From NCBI GenBank assembly GCA_013115145.1, contig JAAPAO010000185.1:1-56566 (forward strand): a stretch of 56,566 nt of DNA. Reading direction: 5' to 3'. The stretch comes from Perkinsus chesapeaki ATCC PRA-425. Taxonomy: Eukaryota > Protista > Perkinsozoa. Positions 1 to 56,566 of this stretch are shown here, one piece after another. The notes under the pieces were generated by a model. That model ran no database searches and had not been told where the DNA came from. It worked only from the letters and a program-made list of their open reading frames with translations. Each line of letters opens with the position of its first letter. Position 1 is the first letter of the stretch. Position numbers and translations under genes: made by a program.

Positions 1-690
1 AACTACCCATATAAACTATTTCCGCGTTTGTTGACGTTCGACCCGTTTTCTGTATACGTTCGACCCCGCGGCCAACATAACGAGATTACTAACAAATGCG
101 TGGAACAGCGCAGTGTAATTACCGCGCGCCCGGAAAATAAAATAAATCACTAACCAGGAAAATTCCCTACGACGAACGAATTCTAGCGGGTTGGATGCAT
201 ACATAAGACGGGTCGAACGTGAAGAAGCGTAGAAGCGCAGCTGGCCATCGAATAGATACTGAGGGAGATAATCCCCGGGGACCTGTCCGACACTTGGGCA
301 GATTTACGGACTCCTCATCCTCGGGTCTCTCGGTAAAGGTCGCCGTACTAGCCTCACACTGTAAGATTGTAAGCTCCACGTTATTATCGCACGTTCAATT
401 TGGTTTGATTTATACAGAATTAGGTGTTAACTAATCTCGCGGTGACCGAAGTTCAGTTCCGGCGTGATGGCAATCAGCGTTTGTCTGCATCAAAAAGTCA
501 TCAAACAGATTGACGACTTCTTTATTCGTACGGCACCCCATCTCTAAGCTTCTCACCGGCGGTTTAAGCATCGTCTCAGAGATATGTGTTATAAAAAGCG
601 TATCCAAGCGAAAGTTGAGTTAGCTACTGATCGTACCGTACTGTAATCAACGCAATACATTAAGCGCGAGTTTGAATTCCGCGCGTGAAA

Positions 691-900
691 GTTTATAGTC
701 CAACGCCGAGATCGGCTTAGGTAGAATATCCATTTTATGTGCAACTGCTGCCGGGAGTTTAGTACCTATACTAATCTTGCTCGAACTGTCACCCTTTAGA
801 CCGGGAAACATCCGGCGACTACCGATTAGAATCAATACTTCCTCAACCACTGGCAGCACGAACCCTGTCAAGACCGTTCGCGTCTACAAGCGACACTTCG
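691..900 (+). repeat. Diverged dispersed duplicate of ~3366-3582
   Basis: GTTTATAGTCCAACGCCGA occurs at 691 and 3366 and is followed by colinear but diverged sequence (TATCCATT..ATGTGCA, GAGTTTA.TAC.TATACT). End points are approximate. Confidence 0.6.
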
Positions 901-916
901 ATAATCAAGAAGGATT

Positions 917-3268
917 ATGACGCGTACCAGATTTTTCACGTTGATGGATATCGAAGAGCGTATCGTCGAACATCTCGACCAACCCCCAACAAGCCCGGGG
1001 TGGGACTTGTCTGGCGAAGCCCTGAAGGCTGGTTTTGGAAGGCGAGCCAGCACTCTAAAGAAGGCAAATTCTCTCGAGGAACTGTTCAGTGGGAATCCTA
1101 CTATATGATGTATCGCATCACTGCCGTCAGGGGAATTCGACGAGGACGGCTCTGGTTGCCTCGACATTAAAGAGTTAGGTCACCTGCTGCGCTCCATGGG
1201 GTACACTGTCCCTCAACACGCGATTGAAAAGTAGGAGACAAGAAGCTTGGCGATGACGTGCTGGTATAGGTTTGTACTGCCAGTTGTGACCGACGGCAAA
1301 AATACCGAAATTCGAGTGGACCAGCTCTATGATGTCGTACGGCTAAACGCTGATCGCGAGGAGGGCGGCAAAACCCAGTAGGTGGAGCTGGTTAAGCAAC
1401 TTCTGAACAAGAACGACCGCTCACCGGATGACCCATTGGACATATCCATACACGAAGGCGAGACACACATACAGCAACTTTATCGAGTGCTTCGGGAGGC
1501 ATCGGTATCTTTAAGTAAGCACAGGGAACGGACAAGCTGCCAGAAGGAGCTCTAGCTATGATTGGCTGAGCTCATTCGAGCTGCCGAAAAATCGGCCGTA
1601 TAAGAAAATCTTGAATCAATATGCTATGAGGGTAGCCTATCACCGAAACTTCACTTCTCCATTCCAAATCACTGATTTCGGTTCAGTGGTAGTGCGCTAT
1701 TTGGCACCAATGTCCGTAATAGAATAGCGGTGGTAATTAATATATGGTGCTTAATAATAATTTGTTAGCATCACACTAGTAGTATACTTATAAGATGGAT
1801 TCAGGCGACAACGAAGTGCCTGTATGGGGCAGATCTATCGAGCAACTAATTGACGAACGAAGTTGTACTTGGAATCCTCGCACCTGCAGAGGGAGTGAGC
1901 GGGAGGCTCGCCGTTTACATTTGCAAAATCCGCACGACTCGAAGTGTAAGAAATCTAACGACATCGTGTATGGCTCAAAAACAATTAAAGATGCACTACG
2001 CTGCGCACTAGTAACTTTGCTGTAAGATAAACTTGAGAACTCCTAAGAAGTTACTCCTTTGTCCAGGCCAGGTTTTTCCGTACCGTACAATAAAAGGCGT
2101 ACATGAATCCTTGCAAGGAACAAAAGCAAACAATGTCATCACAGGAACTCGACACCCGTAAACAAGAGCGCCAGTCTCATGTGAAGTTCGCCTGTTCGCA
2201 AAGTTTCCATTTTGTTCGCACTGCGAACCTAAGCACGTAGAGAGAAGGGAGAGCGGATCGTGAGTGTCAATCTGTGAACATGTGTTCCAATACAACCATC
2301 GGCAATATCGTTTTCATCATATCAGAAAGTGCGTCTTCTAGTCCTGGTTTTCATTTTAGCGCGTAAATTGCCAGCGCCCAAGAAGCGAGACACCGCTGCC
2401 GAAATCAAAAAGCTGTGAGTAACTAACTTCGTTCTGCGCGAAGGTTCTTGCCACCTGCTGGCAGATATGCCCTTACTAAGGGCACTATAGAGTTTTTTGA
2501 GGAAGAAATTGCAATGGAAAGTGCGATGTCGAACTCGCTGAAACAAGACCTAAACCAGACGAACAGTGAGACGAACCGAATAAAAAGCCTGCTGGATCGT
2601 CGCCACTTGCTTTGGCGAGGTAAATTCAAGCGCGTTGCGAATAAAGGACAGCAAGTTATCAAAGGAGTCGCGCAGGAGAACGTAACAGCCAATGTTGAGC
2701 ATCTCACGGAACTGCCCTCTGCAGTTCGCTCTGGCATCGCAGCGTGCGGTTCTCGAAGCCCAAGTCAGTTCCTTGCAGAAAGAGCTCTTGGCAGCTAAGG
2801 CTGCGCAGGAAGCAGAGAACACTGCCTTTGAAGCAGAGAAGCGGGGTGGCGCACCAGATGAGAAATAACCATTTCCTTGGGTCTTTGATAGAACATCGAG
2901 AGCGTCTGGAGAACTGCAGGTCCCGGGAAGAAGCATGCCAGGCACGCGGGAAGCAGATAACCATGATAGGGAGAGATCTGGTCGGTTTGAGCTCCCAGGA
3001 TGACCGCTGCAGGAAGCATCTTATCGTTTTATAGGTGGGAAAGAAACGGCTTCGACTGCAGGAGTATGCAGAACTTCTTAGTGATAAACCTCGAAGCGCT
3101 CAGCTTGAGCGCATCCTCCATCGAGAAGAGTGTGAGCGCGAAGTAAGAAATAATAAAGCCATGAATGACGGTGCCGATTCCATTGGCTCCATCATATCCG
3201 TTAACGACCAGGCAGTCCTAGAGGAACATCAAATGTTCCCGGGAGAAATATCTTTTATTTTGTCCTAG
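917..3268 (+). pseudogene. Multi-exon EF-hand plus coiled-coil gene, probably decayed; boundaries uncertain and possibly two genes
   Basis: Phase-consistent GT-AG introns 1000-1041, 1089-1130 and 1231-1269 give LEELFREFDEDGSGCLDIKELGHLLRSMG (EF-hand loop). Spliced coiled-coil exons lie at ~2465-3150 (FALASQRAVLEAQVSSLQKELLAAKAAQE...). An in-frame TAG at 1378-1380 is followed by more open reading. Confidence 0.5.
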
Positions 3269-3365
3269 GAACAAATCCTCTAAGACATTTCCTGAAGTAA
3301 CTCCTAAGTATTAGGAACAATTATTGGGCCTCGAGAGCTGTGTTTCCTAAGCCGTGTGTGTGTGA

Positions 3366-3582
3366 GTTTATAGTCCAACGCCGAAATTGGCCTAGTTAGA
3401 CTATCCATTCCATGTGCAGCTTCAAAGCGAGAGTTTAATACTTATACTGTTATTGTCACTGTAGGGTTTACCAAAAACGAATGTAGCTAGTCTCAAGAGA
3501 TCCTACTCCTCCTAAGGCTCAACGACTCTCTGTTGACGGCTCGCCGACCCTGTCGATTTAATACGGATAAGCGTACTTGGCG
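3366..3582 (+). repeat. Second copy of the 691-900 segment
   Basis: Same 19-nt anchor and colinear diverged flank as 691-900. Confidence 0.6.
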
Positions 3583-6198
3583 CATTTCAGGTTCTGCTTA
3601 CGCTACTCAGCGATCTACACACCTTCCTGAGAAACGAAAGTGAAGTACTCGTGCCTAAGGGGCAAGCCTCGGTATGTTCGAGCCGTCGAAAGAATATAAT
3701 TCCAATTTCGTGTTGCTTCAAGAGCACGCATATTTTTTTTAGATCCTGGAAAATTGCACTCTAGTAGAACGGGATCTGAGCGATCTTCTGAGCAAGGAAG
3801 ACACGAGGAAAATTAGCCACTAAAGTCATGCCGCGAATTTGAGTTCTAGTGAGCAAGTCTCGAGTTGGAGCCCGGTTAGTTTTGGTTAGCTAACGGTTGC
3901 TGATACGTGTCATTTGGCATTCACGCTACCTAAAGAGCGTGCTCGGCAGGGAGACTGTGACTACTCAACGAGACCACTCTTTAGTCTGAAGTTCTACGAA
4001 GAGCCCGTCCCAGTATAGGAATAATAAACATATGAACCTCAACAGTGGCTGTATTCTCAGGCAGAGTTATATAAGAAGTTATTTTCTGTCCCTTGAAAAA
4101 ACTCACTCGGGTTTCCGAAACTAATCAACCAAGAACTACTTCTTGCCAACCCATGAACCATACCATCTCCGAAATGACATTTCACATGTACGTAATACGT
4201 ACATATGGCTCAGGGTGGTTGGCGGGTGGTGGTAAAAATTGATTCCGCCTAAAATATGCCCTAAAACCTCGAAGGAAGTTATAAAATTTATCCCCCGGGG
4301 AGTCCGGGCAGCTGTCACGGTAGGACGCGCGCTAAGCGCGCGAAGAGAAAATCACCCCATACCTGGGAATGGCAGCCGACGACGCAGAGTACACCTATAC
4401 CTGTACAAGTATTCCTACTATATGTATCCGTATTTATAAATCTGTATACCGCCTAGTGACCCACTAGTAGTGGAATGGGCCCCGTTCCACAGAGTAAGAT
4501 TCGCATTTAACTGTTCAACTTGCACACAATTCGTCGCTTTGAAGGCGATGTCTCATCGTTTGGGAGTCTCAGACGAACAAGTTGCCGTTCGTACGGTGAT
4601 ACCGTAACGGAGTTATATTGAGTCTCTGTTACAGATCTGAATTGTTAGTTCTAGTTCAGTCGCTGGTTGTGTCTCGCACTCGATTCGCGATGGATTAAAA
4701 TTAGTTTCATTCATTCATTGTGTGACCCTACCGTGAATACAATACGCATAAGCCGGCTGCTGTCCACGCTGTAGATTCCACATCGAGAGAAAATAATTTA
4801 AAAAGAATTGAGCATTTTGATGATCCTGGGCATCAAAAAATAGCTGACGAGCCAAACAGTATAGTCTCGTCAAAGTCGTTGAGTTATCTGACGGCTCTTC
4901 AGTGAGGGGCTCGACCCCAAAAACATCTCACCGCGTCTTACTCAAATCGTGAAAGGTAAACGCAGCGAGATGTTTTCAACGACTGTTTCCTGGCCTTGCT
5001 CTTCCTCAGAAGGGTTGCAGCCTGCAACCCTTCTGCAGGTGTCCCTGCAACTTGCAGGGATGTATCTGTACCCCTTATTCTTGACTGCTGTTGCTGGTGG
5101 TTCACTCATGGGGATGAACTCAAAGCAAAGGCTTCTATTCGATCTTCAGCTATGGGGGAGAATTAGCTACGTAATAATCGATTAACCGCGCAGGGTCGAG
5201 TGGAGGCGGTAACACTTTCCCCTCCACAGAAAGTGATTAATCATAGTGATGGTGTTGATAAAAAGTAAAGTAGTAATGAGTACTATAAATTTATCAACGA
5301 GTACTATAAACTTATGAATGATAATGGGGGCAGGTATAAGGAGGATGAGGCTCTTCCTATTGTTGGGAATCTCCAAGTCGACTTATAACGACTCAGAGGA
5401 GCCATGGGGCCCCCATGGTGGGAACCCTGTAGCCCGTGCATCATACGTGATGCATACCTCTCAGAGTCATATTCACTATTATAGTGCGCTTCTGATTCTC
5501 GTACTGGAGCCAGGCTTCGCCTGAGGCGGTTCGCCTCGCAACAAAGATGGCGCTGGTCGACTTCTTGCCACTGGTTCGCCACTGCGCACGCTTTGAACTT
5601 CTGCTGAAACCCACTGCTCGAAGTCTGGTGTAGTCGTTGAGAGATCAAATGGCTCATCTATGTCAGCGTTCATTTGATAATCAATCAACCGTAGTTGGTC
5701 TAGCTGAGGTTCCTAGGGCTACCCAACGCGAGAGGCATATGTCAAAATTGGGCGTAATCTCTTTGGAGTCAAAGGCCAAATGAGATTCAACTCCACTTAG
5801 CCACATGTTCATCATCACGTCTCATGTGACACGTGATATCACTGATAATCCTGCCATCTCTCTCGACCGTGTTCACAACACTCTTGAGTAAATCAGATAC
5901 TGACTGTCTAGTAACGCAACTCCCAAGTAGCATGGGAGATCAACAAAAAGTCCCTTATTCTGGTTTTTGGTTCAAATCCGATCCGAGAGTTCCCGCGGGA
6001 ACTGCATAGCTGTCAATCGAAGGCGCCCAAATGACAGCTAGTGATATGAAGGTATTCATATCACTAGCTAATGATAGGTATGGAGTAATGAAATACGGAG
6101 CCTCCGTCACGGAGGTACTATCAATGACAAATAGGACACAGCTCAACAGCTTTATGGAGTCATGATCAAAAGCATTCGTCTGACTTTATTTATCATAT

Positions 6199-8617
6199 TC
6201 ACTGAATGAATTGCTGAACTGCCTGAAGCATCTCAAGTGGCTTGTTCAGCATCGGAGTATGGCTTCCATCCGTAACCTGATTCATTATTGGAAGAGTAAC
6301 CTACAATCCGGGCTTGGACCGCACGCAGTAGGAATGCAAATAGACAGTTTTGAGAAATTGAAGAGGTTCGACCATTCGCCTACGACCATTGGAGAGCCAC
6401 TACTTCAAGACATACCTCAATGAAAGCCAATGACCCTCCTGTCGAATACGTGGCTTGTTTAATTGTCCCAAGTGTACCACCTTGATTAAACTGAGAAAAC
6501 TTCCAAAATCCAGACCATCATGTTATACTAAAATATATACCTTGAGTGGCTTGACCGGTGCTTTAGCTAATTCTGTACCATAGTCCACCTTTCCCTTTAG
6601 TCTGCTCATCCAATACAAAGCACCACGAGAGTTGCATACGAAGTCCTGGTCTCCATTGAAGACTACAACCTGATGGTAAATACTGGAACAAAGTGCTTGG
6701 AGGGTCTTCATAGTCACAGCTGTGCAGACTATGAAGACTATGCAGACTAAATTCAATCACAAGGTGCATGCTCAGTTGTTGCTCAACAGTAGTGAGCTTT
6801 GGGACATTCAGTCAGGGGCACACGCACTCGTGTGATGGTGCTCTGTCACTACCCAGAGCCAACGCCCCAACTAGTGTATGGCGAGCTATGGCTACCTAGT
6901 GCGCATTGGCTGGCTATCGCGTTTAACTGTTACCTTGAGGCCCTCATCCAATAGATCCGAAATGACATTAGTCGTATCAAAAGCACCGTATTTCATGAAG
7001 TCGTTGAATACCTATTCACACGCAACCTGCACTCGGTGTCGAATAGGATGTGATGTTAAATATTCCAGATGTCGAAGTTCGCACCTGGTTATCACTGCTG
7101 AACCATTGTTTGTCCACTCCTAGTGCAGTCTGAATACTTTCGTCGTTCATGTGAATCTCCGCCTAAAGTGGAGGATAATGAAAAGGAAAACATTGAACAA
7201 TCACATTTCCAGTAATAAGCTTGTAATTCTTTCCCTCTCCTCCCGGAGACACTCGTACATCGTACCTGACGTTGATCACCGTATTTCATGAACGCGGCCC
7301 CATTCGGAACTCACCGGCTAATATGGGCAGCGTCAAGCGGGTTCAACAAGGCATCTCCGCAGAATTTCATCGCTTTCTGGCAAGCGTCTGAAAGAGAACA
7401 GGTCCATAACTTAGCATATTGGTTCGTATCACCGCTGGGGTAGATCTTTACACAGACTTACGTGGATTAGGCTCCGAGCTGGCAGAAGGCTGACAAGCCT
7501 TCACTTTATCAGCACAAGTATATCCGTCGGTGACCATTTTGGCGATTCTACATGGAACAGCCTACGATTTCTTTTGCATTTCGTGTGTAAAACAACCCTT
7601 ACACTTTCTCTGGAAGGAGCTTCCTATCTTTTGCCATCTCGACTCCACCCCTATACCTGAATAGATTGGCAGTTGATGATAAGCTCATGAATATCACTTA
7701 ATATATGTCTGGTACATGTCTAGCCGCCCCATAGCTCCGTCAATGATCAGTAAAGACTTTAGTTTAATCCCAGATTGGGCCTTGAGAGATACAATCTTCT
7801 TAGCAAGAAGAGTTGCAATGGAACCTGAGGATATTAGACTTATATGATACATTTTATCGACGGCAAAGTGTCGACGATACGAAAGTTCACCAATGAGTGT
7901 CGCCCCGACACCATCATCAAGTCTGACCCCGTTTACCATCGAAAGATGCGCCAATCAAGTGCAAGTTGTCTTTGGCTTTTGGATCTTGCTTTATAATATC
8001 GAGCAGAGTATTGTACCTGTACACATAAGAGTGTGTCTGTCGATGATGTTTCATACAAGTTATCGATGTATTGTTTGATAGTGGTTTCTGTCGGCCCGAT
8101 ACTGAATCCAGTCTTCCCAGGCGCGTCAATATAAATACCATTCGCCGTTGAAGTCCAAGAGTACCTGATGGACGGGATCAGACTTAGGCTGTTTAAGAAG
8201 TCGAACACACTTGTTGAGGGAGAGGGTGAAGTCATCAACTTCGATAATGCAGGGGCCATTGACTGTCAGGGTTGCACCAAGTGCACTAACACCGGGCCCC
8301 CCCGGAAGGTAGACAAATGTCGGGGTACTCTGTGTAACCTTGTCGGCATTTATGTAAGCGTGGAAATACCTGATTGCCGATGAAACACTCGATGATCGTG
8401 ACTGATATCACTTGTTGGTGGCTGAGGTAACGGTGTAGCCAAACACTTGTTCACCGCCTGAATCTTCACATAGTGCTCCTCCTCCCCCAACGCCGCCAAT
8501 GACGCCTGACAAGAGTTCAGCAACATCAAATCTCATTAAAGCATGTCAATGGTTGGGTGCACCTGGGATGAAGAAGAATCCTTCCAATGCGAGCAAGATA
8601 TAGTAGCCAGATATCAT
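6199..8617 (-). CDS. Secreted serine carboxypeptidase, peptidase family S10 (~14-15 exons)
   Basis: Spliced model gives a signal peptide (MISGYYILLALEGFFFIPG), YLPGGPG, YSWTSTANGIYIDAPGKTGFS, nucleophile LHLIGASFDG (Ser 7944-7946), acid GDQDFVCN (~6645) and His in VTDGSHTP (~6260). The stop is at 6199-6201. Motif order matches S10. Confidence 0.9.
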
Positions 8618-8920
8618 AAGTTTTTGTGAATGGCCCTTAACCATTAGCACGCAAATACATGAGCTTGTTGCCTCGGGATATAGAAGTTCTATCTCTCCAC
8701 TGTTCTGTCACAGAACAGGTCCTGAGGATCTCAGTGGAATCTTCGCCATCTCAATGGAATAATGAAGAGAATGATCTATTGGCCGCACCCGAGTGATTTA
8801 TGTGCAGAAGAAGCCATTACCTTCCCTGAGGGTCACCAGAGGTTGCTATCGTCTTGGACCACACATGACAACCTCCTATGTCACGAAGGTGATGGTGTCA
8901 CCGTACCTTTCTGGCAATAG

Positions 8921-8995
8921 CAGAGCTGGCCATCGTCTACCGATAGTATCAATCGACGTATCGATCACGAGTCGTGATTCACGACTCCGCCCGCA
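8921..8995 (+). mobile_element. Relic matching the 3' end of the LTR at 49158-49741
   Basis: CCATCGTCTACCGATAGTATCAATCGACGT...TCACGACTCCGCCC is near-identical to 49690-49738. Confidence 0.7.
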
Positions 8996-10533
8996 ACCTT
9001 TCAATCGCATACCTGATTGTTTCTCCTTTCCTCGTCGCCATGCCGAGCCCGGTAAATCGAACCTATCCAGGGAACTTCCCCAGCTTATCCGTTTGTCGCT
9101 CACCGTCGTTGATAGAATCGCTGACACTCACCGTGAGTGATTCACGGATGGCATGCGTCGGCTTGCGGGTCTCTAGTGTATACTCGCCATTCTACCACTC
9201 CGCTGTTTCTTGGTGGCATCTGGCCTATTATAATTTGATGATCAGTTTCTCTGGTCTACTTGTAGTGTTGTCCTTTACCAATTGGAGAGTTACCACTCTC
9301 GACATGCTCGTCGCTTATCTACTATCGTATAGGCGAATCGCCTATCGCCTAAGGCGATAGGCCAGAGAAGATGAAGCAATGTGTGAGCTACTAATACAGT
9401 CCCATTTCTGGCAGACATTTCCTGCATAACGATGTCCCTCATTCGTATAGCATGTATGTAGTGGCACTACAGTAGTGCTGTAGTGAGGCCTGAAATAGAT
9501 AGGCTGAGTGGTGGTTAGAGCCCTACCTTCATTTTATTAGTCTTCTCTTCAAAGCTCAACAGCCATGCGTTCAGTTAGAGGCGACGAAGCAACGACACAA
9601 ACATGCGTTAAGTTCTCCTTTTGTTTGGATTCCAAACTTTGGAAACAAGGTGAGTGAATCCGATTCACGGAATCACTCGGAGTGGTATAATGAGTCATTA
9701 ACAAACGATACTATGAGTTTGTCTCACCACCACAACGATTTATTCAGAGGCACAGTGAACCCATGGGTATTATCTTAATTCATTTTGGATTATATGTGAG
9801 GAATAAACTAATCACTGAAGATTGGAATTAACAGAAGGCCAACCAAGAAACAGCTCTTCGGTTTACCTCAGCAAAATGAATAAACATCGTTGGACTCTAA
9901 CCAAGCAGATTAGAGTCTAATCATTAGACCCCCATCCATGTTGATCAGTGGTTAGATATAACTTATCTGGTATCAAGTTAATACCAGATAAGTTATACCT
10001 TACGTTGATACTATCAACATTGATATATTGACAATATCCCATTCCGGGGCTAATCTATCTCCTCTTATGATTAGTTATCAGTCTAACCTCGCAGAAGATT
10101 AATAACACCCACCACGGGTGGGCCACCACGTTTGCTGAACATATCGAGGACGGGCAGATCGAGTGTGGATCACACTGTGTGATGTACACTAACGGAAACG
10201 CAAGAGCCCTTCCGTAAAAAACGTTTCGTCTGTGAGTGCGTAAAGGTACCATCAAAGGCCTTTATTGTAGAGATGGGCGTCTTTGATTATGATAACGATT
10301 ACGGTATGACTTACGATCTCGTAACTTTTTGCGGTGCGGCTTATTACGGCTCATGGCTTACGGTTTCTACTGGCTCGGATGTCTTGTTTGAAGCGTGTCC
10401 AGCATGAACTTGCAAGCACCCACTGAGTCCGCGAGCGGTCTAATCGCGCAAGATTACACCGCAACGGTAGCTATCGTAATTTCGTATGATTCACGGGTTC
10501 GTAACCCCGTTACGGTTACGGTAACTGTATTTG

Positions 10534-10623
10534 CCGTAACCGTAACCGTAACCGTAACCGCAACCGTAACCGTAACCGTATTCGTATTCGTAATCGTAAT
10601 CGTAATCGTAATCGTAATCGTAA
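10534..10623 (+). repeat. Hexamer microsatellite: (CCGTAA)n grading to (TTCGTA)2 and then (TCGTAA)n
   Basis: About 15 hexamer units read directly. Inverted TTACGG units occur at 10510-10521. Confidence 0.95.
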
Positions 10624-11046
10624 ATTTGCCCATGTATACTTCATTGTACCTTTCTGAACACTTTCTGATCCGCGAGGAACACATTTCTGCGTACCTAGAT
10701 GCCTCTCGGATCTGCGCTTGAGCTAGCGAGTGTTCGGAGTACAAATTTCGGAAGGCTTCGACATGATATCACTGATCCCTCGACTAGGGGAGCCAGAACG
10801 CAGTTTCAACTAGAGGAGCCAGAAAGGCAGTTTCGCGCTGTTGCGGGCCTAAGTGATTCCTCGTGAAAGAACGCTTCTCCTTCTGAAGGAGAAGCACGTG
10901 ACGTGCTTCTCGTAACACTCCACGATGTCTCTGCTTTCGTGACCGAGATACTGTCTCCAGCTGATTTCATCGCACGCGCAGTGAACAAAAACACGCACAT
11001 GGCAGCTACTCAAGTTGGTACAGTTTTCGGCACCTTCCGTATATGA

Positions 11047-13538
11047 ATGCCACCCATCACTCGGCGGACTCGCAAGGCCCCCCCTGGATTCAGACTATTA
11101 GTCATCGTTCTTGCCCTGTGCACTCTAATGTGAGGAGACTCAGCTCATCGTGATCGGCATGCCCATCTGTCAGTGAAACTGCAGTATTGTGGTTTGGAAA
11201 ACCCATAGCAAGCTCTGCATTAACCGGAGCTGAGGACCGACAGCAGCCTTCTTCTCACGACGAGCTTGTTCGTATTCGGCAAGAGCTAGAGCGAGAGAAG
11301 GGCCGCTCATTGAGGGCCGAGCACGAGAAAGAGAATCTCAAGGCTAAAGTGGGCAGATCGATGCCCACTAGATTGGCCCAATTCGAACCAGTATCATCCA
11401 TCTCATGTTTAAAGGTTGCATCCTTGACAGCGGAGCTTGAGAATTTGAGGAGGACTACTGAAGCGCCGGTCTCTGAGGAAACTCCTGAACATATAGAGAA
11501 TATGAGAGGTATGCCCGTGGTTTTCGATTACCTGCGTAAAGCGGCTGACGACCAGGTGCCGGCTCTCTAGCAAGTGCCTTGAAGCTTGATGCGCTGAGAA
11601 CTGCGCTCGTGGCTTCCGGAAGCTCCTCGGAGGTTCCGATAATCGGAGTCTTAGTGATTGCCTGCAAACGAGCCCAATATCTTGATCGAGCCCTCACGTC
11701 GTTCGTTCATAACCGGCCTAACGGTAACGAAGGCTTTTCTGACTGCGGCGAAGTTTTCTTGCAGCTGAACAGTTCCCTATTGTGGTGTCGCAAGACGGTT
11801 ATGACAATGGTGTCAGGAATACTCTCGAGCGGTCACTCTGGTCGTCGACAGTGTAAGCTCTTCTGTCGTGCTGTCAATCCAGCAGTCAGCTGTGGCAGGT
11901 ACCATATGCGACACGAACAAGGTATAGGAAACGGTTACGAGAAACTTGCGCAGCACTACGGTTGGGCTCTCCGAAGGATGTTTGATGACTTGGGATTCAA
12001 ACAGGCAATGCCGCGGAGGAAGGCTTCATTCTGCGGCAGGATCTACATGAATAGCAATAATTCACTAAGTTGTTATTAACGCGCATTCGTGGAAAAATCT
12101 GCCAGCCTTAAAATTCCCCCGTCAACTGACCATGGTGTCTCAGTTGTATCGGACATCAGCCTTCTATAAATTTCGTCAAGAAGTTTCCACCAGGGATCCG
12201 TTTGATAGCCTAGAGTTGATCAGTCGTATTCGACGCTAGCATGAAACTAACACAACTTCTAAGGTTATTATCATACGTATCTCCCCAGGAGGTTCTCCCC
12301 TCGGCTTTGGTCAGCATAGCCTCACCTAGCGCACGCGCTACTTCCATGTTCCCCTCGGTGCCTCAGGTTATCATTCTCGAAGAGGACATGGAGATCGCCC
12401 CTGATTTTTTCAACTATTTTCTATCCGTTCTTCCGCTCCTTCAAGCAGATCCCAAGCTATACTGCGTCAGTGCTTGGAACGACAATGGCTATGAATCAGC
12501 AGTCCATGACCCGAGGATGATGTAAAACTGAGTTTCCTAGATTATCCAATCACTAACTCAGTTATCGCACTGATTTCTTTCCTGGACTCGGGTGGATGCT
12601 GACAGCTGAGCTGTGGAATGAGATAAAAGGTCGCTGGCCGAATGGGTAGATCCATAACAGGGTGCCTAATCTTATTACGATCGATACGGTCGTTTCAGCT
12701 ATTGGGACGAGTTTATGCGCCGACCGGACGTTCGAAAGGGAAGGCATTGCCTCAGACCCGAAATTAGCAGGTAAGCTTTCAGCTGCGGCATCTGGAGGTT
12801 TTACTCCATGAGTGTGTCCAAGACGATATGATCGTACTAAGTACTATAATTGTACTGGCCGTGGTTTCTTTGCATATTATTGGGAAGGCTCTCATATCAT
12901 TTGAACATAGTCTAATTGATCAATGTTACGAAATGTGAGGAAGTGACAATCACCCTCATTGATCATGAAGTGACATAATAGTAAAAAACTGCTTCCAGAG
13001 AGCAGCTCCTTGTCGTGGCCTTTCTCAATATGCTTCAGGTCGTATACATTCGGTGAGGAAGGAGAATCCAAAGGGCAGTATTTCACATCACACCTTTCGC
13101 GTATCATGCTTAACAAGGAGCCCGTCGACTTCTCCTCCGAGCCTCAACTGCTCAGTCATCTCGCAAGCGAAGAGGCGTTCGACCAATGGATTGAAAATAA
13201 GGTGAAGATGCCTTTGGCAAGCCAAGCGTTGAAGCTGAGCCTTCAGATGCGCGGGTGTAGGGAAGTCAGTCTTCCGGCGGTGGAGGACATTCTTGCCGAT
13301 CGACCCGAAGACTACTGCATTCGTATCAAATACTCCGATCACATGTAAGCCATCGCGTCAGTTGCTTCTCTCACTTTATTCTAGGTATCAAATTTACGCA
13401 AACCGTTTTGGACTAATGCCTGACGAAAAAGAAGGCGTCAGACGAACTGCGTACAAAAGCGTCATTGTTTTCACTCTACGCGGCCATCACATCTTCCTCT
13501 ACGATTCCTGGCCGTCTTTTATGAGTCATAACTTATGA
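11047..13538 (+). CDS. MGAT1: Alpha-1,3-mannosyl-glycoprotein 2-beta-N-acetylglucosaminyltransferase (GnT-I, GT13), multi-exon
   Basis: Type II anchor (MPPITRRTRKAPPGFRLLVIVLALCTLI) and coiled stem, then VLVIACKR, FPIVVSQDG, HYGWAL, IILEEDMEIAPDFF, CVSAWNDNG, YRTDFFPGLGWML, YWDEFMRRPDVRKGRHCLRPEIS and RSYTFGEEG. These are GnT-I hallmark motifs in the correct order. Confidence 0.93.
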
Positions 13539-14469
13539 CGGTCGTGCACCCTACCGCAATCTGACTTTTCTGGGCCATTTTTTGTTGATTTCACTAAGTG
13601 ATGTAATGGAGCAAACGCCCGAAAGCTTTGAAATAGGTCGATGGTCATCAAGGTGGATGTTTAAAGCCTTAGAATTTGGGACTATCAACTCGTGATTGGA
13701 CATCCTAACGCACCTTACTGACGTTTTCAACGCGGAACCCAAAGACTGAACGCCTGACGCTTCTGGTCCCAGGTGTAGGGCCTGACCAGAAAGACCTACG
13801 ACCTTTTAGTCTATCCAATCGACCAACTGTTGGTCGCCAACACGAAGCCGAGCAAGATCTATCTCTGAAAGCGATTGGTCAGAAGTCCACAAGGGCAAAA
13901 GCTCAATGGTTAAATGCTAACTCGGACGGTTAGCTCGTCAAAGAGGGAGAGTGATTTCTCCCTTCCTCCACTCGTGAAGCTGAAGGAAGGGAGAAATCAC
14001 TCCGTGAGTATGCGAGCTGTCATGTGTAGCCACAAACTGTCGATGTTCCGCCCTATATTGCTTGCGCCCAGGAAGTGGAGAAAAGAGGTGAAAGCAATTA
14101 GGAGAGCCTTTGTGATACATATGACAACCAGTACGGCTACGGCACTGACCATGGATGCCAACACTCGCTGAGCGCCTCGATCCTCGACACAATCAGATGC
14201 GCGCCCCTGTGCATCGGTATTTGATCGTCAAGTCCTGCCGTGGCTCCATTATAAGTTTCGAACTCAAGCCTATATGACACTGAAAATTAACTTCTCAAAG
14301 CTGCGTCTACTGGCCACATCTAAAGGCCGTGTTTTGTATTATAGTGCAGCTTACTTGTACGCCATAGTCATGAGATAAAATATGCAGAAAGAGAATAGAC
14401 CAGAACTCCACGAGAGTAAGCATCCGAACACACGATGTTTGCCGGAACTAGTACCGGTATTCTGCGTCT

Positions 14470-14892
14470 CTAATCAGCGTACTTAAATAGACCGTCCCAT
14501 TCCCCCCTGAGGGATTTCAACTCGATAGCATTCTCGTTGTTAGACGGATTGAAGTAAAACCACATTAAACCAAAGTCGGCCAGATGGATGCGGGGATTGC
14601 CGCAGAGATGCACCCAATGCTCGAGGTCAGTGCCTTCATAATTGACATAAACAGGGTACATTTGATCGTATTTGTCAAATTTGCCAACTCCATACTGCAA
14701 CCCTTGAGCTTCAATAGCGCACTCCAGGACCCTGATACTCATAGCAAAGGTGGGGTTACTAGCATTGAATTCGAGCGCACCAATGTCACCCCAATAGGTG
14801 CCGCTCGGGTGAGGAGTAGTTTGAAGGCTTTTGATTCCTTTGAGCATTACGGTGCAGGTCGTGAAAGCAAGAAGGGTGAAGAGACGGGCCAT
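14470..14892 (-). CDS. Intronless 140-aa secreted protein of unknown function, SLQ family paralog 1
   Basis: Met at 14892 gives a hydrophobic signal (MARLFTLLAFTTCTVMLKG), then KSLQTTPHPSGTY. It aligns over its full length with paralogs 2 and 3. Confidence 0.8.
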   Translation of the reverse strand: MARLFTLLAFTTCTVMLKGIKSLQTTPHPSGTYWGDIGALEFNASNPTFAMSIRVLECAIEAQGLQYGVGKFDKYDQMYPVYVNYEGTDLEHWVHLCGNPRIHLADFGLMWFYFNPSNNENAIELKSLRGEWDGLFKYAD

Positions 14893-15618
14893 TAATGCGA
14901 ACGTGACTGGAGCTGAAAACAGACGCCGTTTGAGAATGAACCCTAGGAATGCTAGGTCACATAACCTGGGTGCCACTTCGCAGATCCCTCTGAGATTTGG
15001 CTCTTGAGAAGCGAATAGCGAAGCACTTCGCGTACGCAGCGAACATCCGCGTGACGCACGGAAGGCTTCCTCCGCGGGAGGCCCTTCAGGTAGATAACGT
15101 TTTCTTGTGCCATTGTGTGTCCTCGCAGACTATAATGGGGCCAATCCCATGCTGAGCATGGACGTTCTGTGATTGTAGCGGCTTTAAAATCTGGTCCGAA
15201 AAAGAGCTGCGGGAATCACTAATATTCTCGGCCCAACTCAATATAATGAAGAGACAAACCTCTCGTTATCACTGAAGCACATCAGATGAGGGGTTCTCAC
15301 CAGACTTACGGCCTCAAGATTATTCACCATAGGTAACATTTTCCGTACTCCTCAGTGTCTGGTCGGAAAGAATTCAATCTTAGCAATAAATCAGGATACG
15401 CTGGATTTTGGTTATCTTTGACCCCCCCGTTGTACCCTTGAATACGGCGATATTACTGCGTTGGTGGAGCGGAGGGCTCCACTGGAGCACTAGTGGTGGG
15501 AGGATTGCGTATCCCTTCTGCTTCTGTCGTTGGTAGATGTGTGCATGCTCTACTGGATGTGAATCGAATTGTCGAACTGCAGCAGTTCATTTTGTTGCCA
15601 GATTCAGTCTTTGTCTAG

Positions 15619-15657
15619 CGATACTATCAATTGACTTATCGATCACGACTCCCCCAC
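15619..15657 (+). mobile_element. Short relic of the same LTR 3' end
   Basis: CGATACTATCAATTGACTTATCGATCACGACTCCCCCAC resembles 8941-8992 and 49701-49740. Confidence 0.55.
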
Positions 15658-16201
15658 GAGCTAGAATGTCTAGCTGAAGAGGCAAACCTCCGAGAAGTCG
15701 ACGGTGACTTGATTTGAGTGACTTGAATCGCAATGCCGCGATGGGATCTACGTTTGTCGTCTTGAACGGGATTTTTCTGCTACTGCAGTGAGGTAGCGAC
15801 TAATTCTCTTCCCTTCTCTCTCTTATTCATTAAATGAAGGCATGAGGAAATTTCATTTCCTCATTTATACCTGTGTTTTAAGAGCCCGCGTCAGTGATGC
15901 TGCTTCACGCTTAGGACTTCTCGGAAAGTCGCTGCTTCCATTGTCGCTTTCGAAGAGCGTAAGGTTTTCGCTTGTCAGGGTATGTGATGTAGTTCGTTTG
16001 TTTACTCGATCAGAGGACAAACACAAAGTAATTAGAGATATTAGGAAATGATCGACCAAAAGCCGTGTACAATAGAAAAAGCTTAATGTCGTGTTTCATC
16101 TTCGAAAAGACATATTCTAGTATTACCAGCTCCATTGGTAAAACCAAAAGGTGCTCATCAAAGAAATGGTCTAAGGCACCGTTGGTGAGGGAAGACCTCC
16201 A

Positions 16202-16624
16202 TCAATCATGTTCAAAACGACCGTCCCATTCCTCCGTGGTAGAGTGCATCTCGATGGCATTAGTGTCTGTGGAGGGATCGTAGAAGAAATAAAGTGTATC
16301 GAAATCGTCAATGACAATGCGTGGGTTGTTACAAGCTGCCACCTTCTGCGCAAGGTCGGTGCCTCCGTAGGTGACTTGGATATCGTAATCGACCTCTTCA
16401 ACAAAGACAGGTGTGTACTGTAACCCTTGAACGGCAATGTGGCATCCCAGGACCATGATATTCATATCAAAGGTACCAGCATTGAATGTCAGCTGACCAC
16501 TGGCTTCAGGGTCGTTACTCACATAGGCACCGCTTGGGCGAGGGGTAGCCTGAAGGGACCTTCTGAGTCCTTCGCTCATTACAGCGGCAATCGTGGAAGT
16601 GAAGAAGGTGAAGAGAATGGTCAT
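16202..16624 (-). CDS. Intronless 140-aa secreted protein, SLQ family paralog 2
   Basis: MTILFTFFTSTIAAVMSEG-LRRSLQATPRPSGAY. Shares two Cys, QGLQY, YxGTDL, CxNPRI and NAIExxSxxxEWDGxF with paralog 1. Confidence 0.82.
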   Translation of the reverse strand: MTILFTFFTSTIAAVMSEGLRRSLQATPRPSGAYVSNDPEASGQLTFNAGTFDMNIMVLGCHIAVQGLQYTPVFVEEVDYDIQVTYGGTDLAQKVAACNNPRIVIDDFDTLYFFYDPSTDTNAIEMHSTTEEWDGRFEHD

Positions 16625-17914
16625 CAATGAGAGTAGGGTTGACACTGATAACAAGCACTGCTCGTGGATTAAACCTGGATCGAGAAACCTCATTGAATCG
16701 AGAAAATTTGACTACACTACAACCGACGAATTAAGAGATTCCTCCACAGCGCTGGCAACTCAGTTTGGTGTCACTCGCTTTGTGACAAAGCATTTGTCCC
16801 TATCTGAATCGTGAGTAATAGTCCATGGAGCTCCGGTAGACCGCTGTTTCAGGCAAGCTTGATTAGGATTCCAGTATGCGCTACAGCTGTCTACGACCAG
16901 CGGTGGCTCTGTAAGCGTTCACAAGCGGCTGACCAATTCAATTTTTAGAACGTGGCAGAATCAGACAAAATAGGTTGGTGCCACGTGACGTGACTCGAGT
17001 CCACTAGTGGTTGGATCGGACTCGTCTGTCGGCAAAGTGAACCGAACTGCGCCAAAATATGGCTCAAGACATTACCTCGAAGCACTTGGCAAGCTATTTC
17101 CAATGCTGGTTGGACAACTCTGATAATTAGGGTTCCGTAGTTGACTTGTGATGAAGCGAAAAAAGTGTATAGATTAGAGTGGTGGCCGAATACTATAGTA
17201 TGAAAATTCGCATAATATAAAACTGGACTCCAGTTACTGGAGACGCTTTCTAACTCTGTAATTTATGGTGACGTAATGAGGAGCGAAACCTCGCTAGTTC
17301 AGGCTTCAGCTAGCCACGTGATGTAACTTGCATCATAATTGACATTGCAACATACATATTAATGTCATCAATGATTGAATGGCATGTTGTGCTTTCGCAA
17401 TCCTGCTAATTATCAGTTCGTACTTCAACAAGTGAACGTACAAACAATCGACGAATTGTTACTCAATGTATGTTGTGACACAGACTTCCTGGAATTAGAA
17501 CTCCTAAACTCGGCTGCGATCAGTCAGCCCCGGCATCCTGTGTCGGAGCACAGAGAAGTTCTGTGAGAGAACGATGTTAAGACCATTTGTAATAACTTAT
17601 CATCCTTCTGTCGGATTGTTACACATCCTAATGCAACGAGCTCTCGGTCCTATCGAAACCTGCAAGGCCAGTGTCGAACGCGCAGTGACATGTGCAGTAA
17701 TTGCACAACGATCGAAGCACCAACAGCTACAACCCTAGATAGGGAAAGTGATGCATCTTGGGTACGACACAAGAAGGACTTGTGCGAATCACGCTAGTGT
17801 CGAGAAAAAGTAAGTTGCCAAAGTTTTTACTCTTGTTTTCGGGTGATAGAGCATTATCGATTAACATGATATTATCCAAATGTTATTACTTTTCAGATTT
17901 TGTGTCTTCCAAAT

Positions 17915-18514
17915 ATGCGCAACGTCATCATTGCACTTTCGCTTGCTACTGCACTCGGTACCGTTGACCAGACCCCTCCACTTCCATTCGAATGCGACCA
18001 ATACTGTGATTTCTACGAGCCCGGTTCGTACTGCAAACATTGGCAATACCCGTCCGTTTGTTTCAAGATTGATATTCCTTGCTACTGTAGTGAGCTGCCG
18101 ACCAGTCAACAGCCAGAGCAAACCAGTGAGGTGTCTACTACTGAGTCTGCTACTACTGAGGCTGCTACTACTGAGGCTGCTACTACTGAGGCTGCTGCTA
18201 CTGAGGCTGCTACTACCGAGGCTGCTACTACCGAGGCTGCTACTACCGAGGCTGCTACTACTGAGGCTGCTACTACCGAGGCTGCTACTACTGAGGCTGC
18301 TACTACCGAGGCTGCTACTACTGAGGCTGCCACTACTGAAGCTGCCACTACTGAAGCTGCCACTACTCAGGCTGATACTACCAGTACTCCAAGTAGTCCG
18401 GAGCCGCCGAGGGAGTGCGATATTGATTGCGATTCCGTGTTATCTGGCAGTTTCTGTATGACATACAAATTGCCGAACGTTTGCTGGGGCACTGATGTGG
18501 GCTGCGAATGTTGA
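17915..18514 (+). CDS. Secreted mucin-like protein: signal, 6-Cys module, (TTEAA)16, 6-Cys module (199 aa)
   Basis: MRNVIIALSLATALG signal; CDQYCDFYEPGSYCKHWQYPSVCFKIDIPCYC; Thr/Glu/Ala repeat; CDIDCDSVLSGSFCMTYKLPNVCWGTDVGCEC-stop. Intronless. Confidence 0.88.
   Translation: MRNVIIALSLATALGTVDQTPPLPFECDQYCDFYEPGSYCKHWQYPSVCFKIDIPCYCSELPTSQQPEQTSEVSTTESATTEAATTEAATTEAAATEAATTEAATTEAATTEAATTEAATTEAATTEAATTEAATTEAATTEAATTEAATTQADTTSTPSSPEPPRECDIDCDSVLSGSFCMTYKLPNVCWGTDVGCEC
18137..18376 (+). repeat. 16 x 15-nt coding tandem repeat (ACTACYGAGGCTGCT; TTEAA)
   Basis: Units counted at a 15-nt period from 18137 to 18376. Confidence 0.97.
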
Positions 18515-19274
18515 ACTATACACTCGCCGCTTCCTAACACTCTGTTCCATCGGTCGTCCTTGGTCATAAGCGTGTCTCCAACTTGACTTCTTTTCGCTTT
18601 TCAATGTAATACTCATTGTCTAATATTCCGCTTTGTGTTCTCGTTAGTCAAGCAATAAGACAGAGCTGTCTACTCCGGTCTTAAGATCGCGGGTAATTGA
18701 CGTGTGTGCTCTGAATAGCCAGTGGAAGTTGATGCATAGCCGATTCACGAAATTGCGTTGTCTCGAGTTGAAGTCTAATATGTGATATGTTCATGCGTGA
18801 CATTCGCCAGCAGTATCTGCCTGAAATGTGTTCACTTTCCACTGGTTTTGGCTCCGAACTATAATCTGCCATTAGTACGCATAATTGAGAAACCGTGAAA
18901 AATATTTGATAAATGTTGCGGACAATAAAAAGGCTTCTAGTAGAAGCTCTGAAGGTAGAACTCATTGGCATCTTGCTGTGCGGTCAACTCCTCAGACCAA
19001 TAGGGTTAATTATATTGACCAACGCAAAGCTCTACCCCGAATATAGTAAAACACTTTCGAAGAATCGTTTATCAAGTAATATTCATCCGCCAATGCTAAA
19101 GGCTATACTTATATTCAAAAAGACATGTAGCGTAGTTGACTCCTCCGCCATGCTCCACTAAGGACAGGAGACTACCTTGAGGGAAATGAACTAACACTCC
19201 ATCGAGGGCATAGGTATCCCTGAATGAAGCACGGTTTGGAGACCAAAGGCTCCAACTGCTACAGACTAACATTC

Positions 19275-19706
19275 CTAGTCTACATGGTAGAAAGTACCAT
19301 GCCACAGTCCCTTTGAAGAGACCAGATCAATTAAATTTGCACCACCGGGCTGAAAGGTGAATTTCAGCTGGGCAAAGTCTTCGACAACGATATTGGGGTC
19401 CTGGCATTGTTCCACATAGATCTTCAATGCAGTACCGCTATACGCAAGGAAAATCATGTGGCTCGATCCTTCTACATGGATAATTTCATAAGGTATGGCT
19501 CTGACATCGATGAAGCAATCTTGGACCACAATACCAATGAAAAGGGTGGAGCTTGAAGCACTTGGGAAGTGAAGCACACCGTTTACTGCATGGTCTTGGC
19601 TAACATAGCTGCCAGTGGGGCGAACGGTCGGCTGAAGGGATCTATTCGTCCCCTGGGCAATAGCAACGGAGATCATCAGAGCAAGGTAGATGAAGAGACG
19701 AGGCAT
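19275..19706 (-). CDS. Intronless 143-aa secreted protein, SLQ family paralog 3
   Basis: MPRLFIYLALMISVAIAQG-TNRSLQPTVRPTGSY. Has the two conserved Cys, YSGT, CQDPNIV and a C-terminal WHGTF. Confidence 0.82.
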   Translation of the reverse strand: MPRLFIYLALMISVAIAQGTNRSLQPTVRPTGSYVSQDHAVNGVLHFPSASSSTLFIGIVVQDCFIDVRAIPYEIIHVEGSSHMIFLAYSGTALKIYVEQCQDPNIVVEDFAQLKFTFQPGGANLIDLVSSKGLWHGTFYHVD

Positions 19707-21074
19707 TGGTGAGACCTCGAGTTACACTGAGTTTAGCTGTAAACAAATCTTTCTTCAAATAAGCTTCCGAATAACGCAGTAGTACGCTCTGAAAAGGGCG
19801 GTAATTTCACATATTTCCATTTTCGTGCATTTCTATTGGCGGATAGCAGGCTGTCACGCGAATGCTGTCACCAGTCTCACACAAGAGTGCACTGGTATTC
19901 CAAGTAGCCTCGCCTGCATGCCTTGTAAGCATTACTAGTTGTATCGATGCAGCAATCCTTCTGGACCACAAATGCACATATTCTACTCTCCAAGTCAATG
20001 AGCAGCCGCGCGTTAAGAGTGCTGTGATGTGGAGAAAATCAGTGACCGTCATGAGATTTCTTTGAGCGTTTCAAAAACAGATGCCATATGATAGAGATTA
20101 TGCCCGGAAATCATACCTCTCGGGCCCATGAATCAGAGGTCATGATCGAATCAGAGACAGTTGAATCGACAGCCGTCGCATCTTACTGGACGGCCGAATG
20201 CACTGGGCGCGCGCGCCTTAGTTGTGTAATAATGTCACACAAGTGATATGGAGGGGGGTTCAATAAATCTCCTGCGCTATGACAACAATCGATTTACTGC
20301 GATAGTTTCTCGAATATAGGAGACCCGAAACCCTCTTCGGAGTTCGGAAAGTCTTCGTTATGCGGAGGTACAGCGAGAGCTTTACTCGAGGATATGTTAC
20401 CATCCCAAAGAGGACACCAGATACATTCCTGCACTAAAATCTATTGTCTATTGCACAATTGGCAAACCATCGTATTGCTAGCTTGAGACTATCCGCCTGG
20501 ACAGGAATAGTCGAGTCAGCTACATAGTATAAGACAATCGGCGAACCGTGCGGATGCCTGGAAGGTCTTTGATGTTGCAAGGTAATCGCGGCCCGCGAAT
20601 CGCGGCTGGTCGAAGAATGATCCGCGCTTTTCCTCGATATGGTATTAATTTCTGTTGATCCTCTCTCTGAACTATAACCTGTCATCAGCATAGATAGTTG
20701 AGCAATCATGAAGAACATTTATGGTGAATGATATCGTCACAATCGAGGCGTTTGTAATAGCGGTTTCACGAGTAGAGCTTACTTAAATATTGCTCGCTGG
20801 CCAGCTGCCCAAATCAGGTCAATCTGATTAACGTGATTAATTATACTGACCAACGCAACTCCTCACTACCCCAATTATTCGGAAAGCTGTAGAATAATCT
20901 CTACTCACTTCCACGGCCAATGCTAAAAGCAACACTTATATTCAAAAAGACATACAATGTAGTTGACTCCTCCGCCATGCTCCACTAAGAACCGGAGACT
21001 AGCGTGAGGAAAAAATAAGTTTGAGAACATATTGGTAGGATCATTCATTCCGGAATGAGTCTAACTGACTAGAA

Positions 21075-21240
21075 TAGGGCTCGATGACTTGCAGCTGCCA
21101 TCTAGCATCTCTAATCGGACTACCAGCAGTTCACCGTCCACAATCCAGATGTGGAGGTTATCTGAACATATCCTCTCCCCTCAGAAGTTCAGTACTCCAT
21201 CGAGTCGAAGTCCTTCGCTGGCACTTTGCCGGTTTAGTCG
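21075..21240 (-). pseudogene. Possible decayed SLQ-family fragment
   Basis: Minus frame LDGVLNF*GERICSDNLHIWIV loosely resembles paralog 3 VNGVLHFPSASSSTLFIGIV. It has an internal stop. Confidence 0.3.
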
Positions 21241-22941
21241 ATAGTAGTGTATTGATGGTTTGGTCCTTCGGGGAAAAATGAAACCAATGTCGCATTGGTG
21301 ACCGTCACTACGATAAACGAAGTTCTTGGATAAAAGAAGTGTCGATGATCGAACACATGAGTTGAGTCAGCCGCCCCTACCCCAGCAAGCGGGAGGTTAC
21401 GAATACATCAAGGTTATTTGAGAGGCAAATCTCTCAGTAGTACGGCGGTCACTGGCCGTGTTTGGTAGGTGTGACACATCTGTCATAGTGTCACACAAGT
21501 GTTTAGACGGTAGTTCAATTCATTGCAGGATTGGCAAAACAATCGCTTATTGTGGCTGCTCATCGCTAAGTTGGCCGCAGTTCCTCACTTGATAGGGAGT
21601 GTTTTCCGTTCGTGAATCTGCCCGAGAGCCGATTTTTCTTTTCTGGCGGATTGTAGGGCTCATAAAGTTACGCTAGGTATCCGTATTTGGTCTTGAGAAT
21701 ATTCAACGGTCGTTCCGATAGCCTTCGAAGCTAATCGGGAAACACCGCGAAGTGCACTCATCACGCAGAAGGTTCGTTCTCCCACTATGTAAAGTCTACT
21801 CGATATGACTAACGCAAGCGAATGATATGACACAAAGAGTGGGTAATCAATGCCATGCCACAGCTGGTTTGGTAAATTGTCGACCAAGGAATTGCAAGCC
21901 GTTATTGCGGATACTTAGCACCTGGTGGAAGACAATACTCACAATACTCTTAACAAGCTTACTCTTCCCGTGAATGATGTAGGATTAGTGTCAGTTCCCT
22001 TCCTCGCGACGTTATAAGGATATCTACAGTGAAAGACGTCTCAACACAAAAACACATGTAGCGAACTTCTGTAGTGCTCGGACTCTAGCCTCGCGCAAGG
22101 CCCGACCAGCCTTATCAGTAGCCCCGGGTGCAGCAAGGGACGGCAGCGAAAGTTGCTTCTCCTGCTCAAGTTGAATAAGAGAGACTTTAGTGGAAACTTA
22201 CTATTGACCCTGGAGCCGCGGATTTCAGGTTGCCAACTATCGTCCGACTATCCGAGCTCACCGGATTCAGAGCGGCTATTCGAGAGTTATAGACGCTGCG
22301 ACATTCAGGGCACCTGGGAGGGAGACATCTAGTTCATTGACGCGGAACGGCTGCCTTGTTGTCGATTAGGCTTGACCAAATGAGAACCAAGATTCTGTTG
22401 TCCGATCCCATCGGAAGATACGAACTTGAGAAACGGAAAATTCGAATCGACAAAATCTCCCCTTTCGCCTCGGCAGTGTATCCAGCTGATTGTGCACATA
22501 CATTATTACAATACTGCATTTTTATCAGGGATGCCGGAGTTGAGTTTCGTTGACACCGTGCGAGTATGCATATCATCGTTAGCATTGTGCTTGATCGTTC
22601 GATGATTTGATGACTATAATCCCTCAAACTTTGAGGCACTTCTACACTATTACACTTTGAGGCTCAAAGTGTAATATTGTATAGCTTATTATGGGAGCCT
22701 GATAACTATACCAAAAACTTCATCCTGGTGAACTCAATCTACAACGCTGTTCTCGAAGTGATTCCCTCAATTCTTCGGCTGGTATCTTTACTTGTCTTTC
22801 CACCACCAAGATGTGTCACTCGGGTGCTGGGTGCAAATCCTCACCAGCGCGGGGAACTGAAAGCCAGCTCAGATTTGCGTCTCGACCAGGAGTATCTTCT
22901 CACCCCTTTCTCATCGGTTATCATCCTAACACCTTCATCTG

Positions 22942-23190
22942 TCACTTGTTTGCAGTACGGTCCCAGGAAGGCCTCCACCTCCCATTGAAGTCGGTCAAAA
23001 TTCGGGCTACTACCCTGGTAGCTTCTTCGTTGATGTTGTGAAGCGAGCCATGCCTTCTGTGAAGCCGTTGCCTGAAATCGAGCAGCTCCGCTGTTGGTTT
23101 ATATTGCCGCGCAATGGACTGATTCAGCAGGCCAAGGACCATGAAACGGATTACGGGATAACCGTCAGAGTCGTATACTTCCCGAATCAT
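22942..23190 (-). pseudogene. Protein-like ORF fragment, unidentified
   Basis: 82-aa ORF with protein-like composition, flanked by stops and apparent frameshifts. No family recognised. Confidence 0.2.
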
Positions 23191-24137
23191 ACTTCAATTT
23201 CATGACTCCCATAATGTTTTTTTGCAATGTGGGTAGTGGCGTGAAGAACACAATCTTGGCAGGCCGGCAAAGATGATTTTGAGTTAAAGCTGGGGGGTAG
23301 TAAGTTGTTACTATTCGACGTACAATCGAGATTATATGCCGCTGACCCAAGTATTAGATGGCTACTAAGATTATACCGACCTGCGAAACTCATGCTCGCC
23401 CCGGTACGGTCGTGTGATGTACACAATTGTCTGTCTTCTTCATAGCTAACACTATTTGTCCCTGTCTCCATTAACCCTCATTAATTATACTGTTAGTATC
23501 GTTATTGTGTTCTGATTACTACACGCCAGTACCGAGGATTCTGGCAATAGTTCCATGGATGTGTTTTCTTAACTCTTTCTCCACATGTTTGCATTCTCAG
23601 GTTGATTCCATGCTTTTATCAAAACGAATAAAATGCTGTTTGCGATTCGGTGCGCACCTTCAAAGCTGGCAAGGAGTTCACTGTCGGTAAAGTATATCGT
23701 CCTGGTAGAGTAAATGACAGCTGCAGGAAGGCCGTGTCGAGGCTCATAGTAGTGAGATAAAATGAATCACCTGGGGATAGAACCTGCGGCTTCAAGAATA
23801 CAGCTGAGCTGCTCTACCGCGCCGCCAATGCAGATTTTCAAAAATATAATCGGAGGTGGTTGGCACAGATGGTTTTCAGCGGAGAGTCCCTAAGCGCTAT
23901 CCACATGTTTAAAATTTCCTGTGCGGAAGTTACATGTCACCACGGAGAAGGCCAAGGTAGGCTGAGCAGCTCCAAAGATCGCATCGATTTTTAATCTCCG
24001 TTACTCGTTCTCTCGGATAGCTTGATCGATTTTATCACAAGGCTTCCCTCGCCCACCACAACATGTACAACACAAGTCAACAATCCACTCCAAAACTGCT
24101 GAAACGTAACAATCATGTCATTTTGCAAAGTCAGTCT

Positions 24138-25854
24138 TCACGGCTGTTGTTTCCGTTTCCTCGCAACAACGACAACCTTCTCGTCTTCATCCTTCTGGCC
24201 AACCGTATTGCTCGTCACCAAATCGACCGTTCCCCAGCCGGATGGAGTCAACGGTGCCTCTTCACCCTAAAGTGAGCATGAATGCAGATACAAGAGATAG
24301 ATACAAAATGGAATACTATTGAAAGACAGTATATAACGCCAACTATGGCCGCGAAAGAGATTATATGAAAATGAATAGACTTCCGAGAACTTGATTAACA
24401 ACGCTCCTACACTGGAACTCGCCTGCCAGGAAAAAGCGTGATGAACGGTGGGCAGTCCTGTAGATACATTACTGAATCGTTCACAAAACATCACAGCAAC
24501 CCAGGCTCTCGACATAATAGAGTAATCTTTATTGAGCGGAAGAATCTTAAATTTGGAACAAGTAATCTTTAAGATTTGGAATAGTATCGTTAAGAGTAGT
24601 GACACTACTGTAGTGTCACGCTACTGTAAGTATTTACACTATATACAACCGACTTACTATAGTACTGCGACACTTAGCTATACTAAGACGCAACTAGCAT
24701 CGCATCCATCCAAGAAAATTATCCCCACGACTACCTCAATATCATCATCCCAACCAACAGGCAAGTCGTACTCCTGCCGAATTCGTTCCCGAATCAGCCG
24801 CCGCCTAAGCCGAGCCGATTTCCAGCGCGCCACGAAATGCAACGCACCTTCGACTGTAGAAACTCTCTCCGGGCGTCAGACACGATACCGAGTAGATAAA
24901 AGCAAGGACAATGAGCACATTCATGGTGAAGCCAGATGGATCCTGACCAACCAAAATCATCACTCCCAGAAATGCGTCCTTCGGGGATCGAAACACGCTC
25001 CTGGGTGCGACGATACGAAATATTTATATGAAAAATGTGAATAGTAATTTATCAGTTGCTCTGGAGATTATACGCGCCCGGAGCAGAAGGAAACATCCAA
25101 CCCAGTGGTGCGCTACGACTCCCTCACCGACGATCATGCCGGAATTTATCCACCCTATTATCCTCTTCATCATCTATGTCGGTACTGCCCTAACAAAGGC
25201 TCTGAGCCCATTTCACAGTCCATCACATTTGGCAAGGGATAGATATTCCAGAAAATGCCTAAATCGAGCGAGCCTCATGTTATAGGAGAGATGCCGCCAA
25301 ATCCAGCCTTATTGAGAATGTTATATCACTGAGTAGTATTTTAAAGAATTCCTTAAAAAATGAAATTTTCCGGTAGTATCCCGACTCGTCCGCCGATCGA
25401 TAGATATCAAAATTGGCGACTCAGCGGCAACTTATATATCTGAACTCGCCAACGGTTACTCTATAGAAGCTTCTCCGCACTATATGTTTAGCCTTTAAAC
25501 TTCCTCACACAATCTCCCCAGTGAACACATTATTCCTTCTCCACCATTACTACCTTAGAAGGGCTAACAAAGAACTTATTGGCTGCATACGGCCCGAGCT
25601 TCCAATCTTTAGGAGGCATCCGGCCTTGATCCAACTTCTTGTGCGCCTATGAGGAGTTACTCCGAATATTGCGGAAATAATCACACCTGAAATCTGGGGT
25701 CGTTCTCCCAGCTAGCACCGCTCCGTCCGCCGCCAGCAGGTCCCTCTCCGCCTTGGGGCCCAAAGGGCGCTGGATCGTATTTAGCAGCCTCACCGGAGAA
25801 GGCTCTCAATCGAGCTAATGGAAGGAGCCTGGCTCGCGGAGTGGCGAGAAGCAT
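24138..25854 (-). CDS. 7-exon, 235-aa protein with a mitochondrial-presequence-like N-terminus and one hydrophobic segment; function unknown
   Basis: Exons 25687-25854, 25554-25646, 25460-25492, 25128-25189, 24848-25000, 24735-24804 and 24138-24266 are all GT-AG and phase-consistent (708 nt). The N-terminus MLLATPRARLLPLARLRAFS is Arg-rich and lacks acidic residues. Confidence 0.7.
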
Positions 25855-26551
25855 GAGATTCGGAAGGCTGATGGGTAACAAAGCGAGGTAATGCGACTGG
25901 TGAAAATTCCCTTGCCATCGATTAGTGTCGTGAAGAACGTTGTTAGGCATGTAGCGCGGTTGAGTGCCAACTCGAAAGACATCGAAATCTGGCTCGTTGG
26001 TAACAATCAATGCAGATCTCTGTCAATAGTATTTTACGGTCAAAACGAGCTTCAAGGAAGATTTGATATGACTAATCCCAAGACAGGTACGTCCAATTCC
26101 AGAGAGCTGACTCCACGGGAAGATTTTGGGAAGAAAATAACCCATTTCACTAGAATTCGATTACGTCCATGTGTGGCTCTGCATACAAATCCGCTCCGTA
26201 ATTATCAACTAATATTGGAGAGAGGACAAGTACGGCAGATCGGGAGTGGCAAGAAGCGGCGCGGTTGTCTTTCCGAACCTGCGTCGCAGAATAAGCGCAC
26301 GCCAACGTGATCGATATCTTCACAGTTGCAACTTATTCGGGCTGTTCAGTAAACTGAACAGTGAACATGTTCAGAATGCATTCCGAAACTAATTCTAGAA
26401 TCAATTCTGAATTTCAAAATTCGTTTACTGAGCAGCCCGATTGTTACATCTCTTTCGTGCAGATTTGGACGGCTCTCGTTGAGTCTGCGAGGGTGTTATT
26501 ACAGTTGGCAATACGTTTATACGTACATTCACATGCAGGTTAGTTCTATCT

Positions 26552-29500
26552 ATGTCATTGGATGCCTCAGCGATACCTACCCCTCTGATGCATGGGATTG
26601 CGGGAGCTCTAGCCAACACGCTGTCGATCGTCCTGCTATATCCTTTGGATCAAATACGTAATAGGGCTCATTAGGGGTATACAGGGTCACAAAAAATATG
26701 GAAAATTTCGGGAAAATATGTAAAAAATATTCTTTGCCGGAAATGTTAAGAAATTATTATTAACATTCGGAGCTAGATATGCACATTTTAGAAATGATGT
26801 TATTTGGTCCGGGATGCTAGAAACAGGATTACTCCAATTTTGAAGTAAATGTGATTCGGGAAAGTGCCCAGAATTTGGTAATTCGGCGAGTCTAAAGAGC
26901 TTCCTTCGTCTAGGTACCATTCAACAGGCGGCATCATCTCGAAACTCCGGTGTTTCCCTCTCTCATTTGCTATCCCTGAGGAATATCCCTTCACTCTACC
27001 AGGGGATTGGAGCGTCTGTGGAGGCATTGCTGGTCAGCTATTTTGTGTTCTTCTTTGCATTTGCGTAAGTAAATATCTCAAGCGACGTCTTTACATTGCG
27101 ACATGAATCCTCTACTCTGTCATCGAGTTATTGGATTATTCATAGTTTTGTAAAAAGTTAAATAATAAATATCGATTTCTTACTATTTATTGCAGCAATC
27201 TGATGAGCTTCCCTGACTCGGAGACTTGGAAAAAAGACGTCCTTTCGACTACTAGCGGTTATGTTCAGATACTTTAGACGTAGCAAGTTGCAGTTTTCTG
27301 GAAGGAGCAGACCGACACCATTCGACAATCTTGTATCATCTATGGCGGCCGGAATTCTGAATGTAAAATATCGATATAGCAGCTCGCATTATCTCACCGG
27401 ATACACACGGGTCTAGATTCTTGCTAGTAGATGGGATACGCTAACCACTGGTTATATAATTGTATGGTCAAGTATGAGTGAGCGCGTTGGTCAATCTGAT
27501 GTAGCAGTTCCGCAGGAGGAGAATCTCTATCTGTCTAGTTATGTTATATTGTATCTACTGTCGAGCGGTAATAATATCGCTGAGTGAGAGCCTCAGCGTA
27601 AGTCGAAGGACAGGTGTGAGTTGAGCTTCTGATTCTTACTGGCCTACAACTAGAAATCAATAAACTAACAGGCTGAGCCAAATCTTAGCCGCATCTAATG
27701 TTAAATGGTTATTTAGTAGTTCAGTCTTGGCAATTGTCTATAAGGGTTAGGCAGTGTGTCGACTGGCAATTATTGTACTAATACGCAGCGGTAAGAGTAC
27801 TATATAATGAATGTGTAGTTTGTCAAGAAGCGAATCATTCACAAAGATTTTATAAGGAAACAAAATGATAATCAGTGGGATTTCTATTGAATATCATTAT
27901 CTTGTAGTAGTTGCACTTCTCCAATTTCAGGTGCTCATGACGAGCCCTCTATGGGTGTATTCTACCACCAAACGTCTGGGAAGCACATCTCGCGGGGAGT
28001 CGTTTCTTGGTTTTGTAATGGGTAGGGAGAAGTGGTCTGATTTATGGAAAGGTAGTCGAAGGACGGCGAGAATACCAGTTAGATTGCAGCTGCTTTGCAT
28101 AATGGAGAAGCTTGAAATAGATTATTTTTCCGCAAATATTTTCCCTAAAATTTCCCAGTAGATTAATTTTATCATTATATATCGTATCATATGACTCTAC
28201 AGATTTATTTTCATTGAAAATGTCCACACTGTTCAAATATCAAGCTATTCGGAAATCGACGGGCTACACCTTCACTTTGATTCGGGTATGAAGTTGGTGC
28301 TTATTCTAAATTCCAATGCACCAGTTGGCTCTCGTGTCTATCCTTTCGGTTTCAATTTCATATCGGAGGTTCGAATCCGATCTCTGGTTTCCGAGTTCTC
28401 TCTTCGCCGAAGAGAGCGTTCGGTAAGACTCAGTTTCTCTTCAGGAACTGCGGCCTCATTGTGGCTAGTCGGCAACCCGGTGGTGCACTTCGTCGTATAC
28501 GAAAGTGGAAGATTGGCATTATTGAGCCGAACTCAGCCAGCAAGGCAGAGGGTAGTAGGGAATCGGCTCACCGGATCGCGAATGAATCATGAACCGTTCG
28601 GGGACAGAGATTCATCTGACATCGCGGAAATCGTCCTTCGAGGGTCAAGAATTGTTGGTAGCGTGGACCGGAAGAACTGTTTAACGATTTACTAATAGTG
28701 CTATCATTCATATAACTGTTCAACGATTTATTAATGGTGCTATCTTTCATACAACGATTTTGAAGATTTACGAAATGTAACGATCTAAGTGTCAGATAGA
28801 AATACAGTTAGTAGCTGTGTTTCTATCGCTTTTACCAGTAAGTAGTATTAATTATGCGTATTAGCAACAGTCTAGAGGAATGCTTCTCAATTTGGGCAAC
28901 AGCCTATGTGTTTGTGGATCCTAAAATCCTGGCCATTTCTGGTAGTAATATCTGATGTAGTGGTATTGTCTACACTGGAAATCACTTCTGTCTCCTCGAT
29001 TGTGTTCCACTTTTTGATCGATGCGAAAATCTAAAGCTAACGATAAATTTCACTCCTCTATATAAGTATTTTGATTGGAATGGTCCGCCGTTGTGAAACG
29101 TACACTGCAACGGTTCGTAGTCGGTTATTGTACGATGAAACGTCCTCTACTGTCTTCCTCGAAAACTGGCATTGGTTGTATTATAAAACCGTCACGGTTT
29201 GTCCTTTCGACTTTCAATTCATTATATTCTCATAAGTGAAATTCGCACTTTATCGAAATGTATTGCTAAGGATCTTAGGGTTTCTCGGCGATAGATGACG
29301 GAGTATCTGCAGAAGGCGTGAGAGTGCTGACTGATAGGCAAGCGATGGTGCTGGGAGGGCTCGCCAAGTTCACCGCTACAATGGCAACTTATCCTCTACA
29401 GGTGAGTTCCAGCGACAGCTAAAAAGTTGTAATTTGCTTAATGGTTTGTTGTCTCCTGAATGATGAGTAGTCAGTAAAAGGACTAGTTTTTAATCTCTCG

Positions 29501-32500
29501 TCAATCCGTCGAATCAGCAGCGATATGGACCATACTGGTCCATATCGCTGCTGCTGCTGTAGAGCAGCGACGTAGAAGAGAAGTAGCACTGCCGCTAGCC
29601 TAGGGTGATGGCTAGCAGTACTCAATATGGCTACTTGCAATGTAAGACAGTTAACTTAATATAGATTATAAATGTAGATGATGGATGTTCGCTAAATGAT
29701 GGCAAACACGTTGGCGTTATTTTGCCCTGGTTTTTTACTGTGTTCATAGAGGGTGCTGCAGACAAGAGGGCGCGCCCCTCGAAAATTATTAAACAAGAGA
29801 AGCTAATATAACTGAATTTGACGTCCGAACTGGGCTCCGAGTTACAGCTGGTCTAATAGTTAAATGAGCTATTGGACTTGAATTTTCGGAAGAAGTCGGG
29901 CGAGCGATATATAACATCATTCAAGGCATTATTAAGCAATTGGGAACCTTCTTGAGCATTCTGAGCTCCCATGCTTTTTCGAGTGAGTTTCGAGCACCCA
30001 GAAGTGCCCGAGCAGAGGGCACCTGCTGATCACAAAAAAACGACTTCTGCTGAGCAGCTTGTGAACGGATACGTGGCTAAGTCGAATACGAGACGAAAAA
30101 GGAACACCAAGTGGGCGCGCGCTAATCAGACGCGCGAAATGAGTGCTTCCCGTCATTGCCGTCTCCTGTCCAGAAAAGGGGCCGATATCCCGTCTTGCAG
30201 GCTTTTCAATTCTCCATTGATGATGTCCAAGTCCTTCATTATTCTTAACGTGGTCTTCCCATTTTGGCGTGGTGGTTGTGAAGCCACAGAGTTGCCAGTG
30301 ACCTCGTCAGAGCTCAAACAAGGTACATATAAGGCAGTTGCAATGCCCGATAGCAGTAAGATTTGCCCTTCACTGCCGACACTTGAAGAGTTCACCATGG
30401 AAGTTAAAGATGGGGTGAATGGCCAATTGGCGAGGTTGACAGCTAAGATTAACGGGCATGATGATGTTGTCATGCGCGATTATGAAAAGTTAGTGTGGTT
30501 CTCGAAAGTGGGAAGCCGAAGTGTATGCGTTTCTTGACCGGAGGTTACCTAGGAGGAGAATTTGTATGGAAAATTCCGGGTCATCTCGGGCTGGGGTCTA
30601 GACCAAAACCGGCTTCTGACTTAACCCTCTGCGTGCAAGATAAAAAGTTAACAGTGAACCTGATAAAAGTAAAGGAACGAGAATACATACGAGCTTATGA
30701 GCACAGTTTTGAACTCGTGGACAGATCATCTATGGGTCTGGGCAAGAGAAGTCAGCACCAATCATATCCTCACTCGTCCACGAAAGAGCCCCCGAGGAAG
30801 CGTGTAAGACAACACAGTGCCGGAGATGCCGAGTCCGGAGATCTGAGCAAGCCCGGAAGATCCATGAATATGCCTCTGAGGGCTGATAAGGGCATAACCA
30901 GGATGTCACCGCATAAGGGAATCCCTGGTACTACTGGCGTGCATCAGGGAAGTGCTACGGGCCCCGGACCGAGCGGTAATCAGCTCCATCCGAAGAGCCT
31001 TTATCACCCATCCCATCCTCTTCGAGTAAACGAGCTACAGACGGGGACAGCTACGGATAACGCACTCGATCTGGAAGATATAGATGTTGACAATTGGAAT
31101 GGTCAGCCGGATATGGCCGATGAGATACTGGATTCGGCAAAAGCTGACAGTATTGTGAACCCTTCTAGCACGGGAATGAGTAGCAAGCACATTGGCGGAC
31201 AAGTGGTCCAACATGATAACTCTTATAATGAGATATTGTCTTACTTAAAGGATGAAACTGCACCTAAGGGGAGTGGGTCATCCAGTGTTTTATTGGACTT
31301 TAATACGGAAGCTCTACCTGATTATGATAGTATGCTTGAAAACATATTAGACTTGAAGGACGAAGCTGAACAGAGGCGACCATAGCCGTTGACAATGTTT
31401 AGATCTACGACTTATGTTATTCATGTAATCTCTTTGATGTTTATATCCACTTAATTCTAAAGCCCGAAAACAACTTCCACTGTATTGATGTAATCCCTTG
31501 CATGTTTATACTTATTCGATTATTATCCTTATTAAGGGATTTACTTTATTGCGAGTATTCAATCTTCGACAAGTGTTGCCGTGCTCCGTGACGAAACCGG
31601 AATATTATTGCCTTCCACAGTTTGCCATACCAAAATCAATATAGCTGTGTAATATCAATCAGTTATTCATATTATATGGAGCTACCGATAAAGCTACTAG
31701 ATCAGACATTAGTGGACGAAGCCCAGAAAGTTGTGCATTCCACCTTGCACAACACAACGCCCTTGCCGTTCAAATTGGAGCCGAAACAACATTAGGGCTC
31801 AAAGGACCAAATTAGATTATTGATTCGGATCCTACGCGAAAAGATGCTTTCAGTGGGGATGATGACTGTCGGATAAACGTCCTTTCCTTGAGGCATGTTG
31901 CACTGTTCACCGCGCCGTTAAACGGTTAGCTTCCGTAAAGATTGAAAACTTGACCTCAGGTCAGCAGCACGAGTGCGTTGGCGCCGCTAGCGAATTGCCA
32001 AGAACACAGCACTATTCGAAACGGTGTGTACGATGTGTACTGCTCGCGTAGTTGGTACAGAACCCGGCACGGAGCTTGCTGAGGGGTACCGTAGCATACT
32101 TCCAGTTTCATGGCATCCCTCCACCCCAGATAGCAATCGGTGACGCCGGTACATCGACAGTTTGCAGCTATAGGGGATAATGCCATATGAAAATTAAGTG
32201 TCGATGATGGCGCGCCTTGGGAACGTCTGTCATCATGAGAGACAATGAAGGAGACATTAGGCTTTCATGTCTTCTTCGACTTTTTTCATAATTCGACTCA
32301 AATCCTTCGAGGCATGATATGCCATCCGACCAGGCGCCAGTGGTCGAGTGTGGTCAGCTCGGTGCTCGGTAATTAGTTATATTTGGGAAAAGATTATTGT
32401 ACTGATGAAAGTAGATGATGTACATGTGCATCGGCGTGCAATTAGTTGATCAAACACTTGTAGCGTTATTACACTGTCATATCCAATGTAATAATAAGTT

Positions 32501-34000
32501 GAGGCTCGGATATGGGAAGATCTCTGGCGTATTCCTGCCTGTGAGTTTGAACATCTTAGTGGGTCCTTGATGAGTTAGAGCATGATTGCAATGTAGAGAT
32601 CATGCCGGTTTGAGCAACCATAAAGTTCATAGGAGATAACCGAGTGTTGATTAGCAATACTCGTTCACATCATGGTATGAGATAGAGGACATAACTCGGG
32701 AACAGCGCTCCATTTAGCCTCGATATATCATCATCCCGCACTCCATGACTCATGGACCATGAAGAGTGAGAAACCGCCAGTAGACATTTCATGAAAGGCT
32801 GTGCCACAGCGGCTGTGGAGCGCAAGAGTACCAGCATATAGCTGAGTTCGACTCATTAGTATTTGGCAAATTAGGGCGCCTAAGCGAAGGGACAGCAGGT
32901 ATGACACAATTGGTGCCACAAGCACCTGCAGGCTGCCTGCACTTACTAGATTGTTTAAGATCAGTCTGAATTGTATGCGTCTTGAAGTGCCGCATTGCGG
33001 GTGGCTCGTAATAAGCTGCAAATGGTGAGAAACATAAAATGCTCCCTAGAGGAATGTGCTTGATGTTTCTTTTTGCTCTTGGAATTCCCGTCCGCATCAG
33101 GAACTCATTGTGGTCCTGAGAAGCACTCTCAAATGTGGCCAAACGCTTCCTAGTCCAGTTCGTTATACGGTGTTAGTAAATCCTTTGAGAAAGTTTGATG
33201 AATGTAGATACGATTCGTAGCTTCCGACAACAACTGTGTGATAACGCGTATCATTTCAGCTCGTCCAGACAATACTGAGAGCTGAGGGAAAGAGCAACCA
33301 ATCAATGACAACTCTGGGATGCCTGTTGATGGTGTATCGAAGAAGTGGCGTCATTGGATGTTATTCGGGACTGCAGGCCAAATTAACACAAACTGTAAGC
33401 GCTTTAAATGCGGGCAATTTCGCACTGAAATTGCGAGAAATTTTGTTTCCCTCAATACTTAACGATTTTTTTTCTGTGTTTGGCTGATTTTTCCTGGATA
33501 TTTTAGCAAGCATTTTACTCAGTTTAACTAAAAAGCAGATCACATTGTAGTATTCCACACTTGCTTCAGCTTCATGCTAAAATTATGGAAAGTTAGGCAT
33601 CTCATTTGTTGCTTTTTCGGAAGAAAATTTCCCGGGAAATTTTCCCCGTTTTATTCGGAATTTTTTTGCATTGCAAATTCCAGGATGTATGTGATGACGA
33701 ATTGCTATCGAAGTTTCAAGACGTCTCTTTAGGGAAGTAACGGGTTTGTGAACGTTTGCTTTGTAGCGCACGTGTGTGCTTAAAAATCGAAGACATCGTC
33801 CCTCTGAAAAATTTTATGCGAAAATTTTTTACCTGAAGTGTTGTCCCTGCCGAGCTGGCCATTGAACTCCCTTCGCCCTTCAGGTTCTAAATGCGATGCT
33901 AATGTCTGTATTATACGAAAGGATTTTGAAGATAGTTCAACGCAATTCTTATACCGTGTCATCGGCTATTAAGAGGTACCGGGCAAAGCTGCCGGAATAA
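26552..34000 (+). CDS. SLC25 carrier of the peroxisomal PMP34/SLC25A17-like type, 8 exons, ~317 aa
   Basis: Exons 26552-26657, 26914-27064, 27269-27362, 27931-28051, 28445-28551, 29279-29401, 33260-33394 and 33884-34000 are phase-consistent. Three carrier repeats: HGIAGALA...YPLDQIR, AAGILNVLMTSPLWV, and GGLAKFTATMATYPLQLVQTILR...YSGLQAKLTQTVLNAMLMSVLYE. Confidence 0.85.
30220..31385 (+). pseudogene. Nested gene inside carrier intron 6: signal-peptide-like start and low-complexity C-terminus, with a frameshift near 30508
   Basis: Overlapping ORFs 29971-30537 and 30495-31385 switch frame at LVWFSK / GKPKCMRFL. The candidate 36-nt intron 30508-30543 would give an immediate stop, so this is a frameshift or an assembly error. 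Confidence 0.6.
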
Positions 34001-34003
34001 AAG

Positions 34004-34035
34004 GCGCAGGTTCAATTCCTGGCTGGGGCATTTTT
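34004..34035 (+). other. tRNA-like 3' fragment (T-arm, acceptor 3' strand, A, T5) just after the carrier stop codon
   Basis: GCAGG-TTCAATT-CCTGG-CTGGGGC-A-TTTTT. No matching 5' half lies upstream. Confidence 0.6.
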
Positions 34036-36063
34036 CTGTAATTATCATCTGTACTGTAACGATATATTCACGTTGTATTACGAAAATCGAGTTTCTATTT
34101 CTTTGTAGAGTTTCGTTGGGCTACTTGATGATTCGGAAGCGATTATACCCCACAGGTGGGTTCATATGGGATTTAACGATGTAAAGTTTTTACCACGGAT
34201 TTGAAATATCTCATTACTTTACGATGAATGAAATGCTAAGTGATTCAGCCCAAGTCTAAAAGGGACTTTAAATTCCCTTTCAGCTCTTTGGTTTTTTTCA
34301 CGAAAATTCCATGTTTGAATCTGAAGTATTTCCATCCCCGAGCGAAACCATTCCTACGGTGATGCTGAATGGCTCCTTGGACTTTGATAAACGACTCAAG
34401 TGAATGTATTAGTTCATTGGTGAATGATAAAATAGTACTATAATAATTATAGGTAATTAGGGATTCTCGTTATGTTATAAATATATTAATAACATTATAA
34501 TTGATATCATTGTACACTGCGCATCAAATTCTGATCAGCTCTTTTAAGAGTTGAGAACAACTAAGGTGTGGTTATTAGCTCATTTGACGCACCCTACATA
34601 TAGTAACTTCGTATATAATAGAGATTCCACCTTCTCCTTCAATATCATTCTCCATCTGCTTAAGGCATATTCCGGTGCTGATGAAATGTTGCAGTGACGC
34701 GCAATATCTTGGCGCGCGGTCGTGAACGATGATTCTGCGAGGCCTCTAGAGCTAGGGGCATTATAATCTGATTTTTGATAGATATCTGATCCACCATCAT
34801 TATAGTATTCAAAGCAAGGTGTGCATTAGTTAAGAGCAGCGTATGGTTCCTGGAATATATAGTCCTTCTGGGACGAACAGCGAGCACACAAGCTGATTAC
34901 ACCACGTTCCATTGGGCGATTGCTCAGTAATGCGGTAAACATCAAATCGATTTTACCCCATTCGCGCATTTGGCATCTGCGACGCTTTTGATTTAATCAA
35001 CCGCTCTACAGGAGCTGCCCCAGAACGGTTATATATTATAGAAGATCCTCCCCCGCCGAGGAATCTACATTGCTGCCGATTTCTGCATCCCCGCCGATTA
35101 CCCGAAAATAATGCGAACTCCTTGGACCGATCATTATTATGAGTAGCAGCACAGATGGTAACATTTGCAATCGGTATTTCACCGGAGTTCGGCAGGCTAC
35201 GACAACTTTCTAAAACCGACACAGCGATGCACTGCTGCTGGCTAGCCTGCTCGAAGGGGACAGACTGCTGCACAAGATAAAGTTGTGTATAACATTTCAT
35301 AAACTTCATTATCAAACTAATGATCGAACGAGTCCGATTTACTATGGACTAATTTATCGTAATAAATGTAACACTAATATATTAGATTGGAAGTTGTCGC
35401 ATAATTTCGCCTGATGTCTGGTATCGGAATATCTGACCGCAGCCTTCCGAGACTTGGCATTTTTGGTGGAGTACTTGAGTGTAGAAATTCATCGAGATAA
35501 TTTAAAGACGTCTACGGCGTGCTTTCTGTGAAGTTACTTACCATTTAGGATTTAACAGTATATTATTCGCTTATGTCCAATAATTATTCCACATCAGCAC
35601 AGCCGTATAGCTCCAAACAAGATCAAGAGCAAGGTGATATTGGGGAAGGCAAGGGGAGGGGGGGGGGCATAGAGGAGCATCATATGAGATGATGGTATGA
35701 TTGATGGACGATACCGTATTAGACATAGCAGCAGGAAGGTGTGCCTGTTAGTCTGTATTTTCTGTTCTCTCTTAAGAACGCTTTTCCTTCTCCTTCAAAT
35801 GCTTCTCCGGAAGGCTGGATGAATCGCTTCGTGTAATCAGTTCGCCTGCTCGGTTGGGCTGTGTAAAATGGGCCACACCATTTCGATTCTATTGAGATCG
35901 AAATAGTTGACACTAAACTGACGAAAAATCAGCATTAACCTCGTTATATTGGAAAAACAATCGAAAAAACTCAGCAGGTCATATAATTTTGTAATGTTCT
36001 GCAATGCCCCACACAACTTGTACTTTTCCTAGATAAGAATACTGTCCTAGACTTCATGCTCAG

Positions 36064-39000
36064 GTTTGTCTCTGACTGGTGTGAATGCAGCAGTAGTTCG
36101 TCTGCTGGTGGTGGAGGTCACTGCGAGGATGCTCCATGGTAGGTGTGATTGGAAGCCTCGTTGGTAGATTACAACCTTACTGACGGATGAGATTACGATC
36201 TCATTGGTCATTACGCTTTTTTTATTTATTATTCAAGACGCTAATTCTTATGCCTTTGTTGCGAACTTTTTATATTAAGGCTTTGATGAAATATTTCGCG
36301 GTTACCTCACACTCGTTAAGGTAGACTGTGAAAATCCTGTGAATTTTCGGCGACAAAATTTCTGATTTTCTCCGTCTTCCGCAGGGGAGACACCATCCGA
36401 CGCAATGCAGAGTGGCTTCGATGACGTGCAGCAGGCGTATCTCGATACGGCGGATTTGCCAGGGTCAACCTCGGAGGACCGGGCAACGGCAGCAAATCTG
36501 ATTGAAAGGGTAAGAAGAGTGTGCGCGGCGTTTAGCTAGTTGGGTGCATATCGTAATTTAAATCGTATTTATTATGTATCATCATCCGAGTCGAAAAATT
36601 TTGAGCAGCAGAGATGAACCCTCGTGAATGTTTAGTGGGCGCATGTGCGCGAAATGGGAAGATCGTCATCAGTTGTTTTTAGATTCCTTCGCTATCGTCA
36701 AGTGTTAAAATATCGGCCAAGTTGAATGCCACGAAAGCCAGTGAGCTCGAGGACTTTATATTGTCGTTGGAAAGAGAGACTGTTGATAATAAGATGTCCA
36801 GAGGGGTAAGCTGGTTATTATCCCCTCTAATCTTCGACTATTAATTCACATTGCAGAGATTCGTATACGCGCTGGCACGACGAACATCTATCTACGCGAT
36901 CAGGCGATAGATATTTCTGCCCTTCGGATTTTTTACAAAATCGATTTTCGGAACGAAAGAAGCTGCAACTTACTCTAAGCGCCATCTCCTCTCTGATGAT
37001 CGATTTACTCTTTAAGTGCAACCCTGAAGTGTCTCTTAGTTGGCAATCGAAATCGCCGAGTACAAAATCGGCGTGCTGTTCTTGCACCGTCTCGAATTTG
37101 AGTTTAGCAAGCCCTCGTATCGTTCCACACTGCGCTGGTCGTTTAGAAGGGTGATTCAGTGTCATGTTCTTTATAGCTTTGTGGCATACACGTTTCACCT
37201 TTCGACGACCAATAGGGTTAGAGATAGTAATTAGGCTATTTTATGGCGTTGGAGTGTGGTCACTGTGGCCGCGTAAAGTGGGGAGAGGACCGCTAAGGTT
37301 CGCAGCAAAATGTTTTTGCTCAGCTATGACTTTGTTATAACATTTTAATCTTTCGAGAAGTATCGGAGAACGATAGAAAATAATAATGTTTTGAAACGGA
37401 GCGCATCGGAGGTTCCTTCCTCGACGCTCATTGCCAGTTTGCTGTGGATAGAATTTTATACGGCACGTTCGTGAATGTACTCTTCGATGAGAGTTTGCCA
37501 CGGCGAATGTTTTGAATCAAAACATTATAAAAAACATTTGAAACACATTATTAAAACTTTCAATGGTTTCGGAGATTTCTCATGGCGCCAGTAGTGCAAC
37601 TCTCGAGGACTCCGTCGTATTTCCCAGCGCGAGATCGAAGGCTTCCAGAAGGGGTCCGTTGGTGTTGCTGTAGAAGCATTTCCGGTGAAATCATTGTCGA
37701 ATATCCGTCGCATTAGGAACACTTTTTGATCCGCCCGAAGGAAGGCTACTGTGTGGAGCTAGAGAAATTTTCGAATTGGTCATCACATTTCTGACTCAAA
37801 AATTCCGACGGTCTTTTGGTCTCAGGGTGTCGTCAACGTACCGACGACAGACGACTGTTTCGGCATCTACATGTCCTATATTGATTCCGAGTTGCCGATC
37901 TTCCCCGTACTTTTCGATCCACTTTCGAGAGACAACAGACCAGCGGCGAGCTGCCTCTATTTTGATTCGGTAAGTAAGTTGGAAGCTACTAAACGTTCGA
38001 CGAAGAGGTGTCTTGGTTATTCCTGTCCGCTCTGTACGACATAAACTAGATGATTTATTTTATGTTTACAATTTGATTTTGTTAAATTTATTAAGAACAT
38101 CAAATTCGTGCGAAACTGTCGCCCACTCGACCTCCATAGTGCATCTGCTGAGTCTCTCTGGGACTAGTTTTGGAACATTCTCGAAATGCTGGCTTTGTTG
38201 GGCATGTGTAGGAACTCTGAGCCGAAAGATGCAAAGTTATGAGTTGCGTAAATTCATAGGACTTACTTTACCTAGTTAATAACTGATTAATATGCTTGTG
38301 TACTATTATAAGTTTTGTATAGTATTATAGTATCCAGACTGGTCAATTATTTGGCTCATATATCTAGATCTATTAACTTAGTTAATAATTAATATCCTTA
38401 TAGTGTTACCTATTCCCATTCACTTGGCTCGCTCTATCGCCAATTAGATTTCCTCATCAAAGTGTCGATCGCCCGATCCATGCGCATCAGTTGGACGGAT
38501 CTTTTTCACCACTTTGAACTAATAGAAATCTTGCTGAAAACTTTTTCTCGGTTGCCTGGGCACCGGAAGTGGTGACAGTGACGATGGAAGACGGCTAAAA
38601 AGGGGCGCTAGATTTGCCGTTGATTTGTCAGAGTGTGGATTTGGCGGCGTATATCGGGCGGTTGATGAGCAACTTGTCCGACGTCAACTTCAACTCGGTG
38701 TATCCTTTAGAGGTAGGAATCAATGAGGGGACTTTGTTTTTCCAGGAAATTTTTTTTCCGGAAAATTCGCGAAATTTCGTGGTAAACATAACGGTTGAAA
38801 TGATCGGCTTGGTTCGTGCGGGGATCAAATATATCACTAATTCTGATTACCGTCATCTCGAACTTCTGTATGAAAATTGGTAGCTTAATACATTAGCCTG
38901 GGAGAAAGCCGTGCTCCTTGTTACGTTAAACTAGTCGAGTATCCACCAGTCACTGTAGGGGGCATAGAGGCAGATGAGATGATCGGCGGGGTAGAGGGAA

Positions 39001-40255
39001 CTTCAGCTTCCCTCTTCGGTAGTCTAGGAAAATATTTCTCAGCAAAATCTCTACGGGGTCTCTCCAGCATTGGGAATCCGGAGGGCTAGACGGACTGCGG
39101 AAGTGTTGCTGTATGGTTTGCAATTTGCGTGTTGTGGGCATTTTTTGGAAACTTTTTGTCAGGCGTTGACTCTGGAGTCGAACGGTACCACTGGGCTCGA
39201 CTCGCAGCATTTAGTCGAATGCGAGGACCTGATAGAGGCACTCGGATGGCCGAGGCCGGAGCCGGTGCCGATGGTTGATGATGACGACAAGCACTGGGCT
39301 GAAGAGGAGGCTCCGGAAGACACTCGAGCCAGCGAGGTCACCCCCGAGGGTCAGCGGGAGGAGGCGATCACTCCTGTTAAAGAGGAAATTGTAGCGGAGT
39401 TCGAGACGCCGGAGACGGAAGCTCCCAGTGAGGAGGATCAGCAACAACATAGTCCGGTGAAGGGCAGGCCTTTCAGACTGGTCGAGGCTACTGGTGATGT
39501 GTAAGTTGGGGGCACGAGGGCAATGGATTTCGGCAAACTAAGTCCCTTTGTTTCGATGCCATTTTGGAGAGCTTGTTCTGTAATGTGAAATTGTCGTGAA
39601 GTGTTCCGTGAATAAGTTTGTGAAATTGTGAGTTTGTTGAAGTGTGTGAAGTTGTGGCGTGGTTTAGCTCCCGAATAGAGAACCCTCAGACCAGGTTATT
39701 TTACGCTGCGCACCTAATTTTCATCAGAGATTTGAGGATTTAAGACCATTGGGCGTTCATCAGTGTAGATGTTTTATTTGTCGAGGAGGATTCCTGCCAT
39801 TTCTTCCGGGCATTATGAGAAAATCATTGTAATCGATCAGCACATTTCCGCGAGGTTAGATCTTCAGCTAGTACAATCGCCGAGTTTAGGACGATAATAG
39901 ATACCGGCGGACGTAGGGAAACAGTTGGCAAAGTGAACAGTAGGGTTCTTGCTTGGCTGGTAAAATATCTTCTAGTGCGGTGGTCGCTTAAGTGTCAAGT
40001 TGTAAAGTCTGCAGCTGTCACTAAGGGAAGATTTAATTACGCACTTTGACAAATTTCCATTTATCTGGAATGTTGCGCAAGTGACATTTTTTCAGAGATC
40101 TGCCGTCGGAGGAGCTGCCAGATTTCACACTACTTCCGCCGGAGCCCATCATCGAGGGAGAAGAAAATAACCAGTTCTGCGGTTTCTGTGGTTTTGATTG
40201 GCGTCGTGAGCTGGCGCCGCTGCAGAGGTTCTTCGGCGAGCAAGCTCGTCATTGA
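36064..40255 (+). CDS. Large multi-exon gene of unknown function; model incomplete and ends uncertain
   Basis: Splice-flanked protein-like exons include 36385-36509 (ETPSDAMQSGFDDVQQAYLDTAD), ~38615-38712, the acidic 39163-39500 region and a terminal exon ~40096-40255. No family recognised. Confidence 0.45.
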
Positions 40256-40701
40256 AGATTACTATAAAAGTTGAAGTGATATTTGTTGTTGTTGTTGTTC
40301 ATATGGAGATAAGTTTCTATTAGAGAATCGTTCCCTTCACTGTCACCAGTCTGTTGCGTTCACTGTGCGATGTTCGATGGGACTGTGTTTGATATAAGCT
40401 TCCGGCGCCCCGTACCCACAGCATCGCACGGAGATAGCTTTTCGTGGCGCGCGCCTTTTGTCTGGGGCGAGCGAGATTTACGTCAGCCTTGGTGTGGTGG
40501 TGGATGGTGAAATATATTGGGATGTTATTGAGGAATATGGATGGAATTTGATAAGATATTTTGAGGTTAATTTCACAAAGATTCGTTTGAAGTTGAATTG
40601 CAAAGATTCTTGGGGGGTCGAATTGCAAAGATTCCTGCGAGGTTGATTGGGAGACCAAGGTTCTTTGGGGTAGGGTTATTGGTGTGTGATTGGTTCCAAT
40701 T

Positions 40702-43700
40702 ATGAGTGACACTCCAAAACTAAACCGATCGGCGATGACGTCGTTGCAATCGGATATCCATTCGATGCAAAATAATATGAAAACTGACGATTTCCATTCC
40801 TTGGCAAACTCCTACAATGCGACCCTGAGGAGTTGGGAGAAAGCCGCGGCGATGAGCTCGGCGATGAGCGGTGCTGAGGTGGTCGATGTTCAAAAGATGG
40901 TAAGGTGCGCATGCGTGCAAATGTGGTAGTGTGGTTGATGTCAGAACGCCCCGGACTTCCTGGTGAAGGCGGTAGTTGACTTGGAGGATTATATTCAGGA
41001 GAAGTTCTCGAGTAGTTGGGAAATCTTTATAGTGCATAAATGAGCGTATCTTTAGATAAGTCTAAGATGTCGAAGATCAAAGCACAAGCGTTGAACAAGC
41101 TTAGGGCACAGGTAAGATACAAAATAGGTCAGCTTGGTGACGACTGTGGCTAAATCGATCAGGTCCGGAAGGGAAATGCGCAGACTTTCTCTGAGGAGCA
41201 GCTCGAGCATTGTCGAGAGCACCCGGAAGATTACGCTGACCTGGAGCCCGAGGTTGACGAGGACTCTGACGACGACGATCAGGATGAAGTTGAGAGTGAG
41301 GAGTCCAGTAGCGAATCGGAGAGTGATAGTGACGACGAATCTTCCGAGAGCGAGTCGGATTCGGAGTCGGAGTCGGAGAGCAGCTCGAGCGAGAGCGAGG
41401 ATGAAAGCCCGAAGGTTCGCGGTGCCGGGATCGAACCCGGGTGGATCGGTTTGTGTATTAGGCCAAAGCGAAGCCGAAGCGTCGGGCAGTCGTTGATGAT
41501 GTGGATTCTGAGGGATCGCTGACTTCCTCAGATGAGGAGAGCGATAGTGACGAGGACGAGGTAATAAAACTCCAGAGGCCGGGATCGAACTTGCGTGGTT
41601 CAGTCGTCATCGGACGAATCGTCCTACAGCAGTAGCTCTTCATCATCGTCGAGCAGCTCCTCGGAGTCGGACTTCTCGACGAGTGAGAGCGAGTCTGAGA
41701 GTGACGCGGAGAGCGCATGGAGCATGTCGGCCGACGATGAGAGTGAAGATGACGAGCTGGACGAGCAGGCGAAGAGGAGAAAGAGAGCTTTGAAATGGCT
41801 CAAGGACAGCGATGAGAGTGACTCTGAAGATGAGAGGAGGCAGGCTAACGAGGTAATATGGCCTAGCGGTAGAGCGTTCGGTTTGTAACCCGTATGTCGC
41901 TGGTTCGATCCTTAGTTGTTACGTTTAGATCCGTGCTCGCCGCTTGCAAGCTCGTGGGGCCAAGGACGAGGCGGCAGCCAAGCGTCAGCAGGCCATGGAC
42001 AGCGATGCTGATGAGGAGGACACCGACGCCGAATTCAACGTCATAGACCGCGAGGAAGCGCTGGCTGAGACTTTGAAAACTCAATACGGTATCCATGATG
42101 AGATGGAGGAGGAGGATGTGCTGAGCAAGACTAAGGAGATCTTGCAGCAACGGGGTCGAAGAGGAGTTGACAGGCAACTTCAACATAAAAAGATGCTTGC
42201 TCTCCTGGAGATATCCGAGAAGAACGATTTCGATCTGAGCACTCGAGCGACCCTTCTGGGAGCTATCCTATCTCATTACGTGGACCAGCGAGCTGGCGTG
42301 TTCAACAGTCTCCCTAGGAAGGCATGGTTGGAGTGCTTTGGTTATCTTGGCAAGTTGATATCTCTCGTGGCTGCCGATGCTAACACTATCATTCTCACTG
42401 GTGGTATGGAGAAGAGTGAGGATGAGACTGTAAAGAGGCAACAGCGATCTGCGACCAACTCGGCGTTGGCCGGCTACATCGAACAGCTGGACGAAGACCT
42501 ATATAAGAGCCTTCAAAGTGCAGCAGAGTAGGCTTGGCCGGGGATCGAACCAGGGACCTTTCGATTGTTGTTAATTTTAGTTTGTCCTCCGCGCAACATT
42601 CCGCTGGTTCGTCGACTACTACTGGTGCTATCGATAATGCCGAGCAGTACACACAGCGACTGGTGGACTCCTACCGACTAGCTGCCGTGGAGTTCGTGGC
42701 ATTGTGTCAGTTCAAGAGTAATGGAGGGAGGGCATCTGTGAAGGGTTCGTACTGGATCATTTTTAAAACGGAGAAGTGGTACTTGTGAGAAATAAGGTTC
42801 ATAAAAATTTGCCAACGTACCAGGCTGGCGGCCTTGAAGCGTTTTCTTTGAAGACTTCTCTAAGGCTTCGTCACAGCGACATTTTGGCAACTAATCACTC
42901 CGCCTCCAATAGACCTAACTCGAACTAGGTTGTTGACGATGACGTTTCATTTCGGTTCCGTGCTCGTTTGTAGCTTCGCCGCGGATTAGTTCGAGGTTTT
43001 TTGTGATGTCGCGGCCGGGGTCTTTCGCATGTTGGTTGTTTCAGTTGATACCAGCGTTGAGGAAGGTGAAGCCAAGGACTCCGTGGTCTCCCGCGTCGCT
43101 TTGAAGTTGATAGATCATCTCTACTATCGTCCAGAGAACCTCAACAAGTTGGTCATTCGCAAGATTTCCGAGAACCTCAAGAACGGCGACGATCTGATGT
43201 CATGCAACCTCGCGAGCGCCTTGGTGGAGACCGCCAGTGTCGAGTGGGAGCGTCTCTCTCAGCTGGAGGAAGGCAGCTCCGTGGCTCTCGTCGGCAGTCT
43301 GGCCGCCTGCATCTACAACTTCAGCGGTCCTATGGCGACTAGCATGAAGGTCGTCGCTTTGTTACGTCAAATTTTCCACTACGCAAATAACGATCGACTG
43401 AAGGAAGCCAGGAGGCTGATAACGGTCTCGAACGTCCACGAGAGGGTGCCTCCCTCCCTTACCGGCGCGGGTGCCGATGTCAACACGCAAGTGTTATACA
43501 ACAGGGCGCTGGCAGCGATCGGAATGGCTCACTTCAGAGCTGGAAATGTTGCCCAGGCACATAAGTAATATATGGGTAATAATGTAGGGGGTGGGAATCG
43601 AACCTGTGTAGGTATCTATACGAGCTTTGCGGACAGAATCGATGCCGTGAACTTCTTGCTCAGGGATACAGTAGAGTGTCTACCATGCGCGGAGAGGTAG

Positions 43701-45003
43701 CCATTTCGTGGCGCAGTGACGGAATTTCGTGCCATTCAGGAGAAGACACCCGAGCAAGAGAAGGCTGAAAGACGTCGTCGTCTGCCCTATCATATGCATA
43801 TGAATCTCGAGCTCATCGAGACGGCCCATATGATTTGCGGTGTCCTTCTTGAAGTGACTCAGATGGCTTATCACCGTGCAACTGGTAAGGTGGTCTTGGG
43901 TTCTATCCGCGGCTGGGGTATTTTTATTGTATATTTTATACAGTGCTGGAGAATATCGTCTATACGTCGAATCGATGAGGAATTTCCTCAGGGAATGCTT
44001 GCAGGAATTCCTATTATGGTTTTGATAAGCGGTACTTCCCAACTCTATTTTTCAGGTGCCAACAGTCCCTTGGTGAATCGCGTTGTCCGTCGGTCTCTCG
44101 AGCTCATGGATCGTCAGACCTTCCTGGGCCCTCCTGAGTCAGGTCGTGACTCTGTACTTTTCGCTGGCAAGGCGGCCCTCTCCGCCGACGTTGACCGCGC
44201 TGTGGCGTTGGTGTCGTCATTGAAGATTTGGGAGCAGCTACCAGCACATGTTCTTACTTCCATTCAAGACGGCATGAGGAGGACCTGCCTTCAAGTTGCC
44301 CTGTACAGAAGTATGCTAACCCATACCTCAGTGAACTCCCTCCAGCTCTCGGAACATTATAAGGTGGATCACAGCGAAGTTAACGGTAGGAATTAATATG
44401 ACAACTTGCAGTGGTTCTAGCTTTGTGAGATCTAGGGTCCGTTGTGGAACTTTTCGTCGGGTCATTGGATTGCAAATGTATCGGTGAACTCCAATTTGAC
44501 GCTGGTCGGCATTGGTCTTTTTTTGTTAGCTATGATTCGTCAACTGATCTTAAGAGGAGAGTATCCAGCTCAGTTCGTGCCGGAGGGTGAGATCGGCGAT
44601 GCCACCGAAGACAAGATGCTTTTCACCAAGTAAGAGACTTAGCCTTTCTGGAGGATTCCCTAAATCTTGTCTTTCCAGCTTCACCCGGGCAACTCGATTC
44701 CAGCAGTTGTCTCGTCAGCTTGTGGACCGCTCAATCATGACGACGGATAGCAACGACAAGCTGGTGATGGATCCAACGACTGGTCGTTACGACTACCGAG
44801 GAAGCGGCCTTCCGAGTGATCAACCCAAACCGAAGATTGCTCGAGCGCCGATGACAAGCGAGGAGGCGGCCAGGAGAGGATGGGGCGCTGCACGGCGGCA
44901 AGCGAAGGGAACGGTGATCCCGAACGCTTCGGCTGTGGGCGGTCTGAAGCCCGCTGTTGGTGGATTGAGGACAGGCAAGTACGTACCGCCAGGACGACGT
45001 TAA
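40702..45003 (+). CDS. EIF3C: Eukaryotic translation initiation factor 3 subunit C (14 exons); the true start may lie upstream
   Basis: Introns: 40900-40944, 41012-41055, 41112-41162, 41415-41461, 41561-41603, 41853-41928, 42528-42580, 42718-43044, 43565-43611, 43697-43739, 43885-44055, 44386-44529, 44630-44678. Motifs: DLEDYI, KAQALNKLRAQVRK, LIDHLYYR, TQVLYNRALAAIGMAHFRAG, RELLAQG, EKAERRRRLPYHMHMNLELIE and LGPPES. Confidence 0.92.
41853..41928 (+). pseudogene. Degenerate tRNA-like cloverleaf (anticodon position TGT, Thr-like) forming eIF3c intron 6
   Basis: A-box TGGCCTAGCGG, then GGTAGAGCG, loop TTTGTAA, variable region ATGTC and B-box GGTTCGATCC, all at canonical spacing. GTAATA pairs with TGTTAC. 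Several stem mismatches argue against a functional tRNA. Confidence 0.7.
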
Positions 45004-45957
45004 ACGTGAGATTTAAATGTATCACTAGTAAGAGTTGTCATTGTTGACGGCTGGAACCATCATCACATCTCCCATTAATGGAAGTAACCGTTTCACCCTA
45101 AACTTATTAGTGCTGAGTTCTACTAGTAAACGGCGAACAAGAGAGAGAATACCGTCTAACGTGGAAAGAAACTCTCTTGGCCAAAGAAAGCGCAGAATAA
45201 CCTCTCTGGGAGCAACACATCGCTGAAGTATATCGAAAGTGTCTTGAGGGTTAGAAAACAAATGAAATAAACGTATAACAGTGCTTTATAGAGCACGGGT
45301 CGTATTATACGGTAATATTATGGAGTCGCTTGGGTGAAGAGAGTAAATACATTTATTGTAAGGATAGCTCTGAAGGCTGTGTAGGAAAGTAACGGTAAAT
45401 GTTGTAATGAATAAATGATAGAATACAAATACAGTAACTAGCCTTTGAGGGAGGCTTCGTTCATAAGAAGGGAACGTCATTGAGAACTATTACTAGAAAG
45501 CACTTTAATAGCCTAAATAACATAATATTAAATACGTTGTATTGTGCCAACTCCTTCGAGGGCAGTTGCATAGGCCAGTCATGGAAGCAGAAGTGGAGCG
45601 TAGTCTCTGTAGACTCCAGAGCAGTTCACCCAGTTTCAGGGATCAAAGGTGTCTCTTTTGTATCATTTGATAGATAATATTCATAAAGAGGACAAATGAA
45701 GCTCGGAACGCATTACCACTGTCAGTTGGCCACTGAATAGGGGTCCGGGACTACGTGTAAACTGAGTTTACGAAACTCATTTGTCGGACCGATTGATTTG
45801 TAGAACCTCCATGGCACTAACAAACGAAACAAAAAGGGGATATATAGAAAGTTGCAAAACAAGTTTGATCCCATAGGGATGGACAAAAGGGAGCATATAA
45901 GGCACATATATATACATGGAAAAAGCCAGCAGCGTCGCCAACAGGTCGATGCTAAAG

Positions 45958-47004
45958 CTAGCAAGAGCAAGGTACGTTACTGCCGAAGCAGACAGGTACA
46001 GTCTGCCAGTACTTGCAATAGGAGCCAGGATAAGTTAGCTCACACTTCTTATCAGCCGCACTACAGTCAACGGGAGCGGGAGTAGTGGCTTCGGGGAAGG
46101 CGTTATTCATCACCCAAACGAAGCGAACGATAGCCTTAGCAAGCTGCTCCTTCACAACCTCGATACGCTGTGTGTAGTAGTCCATGGGAAGAACATCGCC
46201 GTCCTCAATCTCGGAACCGTCCACATGCCTATAGGCGTCTGAGCAGGCCGCAGAAGCGGTCTCGACTGCCATCGAGTTGACACACTCGTCGAGACCGTTT
46301 TGCTCGCAGTCAGCAAGCCAATCTGGTATCATTTCGTGGAAGGCACCACCTTCAGCGAGCTCTGCCTGAACATCGGCCTCGAGAAGGGTCCAGAACATAT
46401 CTCTGTCAGCGGGCGGAGTGCTGAAGTTGAAGTTCTGCTGGATGTAGCCTGGACCGTATTGGCTACCTTCGAGCTGGTCGATCATCTTGGAGTCCCATGC
46501 GGAATGCAGGTTGCCATCCTCGAAGTCGGCGAACTTCATGTCAACGTTAAGAAGGTTGCCACCGACATCAGAGCCGCGGCCGAGGTGAAGAGGTTGATGA
46601 ATGTCGCCCATAAAGTGCATAAGGAAGATGAAAGCCACCTGCCTCTGTTCTAGCGGAAGGGTCTCATCTGATACCTGTCTGGTGTAGTTCTTGACGGCAC
46701 CAACGACGCAGTAGTCATCCTTGCAATCTGTAGAATAGTCGAAGTGGCAACTATCGTCGGTATCAGCATAATGCAGGCCAGCAGACCACTCCCACTCGGC
46801 TGCGTCGGGCCCATGAAGGACGCTATCCGGCAGGCTAGAGTAGTCGGCGATCCTGACACCTTCCCCCATGAGCTCTGCCACCGTCTTGTTGGCGTTGTCA
46901 TTGAAGTAGTCCTTGGCAGCGTCGACGATGGCAGCATGTCCATCTCGTCCCCAAGCAAAGGCACCGGGGATAACTATAGCGGCAAGAATGGCTGTGCTGA
47001 ACAT
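45958..47004 (-). CDS. Secreted S1/P1 family nuclease 1 with a C-terminal 6-Cys module (348 aa, intronless)
   Basis: Signal MFSTAILAAIVIPGAFA, then mature WGRDGH, LHYAD, FLMHFMGDIHQPLH, GGN and NLHSAWD (tri-zinc ligands). It ends with a TTPAP linker and CSAADKKCELTYPGSYCKYWQTVPVCFGSNVPCSC. Confidence 0.95.
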   Translation of the reverse strand: MFSTAILAAIVIPGAFAWGRDGHAAIVDAAKDYFNDNANKTVAELMGEGVRIADYSSLPDSVLHGPDAAEWEWSAGLHYADTDDSCHFDYSTDCKDDYCVVGAVKNYTRQVSDETLPLEQRQVAFIFLMHFMGDIHQPLHLGRGSDVGGNLLNVDMKFADFEDGNLHSAWDSKMIDQLEGSQYGPGYIQQNFNFSTPPADRDMFWTLLEADVQAELAEGGAFHEMIPDWLADCEQNGLDECVNSMAVETASAACSDAYRHVDGSEIEDGDVLPMDYYTQRIEVVKEQLAKAIVRFVWVMNNAFPEATTPAPVDCSAADKKCELTYPGSYCKYWQTVPVCFGSNVPCSC

Positions 47005-47884
47005 GGTGTAGAGTTGAACAGTGGAGAGGTGTTCCCGGAGAGGTGAACACAACCGCTAGCGCAGCTGTCTCCTCGGCTAATGAAATCAGCGCATGATCTG
47101 CGTTGCTTGAAATCGGGGCTTGAAAGCTCACTCCGAGAATAGAGAAGTCAAGTTAGCAGTAGTTAACAAACGCCTCTCGTTGGGTATACAAACGGCCTTA
47201 CATGTGCTTCGTCGAGCGATACGTTTGGGGCCTAAGAGATTGCATATCTTCAACATCTATATGGTCACTGTACACACAACTATAGGTCGGTAGAGCCTAT
47301 AGCCGCATGGCCGCTCGTAAGCCGTGAGCTGCATACGCGACTCGCGCTATCCACGTGGCTTCCGAATAAATGTGCTTTCGTGGGCATTGTGCTTCGGAGA
47401 ATTAGATTGCTAGGGACAGTGCCAATTACTTACGGAAAAGATAGTATTTCTAAGATGTATCGATTGAGTTGAGTTGCTTATCCACGTTAGGCTATAGCTC
47501 GGAATTGACAGGCCTACTGTAGACTCTGCCGCCCAGCGGATTTCTATAACCAAAGCCACTGAGCTCCAGATTGATGAAGCACTAGGCAGTAGACTCAGGA
47601 TGGTGAAGGAGTTCCTGTCCCGTATTTGACTCTTGGGGAACATGAACGCCGTTTGAAACCTACAGATGGTTTTGAATGGCTTTGTTCGTAAAATGGGCTG
47701 GAGCAGGCTACTGGCGTGTCTCGTTAGTTCAACTAACTCAGGTGATTCGCTGATTCCGCGGTGACTGAGTATCACTAGTATTCAAAACAACAACTTTGCG
47801 GATAGCTTAGTGAAAAAAGATGGCTTCCGGGAGCTGGTGTTGAAAACAGACGTCAATGTGACAGCTGAAAAAGGGTAGATTATT

Positions 47885-48934
47885 TCAACAAGAGCAAGGT
47901 ACATCCGTGCGAAAACACACAGGGATAGTCTGCCAGTATTTGCAATATGATTCAGAGTAATCTTGTTGACATTTCTTATGGCCTTCAGTACAGTCGACGG
48001 GCGCAAGAGTTGTAGTGGCCTCAGGAAAGGCATTATTCATCACCCAAGCGAAGCGAACGGCACCTTTAGCAAGCTGCTCCTTCACCACCTCGATTCGCTG
48101 AGTGTAGTAACTCATAGGAAGGACATCCTTATTTACCACTTCCTTACCGTCGACATGCTTGTACGCATTATTGCATGCAAGAACAGCCGATTCGGAAGCC
48201 ATACTATTCACACATTTATCAAGACCATTCTTCTCGCAGTCTTCAAGCCACTCTGGGACCTTGTCGTAGAAGGCTCCACCCTCTGCGAGCTCCTTCTCGA
48301 TATGCTTCACCGTGATGCTCCAGAACATATCTCGCTCGGCTACAGGTGTGTCGTAGTTGAAGTCCTGCTGGATGTACTCATCACCATAATCAGATCCCTC
48401 AAACTCATCGATGAGCTTCTCGTCCCAAACCTTGTGCAGATTTGCATTTTTATGATCAGCAAATTCGTAGTCGACGTAAATCCTATTCCCGCCGAGGTCA
48501 GAGTGACGGCCAGCATGGAGAGGCTGATGAACATCACCCATAAAATGGGTAAGGAACTTCAGGGCAACTTGACGTTGCTCAAGTGGTAAGCTCTCATCGG
48601 CGACTTGGCGAGTGTAGTTCTTAATAGCACCAACAACACAGTAGTCGTCCTTACAGTCGCGTGCATAGACGAACTGACAGTTGTCAGTATCAGCGTAATG
48701 AAGTCCTGAAGTCCACCTCCATTTGTCCTTCTCGGGGCCGTAACGAATGCTGTCTGCCCATGTCGAGTAGTCGGCAAGCCTAGTGCCCGCGCCCATAATA
48801 TCGGCCACAGCCTTGTTAGCATTGCCATTGAAGTACTTCGCGGCGGTGTCGGCCACGGTAGCATGACCGTCTGGGCCCCAAGCAAAAGCGGTTGGAAAAG
48901 TGAGAGCAATGAGACTTGTTCGGTTGATCATCAT
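47885..48934 (-). CDS. Secreted S1/P1 family nuclease 2 with a C-terminal 6-Cys module (349 aa, intronless)
   Basis: WGPDGH, WADSIR, LHYAD, FLTHFMGDVHQPLH and NLHKVWD. Full-length tandem paralog of nuclease 1. Confidence 0.95.
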   Translation of the reverse strand: MMINRTSLIALTFPTAFAWGPDGHATVADTAAKYFNGNANKAVADIMGAGTRLADYSTWADSIRYGPEKDKWRWTSGLHYADTDNCQFVYARDCKDDYCVVGAIKNYTRQVADESLPLEQRQVALKFLTHFMGDVHQPLHAGRHSDLGGNRIYVDYEFADHKNANLHKVWDEKLIDEFEGSDYGDEYIQQDFNYDTPVAERDMFWSITVKHIEKELAEGGAFYDKVPEWLEDCEKNGLDKCVNSMASESAVLACNNAYKHVDGKEVVNKDVLPMSYYTQRIEVVKEQLAKGAVRFAWVMNNAFPEATTTLAPVDCTEGHKKCQQDYSESYCKYWQTIPVCFRTDVPCSC

Positions 48935-49157
48935 AACTCAAAAGCTAAATTATCCCGAGCAGTGAACGCTTCACTATTCGGCTAGTAGCCCTGAGAGAAG
49001 GAAACTCTGTTGCGCTCAATTCTTCGCCTAAGAGAGCCATGCGGCGAAAACACTGAACTTCAGTGAAATGAGTCCGTTCGCAGAGATCAGTAGGCTGCGC
49101 GCCGTGCGCATGCGTGCCACGCGTCGCCACCTTCATTGTTGCTGGCTTCGCGTGGAA

Positions 49158-49741
49158 TGTAACTCTGAAGTCGGCTTTCTTTATTGAATCGAGTATAACA
49201 TTCCGTTAATACTCGATTCAGTAGGGGTGCTCCAAGCTGGCGCTCTGATTAGACTTTGTCAGCTCCAGAGGTAACCCGAGGTGTATCGCTCCCCCGACGA
49301 AAGGCCAGCACGCACGCGCTTCAGATTGTGGTAGGAGGTTCCTGTATTCCTTCTATGTGTACCCATTTGTAGCTGTGTGCCTGCTATATTGTATGTAAAT
49401 CGATTACGTTCGGCCACATGTAACTACGAGTCTTTATATCATCTGCTATTGTAGTCGGTCACGGGCGCGGCGCTTCTTGTGCGGAAGAGCTAAGTGCGCG
49501 CGTACGGTGAGTTAGATAAAAGATAAGATTCGCCGGAATCTTTTATCCGTGCTGTTGGTGAGAAGTTAGCTTCACCTACGCTTCATTACTTGTCTCCGAG
49601 GTCTCCAGCTATTGTGCCTCGAAGCTGTATTGCCTGCCCGCTAAGCACTACTTCGTATAAAGCCTTTGGGATTGTGTTACCAGAGTCGCCCATCGCCTAC
49701 CGATAGTATCAATCGACGTCCCGATCACGACTCCGCCCACA
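49158..49741 (+). mobile_element. Putative 5' LTR of a retrotransposon
   Basis: Starts TGT and ends ACA. It is followed after 7 nt by PBS-like TGGTAGCAGC (49749-49758) and then a gag-like ORF. There is no second full LTR in the window, so the 5' boundary is inferred. Confidence 0.55.
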
Positions 49742-49775
49742 TTTCTTCTGGTAGCAGCTCCTTGTTAAACTTATT

Positions 49776-50066
49776 GGTAATGGTACGACGGTAATTGGTG
49801 ATGGTACGATGGTAATTGGTAATGGTACGATGGTAATTGGTACTGGTACGATGGTAATTGGTAATGGTACGATGGTAATTGGTAATGGTACGATGGTAAT
49901 TGGTAATGGTACGATGGTAATTGGTAATGGTACGATGGNNNNNNNNNNNNNNNNNNNNNNNNNNNNNNNNNNNNNNNNNNNNNNNNNNNNNNNNNNNNNN
50001 NNNNNNNNNNNNNNNNNNNNNNNNNNNNNNNNNNNTGGTAATTGCTAATGGTACGATGGTAATTGG
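49776..50066 (+). repeat. 21-nt tandem repeat (TAATGGTACGATGGTAATTGG) spanning an assembly gap (Ns at 49939-50035)
   Basis: Units read directly on both sides of the N run. They encode (GNGTMVI)n. Confidence 0.95.
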
Positions 50067-50559
50067 TTCTGAATCTACTTCAAGCATCAACGCCGAGGAG
50101 GGCTTCCTCAACCCCGTTGAGGAGGGCAAGACCGTAGTTGAACAATGCGAGCGCAAGGGGGGCAGTGATGAGCTGTGTGCCTGGGCGCGGTCAACGGCTG
50201 AAGAAGCTGCTCGTAGGCATAAGATGGGAGTCCCATCATGGGACCGCCAATCTAAGATAGGCCTCTTCGTGACCAAGCTCAGTACGGCCCTCGATGAGTA
50301 CAACCTTTCGCTGCCAGAGAGAGACCGCCTCTGTGAGGCGGCACGTAGCCGCCTGGTACCCGACCGCCTGATTGCCAATGTTTCTGGTGGGGCGAAGACA
50401 GCACTTAGAAACAGAAAACCGTCTAGTGTGGCCGAGATGTGTAAAATCGTCGAAGACCATACTAGCCGGGACGACCCGGTTGAGAGATCCGGCCCGATGC
50501 CCGCGGCGCCGGTGGATGCGGAGATGACTTTGCCGGAGCCTATGACTCATAGGCTATGA
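49809..50559 (+). mobile_element. Truncated gag-like ORF with an N-terminal heptapeptide repeat
   Basis: Follows the LTR/PBS. WDRQSKIGLFVTKL...LVPDRLIANVSGGAKTALRNRKPSSVAEMCKIVE resembles retrotransposon gag helices. No zinc knuckle, protease or RT was seen downstream. Confidence 0.55.
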
Positions 50560-51607
50560 GATTCATGGCTGAAACTATGCAGGCGATCGCTAAGGAGATT
50601 ACGGAACTGAGGCATTTTCATAGTATAACATCCGTTAGGCATACCATCCATCATCCTTGATTAGGCTCTACAGCAGTTCTTCTGGAATCGGAAATCATCC
50701 TCCCTTCCAAGTCTACCATCGATTGGAAACCTTCAAATTAAAGGGAATCGTGATTGTTGGCGCTATGGTTGGGCCCTCATATGTGTGAGTAACGGTTACT
50801 CGCCGTAATTGATGCAAAGATCCTTTTTAGGTACCAGGGATGTTTACAGATGGCCAAGGGTAAAAAGCTGGTATCACAAACAGTGTACATTTACAACTTT
50901 TGAATGCTATAACCGGTATCACCACTATTTGAGGAATATGATAGAGTTTCTAAGCGCTTCCTCGCAGAGGAATCCTCTGTCATTGGTTTCCCCTGCCACT
51001 TGTGCATAGGTGCTTCAGTATTTTTTCGCGTTGCTGTACCTTTCTAGGCTCCCTTTCTTCCTGAGAGTGACCTTTGGTAAATTAGTCTCGCTTATGCTCA
51101 AGAAGATGACTACAAGCATCAAGTCCTGTGTTAAATTGTTCGCAAAATGCAAACCTGCCAAACCCGGAGGTGCGCCGGAACCTGGTCAGTGCCACTGACT
51201 CAGTGGCGAGCTATAGTGTCGATCCACAGTTCGCTCTTCAGCCGCCTGCTCCGCTGCGCAGGATGCATGTGACACAGCTGCCATCCTGCCGATTGCGAAC
51301 ACGCCGTGTTCAACACGAGGAGAAGTGTGCAAGAACGTGTTTAAGAATGTCCTTATGTGTTCATCATGCCATCCATCTTCGCTGGTCCTCAAGTCAATGA
51401 GCTTGTTGACTTCGTGAAGCGCAAGAAACCATTGAATACATGTGCATCGGATCTACTTAGCTTCATTCAACGCGCGGTGTAGAGGTGAACTGATAATTGG
51501 TGGTCAATCCCACAAATAGGACATTTGCGTGAAAGCTGGGAACGAGCCGAAATATTACAAGATGCTTCCCGGAAATGTAGACTAGCATATTCAGAGTCTG
51601 AACATCA

Positions 51608-51670
51608 GACTAAGCTGAGTGCATCCAAGGTATGGAAAGTTTCCATACCTTGGATGCACTCAGCTTAGTC
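51608..51670. repeat. Perfect inverted repeat with 31-bp arms and a 1-nt spacer
   Basis: GACTAAGCTGAGTGCATCCAAGGTATGGAAA-G-TTTCCATACCTTGGATGCACTCAGCTTAGTC. Confidence 0.97.
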
Positions 51671-51687
51671 CATTGGAAACTGCTACA

Positions 51688-52160
51688 TTGATCACGTCTA
51701 GCAACGTTATTCCTGTGGGGCACGTAGCGTATTGGTAAATGGACTGTTGTAGACAGCGGAGGAGTCGGTAGGTGTAAATGTAGTCATCCAAGAATCAGGT
51801 CAAACCTCGCTAATACTTGGCTGTCAGCCAATGGCTGAACATCAAGCGCGTAAAGCCTCAGCTCTCGCTTTCCCAAAGTAAGTGAATCGACATTAGTCTC
51901 GAAGAGGCGTTGGGGAAAACTCGACGCCCTAAGGGGTCGCGAAAACGGTCACGAAAAAATTTCCAAAGGCCTGCGAGTCAGGTTGGCAGCCTCCTATCAG
52001 CTATCCTATAATATAATAGCCTACCGTAGGCTATTATATTATAGGATAGCTGATTATAGGAACACATCACATCGCGAAAAAAGGCTATGACAGCCATCAA
52101 TAGCGGCATCCCTTCCCAGATATCGCTTTTTCCTATATCGTAGTCTACTGTATTGCTTAT
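51688..52160 (+). repeat. Diverged dispersed repeat, copy 1 (copy 2 at 56016-56520)
   Basis: Colinear anchors TTGATCACGTCTAGCAAC, TATTGGTAAATGGACT, AAGAATCAGGTCA, CTCGAAGAGGCGTT and CATCCCTTCCCAGA occur in both copies. Confidence 0.9.
51996..52054. repeat. Perfect inverted repeat with 29-bp arms and a 1-nt spacer
   Basis: ATCAGCTATCCTATAATATAATAGCCTAC-C-GTAGGCTATTATATTATAGGATAGCTGAT. Confidence 0.97.
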
Positions 52161-53362
52161 AACAGCCAGCAACCTGACGAATCTGCTTCCAACTCAAAGC
52201 ATTCAAAACACGATAGGCAAAGCCAAATACTTCATGTGGCATTTAGAAACATGCTTCCAGCTAATGTATCATCAATGAGAACTACAGGGCGGAAGGTCCC
52301 ACAGCTTGCCTTCTTCGTTGCCCTCTTCGTCTACCGATATCTTATCGTGTTGGTCTCCGGCTGGATCTAGAACGGCACCGGCCGAGAATTCCTCCTCACC
52401 GTTTGTTAATGGAAGGACTGGTGTCCTTCCCTCGCCATTCCCTTTATAGCCCAATATCGATTAGTTGTGCAGAGTAATTGTGTTTGCGTACACATAGATT
52501 GGTGTAGATACTGAATGCAGTTAGTGTGCTTATACCTATTGTCCCAGGGTCGTAGTATTGGTTCCGTTGTTGTTTGCTCTTTTGTTGTGTTATCCTTAGA
52601 AGTTCATCAACTGATACCGCGACTACTGCTATCGTTAACTGTCTAGGTGCAAGTCAGAATTCGATTCCCATCACTGTCGAGGAACTGAATGAATCATTTC
52701 TGTCCTCGGAGGAGATGTAGCAGTAGAATGCAAAACTCAAGTCAAAAAATGAGAGTGAAAACCTCCATTACTTCCTCTTAAGATCGCCTATTGAACTTTC
52801 GTCAAGCTTCAGTACTCTAACAATGTATGGAACATGCGATATGTTACATACCATCGCCGAATAGCTTCAGTTCATCAAGGAGATTAAAGTCATAAATGAT
52901 GAGTGAGTCTTGGTGGCGCAACCGAAAAAACTGCTACCACCGTCGGGGGGGTTGACGCAGAACTTATGGAGAAAATTATGCGACGCATAAGGAGGAGGGC
53001 GAGGCATGTATAGCACTGGTGACTGTGCAGCCTGAACCAATAATATGGTATGCAGAAGCGATAACTTATCACTGGTAAGTGCTTATTAGCATTCGCGTAG
53101 CAGTTATCGGCATGAGCTGCTGCGGAATGTCTGGTACTACTAGGCAATCCACTTGTTTATAGCTTTGGCAATTGCGTGTACTAAATACCTGACAAAGTCA
53201 TTGTCGCAGTGATGACCATTACTCTAAAAAGTCTTCGTCAGAAGACGATAAAAGCACGGCGAATGATGAAGACATTCACACTGAGGTGATACACCTCAGT
53301 GTGAGATACCAACAGCTAGTGATGGATAGAGCATATTACGAATAGAGCGCATAGTTCGGTAC

Positions 53363-55787
53363 TTACACAACCTGTCGGTAGCACCAAAAGCAATGTGACG
53401 CGTCTGGTACCTGCGCAAGACACTGAATTCAATAATGTGGATGAAATCTTACGTTAATAACTTGAAGCCCCGGCCTTCCTTTAGTGATCTCACTTGGATA
53501 ACAAGGATCCGCATCACCATTGATCAATAATATATTATTAGCTCCATGCAAGTCCTCTCCAACTATCTCTTGTAAATACTTAACGTGGCGAAGAAACTTG
53601 CCATTCCGAAAGCTCTCAACAATACTGTCAATGCACTTACCTCGTCTTTCGACACTCCAAATCCTTCCTTGCATAGCATCAGGTTAAAATCGACCCAATT
53701 TGTATTTGTATAAAAGGGACATGTCCCTTTGTCGCATGACTGCAAAAGTCCCTCTTTGCCACATATGTAAAACATGTTGAGTCTGCTCTCAATTCTGCTC
53801 ATCGAGTCCCGCAACCTGTCGAACACCAATATCTCCCGTTCAGCGTGCAACTTTCACATTCACTTGCAGAGCAGCTTACATTTCGATATGTCTCAGGAAT
53901 GGAACACCTCGGGTGTCTCCAGGTGGTAAAGGATCATTCGTGTTGAGGATGTCAGCCAGTTTATCGAGCGGGGAATCACTGAATAGGTAACCCTATAGCT
54001 TCGATACTTCAGCAGATAAAGCCCTTCCTTACCTTCCGCTTGTGAGTCTACGACAGATCATCTTTATGTTGTGGTAATCTGTCGCAGGATAAGGGTCGTT
54101 ATACTGTGGGTTCATTCCGAGGAGACGTCCCCCAATCGAGCTGAGAGGTCGGAGCTCGAAGAGCCACAGTGCTGCTCACCTGAGTATCTGATTGTTCACA
54201 TCCTCCAGATACCTGTCGCAAAATCGGAATTTCTTTTCGACTGCTCGGCGACCTTCGACCGTTTTTAAGGCCTGCGCATACTCTTGGTGAGCTTTAGTGA
54301 GCTATAATAATAGGATGCGGAGTATTGAGTAATATTCTTCTTAACTTACCACATCTACGCATCTTCGACTACCTCCAAGGTGTTTGTTGGAGAATGCCTT
54401 CGCTACATAAGGCCAGTACCTTGGCAGGACAATAATACATCCGAATCGTGAGTAGTATAAATCATACTGCATGGCCCGTACAGCTTGGAGCTTTTTGATA
54501 GTTGCCTTGTGCGTCGCCCCGTGGAATCGGAGCACTTTTAAACAAAGTCAAAGAATGAATGCTAATACCACGGTGATATATTCAGATCTGTAGTACAACT
54601 TGTAATTCACAAGCCAGTTATGAATCAAGAAGAGCTCAAAAGCCACTGATCAGTCCAAGTTTGAATCACTTAAGCTCGGAGGCTTTTCCGTTAACCCACT
54701 TATCATCTGTTGGCGTAATCTTGAGCGGAGCTGAAGATTCGACAGCCCCAGCGAAGATTTCCGGATGCCTTTGTCGGGCCGGAGCGGCTATCATCTGAAG
54801 CGACAGTCGAGTTCATGTATTTTGCAAGTCCGACTCGGACGGTCCGAGCTGTACCCCTGTGCTGCTGCAGCCGAAGAGAACTATCTTCAGGTCAGGTGTT
54901 GGGTACCTCGACCTTAAATGGGTACCAAAGTGTACGACATCCTCGACCATCTGTCTGACTGTCAGCAGCTTCTTGAGTGTCCCGTTGGAATATTCATCCG
55001 TGGGAAAGCTGTTGCCAGAATACCTAGACTTTGGACATTAGCGGGGCGGTGATAAAACTAGAGACTCGTTCAAGCCGTTCTCACCTATCTTCTATCACGT
55101 AAATAGCTGCCTTTACTAGGGTCGCCGTCTCGAGCACATCAGACAAACCGGTTCCGTTCAAACTTGAACGGGTAAGGCTCACAAAGATTATCTGATAGAG
55201 GGCCTCTCATTGGACAGAGACATTCATCAAACCTACCGGCTTTTTATAATTAAAAAAGTCAAAGGAATACATGAGCTGCTGAGCAAATAGTCCGGCTAGG
55301 GGACCTAGAAGGAATAATAGAAGTTTGCTATTTTTTATTTGGAAAGGCTTCGATGATTAACTTCCCAGCAATCTCGTTTGCTGGTCAATTGCAGACTAAC
55401 AATTTTAAATGGGGTGAATATACTTCTTTCTTGGCGGTAGGCATGGTTTAAACACGATTCTCTACCTTGACATGCTCCGCAGTCTGTAGTGGATCGAAAC
55501 TCGTGAAGGTGCGCTTGTGGAAATATCCAATTTCGATTTACCTTTATAGTGATCGATAAGTTGTGGAAACGATGACTCAAACCAGCGAATCGACGGCAAG
55601 TTTCTTCGATACCCCAAAGGACTGTATCTGACAAATAGTCGATTCGTATCATGGAGACCACAGCGAGCTATTAGTGAAGCCAGAAAGAAGTTTGTAGTTC
55701 TCACCTGCCCTGGCTGTCCAGGAATTCCGCCAAATTCTGTGAAGCTCCACACCAGTTAAGGTAGACAAGGAAAAGAATTGTGATCAT
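53363..55787 (-). CDS. Secreted serine peptidase of family S28 (prolylcarboxypeptidase/thymus-specific serine protease-like), 13 exons; 3' end may extend further
   Basis: Signal MITILFLVYLNWCGA, then FPQLIDH, VIEDRYSG, KIVLFGCSSTG (Ser 54864-54866), FAGAVESSAPL, GGSRRC, NILLINGDADP and DASHC (His 53393-53395), in S28 order. Confidence 0.88.
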
Positions 55788-56015
55788 GCTTTCTCTCCAG
55801 AAGAGGAAACGACTGAATACTCGATTATTTCATTATCTACGATTGCATGTACGCACGCGTATAAGAGTGGCCAGCCTTCGGGCGCCTCGCCAAATGTCAA
55901 CCGAGTGGCGCGGCGCATACGCGCTAGCGTGCGTTGCCGAGAGTACCTGCCAATCAGCATCCCTGAATCGGGCCGTATTGAAAATGCATCTAAGCTAGGC
56001 TAGTCTATACTTGGA

Positions 56016-56520
56016 TTGATCACGTCTAGCAACCTTTTTCTGCGGGGAACGTAGCTATTGGTAAATGGACTCCATGCTGTTGTAGACGGCGGAGGGCGCC
56101 GCGCGCCCGCTGAGGAATGAACGCGGTCATTTAAGAATCAGGTCACACCTCGATAATATTTGGTTGAACATCACGCGCATGAGTCTAGGCGTTCGCTCTC
56201 CCAAAGTTCGACCCTCTATGTACAGAGAATGGAAGTCCGCTAGGTGTTTCACGCTTTTCATAGCTTAGAACCCCTGCAATTGAATCGGCATTAACCTCGA
56301 AGAGGCGTTCTAGCTAGAGCTCAACCATATGGGATTGTGTAAACGGTCCTGAGAAGGCTTCCAAAGGCCAGCAAGTCAGTTAGGCTATTATGTTATAGGT
56401 TAACTGATGATAGGAACACACCACACTGCGAAAAAGATATATGCCAATCATCAAAAGCGGCATCCCTTCCCAGACATCCTCGCTTTTTATTGCATCGTAG
56501 TCTATTGTATTGCTTCTTAT
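56016..56520 (+). repeat. Diverged dispersed repeat, copy 2
   Basis: Colinear with 51688-52160. Confidence 0.9.
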
Positions 56521-56566
56521 ATCGTAGTCTACTGTATTGCTTCTTATATCGTAGTCTACTGTATTG
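56494..56566 (+). repeat. 27-nt tandem repeat (ATCGTAGTCTACTGTATTGCTTCTTAT), at least 2.7 units, running off the window
   Basis: Units start at 56494, 56521 and 56548. The unit is single-copy in the paralogous segment near 52137. Confidence 0.9.

What the first reader, a model, noticed from the sequence alone, without database searches (positions are those of the whole stretch)
41415..43611. tRNA-derived spliceosomal introns: five eIF3c introns carry a tRNA T-arm/B-box
Seen: GTTCGATY occurs in introns 4, 5, 7 and 9 in antisense (41429, 41583, 42543, 43596) and in intron 6 in sense (41903). Read as tRNA strands they are CCCGGGTTCGATCCCGGCACCGCGA, CAAGTTCGATCCCGGCCTCTGGAGTTTT, CGAAAGGTCCCTGGTTCGATCCCCGGCCAAGCC (anticodon-stem 3' side, AGGTC variable loop, T-arm, acceptor strand) and CAGGTTCGATTCCCACCCCC. 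In introns 4 and 7 the tRNA 3' end abuts the GT donor. With uniform base composition this 8-mer is expected once per ~16 kb (both strands), i.e. ~0.07 in the 1140 nt of eIF3c introns, against 5 observed. By eye I found only about three context-free hits elsewhere (9055, 21347, 35322). The copies differ from one another, so this is not one recent element. Established: B-boxes bind TFIIIC, extra-TFIIIC sites organise chromatin, and introner elements create introns, but I know of no described tRNA-fragment intron class. Inference: (a) intron gain by insertion of tRNA fragments, (b) selected intronic TFIIIC sites, or (c) sources of tRNA halves or antisense small RNAs that link a translation factor to tRNA status.
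Basis: partly seen in the sequence, partly recalled or inferred. Interest (0 to 1): 0.85.

Follow-up and report, generated by a model that had tools for sequence, protein, structure and literature searches.

The report
tRNA-gene relics filling eIF3c introns
In this Perkinsus parasite, most of the tiny introns of the translation-factor gene eIF3c are worn-down tail ends of old tRNA genes whose polymerase-III promoter motif (the B box) has stayed intact across three species, which points to an undescribed source of introns and to a function that is still in use.

Summary
All five GTTCGATY sites lie in GT-AG introns of a 14-exon eIF3c gene (CDS 40702-45003): 5 sites in 1,091 intron bases against 0.06-0.08 expected.

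They are relics of tRNA genes. One is a whole tRNA-like unit. The others are 5'-truncated tails. Where the trailer survives, a run of T (a polymerase-III terminator) starts exactly after tRNA position 73, and there is no CCA.

Two further relic introns were missed (i8, i11). i10 holds an ambiguous A-box-like element.

In the P. olseni and P. marinus orthologues, the relics of i6-i9 and i11 sit in the same introns and orientation. Four-fold sites are saturated (22% identical in all three species), yet B-box positions 52-56, 58 and 61 never change. Changes fall on the consensus-degenerate positions 57, 59 and 60, and once at 62. Stems and folds are not kept, and both orientations occur.

Vitrella and Hammondia share none of these intron positions.

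Best reading: tRNA-gene fragments gave rise to Perkinsus-specific introns, and their B boxes persist as DNA sites, probably for TFIIIC.

No RNA-seq run was available. TFIIIC binding is untested. i4 and i5 are species-specific.

Earlier notes of this scan report the same phenomenon on other DNA of this genome. I found no paper describing it.

The parts
40702..45003 (+). eIF3c gene: 14 exons, 13 GT-AG introns (45, 44, 51, 47, 43, 76, 53, 327, 47, 43, 171, 144, 49 nt), 1,053 aa
   Evidence: Stop-free spliced translation ending ...GKYVPPGRR, like P. marinus. 90% identical to P. marinus eIF3c over exon 9. Pfam PF05470 on the orthologues.
41415..41461 (-). Intron 4 (47 nt): antisense tRNA-gene tail. 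B box GGTTCGATCCC at 41427-41437. The acceptor strand and discriminator abut the GT donor.
   Evidence: Exact B box, intron-shuffle P 0.0015. Absent from the P. olseni and P. marinus introns at the same position. Other contigs of the DNA run carry pieces at least 88% alike over 41421-41448.
41561..41603 (-). Intron 5 (43 nt): antisense tail. B box AGTTCGATCCC at 41581-41591, acceptor CTCTGGA, discriminator G, then TTTT (terminator, read as AAAA 41566-41569 on the + strand).
   Evidence: T run exactly 12 nt after the B-box core. Absent from the two sister species.
41853..41928 (+). Intron 6 (76 nt): whole tRNA-like unit in sense. A box TGGCCTAGCGG at 41859-41869, B box GGTTCGATCCT at 41902-41912. 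The donor GT lies in the acceptor stem.
   Evidence: Rfam tRNA 21.4 bits (gathering score 29), model positions 2-69 of 71. ARAGORN finds nothing. A and B boxes are kept in P. olseni and P. marinus while the anticodon arm is scrambled; a T run follows in both.
42528..42580 (-). Intron 7 (53 nt): antisense tail from the anticodon-stem 3' strand through AGGTC, the T arm and the acceptor. B box GGTTCGATCCC at 42541-42551.
   Evidence: B box exact in all three species; 18 of 20 core bases identical.
42718..43044 (-). Intron 8 (327 nt): remnant GCGGCCGGGGTCTTTCG at 43011-43027. The B box was lost by a deletion of about 8-10 nt.
   Evidence: P. olseni (58-nt intron) and P. marinus have GGGATTCGAACC(C/T)GG(G/C)ACCT at the aligned place, with an exact B box. 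Donor placed at 42718 by homology and reading frame.
43565..43611 (-). Intron 9 (47 nt): antisense tail. B box GGTTCGATTCC at 43594-43604, 6 nt from the 3' splice site.
   Evidence: Exact B box in all three species plus a second P. marinus strain. The terminator TTTTT is still present in P. marinus.
43697..43739 (+). Intron 10 (43 nt): 21-nt block ATTTCGTGGCGCAGTGACGGA (43703-43723), A-box-like. Its membership in the relic set is ambiguous.
   Evidence: Identical in three species. Its first 11 nt recur exactly at 40440(+) and 24827(-). It is multi-copy in the DNA run.
43885..44055 (+). Intron 11 (171 nt): sense tail directly after the donor. Variable loop, B-box-like GGTTCTATCCG at 43899-43909, acceptor, A, then TTTTT at 43921-43925.
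   Evidence: Two mismatches here, but an exact B box in P. olseni (GGTTCAATTCC) and P. marinus (GGTTCGAATCC) at the same place.

Best explanation
What is shown. Seven of the 13 eIF3c introns (i4-i9 and i11) are built on relics of tRNA genes. i10 holds an ambiguous A-box-like block. One relic is a complete unit (i6). The others are 5'-truncated tails that keep the T loop, the acceptor 3' strand, the discriminator base and, where there is room, the polymerase-III terminator. There is no CCA, so they were copied from tRNA genes or primary transcripts, not from mature tRNA. Five relics (i6, i7, i8, i9, i11) predate the split of three Perkinsus species. Within them the B box is held by purifying selection at exactly the consensus-invariant positions, while stems, anticodon arms and neutral sites have decayed.

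What is inferred. (1) The conserved unit works as double-stranded DNA, most probably as a docking site for TFIIIC, like the extra-TFIIIC sites of yeasts and mammals. The reasons are that it is kept in both orientations relative to the gene, it has no fold, and the B box is what TFIIIC reads. (2) The insertions themselves created these introns in the Perkinsus lineage. The introns are little more than relic plus splice sites, the T run or acceptor strand supplies splice-site context, and none of the positions is shared with other alveolates. (3) Turnover continues: i4 and i5 are species-specific, i8 lost its box here, and one T arm is chimeric.
For: Motif and enrichment.
Relic anatomy. A T run starts exactly 12 nt after the B-box core (that is, after position 73) in i5, i6 (P. 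olseni, P. marinus), i9 (P. marinus, P. olseni), i11 and the extragenic relics at 34009 and 23774.
Full tRNA-like i6.
Real introns: stop-free model. The annotated CDS of P. marinus and P. olseni skip the same segments. Intron lengths differ between species by non-multiples of 3.
Selection: four-fold sites are 22% identical in all three species (281 sites), against 28 of 28 identical at B-box positions 52-56, 58 and 61, and 3 of 12 at positions 57, 59 and 60. The only two differences in i9 between two P. marinus strains fall on degenerate positions. An alignment-free scan finds exact B boxes in the same introns and strands.
No RNA structure.
Lineage-specific positions and negative control: Vitrella (24 introns) and Hammondia (9) share 5 positions with each other and none with Perkinsus, and have no exact B box in 6 kb of introns.
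A large tRNA gene family exists in Perkinsus: PMC3706591.
Against: No RNA-seq run could be found, so splicing rests on comparative evidence. TFIIIC binding is untested, and I did not check that Perkinsus has a B-box-binding subunit. Non-relic introns of the gene are lineage-specific too, so novel positions do not single out the relics as intron founders. i4 and i5 share positions with relic-free introns in the sister species. That allows relics to have entered or replaced existing introns, and shows that not every B box is kept. The B box was lost from i8 here without obvious harm. Flank conservation is confounded by splice sites and exons. The chimeric i7 T arm shows that conversion between copies has occurred at least once. 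Only one gene was studied here.
Confidence: 0.55

Rival explanations
1. Colonisation rather than creation. The introns already existed in the Perkinsus lineage. Whole tRNA genes or fragments landed in them, because introns were the only tolerated sites in a gene. The copies then died, and strong pressure towards 43-50-nt introns deleted everything except the splice signals and the selected B box.
For: i4 and i5 positions are shared by three species, but only this species has the relic. i8 and i11 are long introns in which the relic is only a small part. Intron content is demonstrably turned over by insertions in P. marinus, as MITE-like repeats in i4, i11 and i13. Relics also lie outside genes at 34009, 23774 and 28368.
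Against: Trimming by deletion should be symmetrical, yet the unselected 3' acceptor strand and terminator are kept while the 5' halves are missing. In i4, i7 and i8 (P. olseni) the tRNA 3' end sits directly at the donor, and i6 coincides with the tRNA unit end to end. No intact tRNA gene is nested in any of the 79 kb examined.
Confidence: 0.25
2. No function. The B box looks conserved because the relics are repeatedly patched by gene conversion from the hundreds of tRNA genes or from each other. All donors share the T-loop sequence, so only that part stays constant.
For: The i7 T arm is chimeric in P. olseni and P. marinus. Its 5' strand matches the window's copy, while its 3' strand CCCACACCCTAC is 11 of 12 like the i9 relic. 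The two P. marinus strains differ in i9 by two changes 2 nt apart. Perkinsus has more than 500 copies of five tRNA types (PMC3706591). Pieces at least 88% alike lie on other contigs.
Against: The flanks of i8, i9 and i11 differ between species by scattered point changes, not by block replacement. An 11-nt shared core is very short for recurrent conversion. Conversion would restore T stems, and these are broken. i4, i5 (in the sister species) and i8 (here) lost the box, so patching is not automatic.
Confidence: 0.08
3. RNA-level role. The motif acts in the pre-mRNA as a branch-point or enhancer element for ultra-short introns, or the relics are transcribed into tRNA-like or antisense small RNAs.
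For: In i9 the box lies 6-16 nt from the 3' splice site in all species. i6 keeps an A box, a B box and, in two species, a terminator, which together make a complete type-2 polymerase-III unit. Antisense relics give G-rich runs in the pre-mRNA.
Against: Both orientations are conserved, and the two strands read differently (GGUUCGAUCCC against GGGAUCGAACC). Distance to the 3' splice site ranges from 11 to more than 150 nt; i11 has the box at its 5' end. UCGAAC lacks the U two bases before the branch A. No fold beats shuffles (z from -1.25 to +1.19) and there is no cloverleaf consensus. Tails without an A box are poor polymerase-III units.
Confidence: 0.08
4. Chance motif clustering, misassembly or mis-called exons.
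For: The window-wide count of the 8-mer is not significant (8 against 4.2). There is no RNA-seq.
Against: Enrichment within introns has P about 1e-8. The same boxes occur in the same introns in two other species' assemblies and in a Logan contig. The whole stretch lies in one 14-kb contig of the DNA run with no differences. There is frame and protein continuity with outgroups.
Confidence: 0.02

Closest known systems
Introner elements (transposon-derived introns of Micromonas, Aureococcus, fungi, Amoebophrya and other dinoflagellates; PMC7789003 and my own knowledge of the field)
   Same: Inserted repetitive DNA makes up essentially the whole of a short intron at lineage-specific positions. Many such introns occur in one genome.
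   Different: There are no shared termini, inverted repeats or target duplications. The source is tRNA genes of several types. Look-alikes elsewhere share only about 30 nt and their flanks disagree. The relics are ancient, and an internal motif is under selection.
Extra-TFIIIC (ETC) / chromosome-organising clamp sites: isolated B boxes bound by TFIIIC without polymerase III (yeasts, human; own knowledge)
   Same: A stand-alone B box is conserved between species, with no functional tRNA gene around it.
   Different: Here the boxes lie inside spliceosomal introns of a protein-coding gene, several per gene, and are visibly derived from tRNA-gene tails. Occupancy by TFIIIC is not shown.
tRNA-derived SINEs and their intronic copies (e.g. 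B2, ID, MIR; Alu B boxes binding TFIIIC)
   Same: Polymerase-III promoter sequence of tRNA origin is scattered through introns. The 5'-truncated copies are reminiscent of retroposition.
   Different: There is no SINE body, LINE-derived tail or A-rich tail. The copies end at the native tRNA 3' end plus the T-run terminator. Many tRNA types are involved rather than one master element.
tRNA pseudogenes and tRNA genes nested in introns (common in animals); the expanded tRNA gene families of P. marinus (PMC3706591)
   Same: These are decayed tRNA genes. Perkinsus has unusually many tRNA gene copies, and Dada transposons live in them.
   Different: The relic is co-extensive with a minimal intron, and only its B box is maintained. 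No link between these introns and Dada elements was seen.
Introns created from captured filler DNA at double-strand breaks (Daphnia; the mitochondrial-DNA-derived intron of Bigelowiella; own knowledge)
   Same: An unrelated genomic fragment becomes an intron.
   Different: Here one class of donor sequence recurs many times and then comes under selection.

Membership tests
Functional tRNA gene | Cloverleaf scoring above the Rfam tRNA gathering score, or detected by ARAGORN | tested here: not met
   Only i6 of the window is reported, at 21.4 bits against a gathering score of 29. ARAGORN finds 0 genes in the window and in L001-L003. The orthologous i6 and the fragments i4, i5 and i7 are not reported at E up to 10.
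tRNA-gene relic (pseudogene fragment) | B box GGTTCRANNCC in tRNA register, with the acceptor strand and a polymerase-III T-run terminator at the tRNA-gene distance, and no CCA | tested here: met
   Exact or 1-mismatch boxes in i4-i7 and i9. The T run begins exactly 12 nt after the core in i5, i6, i9, i11 and the relics at 34009 and 23774. i6 also has the A box at the right spacing.
Spliceosomal intron | GT-AG borders whose removal restores one reading frame colinear with orthologues | tested here: met
   13 GT-AG introns give a 1,053-aa stop-free protein. The P. marinus and P. olseni annotated CDS map exactly and skip the same segments. The protein is colinear with Vitrella and Hammondia across the junctions.
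Spliceosomal intron | Spliced junctions seen in RNA reads | not testable with these tools
   No RNA run was listed for this DNA. The only run is DNA contigs.
Introner element family | Many near-identical copies sharing both termini (with inverted repeats or target duplications), each forming an intron | tested here: not met
   Other contigs match only about 30-nt cores of i3, i4, i7, i9 and i10. Loose-end consensus agreement is 0.5-0.6, so the flanks are unrelated. The relics in this gene differ in tRNA type. This is limited to one DNA run kept as contigs.
Extra-TFIIIC-like site | Isolated B box conserved between species without a working polymerase-III gene | tested here: met
   28 of 28 invariant-position columns are identical in three species, against 22% at four-fold sites. 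No tRNA is detectable.
Extra-TFIIIC-like site | Occupancy by TFIIIC without polymerase III | not testable with these tools
   Needs ChIP, CUT&Tag or DAP-seq in Perkinsus. No paper in the held library links Perkinsus and TFIIIC.
tRNA-derived SINE | tRNA-related head followed by a family-specific body and a LINE-like or A-rich tail | tested here: not met
   The relics lack the 5' head. They end at position 73 plus a T run, or at the splice donor.

The most novel reading that the evidence does not exclude
Perkinsus has a self-reinforcing intron-making system. 5'-truncated copies of polymerase-III tRNA transcripts, or tRNA-gene fragments, are inserted preferentially near sites already bound by TFIIIC. 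They are spliced out as new introns, and their B boxes are then recruited as TFIIIC sites that shape expression or chromosome folding of the host gene. This would explain why relics pile up in particular genes (7-8 of 13 introns here) and why only the box survives.
Probability: 0.12. Interest if true: 0.9.

Novelty: new variant of a known kind. Interest (0 to 1): 0.75.

Why it matters
Where new spliceosomal introns come from is a long-standing question, and the known sources are mostly transposon families. Here the raw material is tRNA genes, in a lineage that has replaced every ancestral eIF3c intron position.

The relics are also not inert. A polymerase-III promoter element has been kept for the whole divergence of three species inside a polymerase-II gene. 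That makes a concrete, testable case for TFIIIC sites, or some other B-box reader, acting within genes of an alveolate parasite.

There is a practical side as well. These relics will confuse tRNA and repeat annotation in Perkinsus genomes, and they offer conserved markers inside otherwise unalignable introns.

Tried and rejected
- Scan of genome contigs for orthologues: that collection is prokaryotic and found nothing.
- P0001 had no contig on record; the longer isoform P0227 worked.
- RNA evidence: none listed under kind rna, one attempt met a busy server, and kind any gave only one DNA run.
- Rfam tRNA model on short stretches around i4/i5 and i7: no tRNA hit. The model does not report internal 3' fragments, so this is not evidence against tRNA origin.
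- Structural T-arm scan (7-nt TTCRANN loop plus at least 4 of 5 stem pairs): 31 sites against 21 +/- 4 in shuffles, and only i7 and 34006 look like tRNA. The stems are mostly decayed, so the arm is not what is conserved.
- Folding of the relics and a consensus fold of i6: no better than shuffles and no cloverleaf.
- Branch-point reading of the antisense box: rejected because of variable distance, the position of the i11 box and a poor match to yUnAy.
- i10 and i11 as two halves of one split tRNA: rejected, because the acceptor strands are not complementary.
- tblastn exon mapping read through the tiny introns, so I replaced it with an exact spliced mapper.
- Literature searches for Perkinsus with tRNA introns, TFIIIC, introner, tRNA-derived introns, or intron gain from tRNA genes: no description found.
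Full report
**Observation.** The window-wide count is unremarkable (4.2 expected). Five of the eight sites fall within 1,091 nt of introns of one gene, where 0.06-0.08 are expected (Poisson P about 6e-9 to 3e-8).

I rebuilt the gene by hand. The CDS runs from 40702 to 45003 on the + strand, with 14 exons and 13 GT-AG introns of 45, 44, 51, 47, 43, 76, 53, 327, 47, 43, 171, 144 and 49 nt. It gives a 1,053-aa stop-free eIF3c.

**Organism and orthologues.** The best protein match to exon 9 is P. marinus ATCC 50983 eIF3c (90% identity). P. olseni is next. I fetched four loci:
- P. olseni locus L001
- P. marinus locus L002
- a Logan contig of a second P. marinus strain, L003
- as outgroups, Vitrella L004 and Hammondia L005

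The window is a third Perkinsus species. Earlier notes of this scan call it P. chesapeaki. I did not verify the name.

**Are these introns real?** No RNA run could be listed, so splicing is not shown by reads. Four lines of comparative evidence support it.
- Removing the segments gives one open frame.
- The deposited proteins of P. marinus and P. olseni map exactly onto their loci only if the same segments are skipped.
- Intron lengths differ between species by non-multiples of three (47/45/168, 43/46/157, 53/51/52, 47/47/50).
- The protein is colinear with Vitrella and Hammondia across the junctions.

The whole 5-kb stretch lies in one 14-kb contig of a DNA run with no differences. That run may be the source of the assembly.

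**What the pieces are.**
- Intron 6 is a full tRNA-like unit. Rfam's tRNA model aligns positions 2-69 of 71 to 41853-41922 at 21.4 bits. This is below the gathering score of 29, with E 6.4 over all 4,227 families for the window, or about 1.5e-3 for the tRNA family alone.
- The others are 5'-truncated tails: T loop, T-stem 3' strand, 7-nt acceptor strand and discriminator.
- Wherever the trailer has not been replaced by a splice site, a run of T starts exactly 12 nt after the 11-nt B-box core, that is, right after position 73. This holds for i5, i6 (P. olseni, P. marinus), i9 (P. marinus, P. olseni), i11 (window, with P. olseni one base later) and the extragenic relics at 34009(+) and 23774(-).
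- This is the polymerase-III terminator of a tRNA gene, and there is no CCA. The copies therefore come from genes or primary transcripts, not from mature tRNA.
- None is a working tRNA: ARAGORN finds nothing, and Rfam does not report the orthologous i6 copies or the fragments.

**More relics than reported.** The alignment with the sister species shows three more candidates.
- i11 begins with a sense tail. The window has GGTTCTATCCG plus TTTTT. The box is exact in P. olseni and P. marinus.
- i8 has an exact antisense box in both sister species. In the window an 8-10-nt deletion removed it, leaving GCGGCCGGGGTCTTTCG at 43011-43027.
- i10 carries a 21-nt A-box-like block identical in all three species.

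That makes seven relic-bearing introns of 13, or eight if i10 counts.

**Conservation.** At 281 four-fold degenerate sites of exons 4-12, pairwise identity is 0.33-0.44, and only 22% of sites are identical in all three species. Neutral sequence is therefore essentially scrambled.

Against that background, an alignment-free scan finds an exact GGTTCRANNCC on the same strand in the same introns: i7 and i9 in all three species, and i8 and i11 in P. olseni and P. marinus. i6 has one or two mismatches. Each exact hit has an intron-shuffle P of at most 0.002.

Anchored on the box, positions 52-56, 58 and 61 are identical in 28 of 28 three-species columns. Positions 57, 59 and 60 are identical in 3 of 12. 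The invariant positions are the invariant letters of the consensus. Changes fall on the consensus-degenerate letters, plus one change at position 62 (i11 in the window).

The two P. marinus strains are 1.4% apart. In i9 they differ at only two sites, both degenerate positions, and both alleles remain perfect boxes.

The eIF3c introns of Vitrella (24 introns, 2.2 kb) and Hammondia (9 introns, 3.8 kb) contain no exact box.

**What is not conserved.**
- T stems are broken. i7 has 2-3 of 5 pairs in P. olseni and P. marinus, and in i5 and i9 the 5' strand is gone.
- A window-wide structural T-arm scan is barely above shuffles.
- No relic folds better than shuffled sequence, and the consensus fold of i6 is not a cloverleaf.
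- The relics lie in both orientations relative to the gene: i4, i5, i7, i8 and i9 antisense; i6 and i11 sense.
- The two strands of these boxes read quite differently.

Together this argues for recognition as double-stranded DNA. TFIIIC is the known reader of B boxes, and this step is inference.

A branch-point role fails for three reasons: the distance to the 3' splice site is variable, the i11 box sits at the 5' end of a 171-498-nt intron, and the match to the branch consensus is poor.

**Origin.** Vitrella and Hammondia share five intron positions with each other, with identical phase. None of the 13 Perkinsus positions coincides with any of theirs. All Perkinsus eIF3c introns are therefore lineage-specific.

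Three further facts favour insertions that created the introns:
- the near co-extension of relic and intron;
- the tRNA 3' end sitting at the donor in i4, i7 and P. olseni i8;
- retention of the unselected 3' tail while the 5' halves are missing.

This is not proof. Non-relic introns are lineage-specific too. i4 and i5 occupy positions that in the sister species hold unrelated sequence, so loss cannot be told from gain.

Kojima and Jurka (PMC3706591) report more than 500 copies of five tRNA types in P. marinus, so donor sequence is plentiful. In the DNA run, pieces of about 30 nt from i3, i4, i7, i9 and i10 have look-alikes at 88% identity or more on about 39 other contigs, with unrelated flanks. 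These are dispersed short copies, not a classical introner family.

**Complications.**
- The i7 T arm of P. olseni and P. marinus is chimeric. Its 3' strand and acceptor are 11 of 12 like the i9 relic. This looks like an old conversion with the box as the crossover point, and it is the main support for the conversion rival.
- However, the flanks of i8, i9 and i11 differ by scattered point changes, which fits selection better.
- The i10 block may not be a tRNA relic at all. Its first 11 nt recur exactly 262 nt upstream of the start codon and at 24827.

**Literature and earlier notes.** Seven full-text searches found no description of tRNA-derived introns or of TFIIIC in Perkinsus. The Amoebophrya introner paper (PMC7789003) concerns a different kind of element.

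Earlier notes of this scan report the same phenomenon on other pieces of this genome. I used them as leads and re-tested the central claims at this locus.

**Verdict.** This is a real, robust and apparently undescribed feature. It is best classed as a new variant combining two known kinds: insertion-derived introns and stand-alone B-box sites. What the relics are, and that they are under selection, is well supported.

Noticed in passing
window 43703-43723 (intron 10), 40440-40450, 24827-24837: A 21-nt block, ATTTCGTGGCGCAGTGACGGA, is identical in three Perkinsus species. Its first 11 nt recur exactly 262 nt upstream of the eIF3c start codon and at 24827(-), where 0.03 exact matches are expected. 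At least 6 other contigs of the DNA run carry a look-alike. It may be a transcription-factor or promoter motif rather than a tRNA A box.
   Followed up: partly
window 34009-34040 (+), 23750-23784 (-), 28368-28395 (+), 5969-5979 (+): tRNA-gene tail relics lie outside any clear coding context. Those at 34009 and 23774 keep the T-run terminator at the exact distance. The relic at 34009 has the same acceptor strand as the i11 relic, and the one at 28368 the same as the i5 relic.
   Followed up: partly
L002 3319-3486 (i4), 5924-6421 (i11), 6892-7183 (i13); compare L003 2287-2340: P. marinus ATCC 50983 introns carry a MITE-like repeat (GGTGAAACTCC... / TTTTCATATYACTAGGGTGAAAC). In i11 about 445 nt are inserted directly after the B box. 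The insertion is absent from the second strain, whose i11 is about 53 nt. This is an insertion polymorphism next to a relic.
   Followed up: no
L001 5065-5115 and L002 4659-4710 (i7) compared with L001 5832-5878 and L002 5598-5647 (i9): The i7 T arm is chimeric in P. olseni and P. marinus. Its 3' strand and acceptor match the i9 relic at 11 of 12 bases, while the window keeps a self-complementary arm. This suggests a past conversion between relics about 1 kb apart.
   Followed up: partly
window 45961-47052 (-) and 47888-48934 (-): Two intronless S1/P1 nuclease genes (Pfam PF02265, E 2e-47 and 2e-60) lie downstream of eIF3c. S1/P1 nuclease genes also follow eIF3c in P. marinus and P. olseni.
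   Followed up: partly
window 41109-41147 (last 3 nt of exon 3, the donor and the first 36 nt of intron 3) and 40900-40944 (intron 1): The start of intron 3, including its donor, has look-alikes of 33-36 nt on other contigs of the DNA run, and it contains an A-box-like TAGGTCAGCTTGG. Depth is also raised over intron 1. Either may be a further decayed relic or a repeated intron end.
   Followed up: no
window 10500-10580: A tandem array of GTTACG/GTAACC-type short repeats lies next to a GGTTCGTAACC site.
   Followed up: no
L001 5732-5771: The deposited P. olseni protein P0151 skips a 40-nt 'intron' inside what is exon 9 in the other species, removing conserved residues. This is probably an annotation artefact.
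   Followed up: no

What the first reader, a model, noticed from the sequence alone, without database searches (positions are those of the whole stretch)
41853..41928. A 76-nt intron that is itself a tRNA cloverleaf, with the splice donor as acceptor stem
Seen: the reading frame requires intron 41853-41928 (ANE|IRARR). Taking the last exon G as tRNA position 1 puts T8, the A-box TGGCCTAGCGG, G26, loop TTTGTAA, a 5-nt variable region and GGTTCGATCC at canonical positions. The donor GTAATA pairs with TGTTAC, which lies 6 nt before the end of the intron (GTTTAG). The D, anticodon and T stems each have mismatches. Inference: a whole tRNA(Thr-like) gene was converted into an intron. The fold would bring the splice sites together or hide the donor, and could be a substrate for RNase P/Z, giving structure-regulated splicing or a mascRNA-like product.
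Basis: partly seen in the sequence, partly recalled or inferred. Interest (0 to 1): 0.8.

Follow-up and report, generated by a model that had tools for sequence, protein, structure and literature searches.

The report
Worn-out tRNA gene serving as intron
A 76-letter intron in the eIF3c gene of a Perkinsus shellfish parasite is a decayed tRNA gene: it no longer folds like a tRNA, but its two docking sites for the tRNA transcription machinery are unchanged in three species, so it is probably still used at the DNA level.

Summary
Window 41853-41928 is a real GT-AG intron of the eIF3c gene. The reading frame requires it, it contains an in-frame stop, and it lies at the same site in P. marinus and P. 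olseni. It aligns end to end with the Rfam tRNA model at 21.4 bits, below the gathering score of 29, and it is the only tRNA match in the window.

The cloverleaf is worth about 0 kcal/mol against an MFE of -14.5. The MFE is no better than shuffles. The stems decay differently in each species, with no covariation. The donor-TGTTAC helix disappears once exon flanks are included.

What is conserved is the internal Pol III promoter. [quoted passage not shown] The boxes are 32 bp apart. Fourfold sites between these species are saturated (34-46% identity).

At least six of the gene's 13 introns in the window carry tRNA pieces, in both orientations. This points to a constraint on DNA, most plausibly TFIIIC binding, which is inferred and not shown.

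Earlier notes of this scan describe the same class of intron on other DNA of this genome. I found no published description. Thr identity is not robust.

The parts
40702..45003 (+). Host gene: eIF3c (translation initiation factor 3 subunit C) coding region, 14 exons and 13 introns
   Evidence: Pfam eIF-3c_N on two exons. Collinear with P. olseni P0096 and P. marinus P0094. The curated model translates to 1053 aa with no internal stop.
41853..41928 (+). The finding: a 76-nt phase-0 GT-AG intron (intron 6) that is a decayed whole tRNA gene in sense orientation
   Evidence: The frame requires it. Rfam tRNA scores 21.4 bits over model positions 2-69 of 71. An orthologous 83-nt intron lies at the same site in P. 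marinus and P. olseni.
41853..41858 (+). 5' splice site GTAATA, aligned to tRNA acceptor positions 2-7
   Evidence: alignment. GTAAT is invariant in all orthologues. GTAATA is also the donor of introns 5 and 9.
41859..41869 (+). A box TGGCCTAGCGG (tRNA positions 8-18)
   Evidence: It matches the A-box consensus TNGNNNANNNG quoted in PMC11724288. The four consensus positions are invariant in five orthologous sequences.
41882..41888 (+). Relic of the anticodon loop, TTTGTAA. It reads TGT here, but the triplet differs in each species.
   Evidence: The flanking stem has 2 mismatches in the window and is fully paired only in P. marinus.
41902..41911 (+). B box GGTTCGATCC (tRNA positions 52-61), 32 bp after the A box
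   Evidence: Exact match. GGTTC-A--C is invariant in five orthologous sequences, and changes occur only at positions 57, 59 and 60.
41917..41922 (+). TGTTAC, relic of the 3' acceptor strand, complementary to the donor GTAATA
   Evidence: alignment. The complementarity is not maintained in the orthologues: 60% of cells are paired. It is not beyond chance when position is free.
41923..41928 (+). Tail GTTTAG: a short T-run where a Pol III terminator would lie, followed by the 3' splice site AG
   Evidence: The T-run is T3 here, T5 in P. marinus, and T4 or T3 in the two P. olseni sequences.
41415..41461 (-). Intron 4 (47 nt): tRNA T arm plus 3' acceptor strand on the minus strand. It is present only in the window species.
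   Evidence: The P. olseni and P. marinus introns at this site are unrelated in sequence.
41561..41603 (-). Intron 5 (43 nt): minus-strand T arm followed by a T4 run (AAAA on the + strand, just after GTAAT). Window species only.
42528..42580 (-). Intron 7 (53 nt): minus-strand variable region plus T arm plus acceptor strand, conserved in all three species
   Evidence: Interspecies identity is 71-86%, against 34-46% at fourfold sites.
43565..43611 (-). Intron 9 (47 nt): minus-strand T arm, conserved in three species
   Evidence: Interspecies identity is 76-79%.
43697..43739 (+). Intron 10 (43 nt): a conserved 22-mer containing an A-box-like TGGCGCAGTGACGG. Its tRNA origin is my reading of the sequence and was not scored with a model.
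   Evidence: alignment. Interspecies identity is 82-83%.
43885..44055 (+). Intron 11 (171 nt): plus-strand T arm or B box near the 5' end, followed by a T-run
   Evidence: B-box conservation is pooled.

Best explanation
Window 41853-41928 is a genuine spliceosomal intron of the eIF3c gene of a Perkinsus species. Almost all of the intron is an ancient, decayed tRNA gene in sense orientation. The tRNA's 5' acceptor strand now serves as the 5' splice site. The short T-run after the tRNA body, plus AG, serves as the 3' splice site. The element was already in place in the common ancestor of this species, P. marinus and P. olseni.

Since then the stems, the anticodon and the acceptor pairing have drifted at about the neutral rate, so the RNA no longer folds as a tRNA. 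The two internal Pol III promoter elements have been kept unchanged at a functional spacing. These are the A box and the B box, which in tRNA genes are the DNA sites bound by the tauA and tauB modules of TFIIIC.

The most likely working part is therefore the DNA and not the intron RNA. I propose it is a TFIIIC-binding site, possibly still Pol III-competent, lodged inside a Pol II gene. That would resemble an ETC site or a tRNA-gene insulator.

It is one member of a set of tRNA-derived introns. At least six of this gene's 13 introns in the window carry tRNA pieces, in either orientation.

Shown: intron status, tRNA ancestry, loss of the fold, and selective conservation of the boxes. Inferred: TFIIIC or Pol III binding and any downstream role.
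For: Intron status: frame shift, in-frame stop and orthologue proteins.

tRNA ancestry:
- Full-length Rfam tRNA alignment at 21.4 bits; single-family E is about 0.0015 for the window.
- The cloverleaf register pairs 69% of cells, against 27-53% when slid.
- The orthologous intron at the same site in P. marinus (2 sequences) and P. olseni (2 haplotypes) has the same layout and aligns without gaps over the 70 columns of the tRNA body.

Neutral background: fourfold-site identity between species is 0.34-0.46, and introns 1, 3 and 13, which have no tRNA piece, show 0.26-0.49.

Box conservation:
- A-box plus B-box columns are 74-83% identical between species, against 39-46% for the rest of the body (p 0.002-0.01).
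- All 11 consensus positions are invariant in 5 sequences, against 13 of 53 other columns (p = 3e-6). The spacing is 32 bp. The functional range of 31-93 bp and the consensus come from PMC11724288.
- B boxes of introns 6, 7, 9 and 11 pooled are about 80% identical, against 35-52% for the rest of those introns (p 2e-4 to 3e-9).

DNA-level argument: the same conserved core occurs in both orientations relative to the host transcript.

Precedent: TFIIIC binds B-box sites without Pol III and acts as an insulator (PMC12409998).
Against: - The tRNA score is below Rfam's gathering threshold. The orthologous introns get no tRNA hit at all at E<=10.
- ARAGORN is uninformative.
- There are only three species, which gives two deep lineages plus a split.
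- The consensus promoter positions are also the D-loop/T-loop tertiary positions of tRNA. Their conservation alone therefore cannot separate a DNA-level from an RNA-level constraint.
- The window copy has only T3 after the body, so productive Pol III termination is doubtful here.
The presence of TFIIIC subunits in Perkinsus was not checked.
- The T arms of introns 4 and 5 are absent from the other two species, so not every such element is conserved.
Confidence: 0.6

Rival explanations
1. Inert relic. The intron is a dead tRNA gene or fragment with no present function. The boxes look conserved because of small sample size, local mutation-rate differences, or occasional gene conversion from the many genuine tRNA genes of Perkinsus.
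For: The stems decay freely. The orthologues fall below any tRNA-model threshold. The T arms of introns 4 and 5 are lineage-specific, which shows turnover. The two P. olseni haplotypes differ inside the B-box variable positions. P. marinus has more than 500 copies of just five tRNA gene types, which would give ample donors for conversion (PMC3706591).
Against: 11 of 11 consensus positions are invariant, against 13 of 53 other columns, while fourfold sites are saturated. The same pattern holds for B boxes of three other introns. Conversion from tRNA genes would also refresh the stems, and these are decayed.
Confidence: 0.22
2. The intron RNA folds as a tRNA-like cloverleaf that juxtaposes or masks the splice sites, or is cut out by RNase P/Z to give a mascRNA-like small RNA.
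For: The donor GTAATA and TGTTAC are complementary and pair with p about 0.8 in the isolated window intron. The D-loop and T-loop tertiary positions (G18, G19, T54, T55, C56, A58) are conserved.
Against: The cloverleaf is worth about 0 kcal/mol against an MFE of -14.5, and the MFE is not below shuffles. D and T stems have pairing probability 0, the donor helix is lost in exon context, and nothing forms in P. marinus. No covariation is seen and the acceptor helix is 60% paired. Such donor complements are common by chance. Sister elements in antisense orientation keep the same core, which an RNA fold cannot explain.
Confidence: 0.05
3. Chance resemblance. This is an ordinary short intron that happens to score 21 bits against the tRNA model.
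For: The score is below the gathering threshold. At whole-genome scale a hit of this strength is expected about once by chance for the single family (my extrapolation). ARAGORN at a relaxed threshold finds as many hits in shuffles.
Against: [quoted passage not shown] Five other introns of the same gene carry T-arm or B-box motifs: 10 motif hits against 3.2 expected, with none of 100 shuffles reaching 10.
Confidence: 0.05
4. Active introner or SINE. The intron is a recent copy of a mobile tRNA-derived element that spreads and creates introns.
For: It has a tRNA-derived head with an internal promoter, as in SINEs. Many introns carry tRNA pieces. None of the gene's 13 intron positions is shared with Vitrella or Hammondia, so the lineage has gained or moved introns.
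Against: There is no second copy in the window even with 3 mismatches in an 18-mer. There is no LINE-type tail, poly-A, terminal inverted repeat or target-site duplication. The insertion predates the split of three species whose neutral sites are saturated.
Confidence: 0.08

Closest known systems
tRNA pseudogenes and tRNA genes nested in introns of protein-coding genes (many eukaryotes)
   Same: A tRNA-derived sequence with A and B boxes lies inside an intron of a Pol II gene.
   Different: Here the tRNA relic is the intron. It runs from the splice donor to about 6 nt before the acceptor, with no other intron sequence. It is one of several such introns in one gene. Only its promoter boxes are conserved across species.
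ETC (extra TFIIIC) sites and tRNA-gene insulators (yeasts, human, C. elegans; PMC12409998, PMC11724288)
   Same: B-box-type DNA motifs are conserved away from functional tRNA genes. These sites are thought to act through TFIIIC binding to DNA, independent of orientation relative to neighbouring genes.
   Different: Classical ETC sites are mostly intergenic and have an extended B box without an A box. Here a full A box plus B box at tRNA spacing sits in a tiny spliceosomal intron. TFIIIC occupancy is untested.
Introner elements and transposon-derived introns (Micromonas, fungi, dinoflagellates; review PMC11282704)
   Same: An inserted genetic element supplies an entire intron, including its splice sites. 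The lineage appears to have gained many introns.
   Different: There are no near-identical multicopy families, terminal repeats or target-site duplications. The source is tRNA genes of apparently different kinds, and the copies are ancient and orthologous across species. That review mentions no tRNA-derived introns.
tRNA-derived SINEs
   Same: A tRNA-related sequence with an internal Pol III promoter is found inside genes.
   Different: There is no tRNA-unrelated body or LINE-derived or A-rich tail. It is only tRNA-sized and single-copy at an orthologous site.
mascRNA / MALAT1-type tRNA-like structures
   Same: A tRNA-like sequence is embedded in a Pol II transcript.
   Different: Those fold into stable cloverleaves that RNase P and Z process. 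This one has no stable cloverleaf in any of the three species.

Membership tests
Spliceosomal (U2-type GT-AG) intron | GT...AG boundaries whose removal restores the reading frame | tested here: met
   Frame 3 shifts to frame 1. There is an in-frame TAA at 41886. The spliced product is collinear with orthologues.
Spliceosomal (U2-type GT-AG) intron | Intron at the same position in related species | tested here: met
   An 83-nt intron follows the same AACGAG codons in P. marinus (L002, L004) and P. olseni (L001, L003).
Spliceosomal (U2-type GT-AG) intron | Removal observed in transcripts | not testable with these tools
Functional tRNA gene (Rfam RF00005) | Covariance-model score at or above the gathering threshold (29 bits) | tested here: not met
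   The window copy scores 21.4 bits. The orthologues give no hit at E<=10. ARAGORN finds none at default settings.
Functional tRNA gene (Rfam RF00005) | Four intact cloverleaf stems maintained by compensatory change | tested here: not met
   In the window, 17 of 20 pairs form, 6 of them G-U. Across species 69% of cells are paired, with no covariation above shuffles. The cloverleaf energy is about 0 kcal/mol.
Functional tRNA gene (Rfam RF00005) | Internal A box and B box at tRNA spacing | tested here: met
   TNGNNNANNNG and GGTTCNANNC are present in all five sequences, 32 bp apart. The consensus and spacing range come from PMC11724288.
Functional tRNA gene (Rfam RF00005) | Stable anticodon identity | tested here: not met
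   TGT in the window, ATT in P. marinus, GTT in P. olseni.
TFIIIC-bound site (ETC-like or tDNA insulator) | B-box consensus conserved beyond the neutral expectation | tested here: met
   against fourfold-site identity of 0.34-0.46.
TFIIIC-bound site (ETC-like or tDNA insulator) | TFIIIC occupancy, with or without TFIIIB and Pol III | not testable with these tools
   This needs ChIP or CUT&Tag in Perkinsus. The presence of TFIIIC subunit genes in Perkinsus was not checked.
Introner or transposon-derived intron | Multiple near-identical copies at non-orthologous sites | tested here: inconclusive
   There is no second copy in the 56-kb window and none in the scan index (where a blank is uninformative). 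The whole genome could not be searched.
Introner or transposon-derived intron | Terminal inverted repeats or target-site duplication | tested here: not met
   None is visible at the junctions by inspection. After this much divergence they could have been erased.
tRNA-derived SINE | tRNA head plus unrelated body plus LINE-type or A-rich tail | tested here: not met
   The element is 70 nt of tRNA body plus 6-13 nt of T-run and AG.
mascRNA-like processed tRNA mimic | Stable acceptor and T-arm fold recognisable by RNase P/Z | tested here: not met
   T stem and D stem have pairing probability 0. The acceptor helix is lost in transcript context.

The most novel reading that the evidence does not exclude
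Perkinsus may use decayed tRNA genes as a working class of introns. In this reading, tRNA genes or their fragments have been a major raw material for intron gain in this lineage. Their A and B boxes remain live TFIIIC (possibly Pol III) docking sites inside Pol II genes. This intron, with a complete type-2 promoter kept in three species, would be the clearest case. TFIIIC bound within tiny introns could organise chromatin, or slow Pol II to help define introns of 45-80 nt. That would be an undescribed link between the Pol III machinery and spliceosomal intron biology.
Probability: 0.3. Interest if true: 0.85.

Novelty: new variant of a known kind. Interest (0 to 1): 0.62.

Why it matters
Where new spliceosomal introns come from is an old open question. 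The documented sources are mainly transposon-like introners. This intron is, from donor to acceptor, a former tRNA gene. It sits among sibling introns made of tRNA pieces, in a lineage where none of the gene's 13 intron positions is shared with two other alveolates (a chromerid and an apicomplexan).

Only the Pol III promoter boxes survived about saturating neutral divergence. That suggests TFIIIC-type sites embedded in Pol II genes are under selection in a protist. Perkinsus belongs to a lineage close to dinoflagellates, whose transcriptional control is described in the literature as limited.

P. marinus can be cultured and transfected (from my own knowledge, not checked here), so ChIP, small-RNA sequencing and minigene tests should be feasible.

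For this particular finding, the attractive idea of a tRNA-shaped intron regulating its own splicing can be set aside.

Tried and rejected
- **ARAGORN.** Default settings find nothing in the window or the loci. At a 90% threshold it calls 41851-41925 'tRNA-???' with a 4-nt anticodon, but shuffled windows give 0.85 such calls, so I dropped it as evidence.
- **Rfam on the orthologous introns.** No tRNA hit at E<=10, either in whole loci or in 241-nt slices. The window copy is therefore the best-preserved one, and tRNA-likeness in the orthologues rests on alignment to the window copy.
- **Closest genomic tRNA and isotype.** No genuine tRNA gene lies in the window or in about 40 kb of fetched Perkinsus DNA. 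No eukaryotic tRNA set is available offline. The anticodon differs in all three species, so the isotype stays unresolved. From memory, the anticodon arm resembles eukaryotic tRNA-Asn(GUU) at least as much as Thr. That is a lead and was not tested.
- **Donor-acceptor pairing as a selected feature.** Rejected.
- **B box as a branch-point or other pre-mRNA signal.** Rejected by inspection. The motif lies 7-39 nt from the acceptor, or near the donor in intron 11, and occurs on either strand.
- **Antiquity of the intron.** No intron of Vitrella or Hammondia eIF3c coincides with it or with any of the other 12. The alignment around this junction is in a low-complexity region, so this is weak evidence.
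- **A first automatic gene model** merged introns and was discarded in favour of manual curation.
- **Look-up by sequence in the scan index.** Blank.
- **Literature searches** for tRNA-derived spliceosomal introns in Perkinsus or elsewhere found nothing relevant.
Full report
**What is at the coordinates.** Window 41853-41928 reads GTAATA ... GTTTAG. The upstream coding frame (frame 3, ending ...GCT AAC GAG at 41852) runs into TAA at 41886 if read through. The downstream frame (frame 1) starts at 41929 with ATC CGT GCT CGC CGC. Only removal of exactly these 76 nt joins the two frames. The alternative AG at 41914-41915 leads into a frame with a stop.

The flanking exons match Pfam eIF-3c_N. The annotated eIF3c proteins of P. 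olseni (P0096) and P. marinus (P0094) align across the junction without a gap, as ...QANE|V/IRARR.... I curated a 13-intron model of the gene (CDS 40702-45003). It translates into 1053 residues with no internal stop and is collinear with the 1058-aa P. olseni protein. A first automatic model was wrong and was discarded.

**Which organism.** The best protein relatives are P. marinus ATCC 50983 and P. olseni. In this gene P. olseni and P. marinus are closer to each other (84% DNA identity) than either is to the window (73-82%). The window therefore comes from a third Perkinsus lineage. Earlier notes of this scan call it P. chesapeaki. I could not verify the species name.

**How tRNA-like is it?** Rfam's tRNA model aligns positions 2-69 of 71 to 41853-41922 at 21.4 bits, against a gathering score of 29.
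- In that alignment the acceptor helix is GTAATA/TGTTAC: 6 bp, one of them G-U.
- The D stem has one mismatch and the anticodon stem has two.
- The T stem pairs 5/5 only with an 8-nt loop and three G-U pairs.

At window scale it is the only tRNA hit. E is 6.4 over 4227 families, which is about 0.0015 for the tRNA family alone. Nothing reaches gathering thresholds. ARAGORN is silent at default settings. At a 90% threshold it reports this intron, but shuffled windows yield 0.85 such reports, so that test does not discriminate. On score alone the case would be suggestive only. The comparative data below settle the question.

**Orthologous introns.** I fetched the eIF3c loci of P. olseni (L001; L003 = L006), P. 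marinus (L002) and a P. marinus-like Logan assembly (L004). All of them carry an 83-nt intron after the same AACGAG codons. Over the 70 columns of the tRNA body the five sequences align without a single gap.

The tRNA model does not reach E<=10 on any of these orthologues, so the window copy is the best preserved. In the cloverleaf register 69% of pair cells are standard pairs, against 27-53% when the 3' partners are slid by 1-3 columns. That fits tRNA ancestry. Neither the pairing nor the covariation exceeds column shuffles (62/500 and 46/500), and the acceptor helix is paired in only 60% of cells. The anticodon triplet is TGT in the window, ATT in P. marinus and GTT in P. olseni, so 'Thr-like' cannot be upheld.

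**Does the RNA fold?** It does not fold as a tRNA.
- The cloverleaf evaluates at -0.5 kcal/mol, or +2.5 with the mismatched pairs opened. The MFE is -14.5, and that is no lower than shuffles (z = +0.6).
- In the partition function the D and T stems have probability 0.
- The donor-TGTTAC helix has p about 0.8 in the isolated intron, but 0 once 60 or 150 nt of exon are added on each side. Nothing of the cloverleaf forms in the P. marinus intron.
- A perfect Watson-Crick or G-U partner for the donor hexamer within the last 25 nt is found in 4 of the gene's 13 introns and in 8.9% of shuffles of this intron.

The idea of a fold that joins or masks the splice sites, or of an RNase P/Z substrate, therefore has no support.

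**What is conserved.** Neutral divergence between the three lineages is about saturated. Identity at fourfold degenerate sites of this gene is 0.34-0.46 between species, and introns 1, 3 and 13, which have no tRNA piece, show 0.26-0.49.

Within intron 6, the A-box (tRNA positions 8-19) and B-box (52-62) columns are 74-83% identical between species, while the rest of the tRNA body is 39-46% (Fisher p 0.002-0.01 per species pair).

I then used only the published consensus positions: A box TNGNNNANNNG (PMC11724288) and B box GGTTCNANNC. All 11 are invariant in all five sequences, against 13 of 53 other body columns (p = 3e-6). The substitutions in the B box fall only at the variable positions 57, 59 and 60. 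This test conditions on the window copy, so it is not inflated by the way the intron was picked.

The two boxes are 32 bp apart, inside the 31-93 bp range reported for yeast tRNA genes. After the body comes a T-run: T3 in the window, T5 in P. marinus, and T4 or T3 in the two P. olseni sequences.

**Context in the gene and the window.** GGTTCGATCC with at most one mismatch occurs 10 times in the window against 3.2 expected, and none of 100 shuffles reached 10. Six of these hits lie in eIF3c introns.
- Introns 4, 5, 7 and 9 carry a T arm with the adjoining 3' acceptor strand on the minus strand.
- Intron 11 carries one on the plus strand.
- Intron 10 has a conserved 22-mer with an A-box-like core.
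- In P. olseni and P. marinus, intron 8 also holds a minus-strand T arm that has decayed in the window.
- Introns 7, 9 and 10 are 71-86% identical between species.
- Pooled over introns 6, 7, 9 and 11, the B box is about 80% identical, against 35-52% for the rest of those introns (p 2e-4 to 3e-9).
- The T arms of introns 4 and 5 exist only in the window species. The introns at those sites in the other two species are unrelated in sequence, so there is turnover as well as conservation.
- Further B-box sites with tRNA-like flanks lie at 5969, 28368 and 34009.

The same core is conserved in both orientations relative to the host transcript, and the stems are gone. The constraint is therefore more easily placed on the DNA than on the pre-mRNA.

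**Age of the intron.** None of the 13 intron positions coincides with an intron of Vitrella (about 25 introns) or Hammondia eIF3c. In Hammondia the homologous point lies inside one 324-residue exon. This fits gain of these introns in the Perkinsus lineage. The alignment around intron 6 is low-complexity, so for this particular junction the evidence is weak.

**Literature.** Full-text searches found no description of tRNA-derived spliceosomal introns in Perkinsus or elsewhere. A 2024 review of transposon-derived introns mentions neither tRNA-derived introns nor Perkinsus. Kojima and Jurka (PMC3706591) report more than 500 copies of five tRNA gene types in P. marinus and Dada DNA transposons that insert specifically into tRNA genes. 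That is useful background on the abundance and mobility of tRNA-gene DNA in this genus, but it is not the phenomenon seen here. TFIIIC recognition of A and B boxes, ETC sites and insulator roles are established in other eukaryotes (PMC11724288, PMC12409998).

**Earlier notes of this scan.** After I had already seen the multi-intron T-arm pattern, the index showed that several other windows of this genome had been reported as carrying introns made of tRNA 3' tails with a conserved B box. A first-reader note covers five eIF3c introns of this window. Another unfollowed note describes a 'whole tRNA core' intron elsewhere. My tests on this gene agree with the B-box claim. They add that in a full-length, sense-oriented relic the A box and the tRNA-type spacing are conserved too.

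**Interpretation.** The best-supported reading is that a whole tRNA gene came to occupy, or to create, this intron before the three species split. Its 5' acceptor strand serves as the donor, and its trailing T-run plus AG serves as the acceptor region. Everything needed for a tRNA fold has since decayed at the neutral rate. The complete type-2 Pol III promoter has been retained by selection.

Binding of TFIIIC, with or without transcription, is the obvious candidate for what selection sees. That step is an inference. Two caveats apply. The consensus promoter positions double as the D-loop/T-loop tertiary positions of tRNA. The window copy also lacks a T4 terminator.

I rate them at about 0.22, 0.05, 0.05 and 0.08.

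Noticed in passing
window 41415-41461 and 41561-41603: Introns 4 and 5 carry near-perfect minus-strand tRNA T arms. Intron 5 also has the terminator T-run, seen as AAAA after GTAAT. These exist only in the window species. The P. olseni and P. marinus introns at exactly the same sites are unrelated in sequence, and in P. marinus much longer. Either there was lineage-specific capture into an existing intron site, or complete decay elsewhere.
   Followed up: partly
window 43697-43739 (intron 10): A 22-mer, ATTTCGTGGCGCAGTGACGGAA, is identical in all three species inside a 43-nt intron. It looks like a tRNA 5' acceptor strand plus an A box with a 2-nt insertion. It was not scored with a model.
   Followed up: partly
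window 42718-43044 (intron 8); L001, L003 and L002, orthologous intron: This intron is 327 nt in the window. In P. olseni it is short and carries a minus-strand T arm (TCGAACCCGGGACCTTTCGG) near its 3' end. The P. marinus intron carries the same arm. The window keeps only a decayed trace (CCGGGGTCTTTCG).
   Followed up: partly
window 33970-34040: Plus-strand tRNA 3' two-thirds (anticodon-arm-like hairpin, GCAGGTTCAATTCCTGG, acceptor strand, T5) starting right after a GT that follows AAGAG. It is probably another tRNA-derived intron in a different gene. Gene context was not worked out.
   Followed up: partly
window 5919-5993 and 28368-28377: Two more plus-strand B-box sites, GGTTCAAATCC and GGTTCGAATCC. 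ARAGORN at an 85% threshold calls the first 'tRNA-Gly(ccc)', but at that threshold shuffles give 4.8 hits per window.
   Followed up: no
window 40702-45003 compared with L007 (Vitrella) and L008 (Hammondia): None of the 13 eIF3c intron positions of this Perkinsus is shared with Vitrella (about 25 introns) or Hammondia (about 9). That indicates wholesale intron turnover in the lineage.
   Followed up: partly
L005 (P. marinus GG680462.1) compared with L002: The P. marinus ATCC 50983 assembly holds a second 1.5-kb contig that is 95-98% identical to part of the eIF3c locus. It is presumably an uncollapsed haplotype. L002 also has an N-run gap in the region of intron 3.
   Followed up: no
window 40900-44678: Nine of the gene's 13 introns are only 43-53 nt long. 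The donors vary (GTAAGG, GTAGTT, GTAATA, GTAGGC, and even GTTCGC in intron 4). In intron 4 the donor is the reverse complement of a tRNA 3' acceptor strand.
   Followed up: partly
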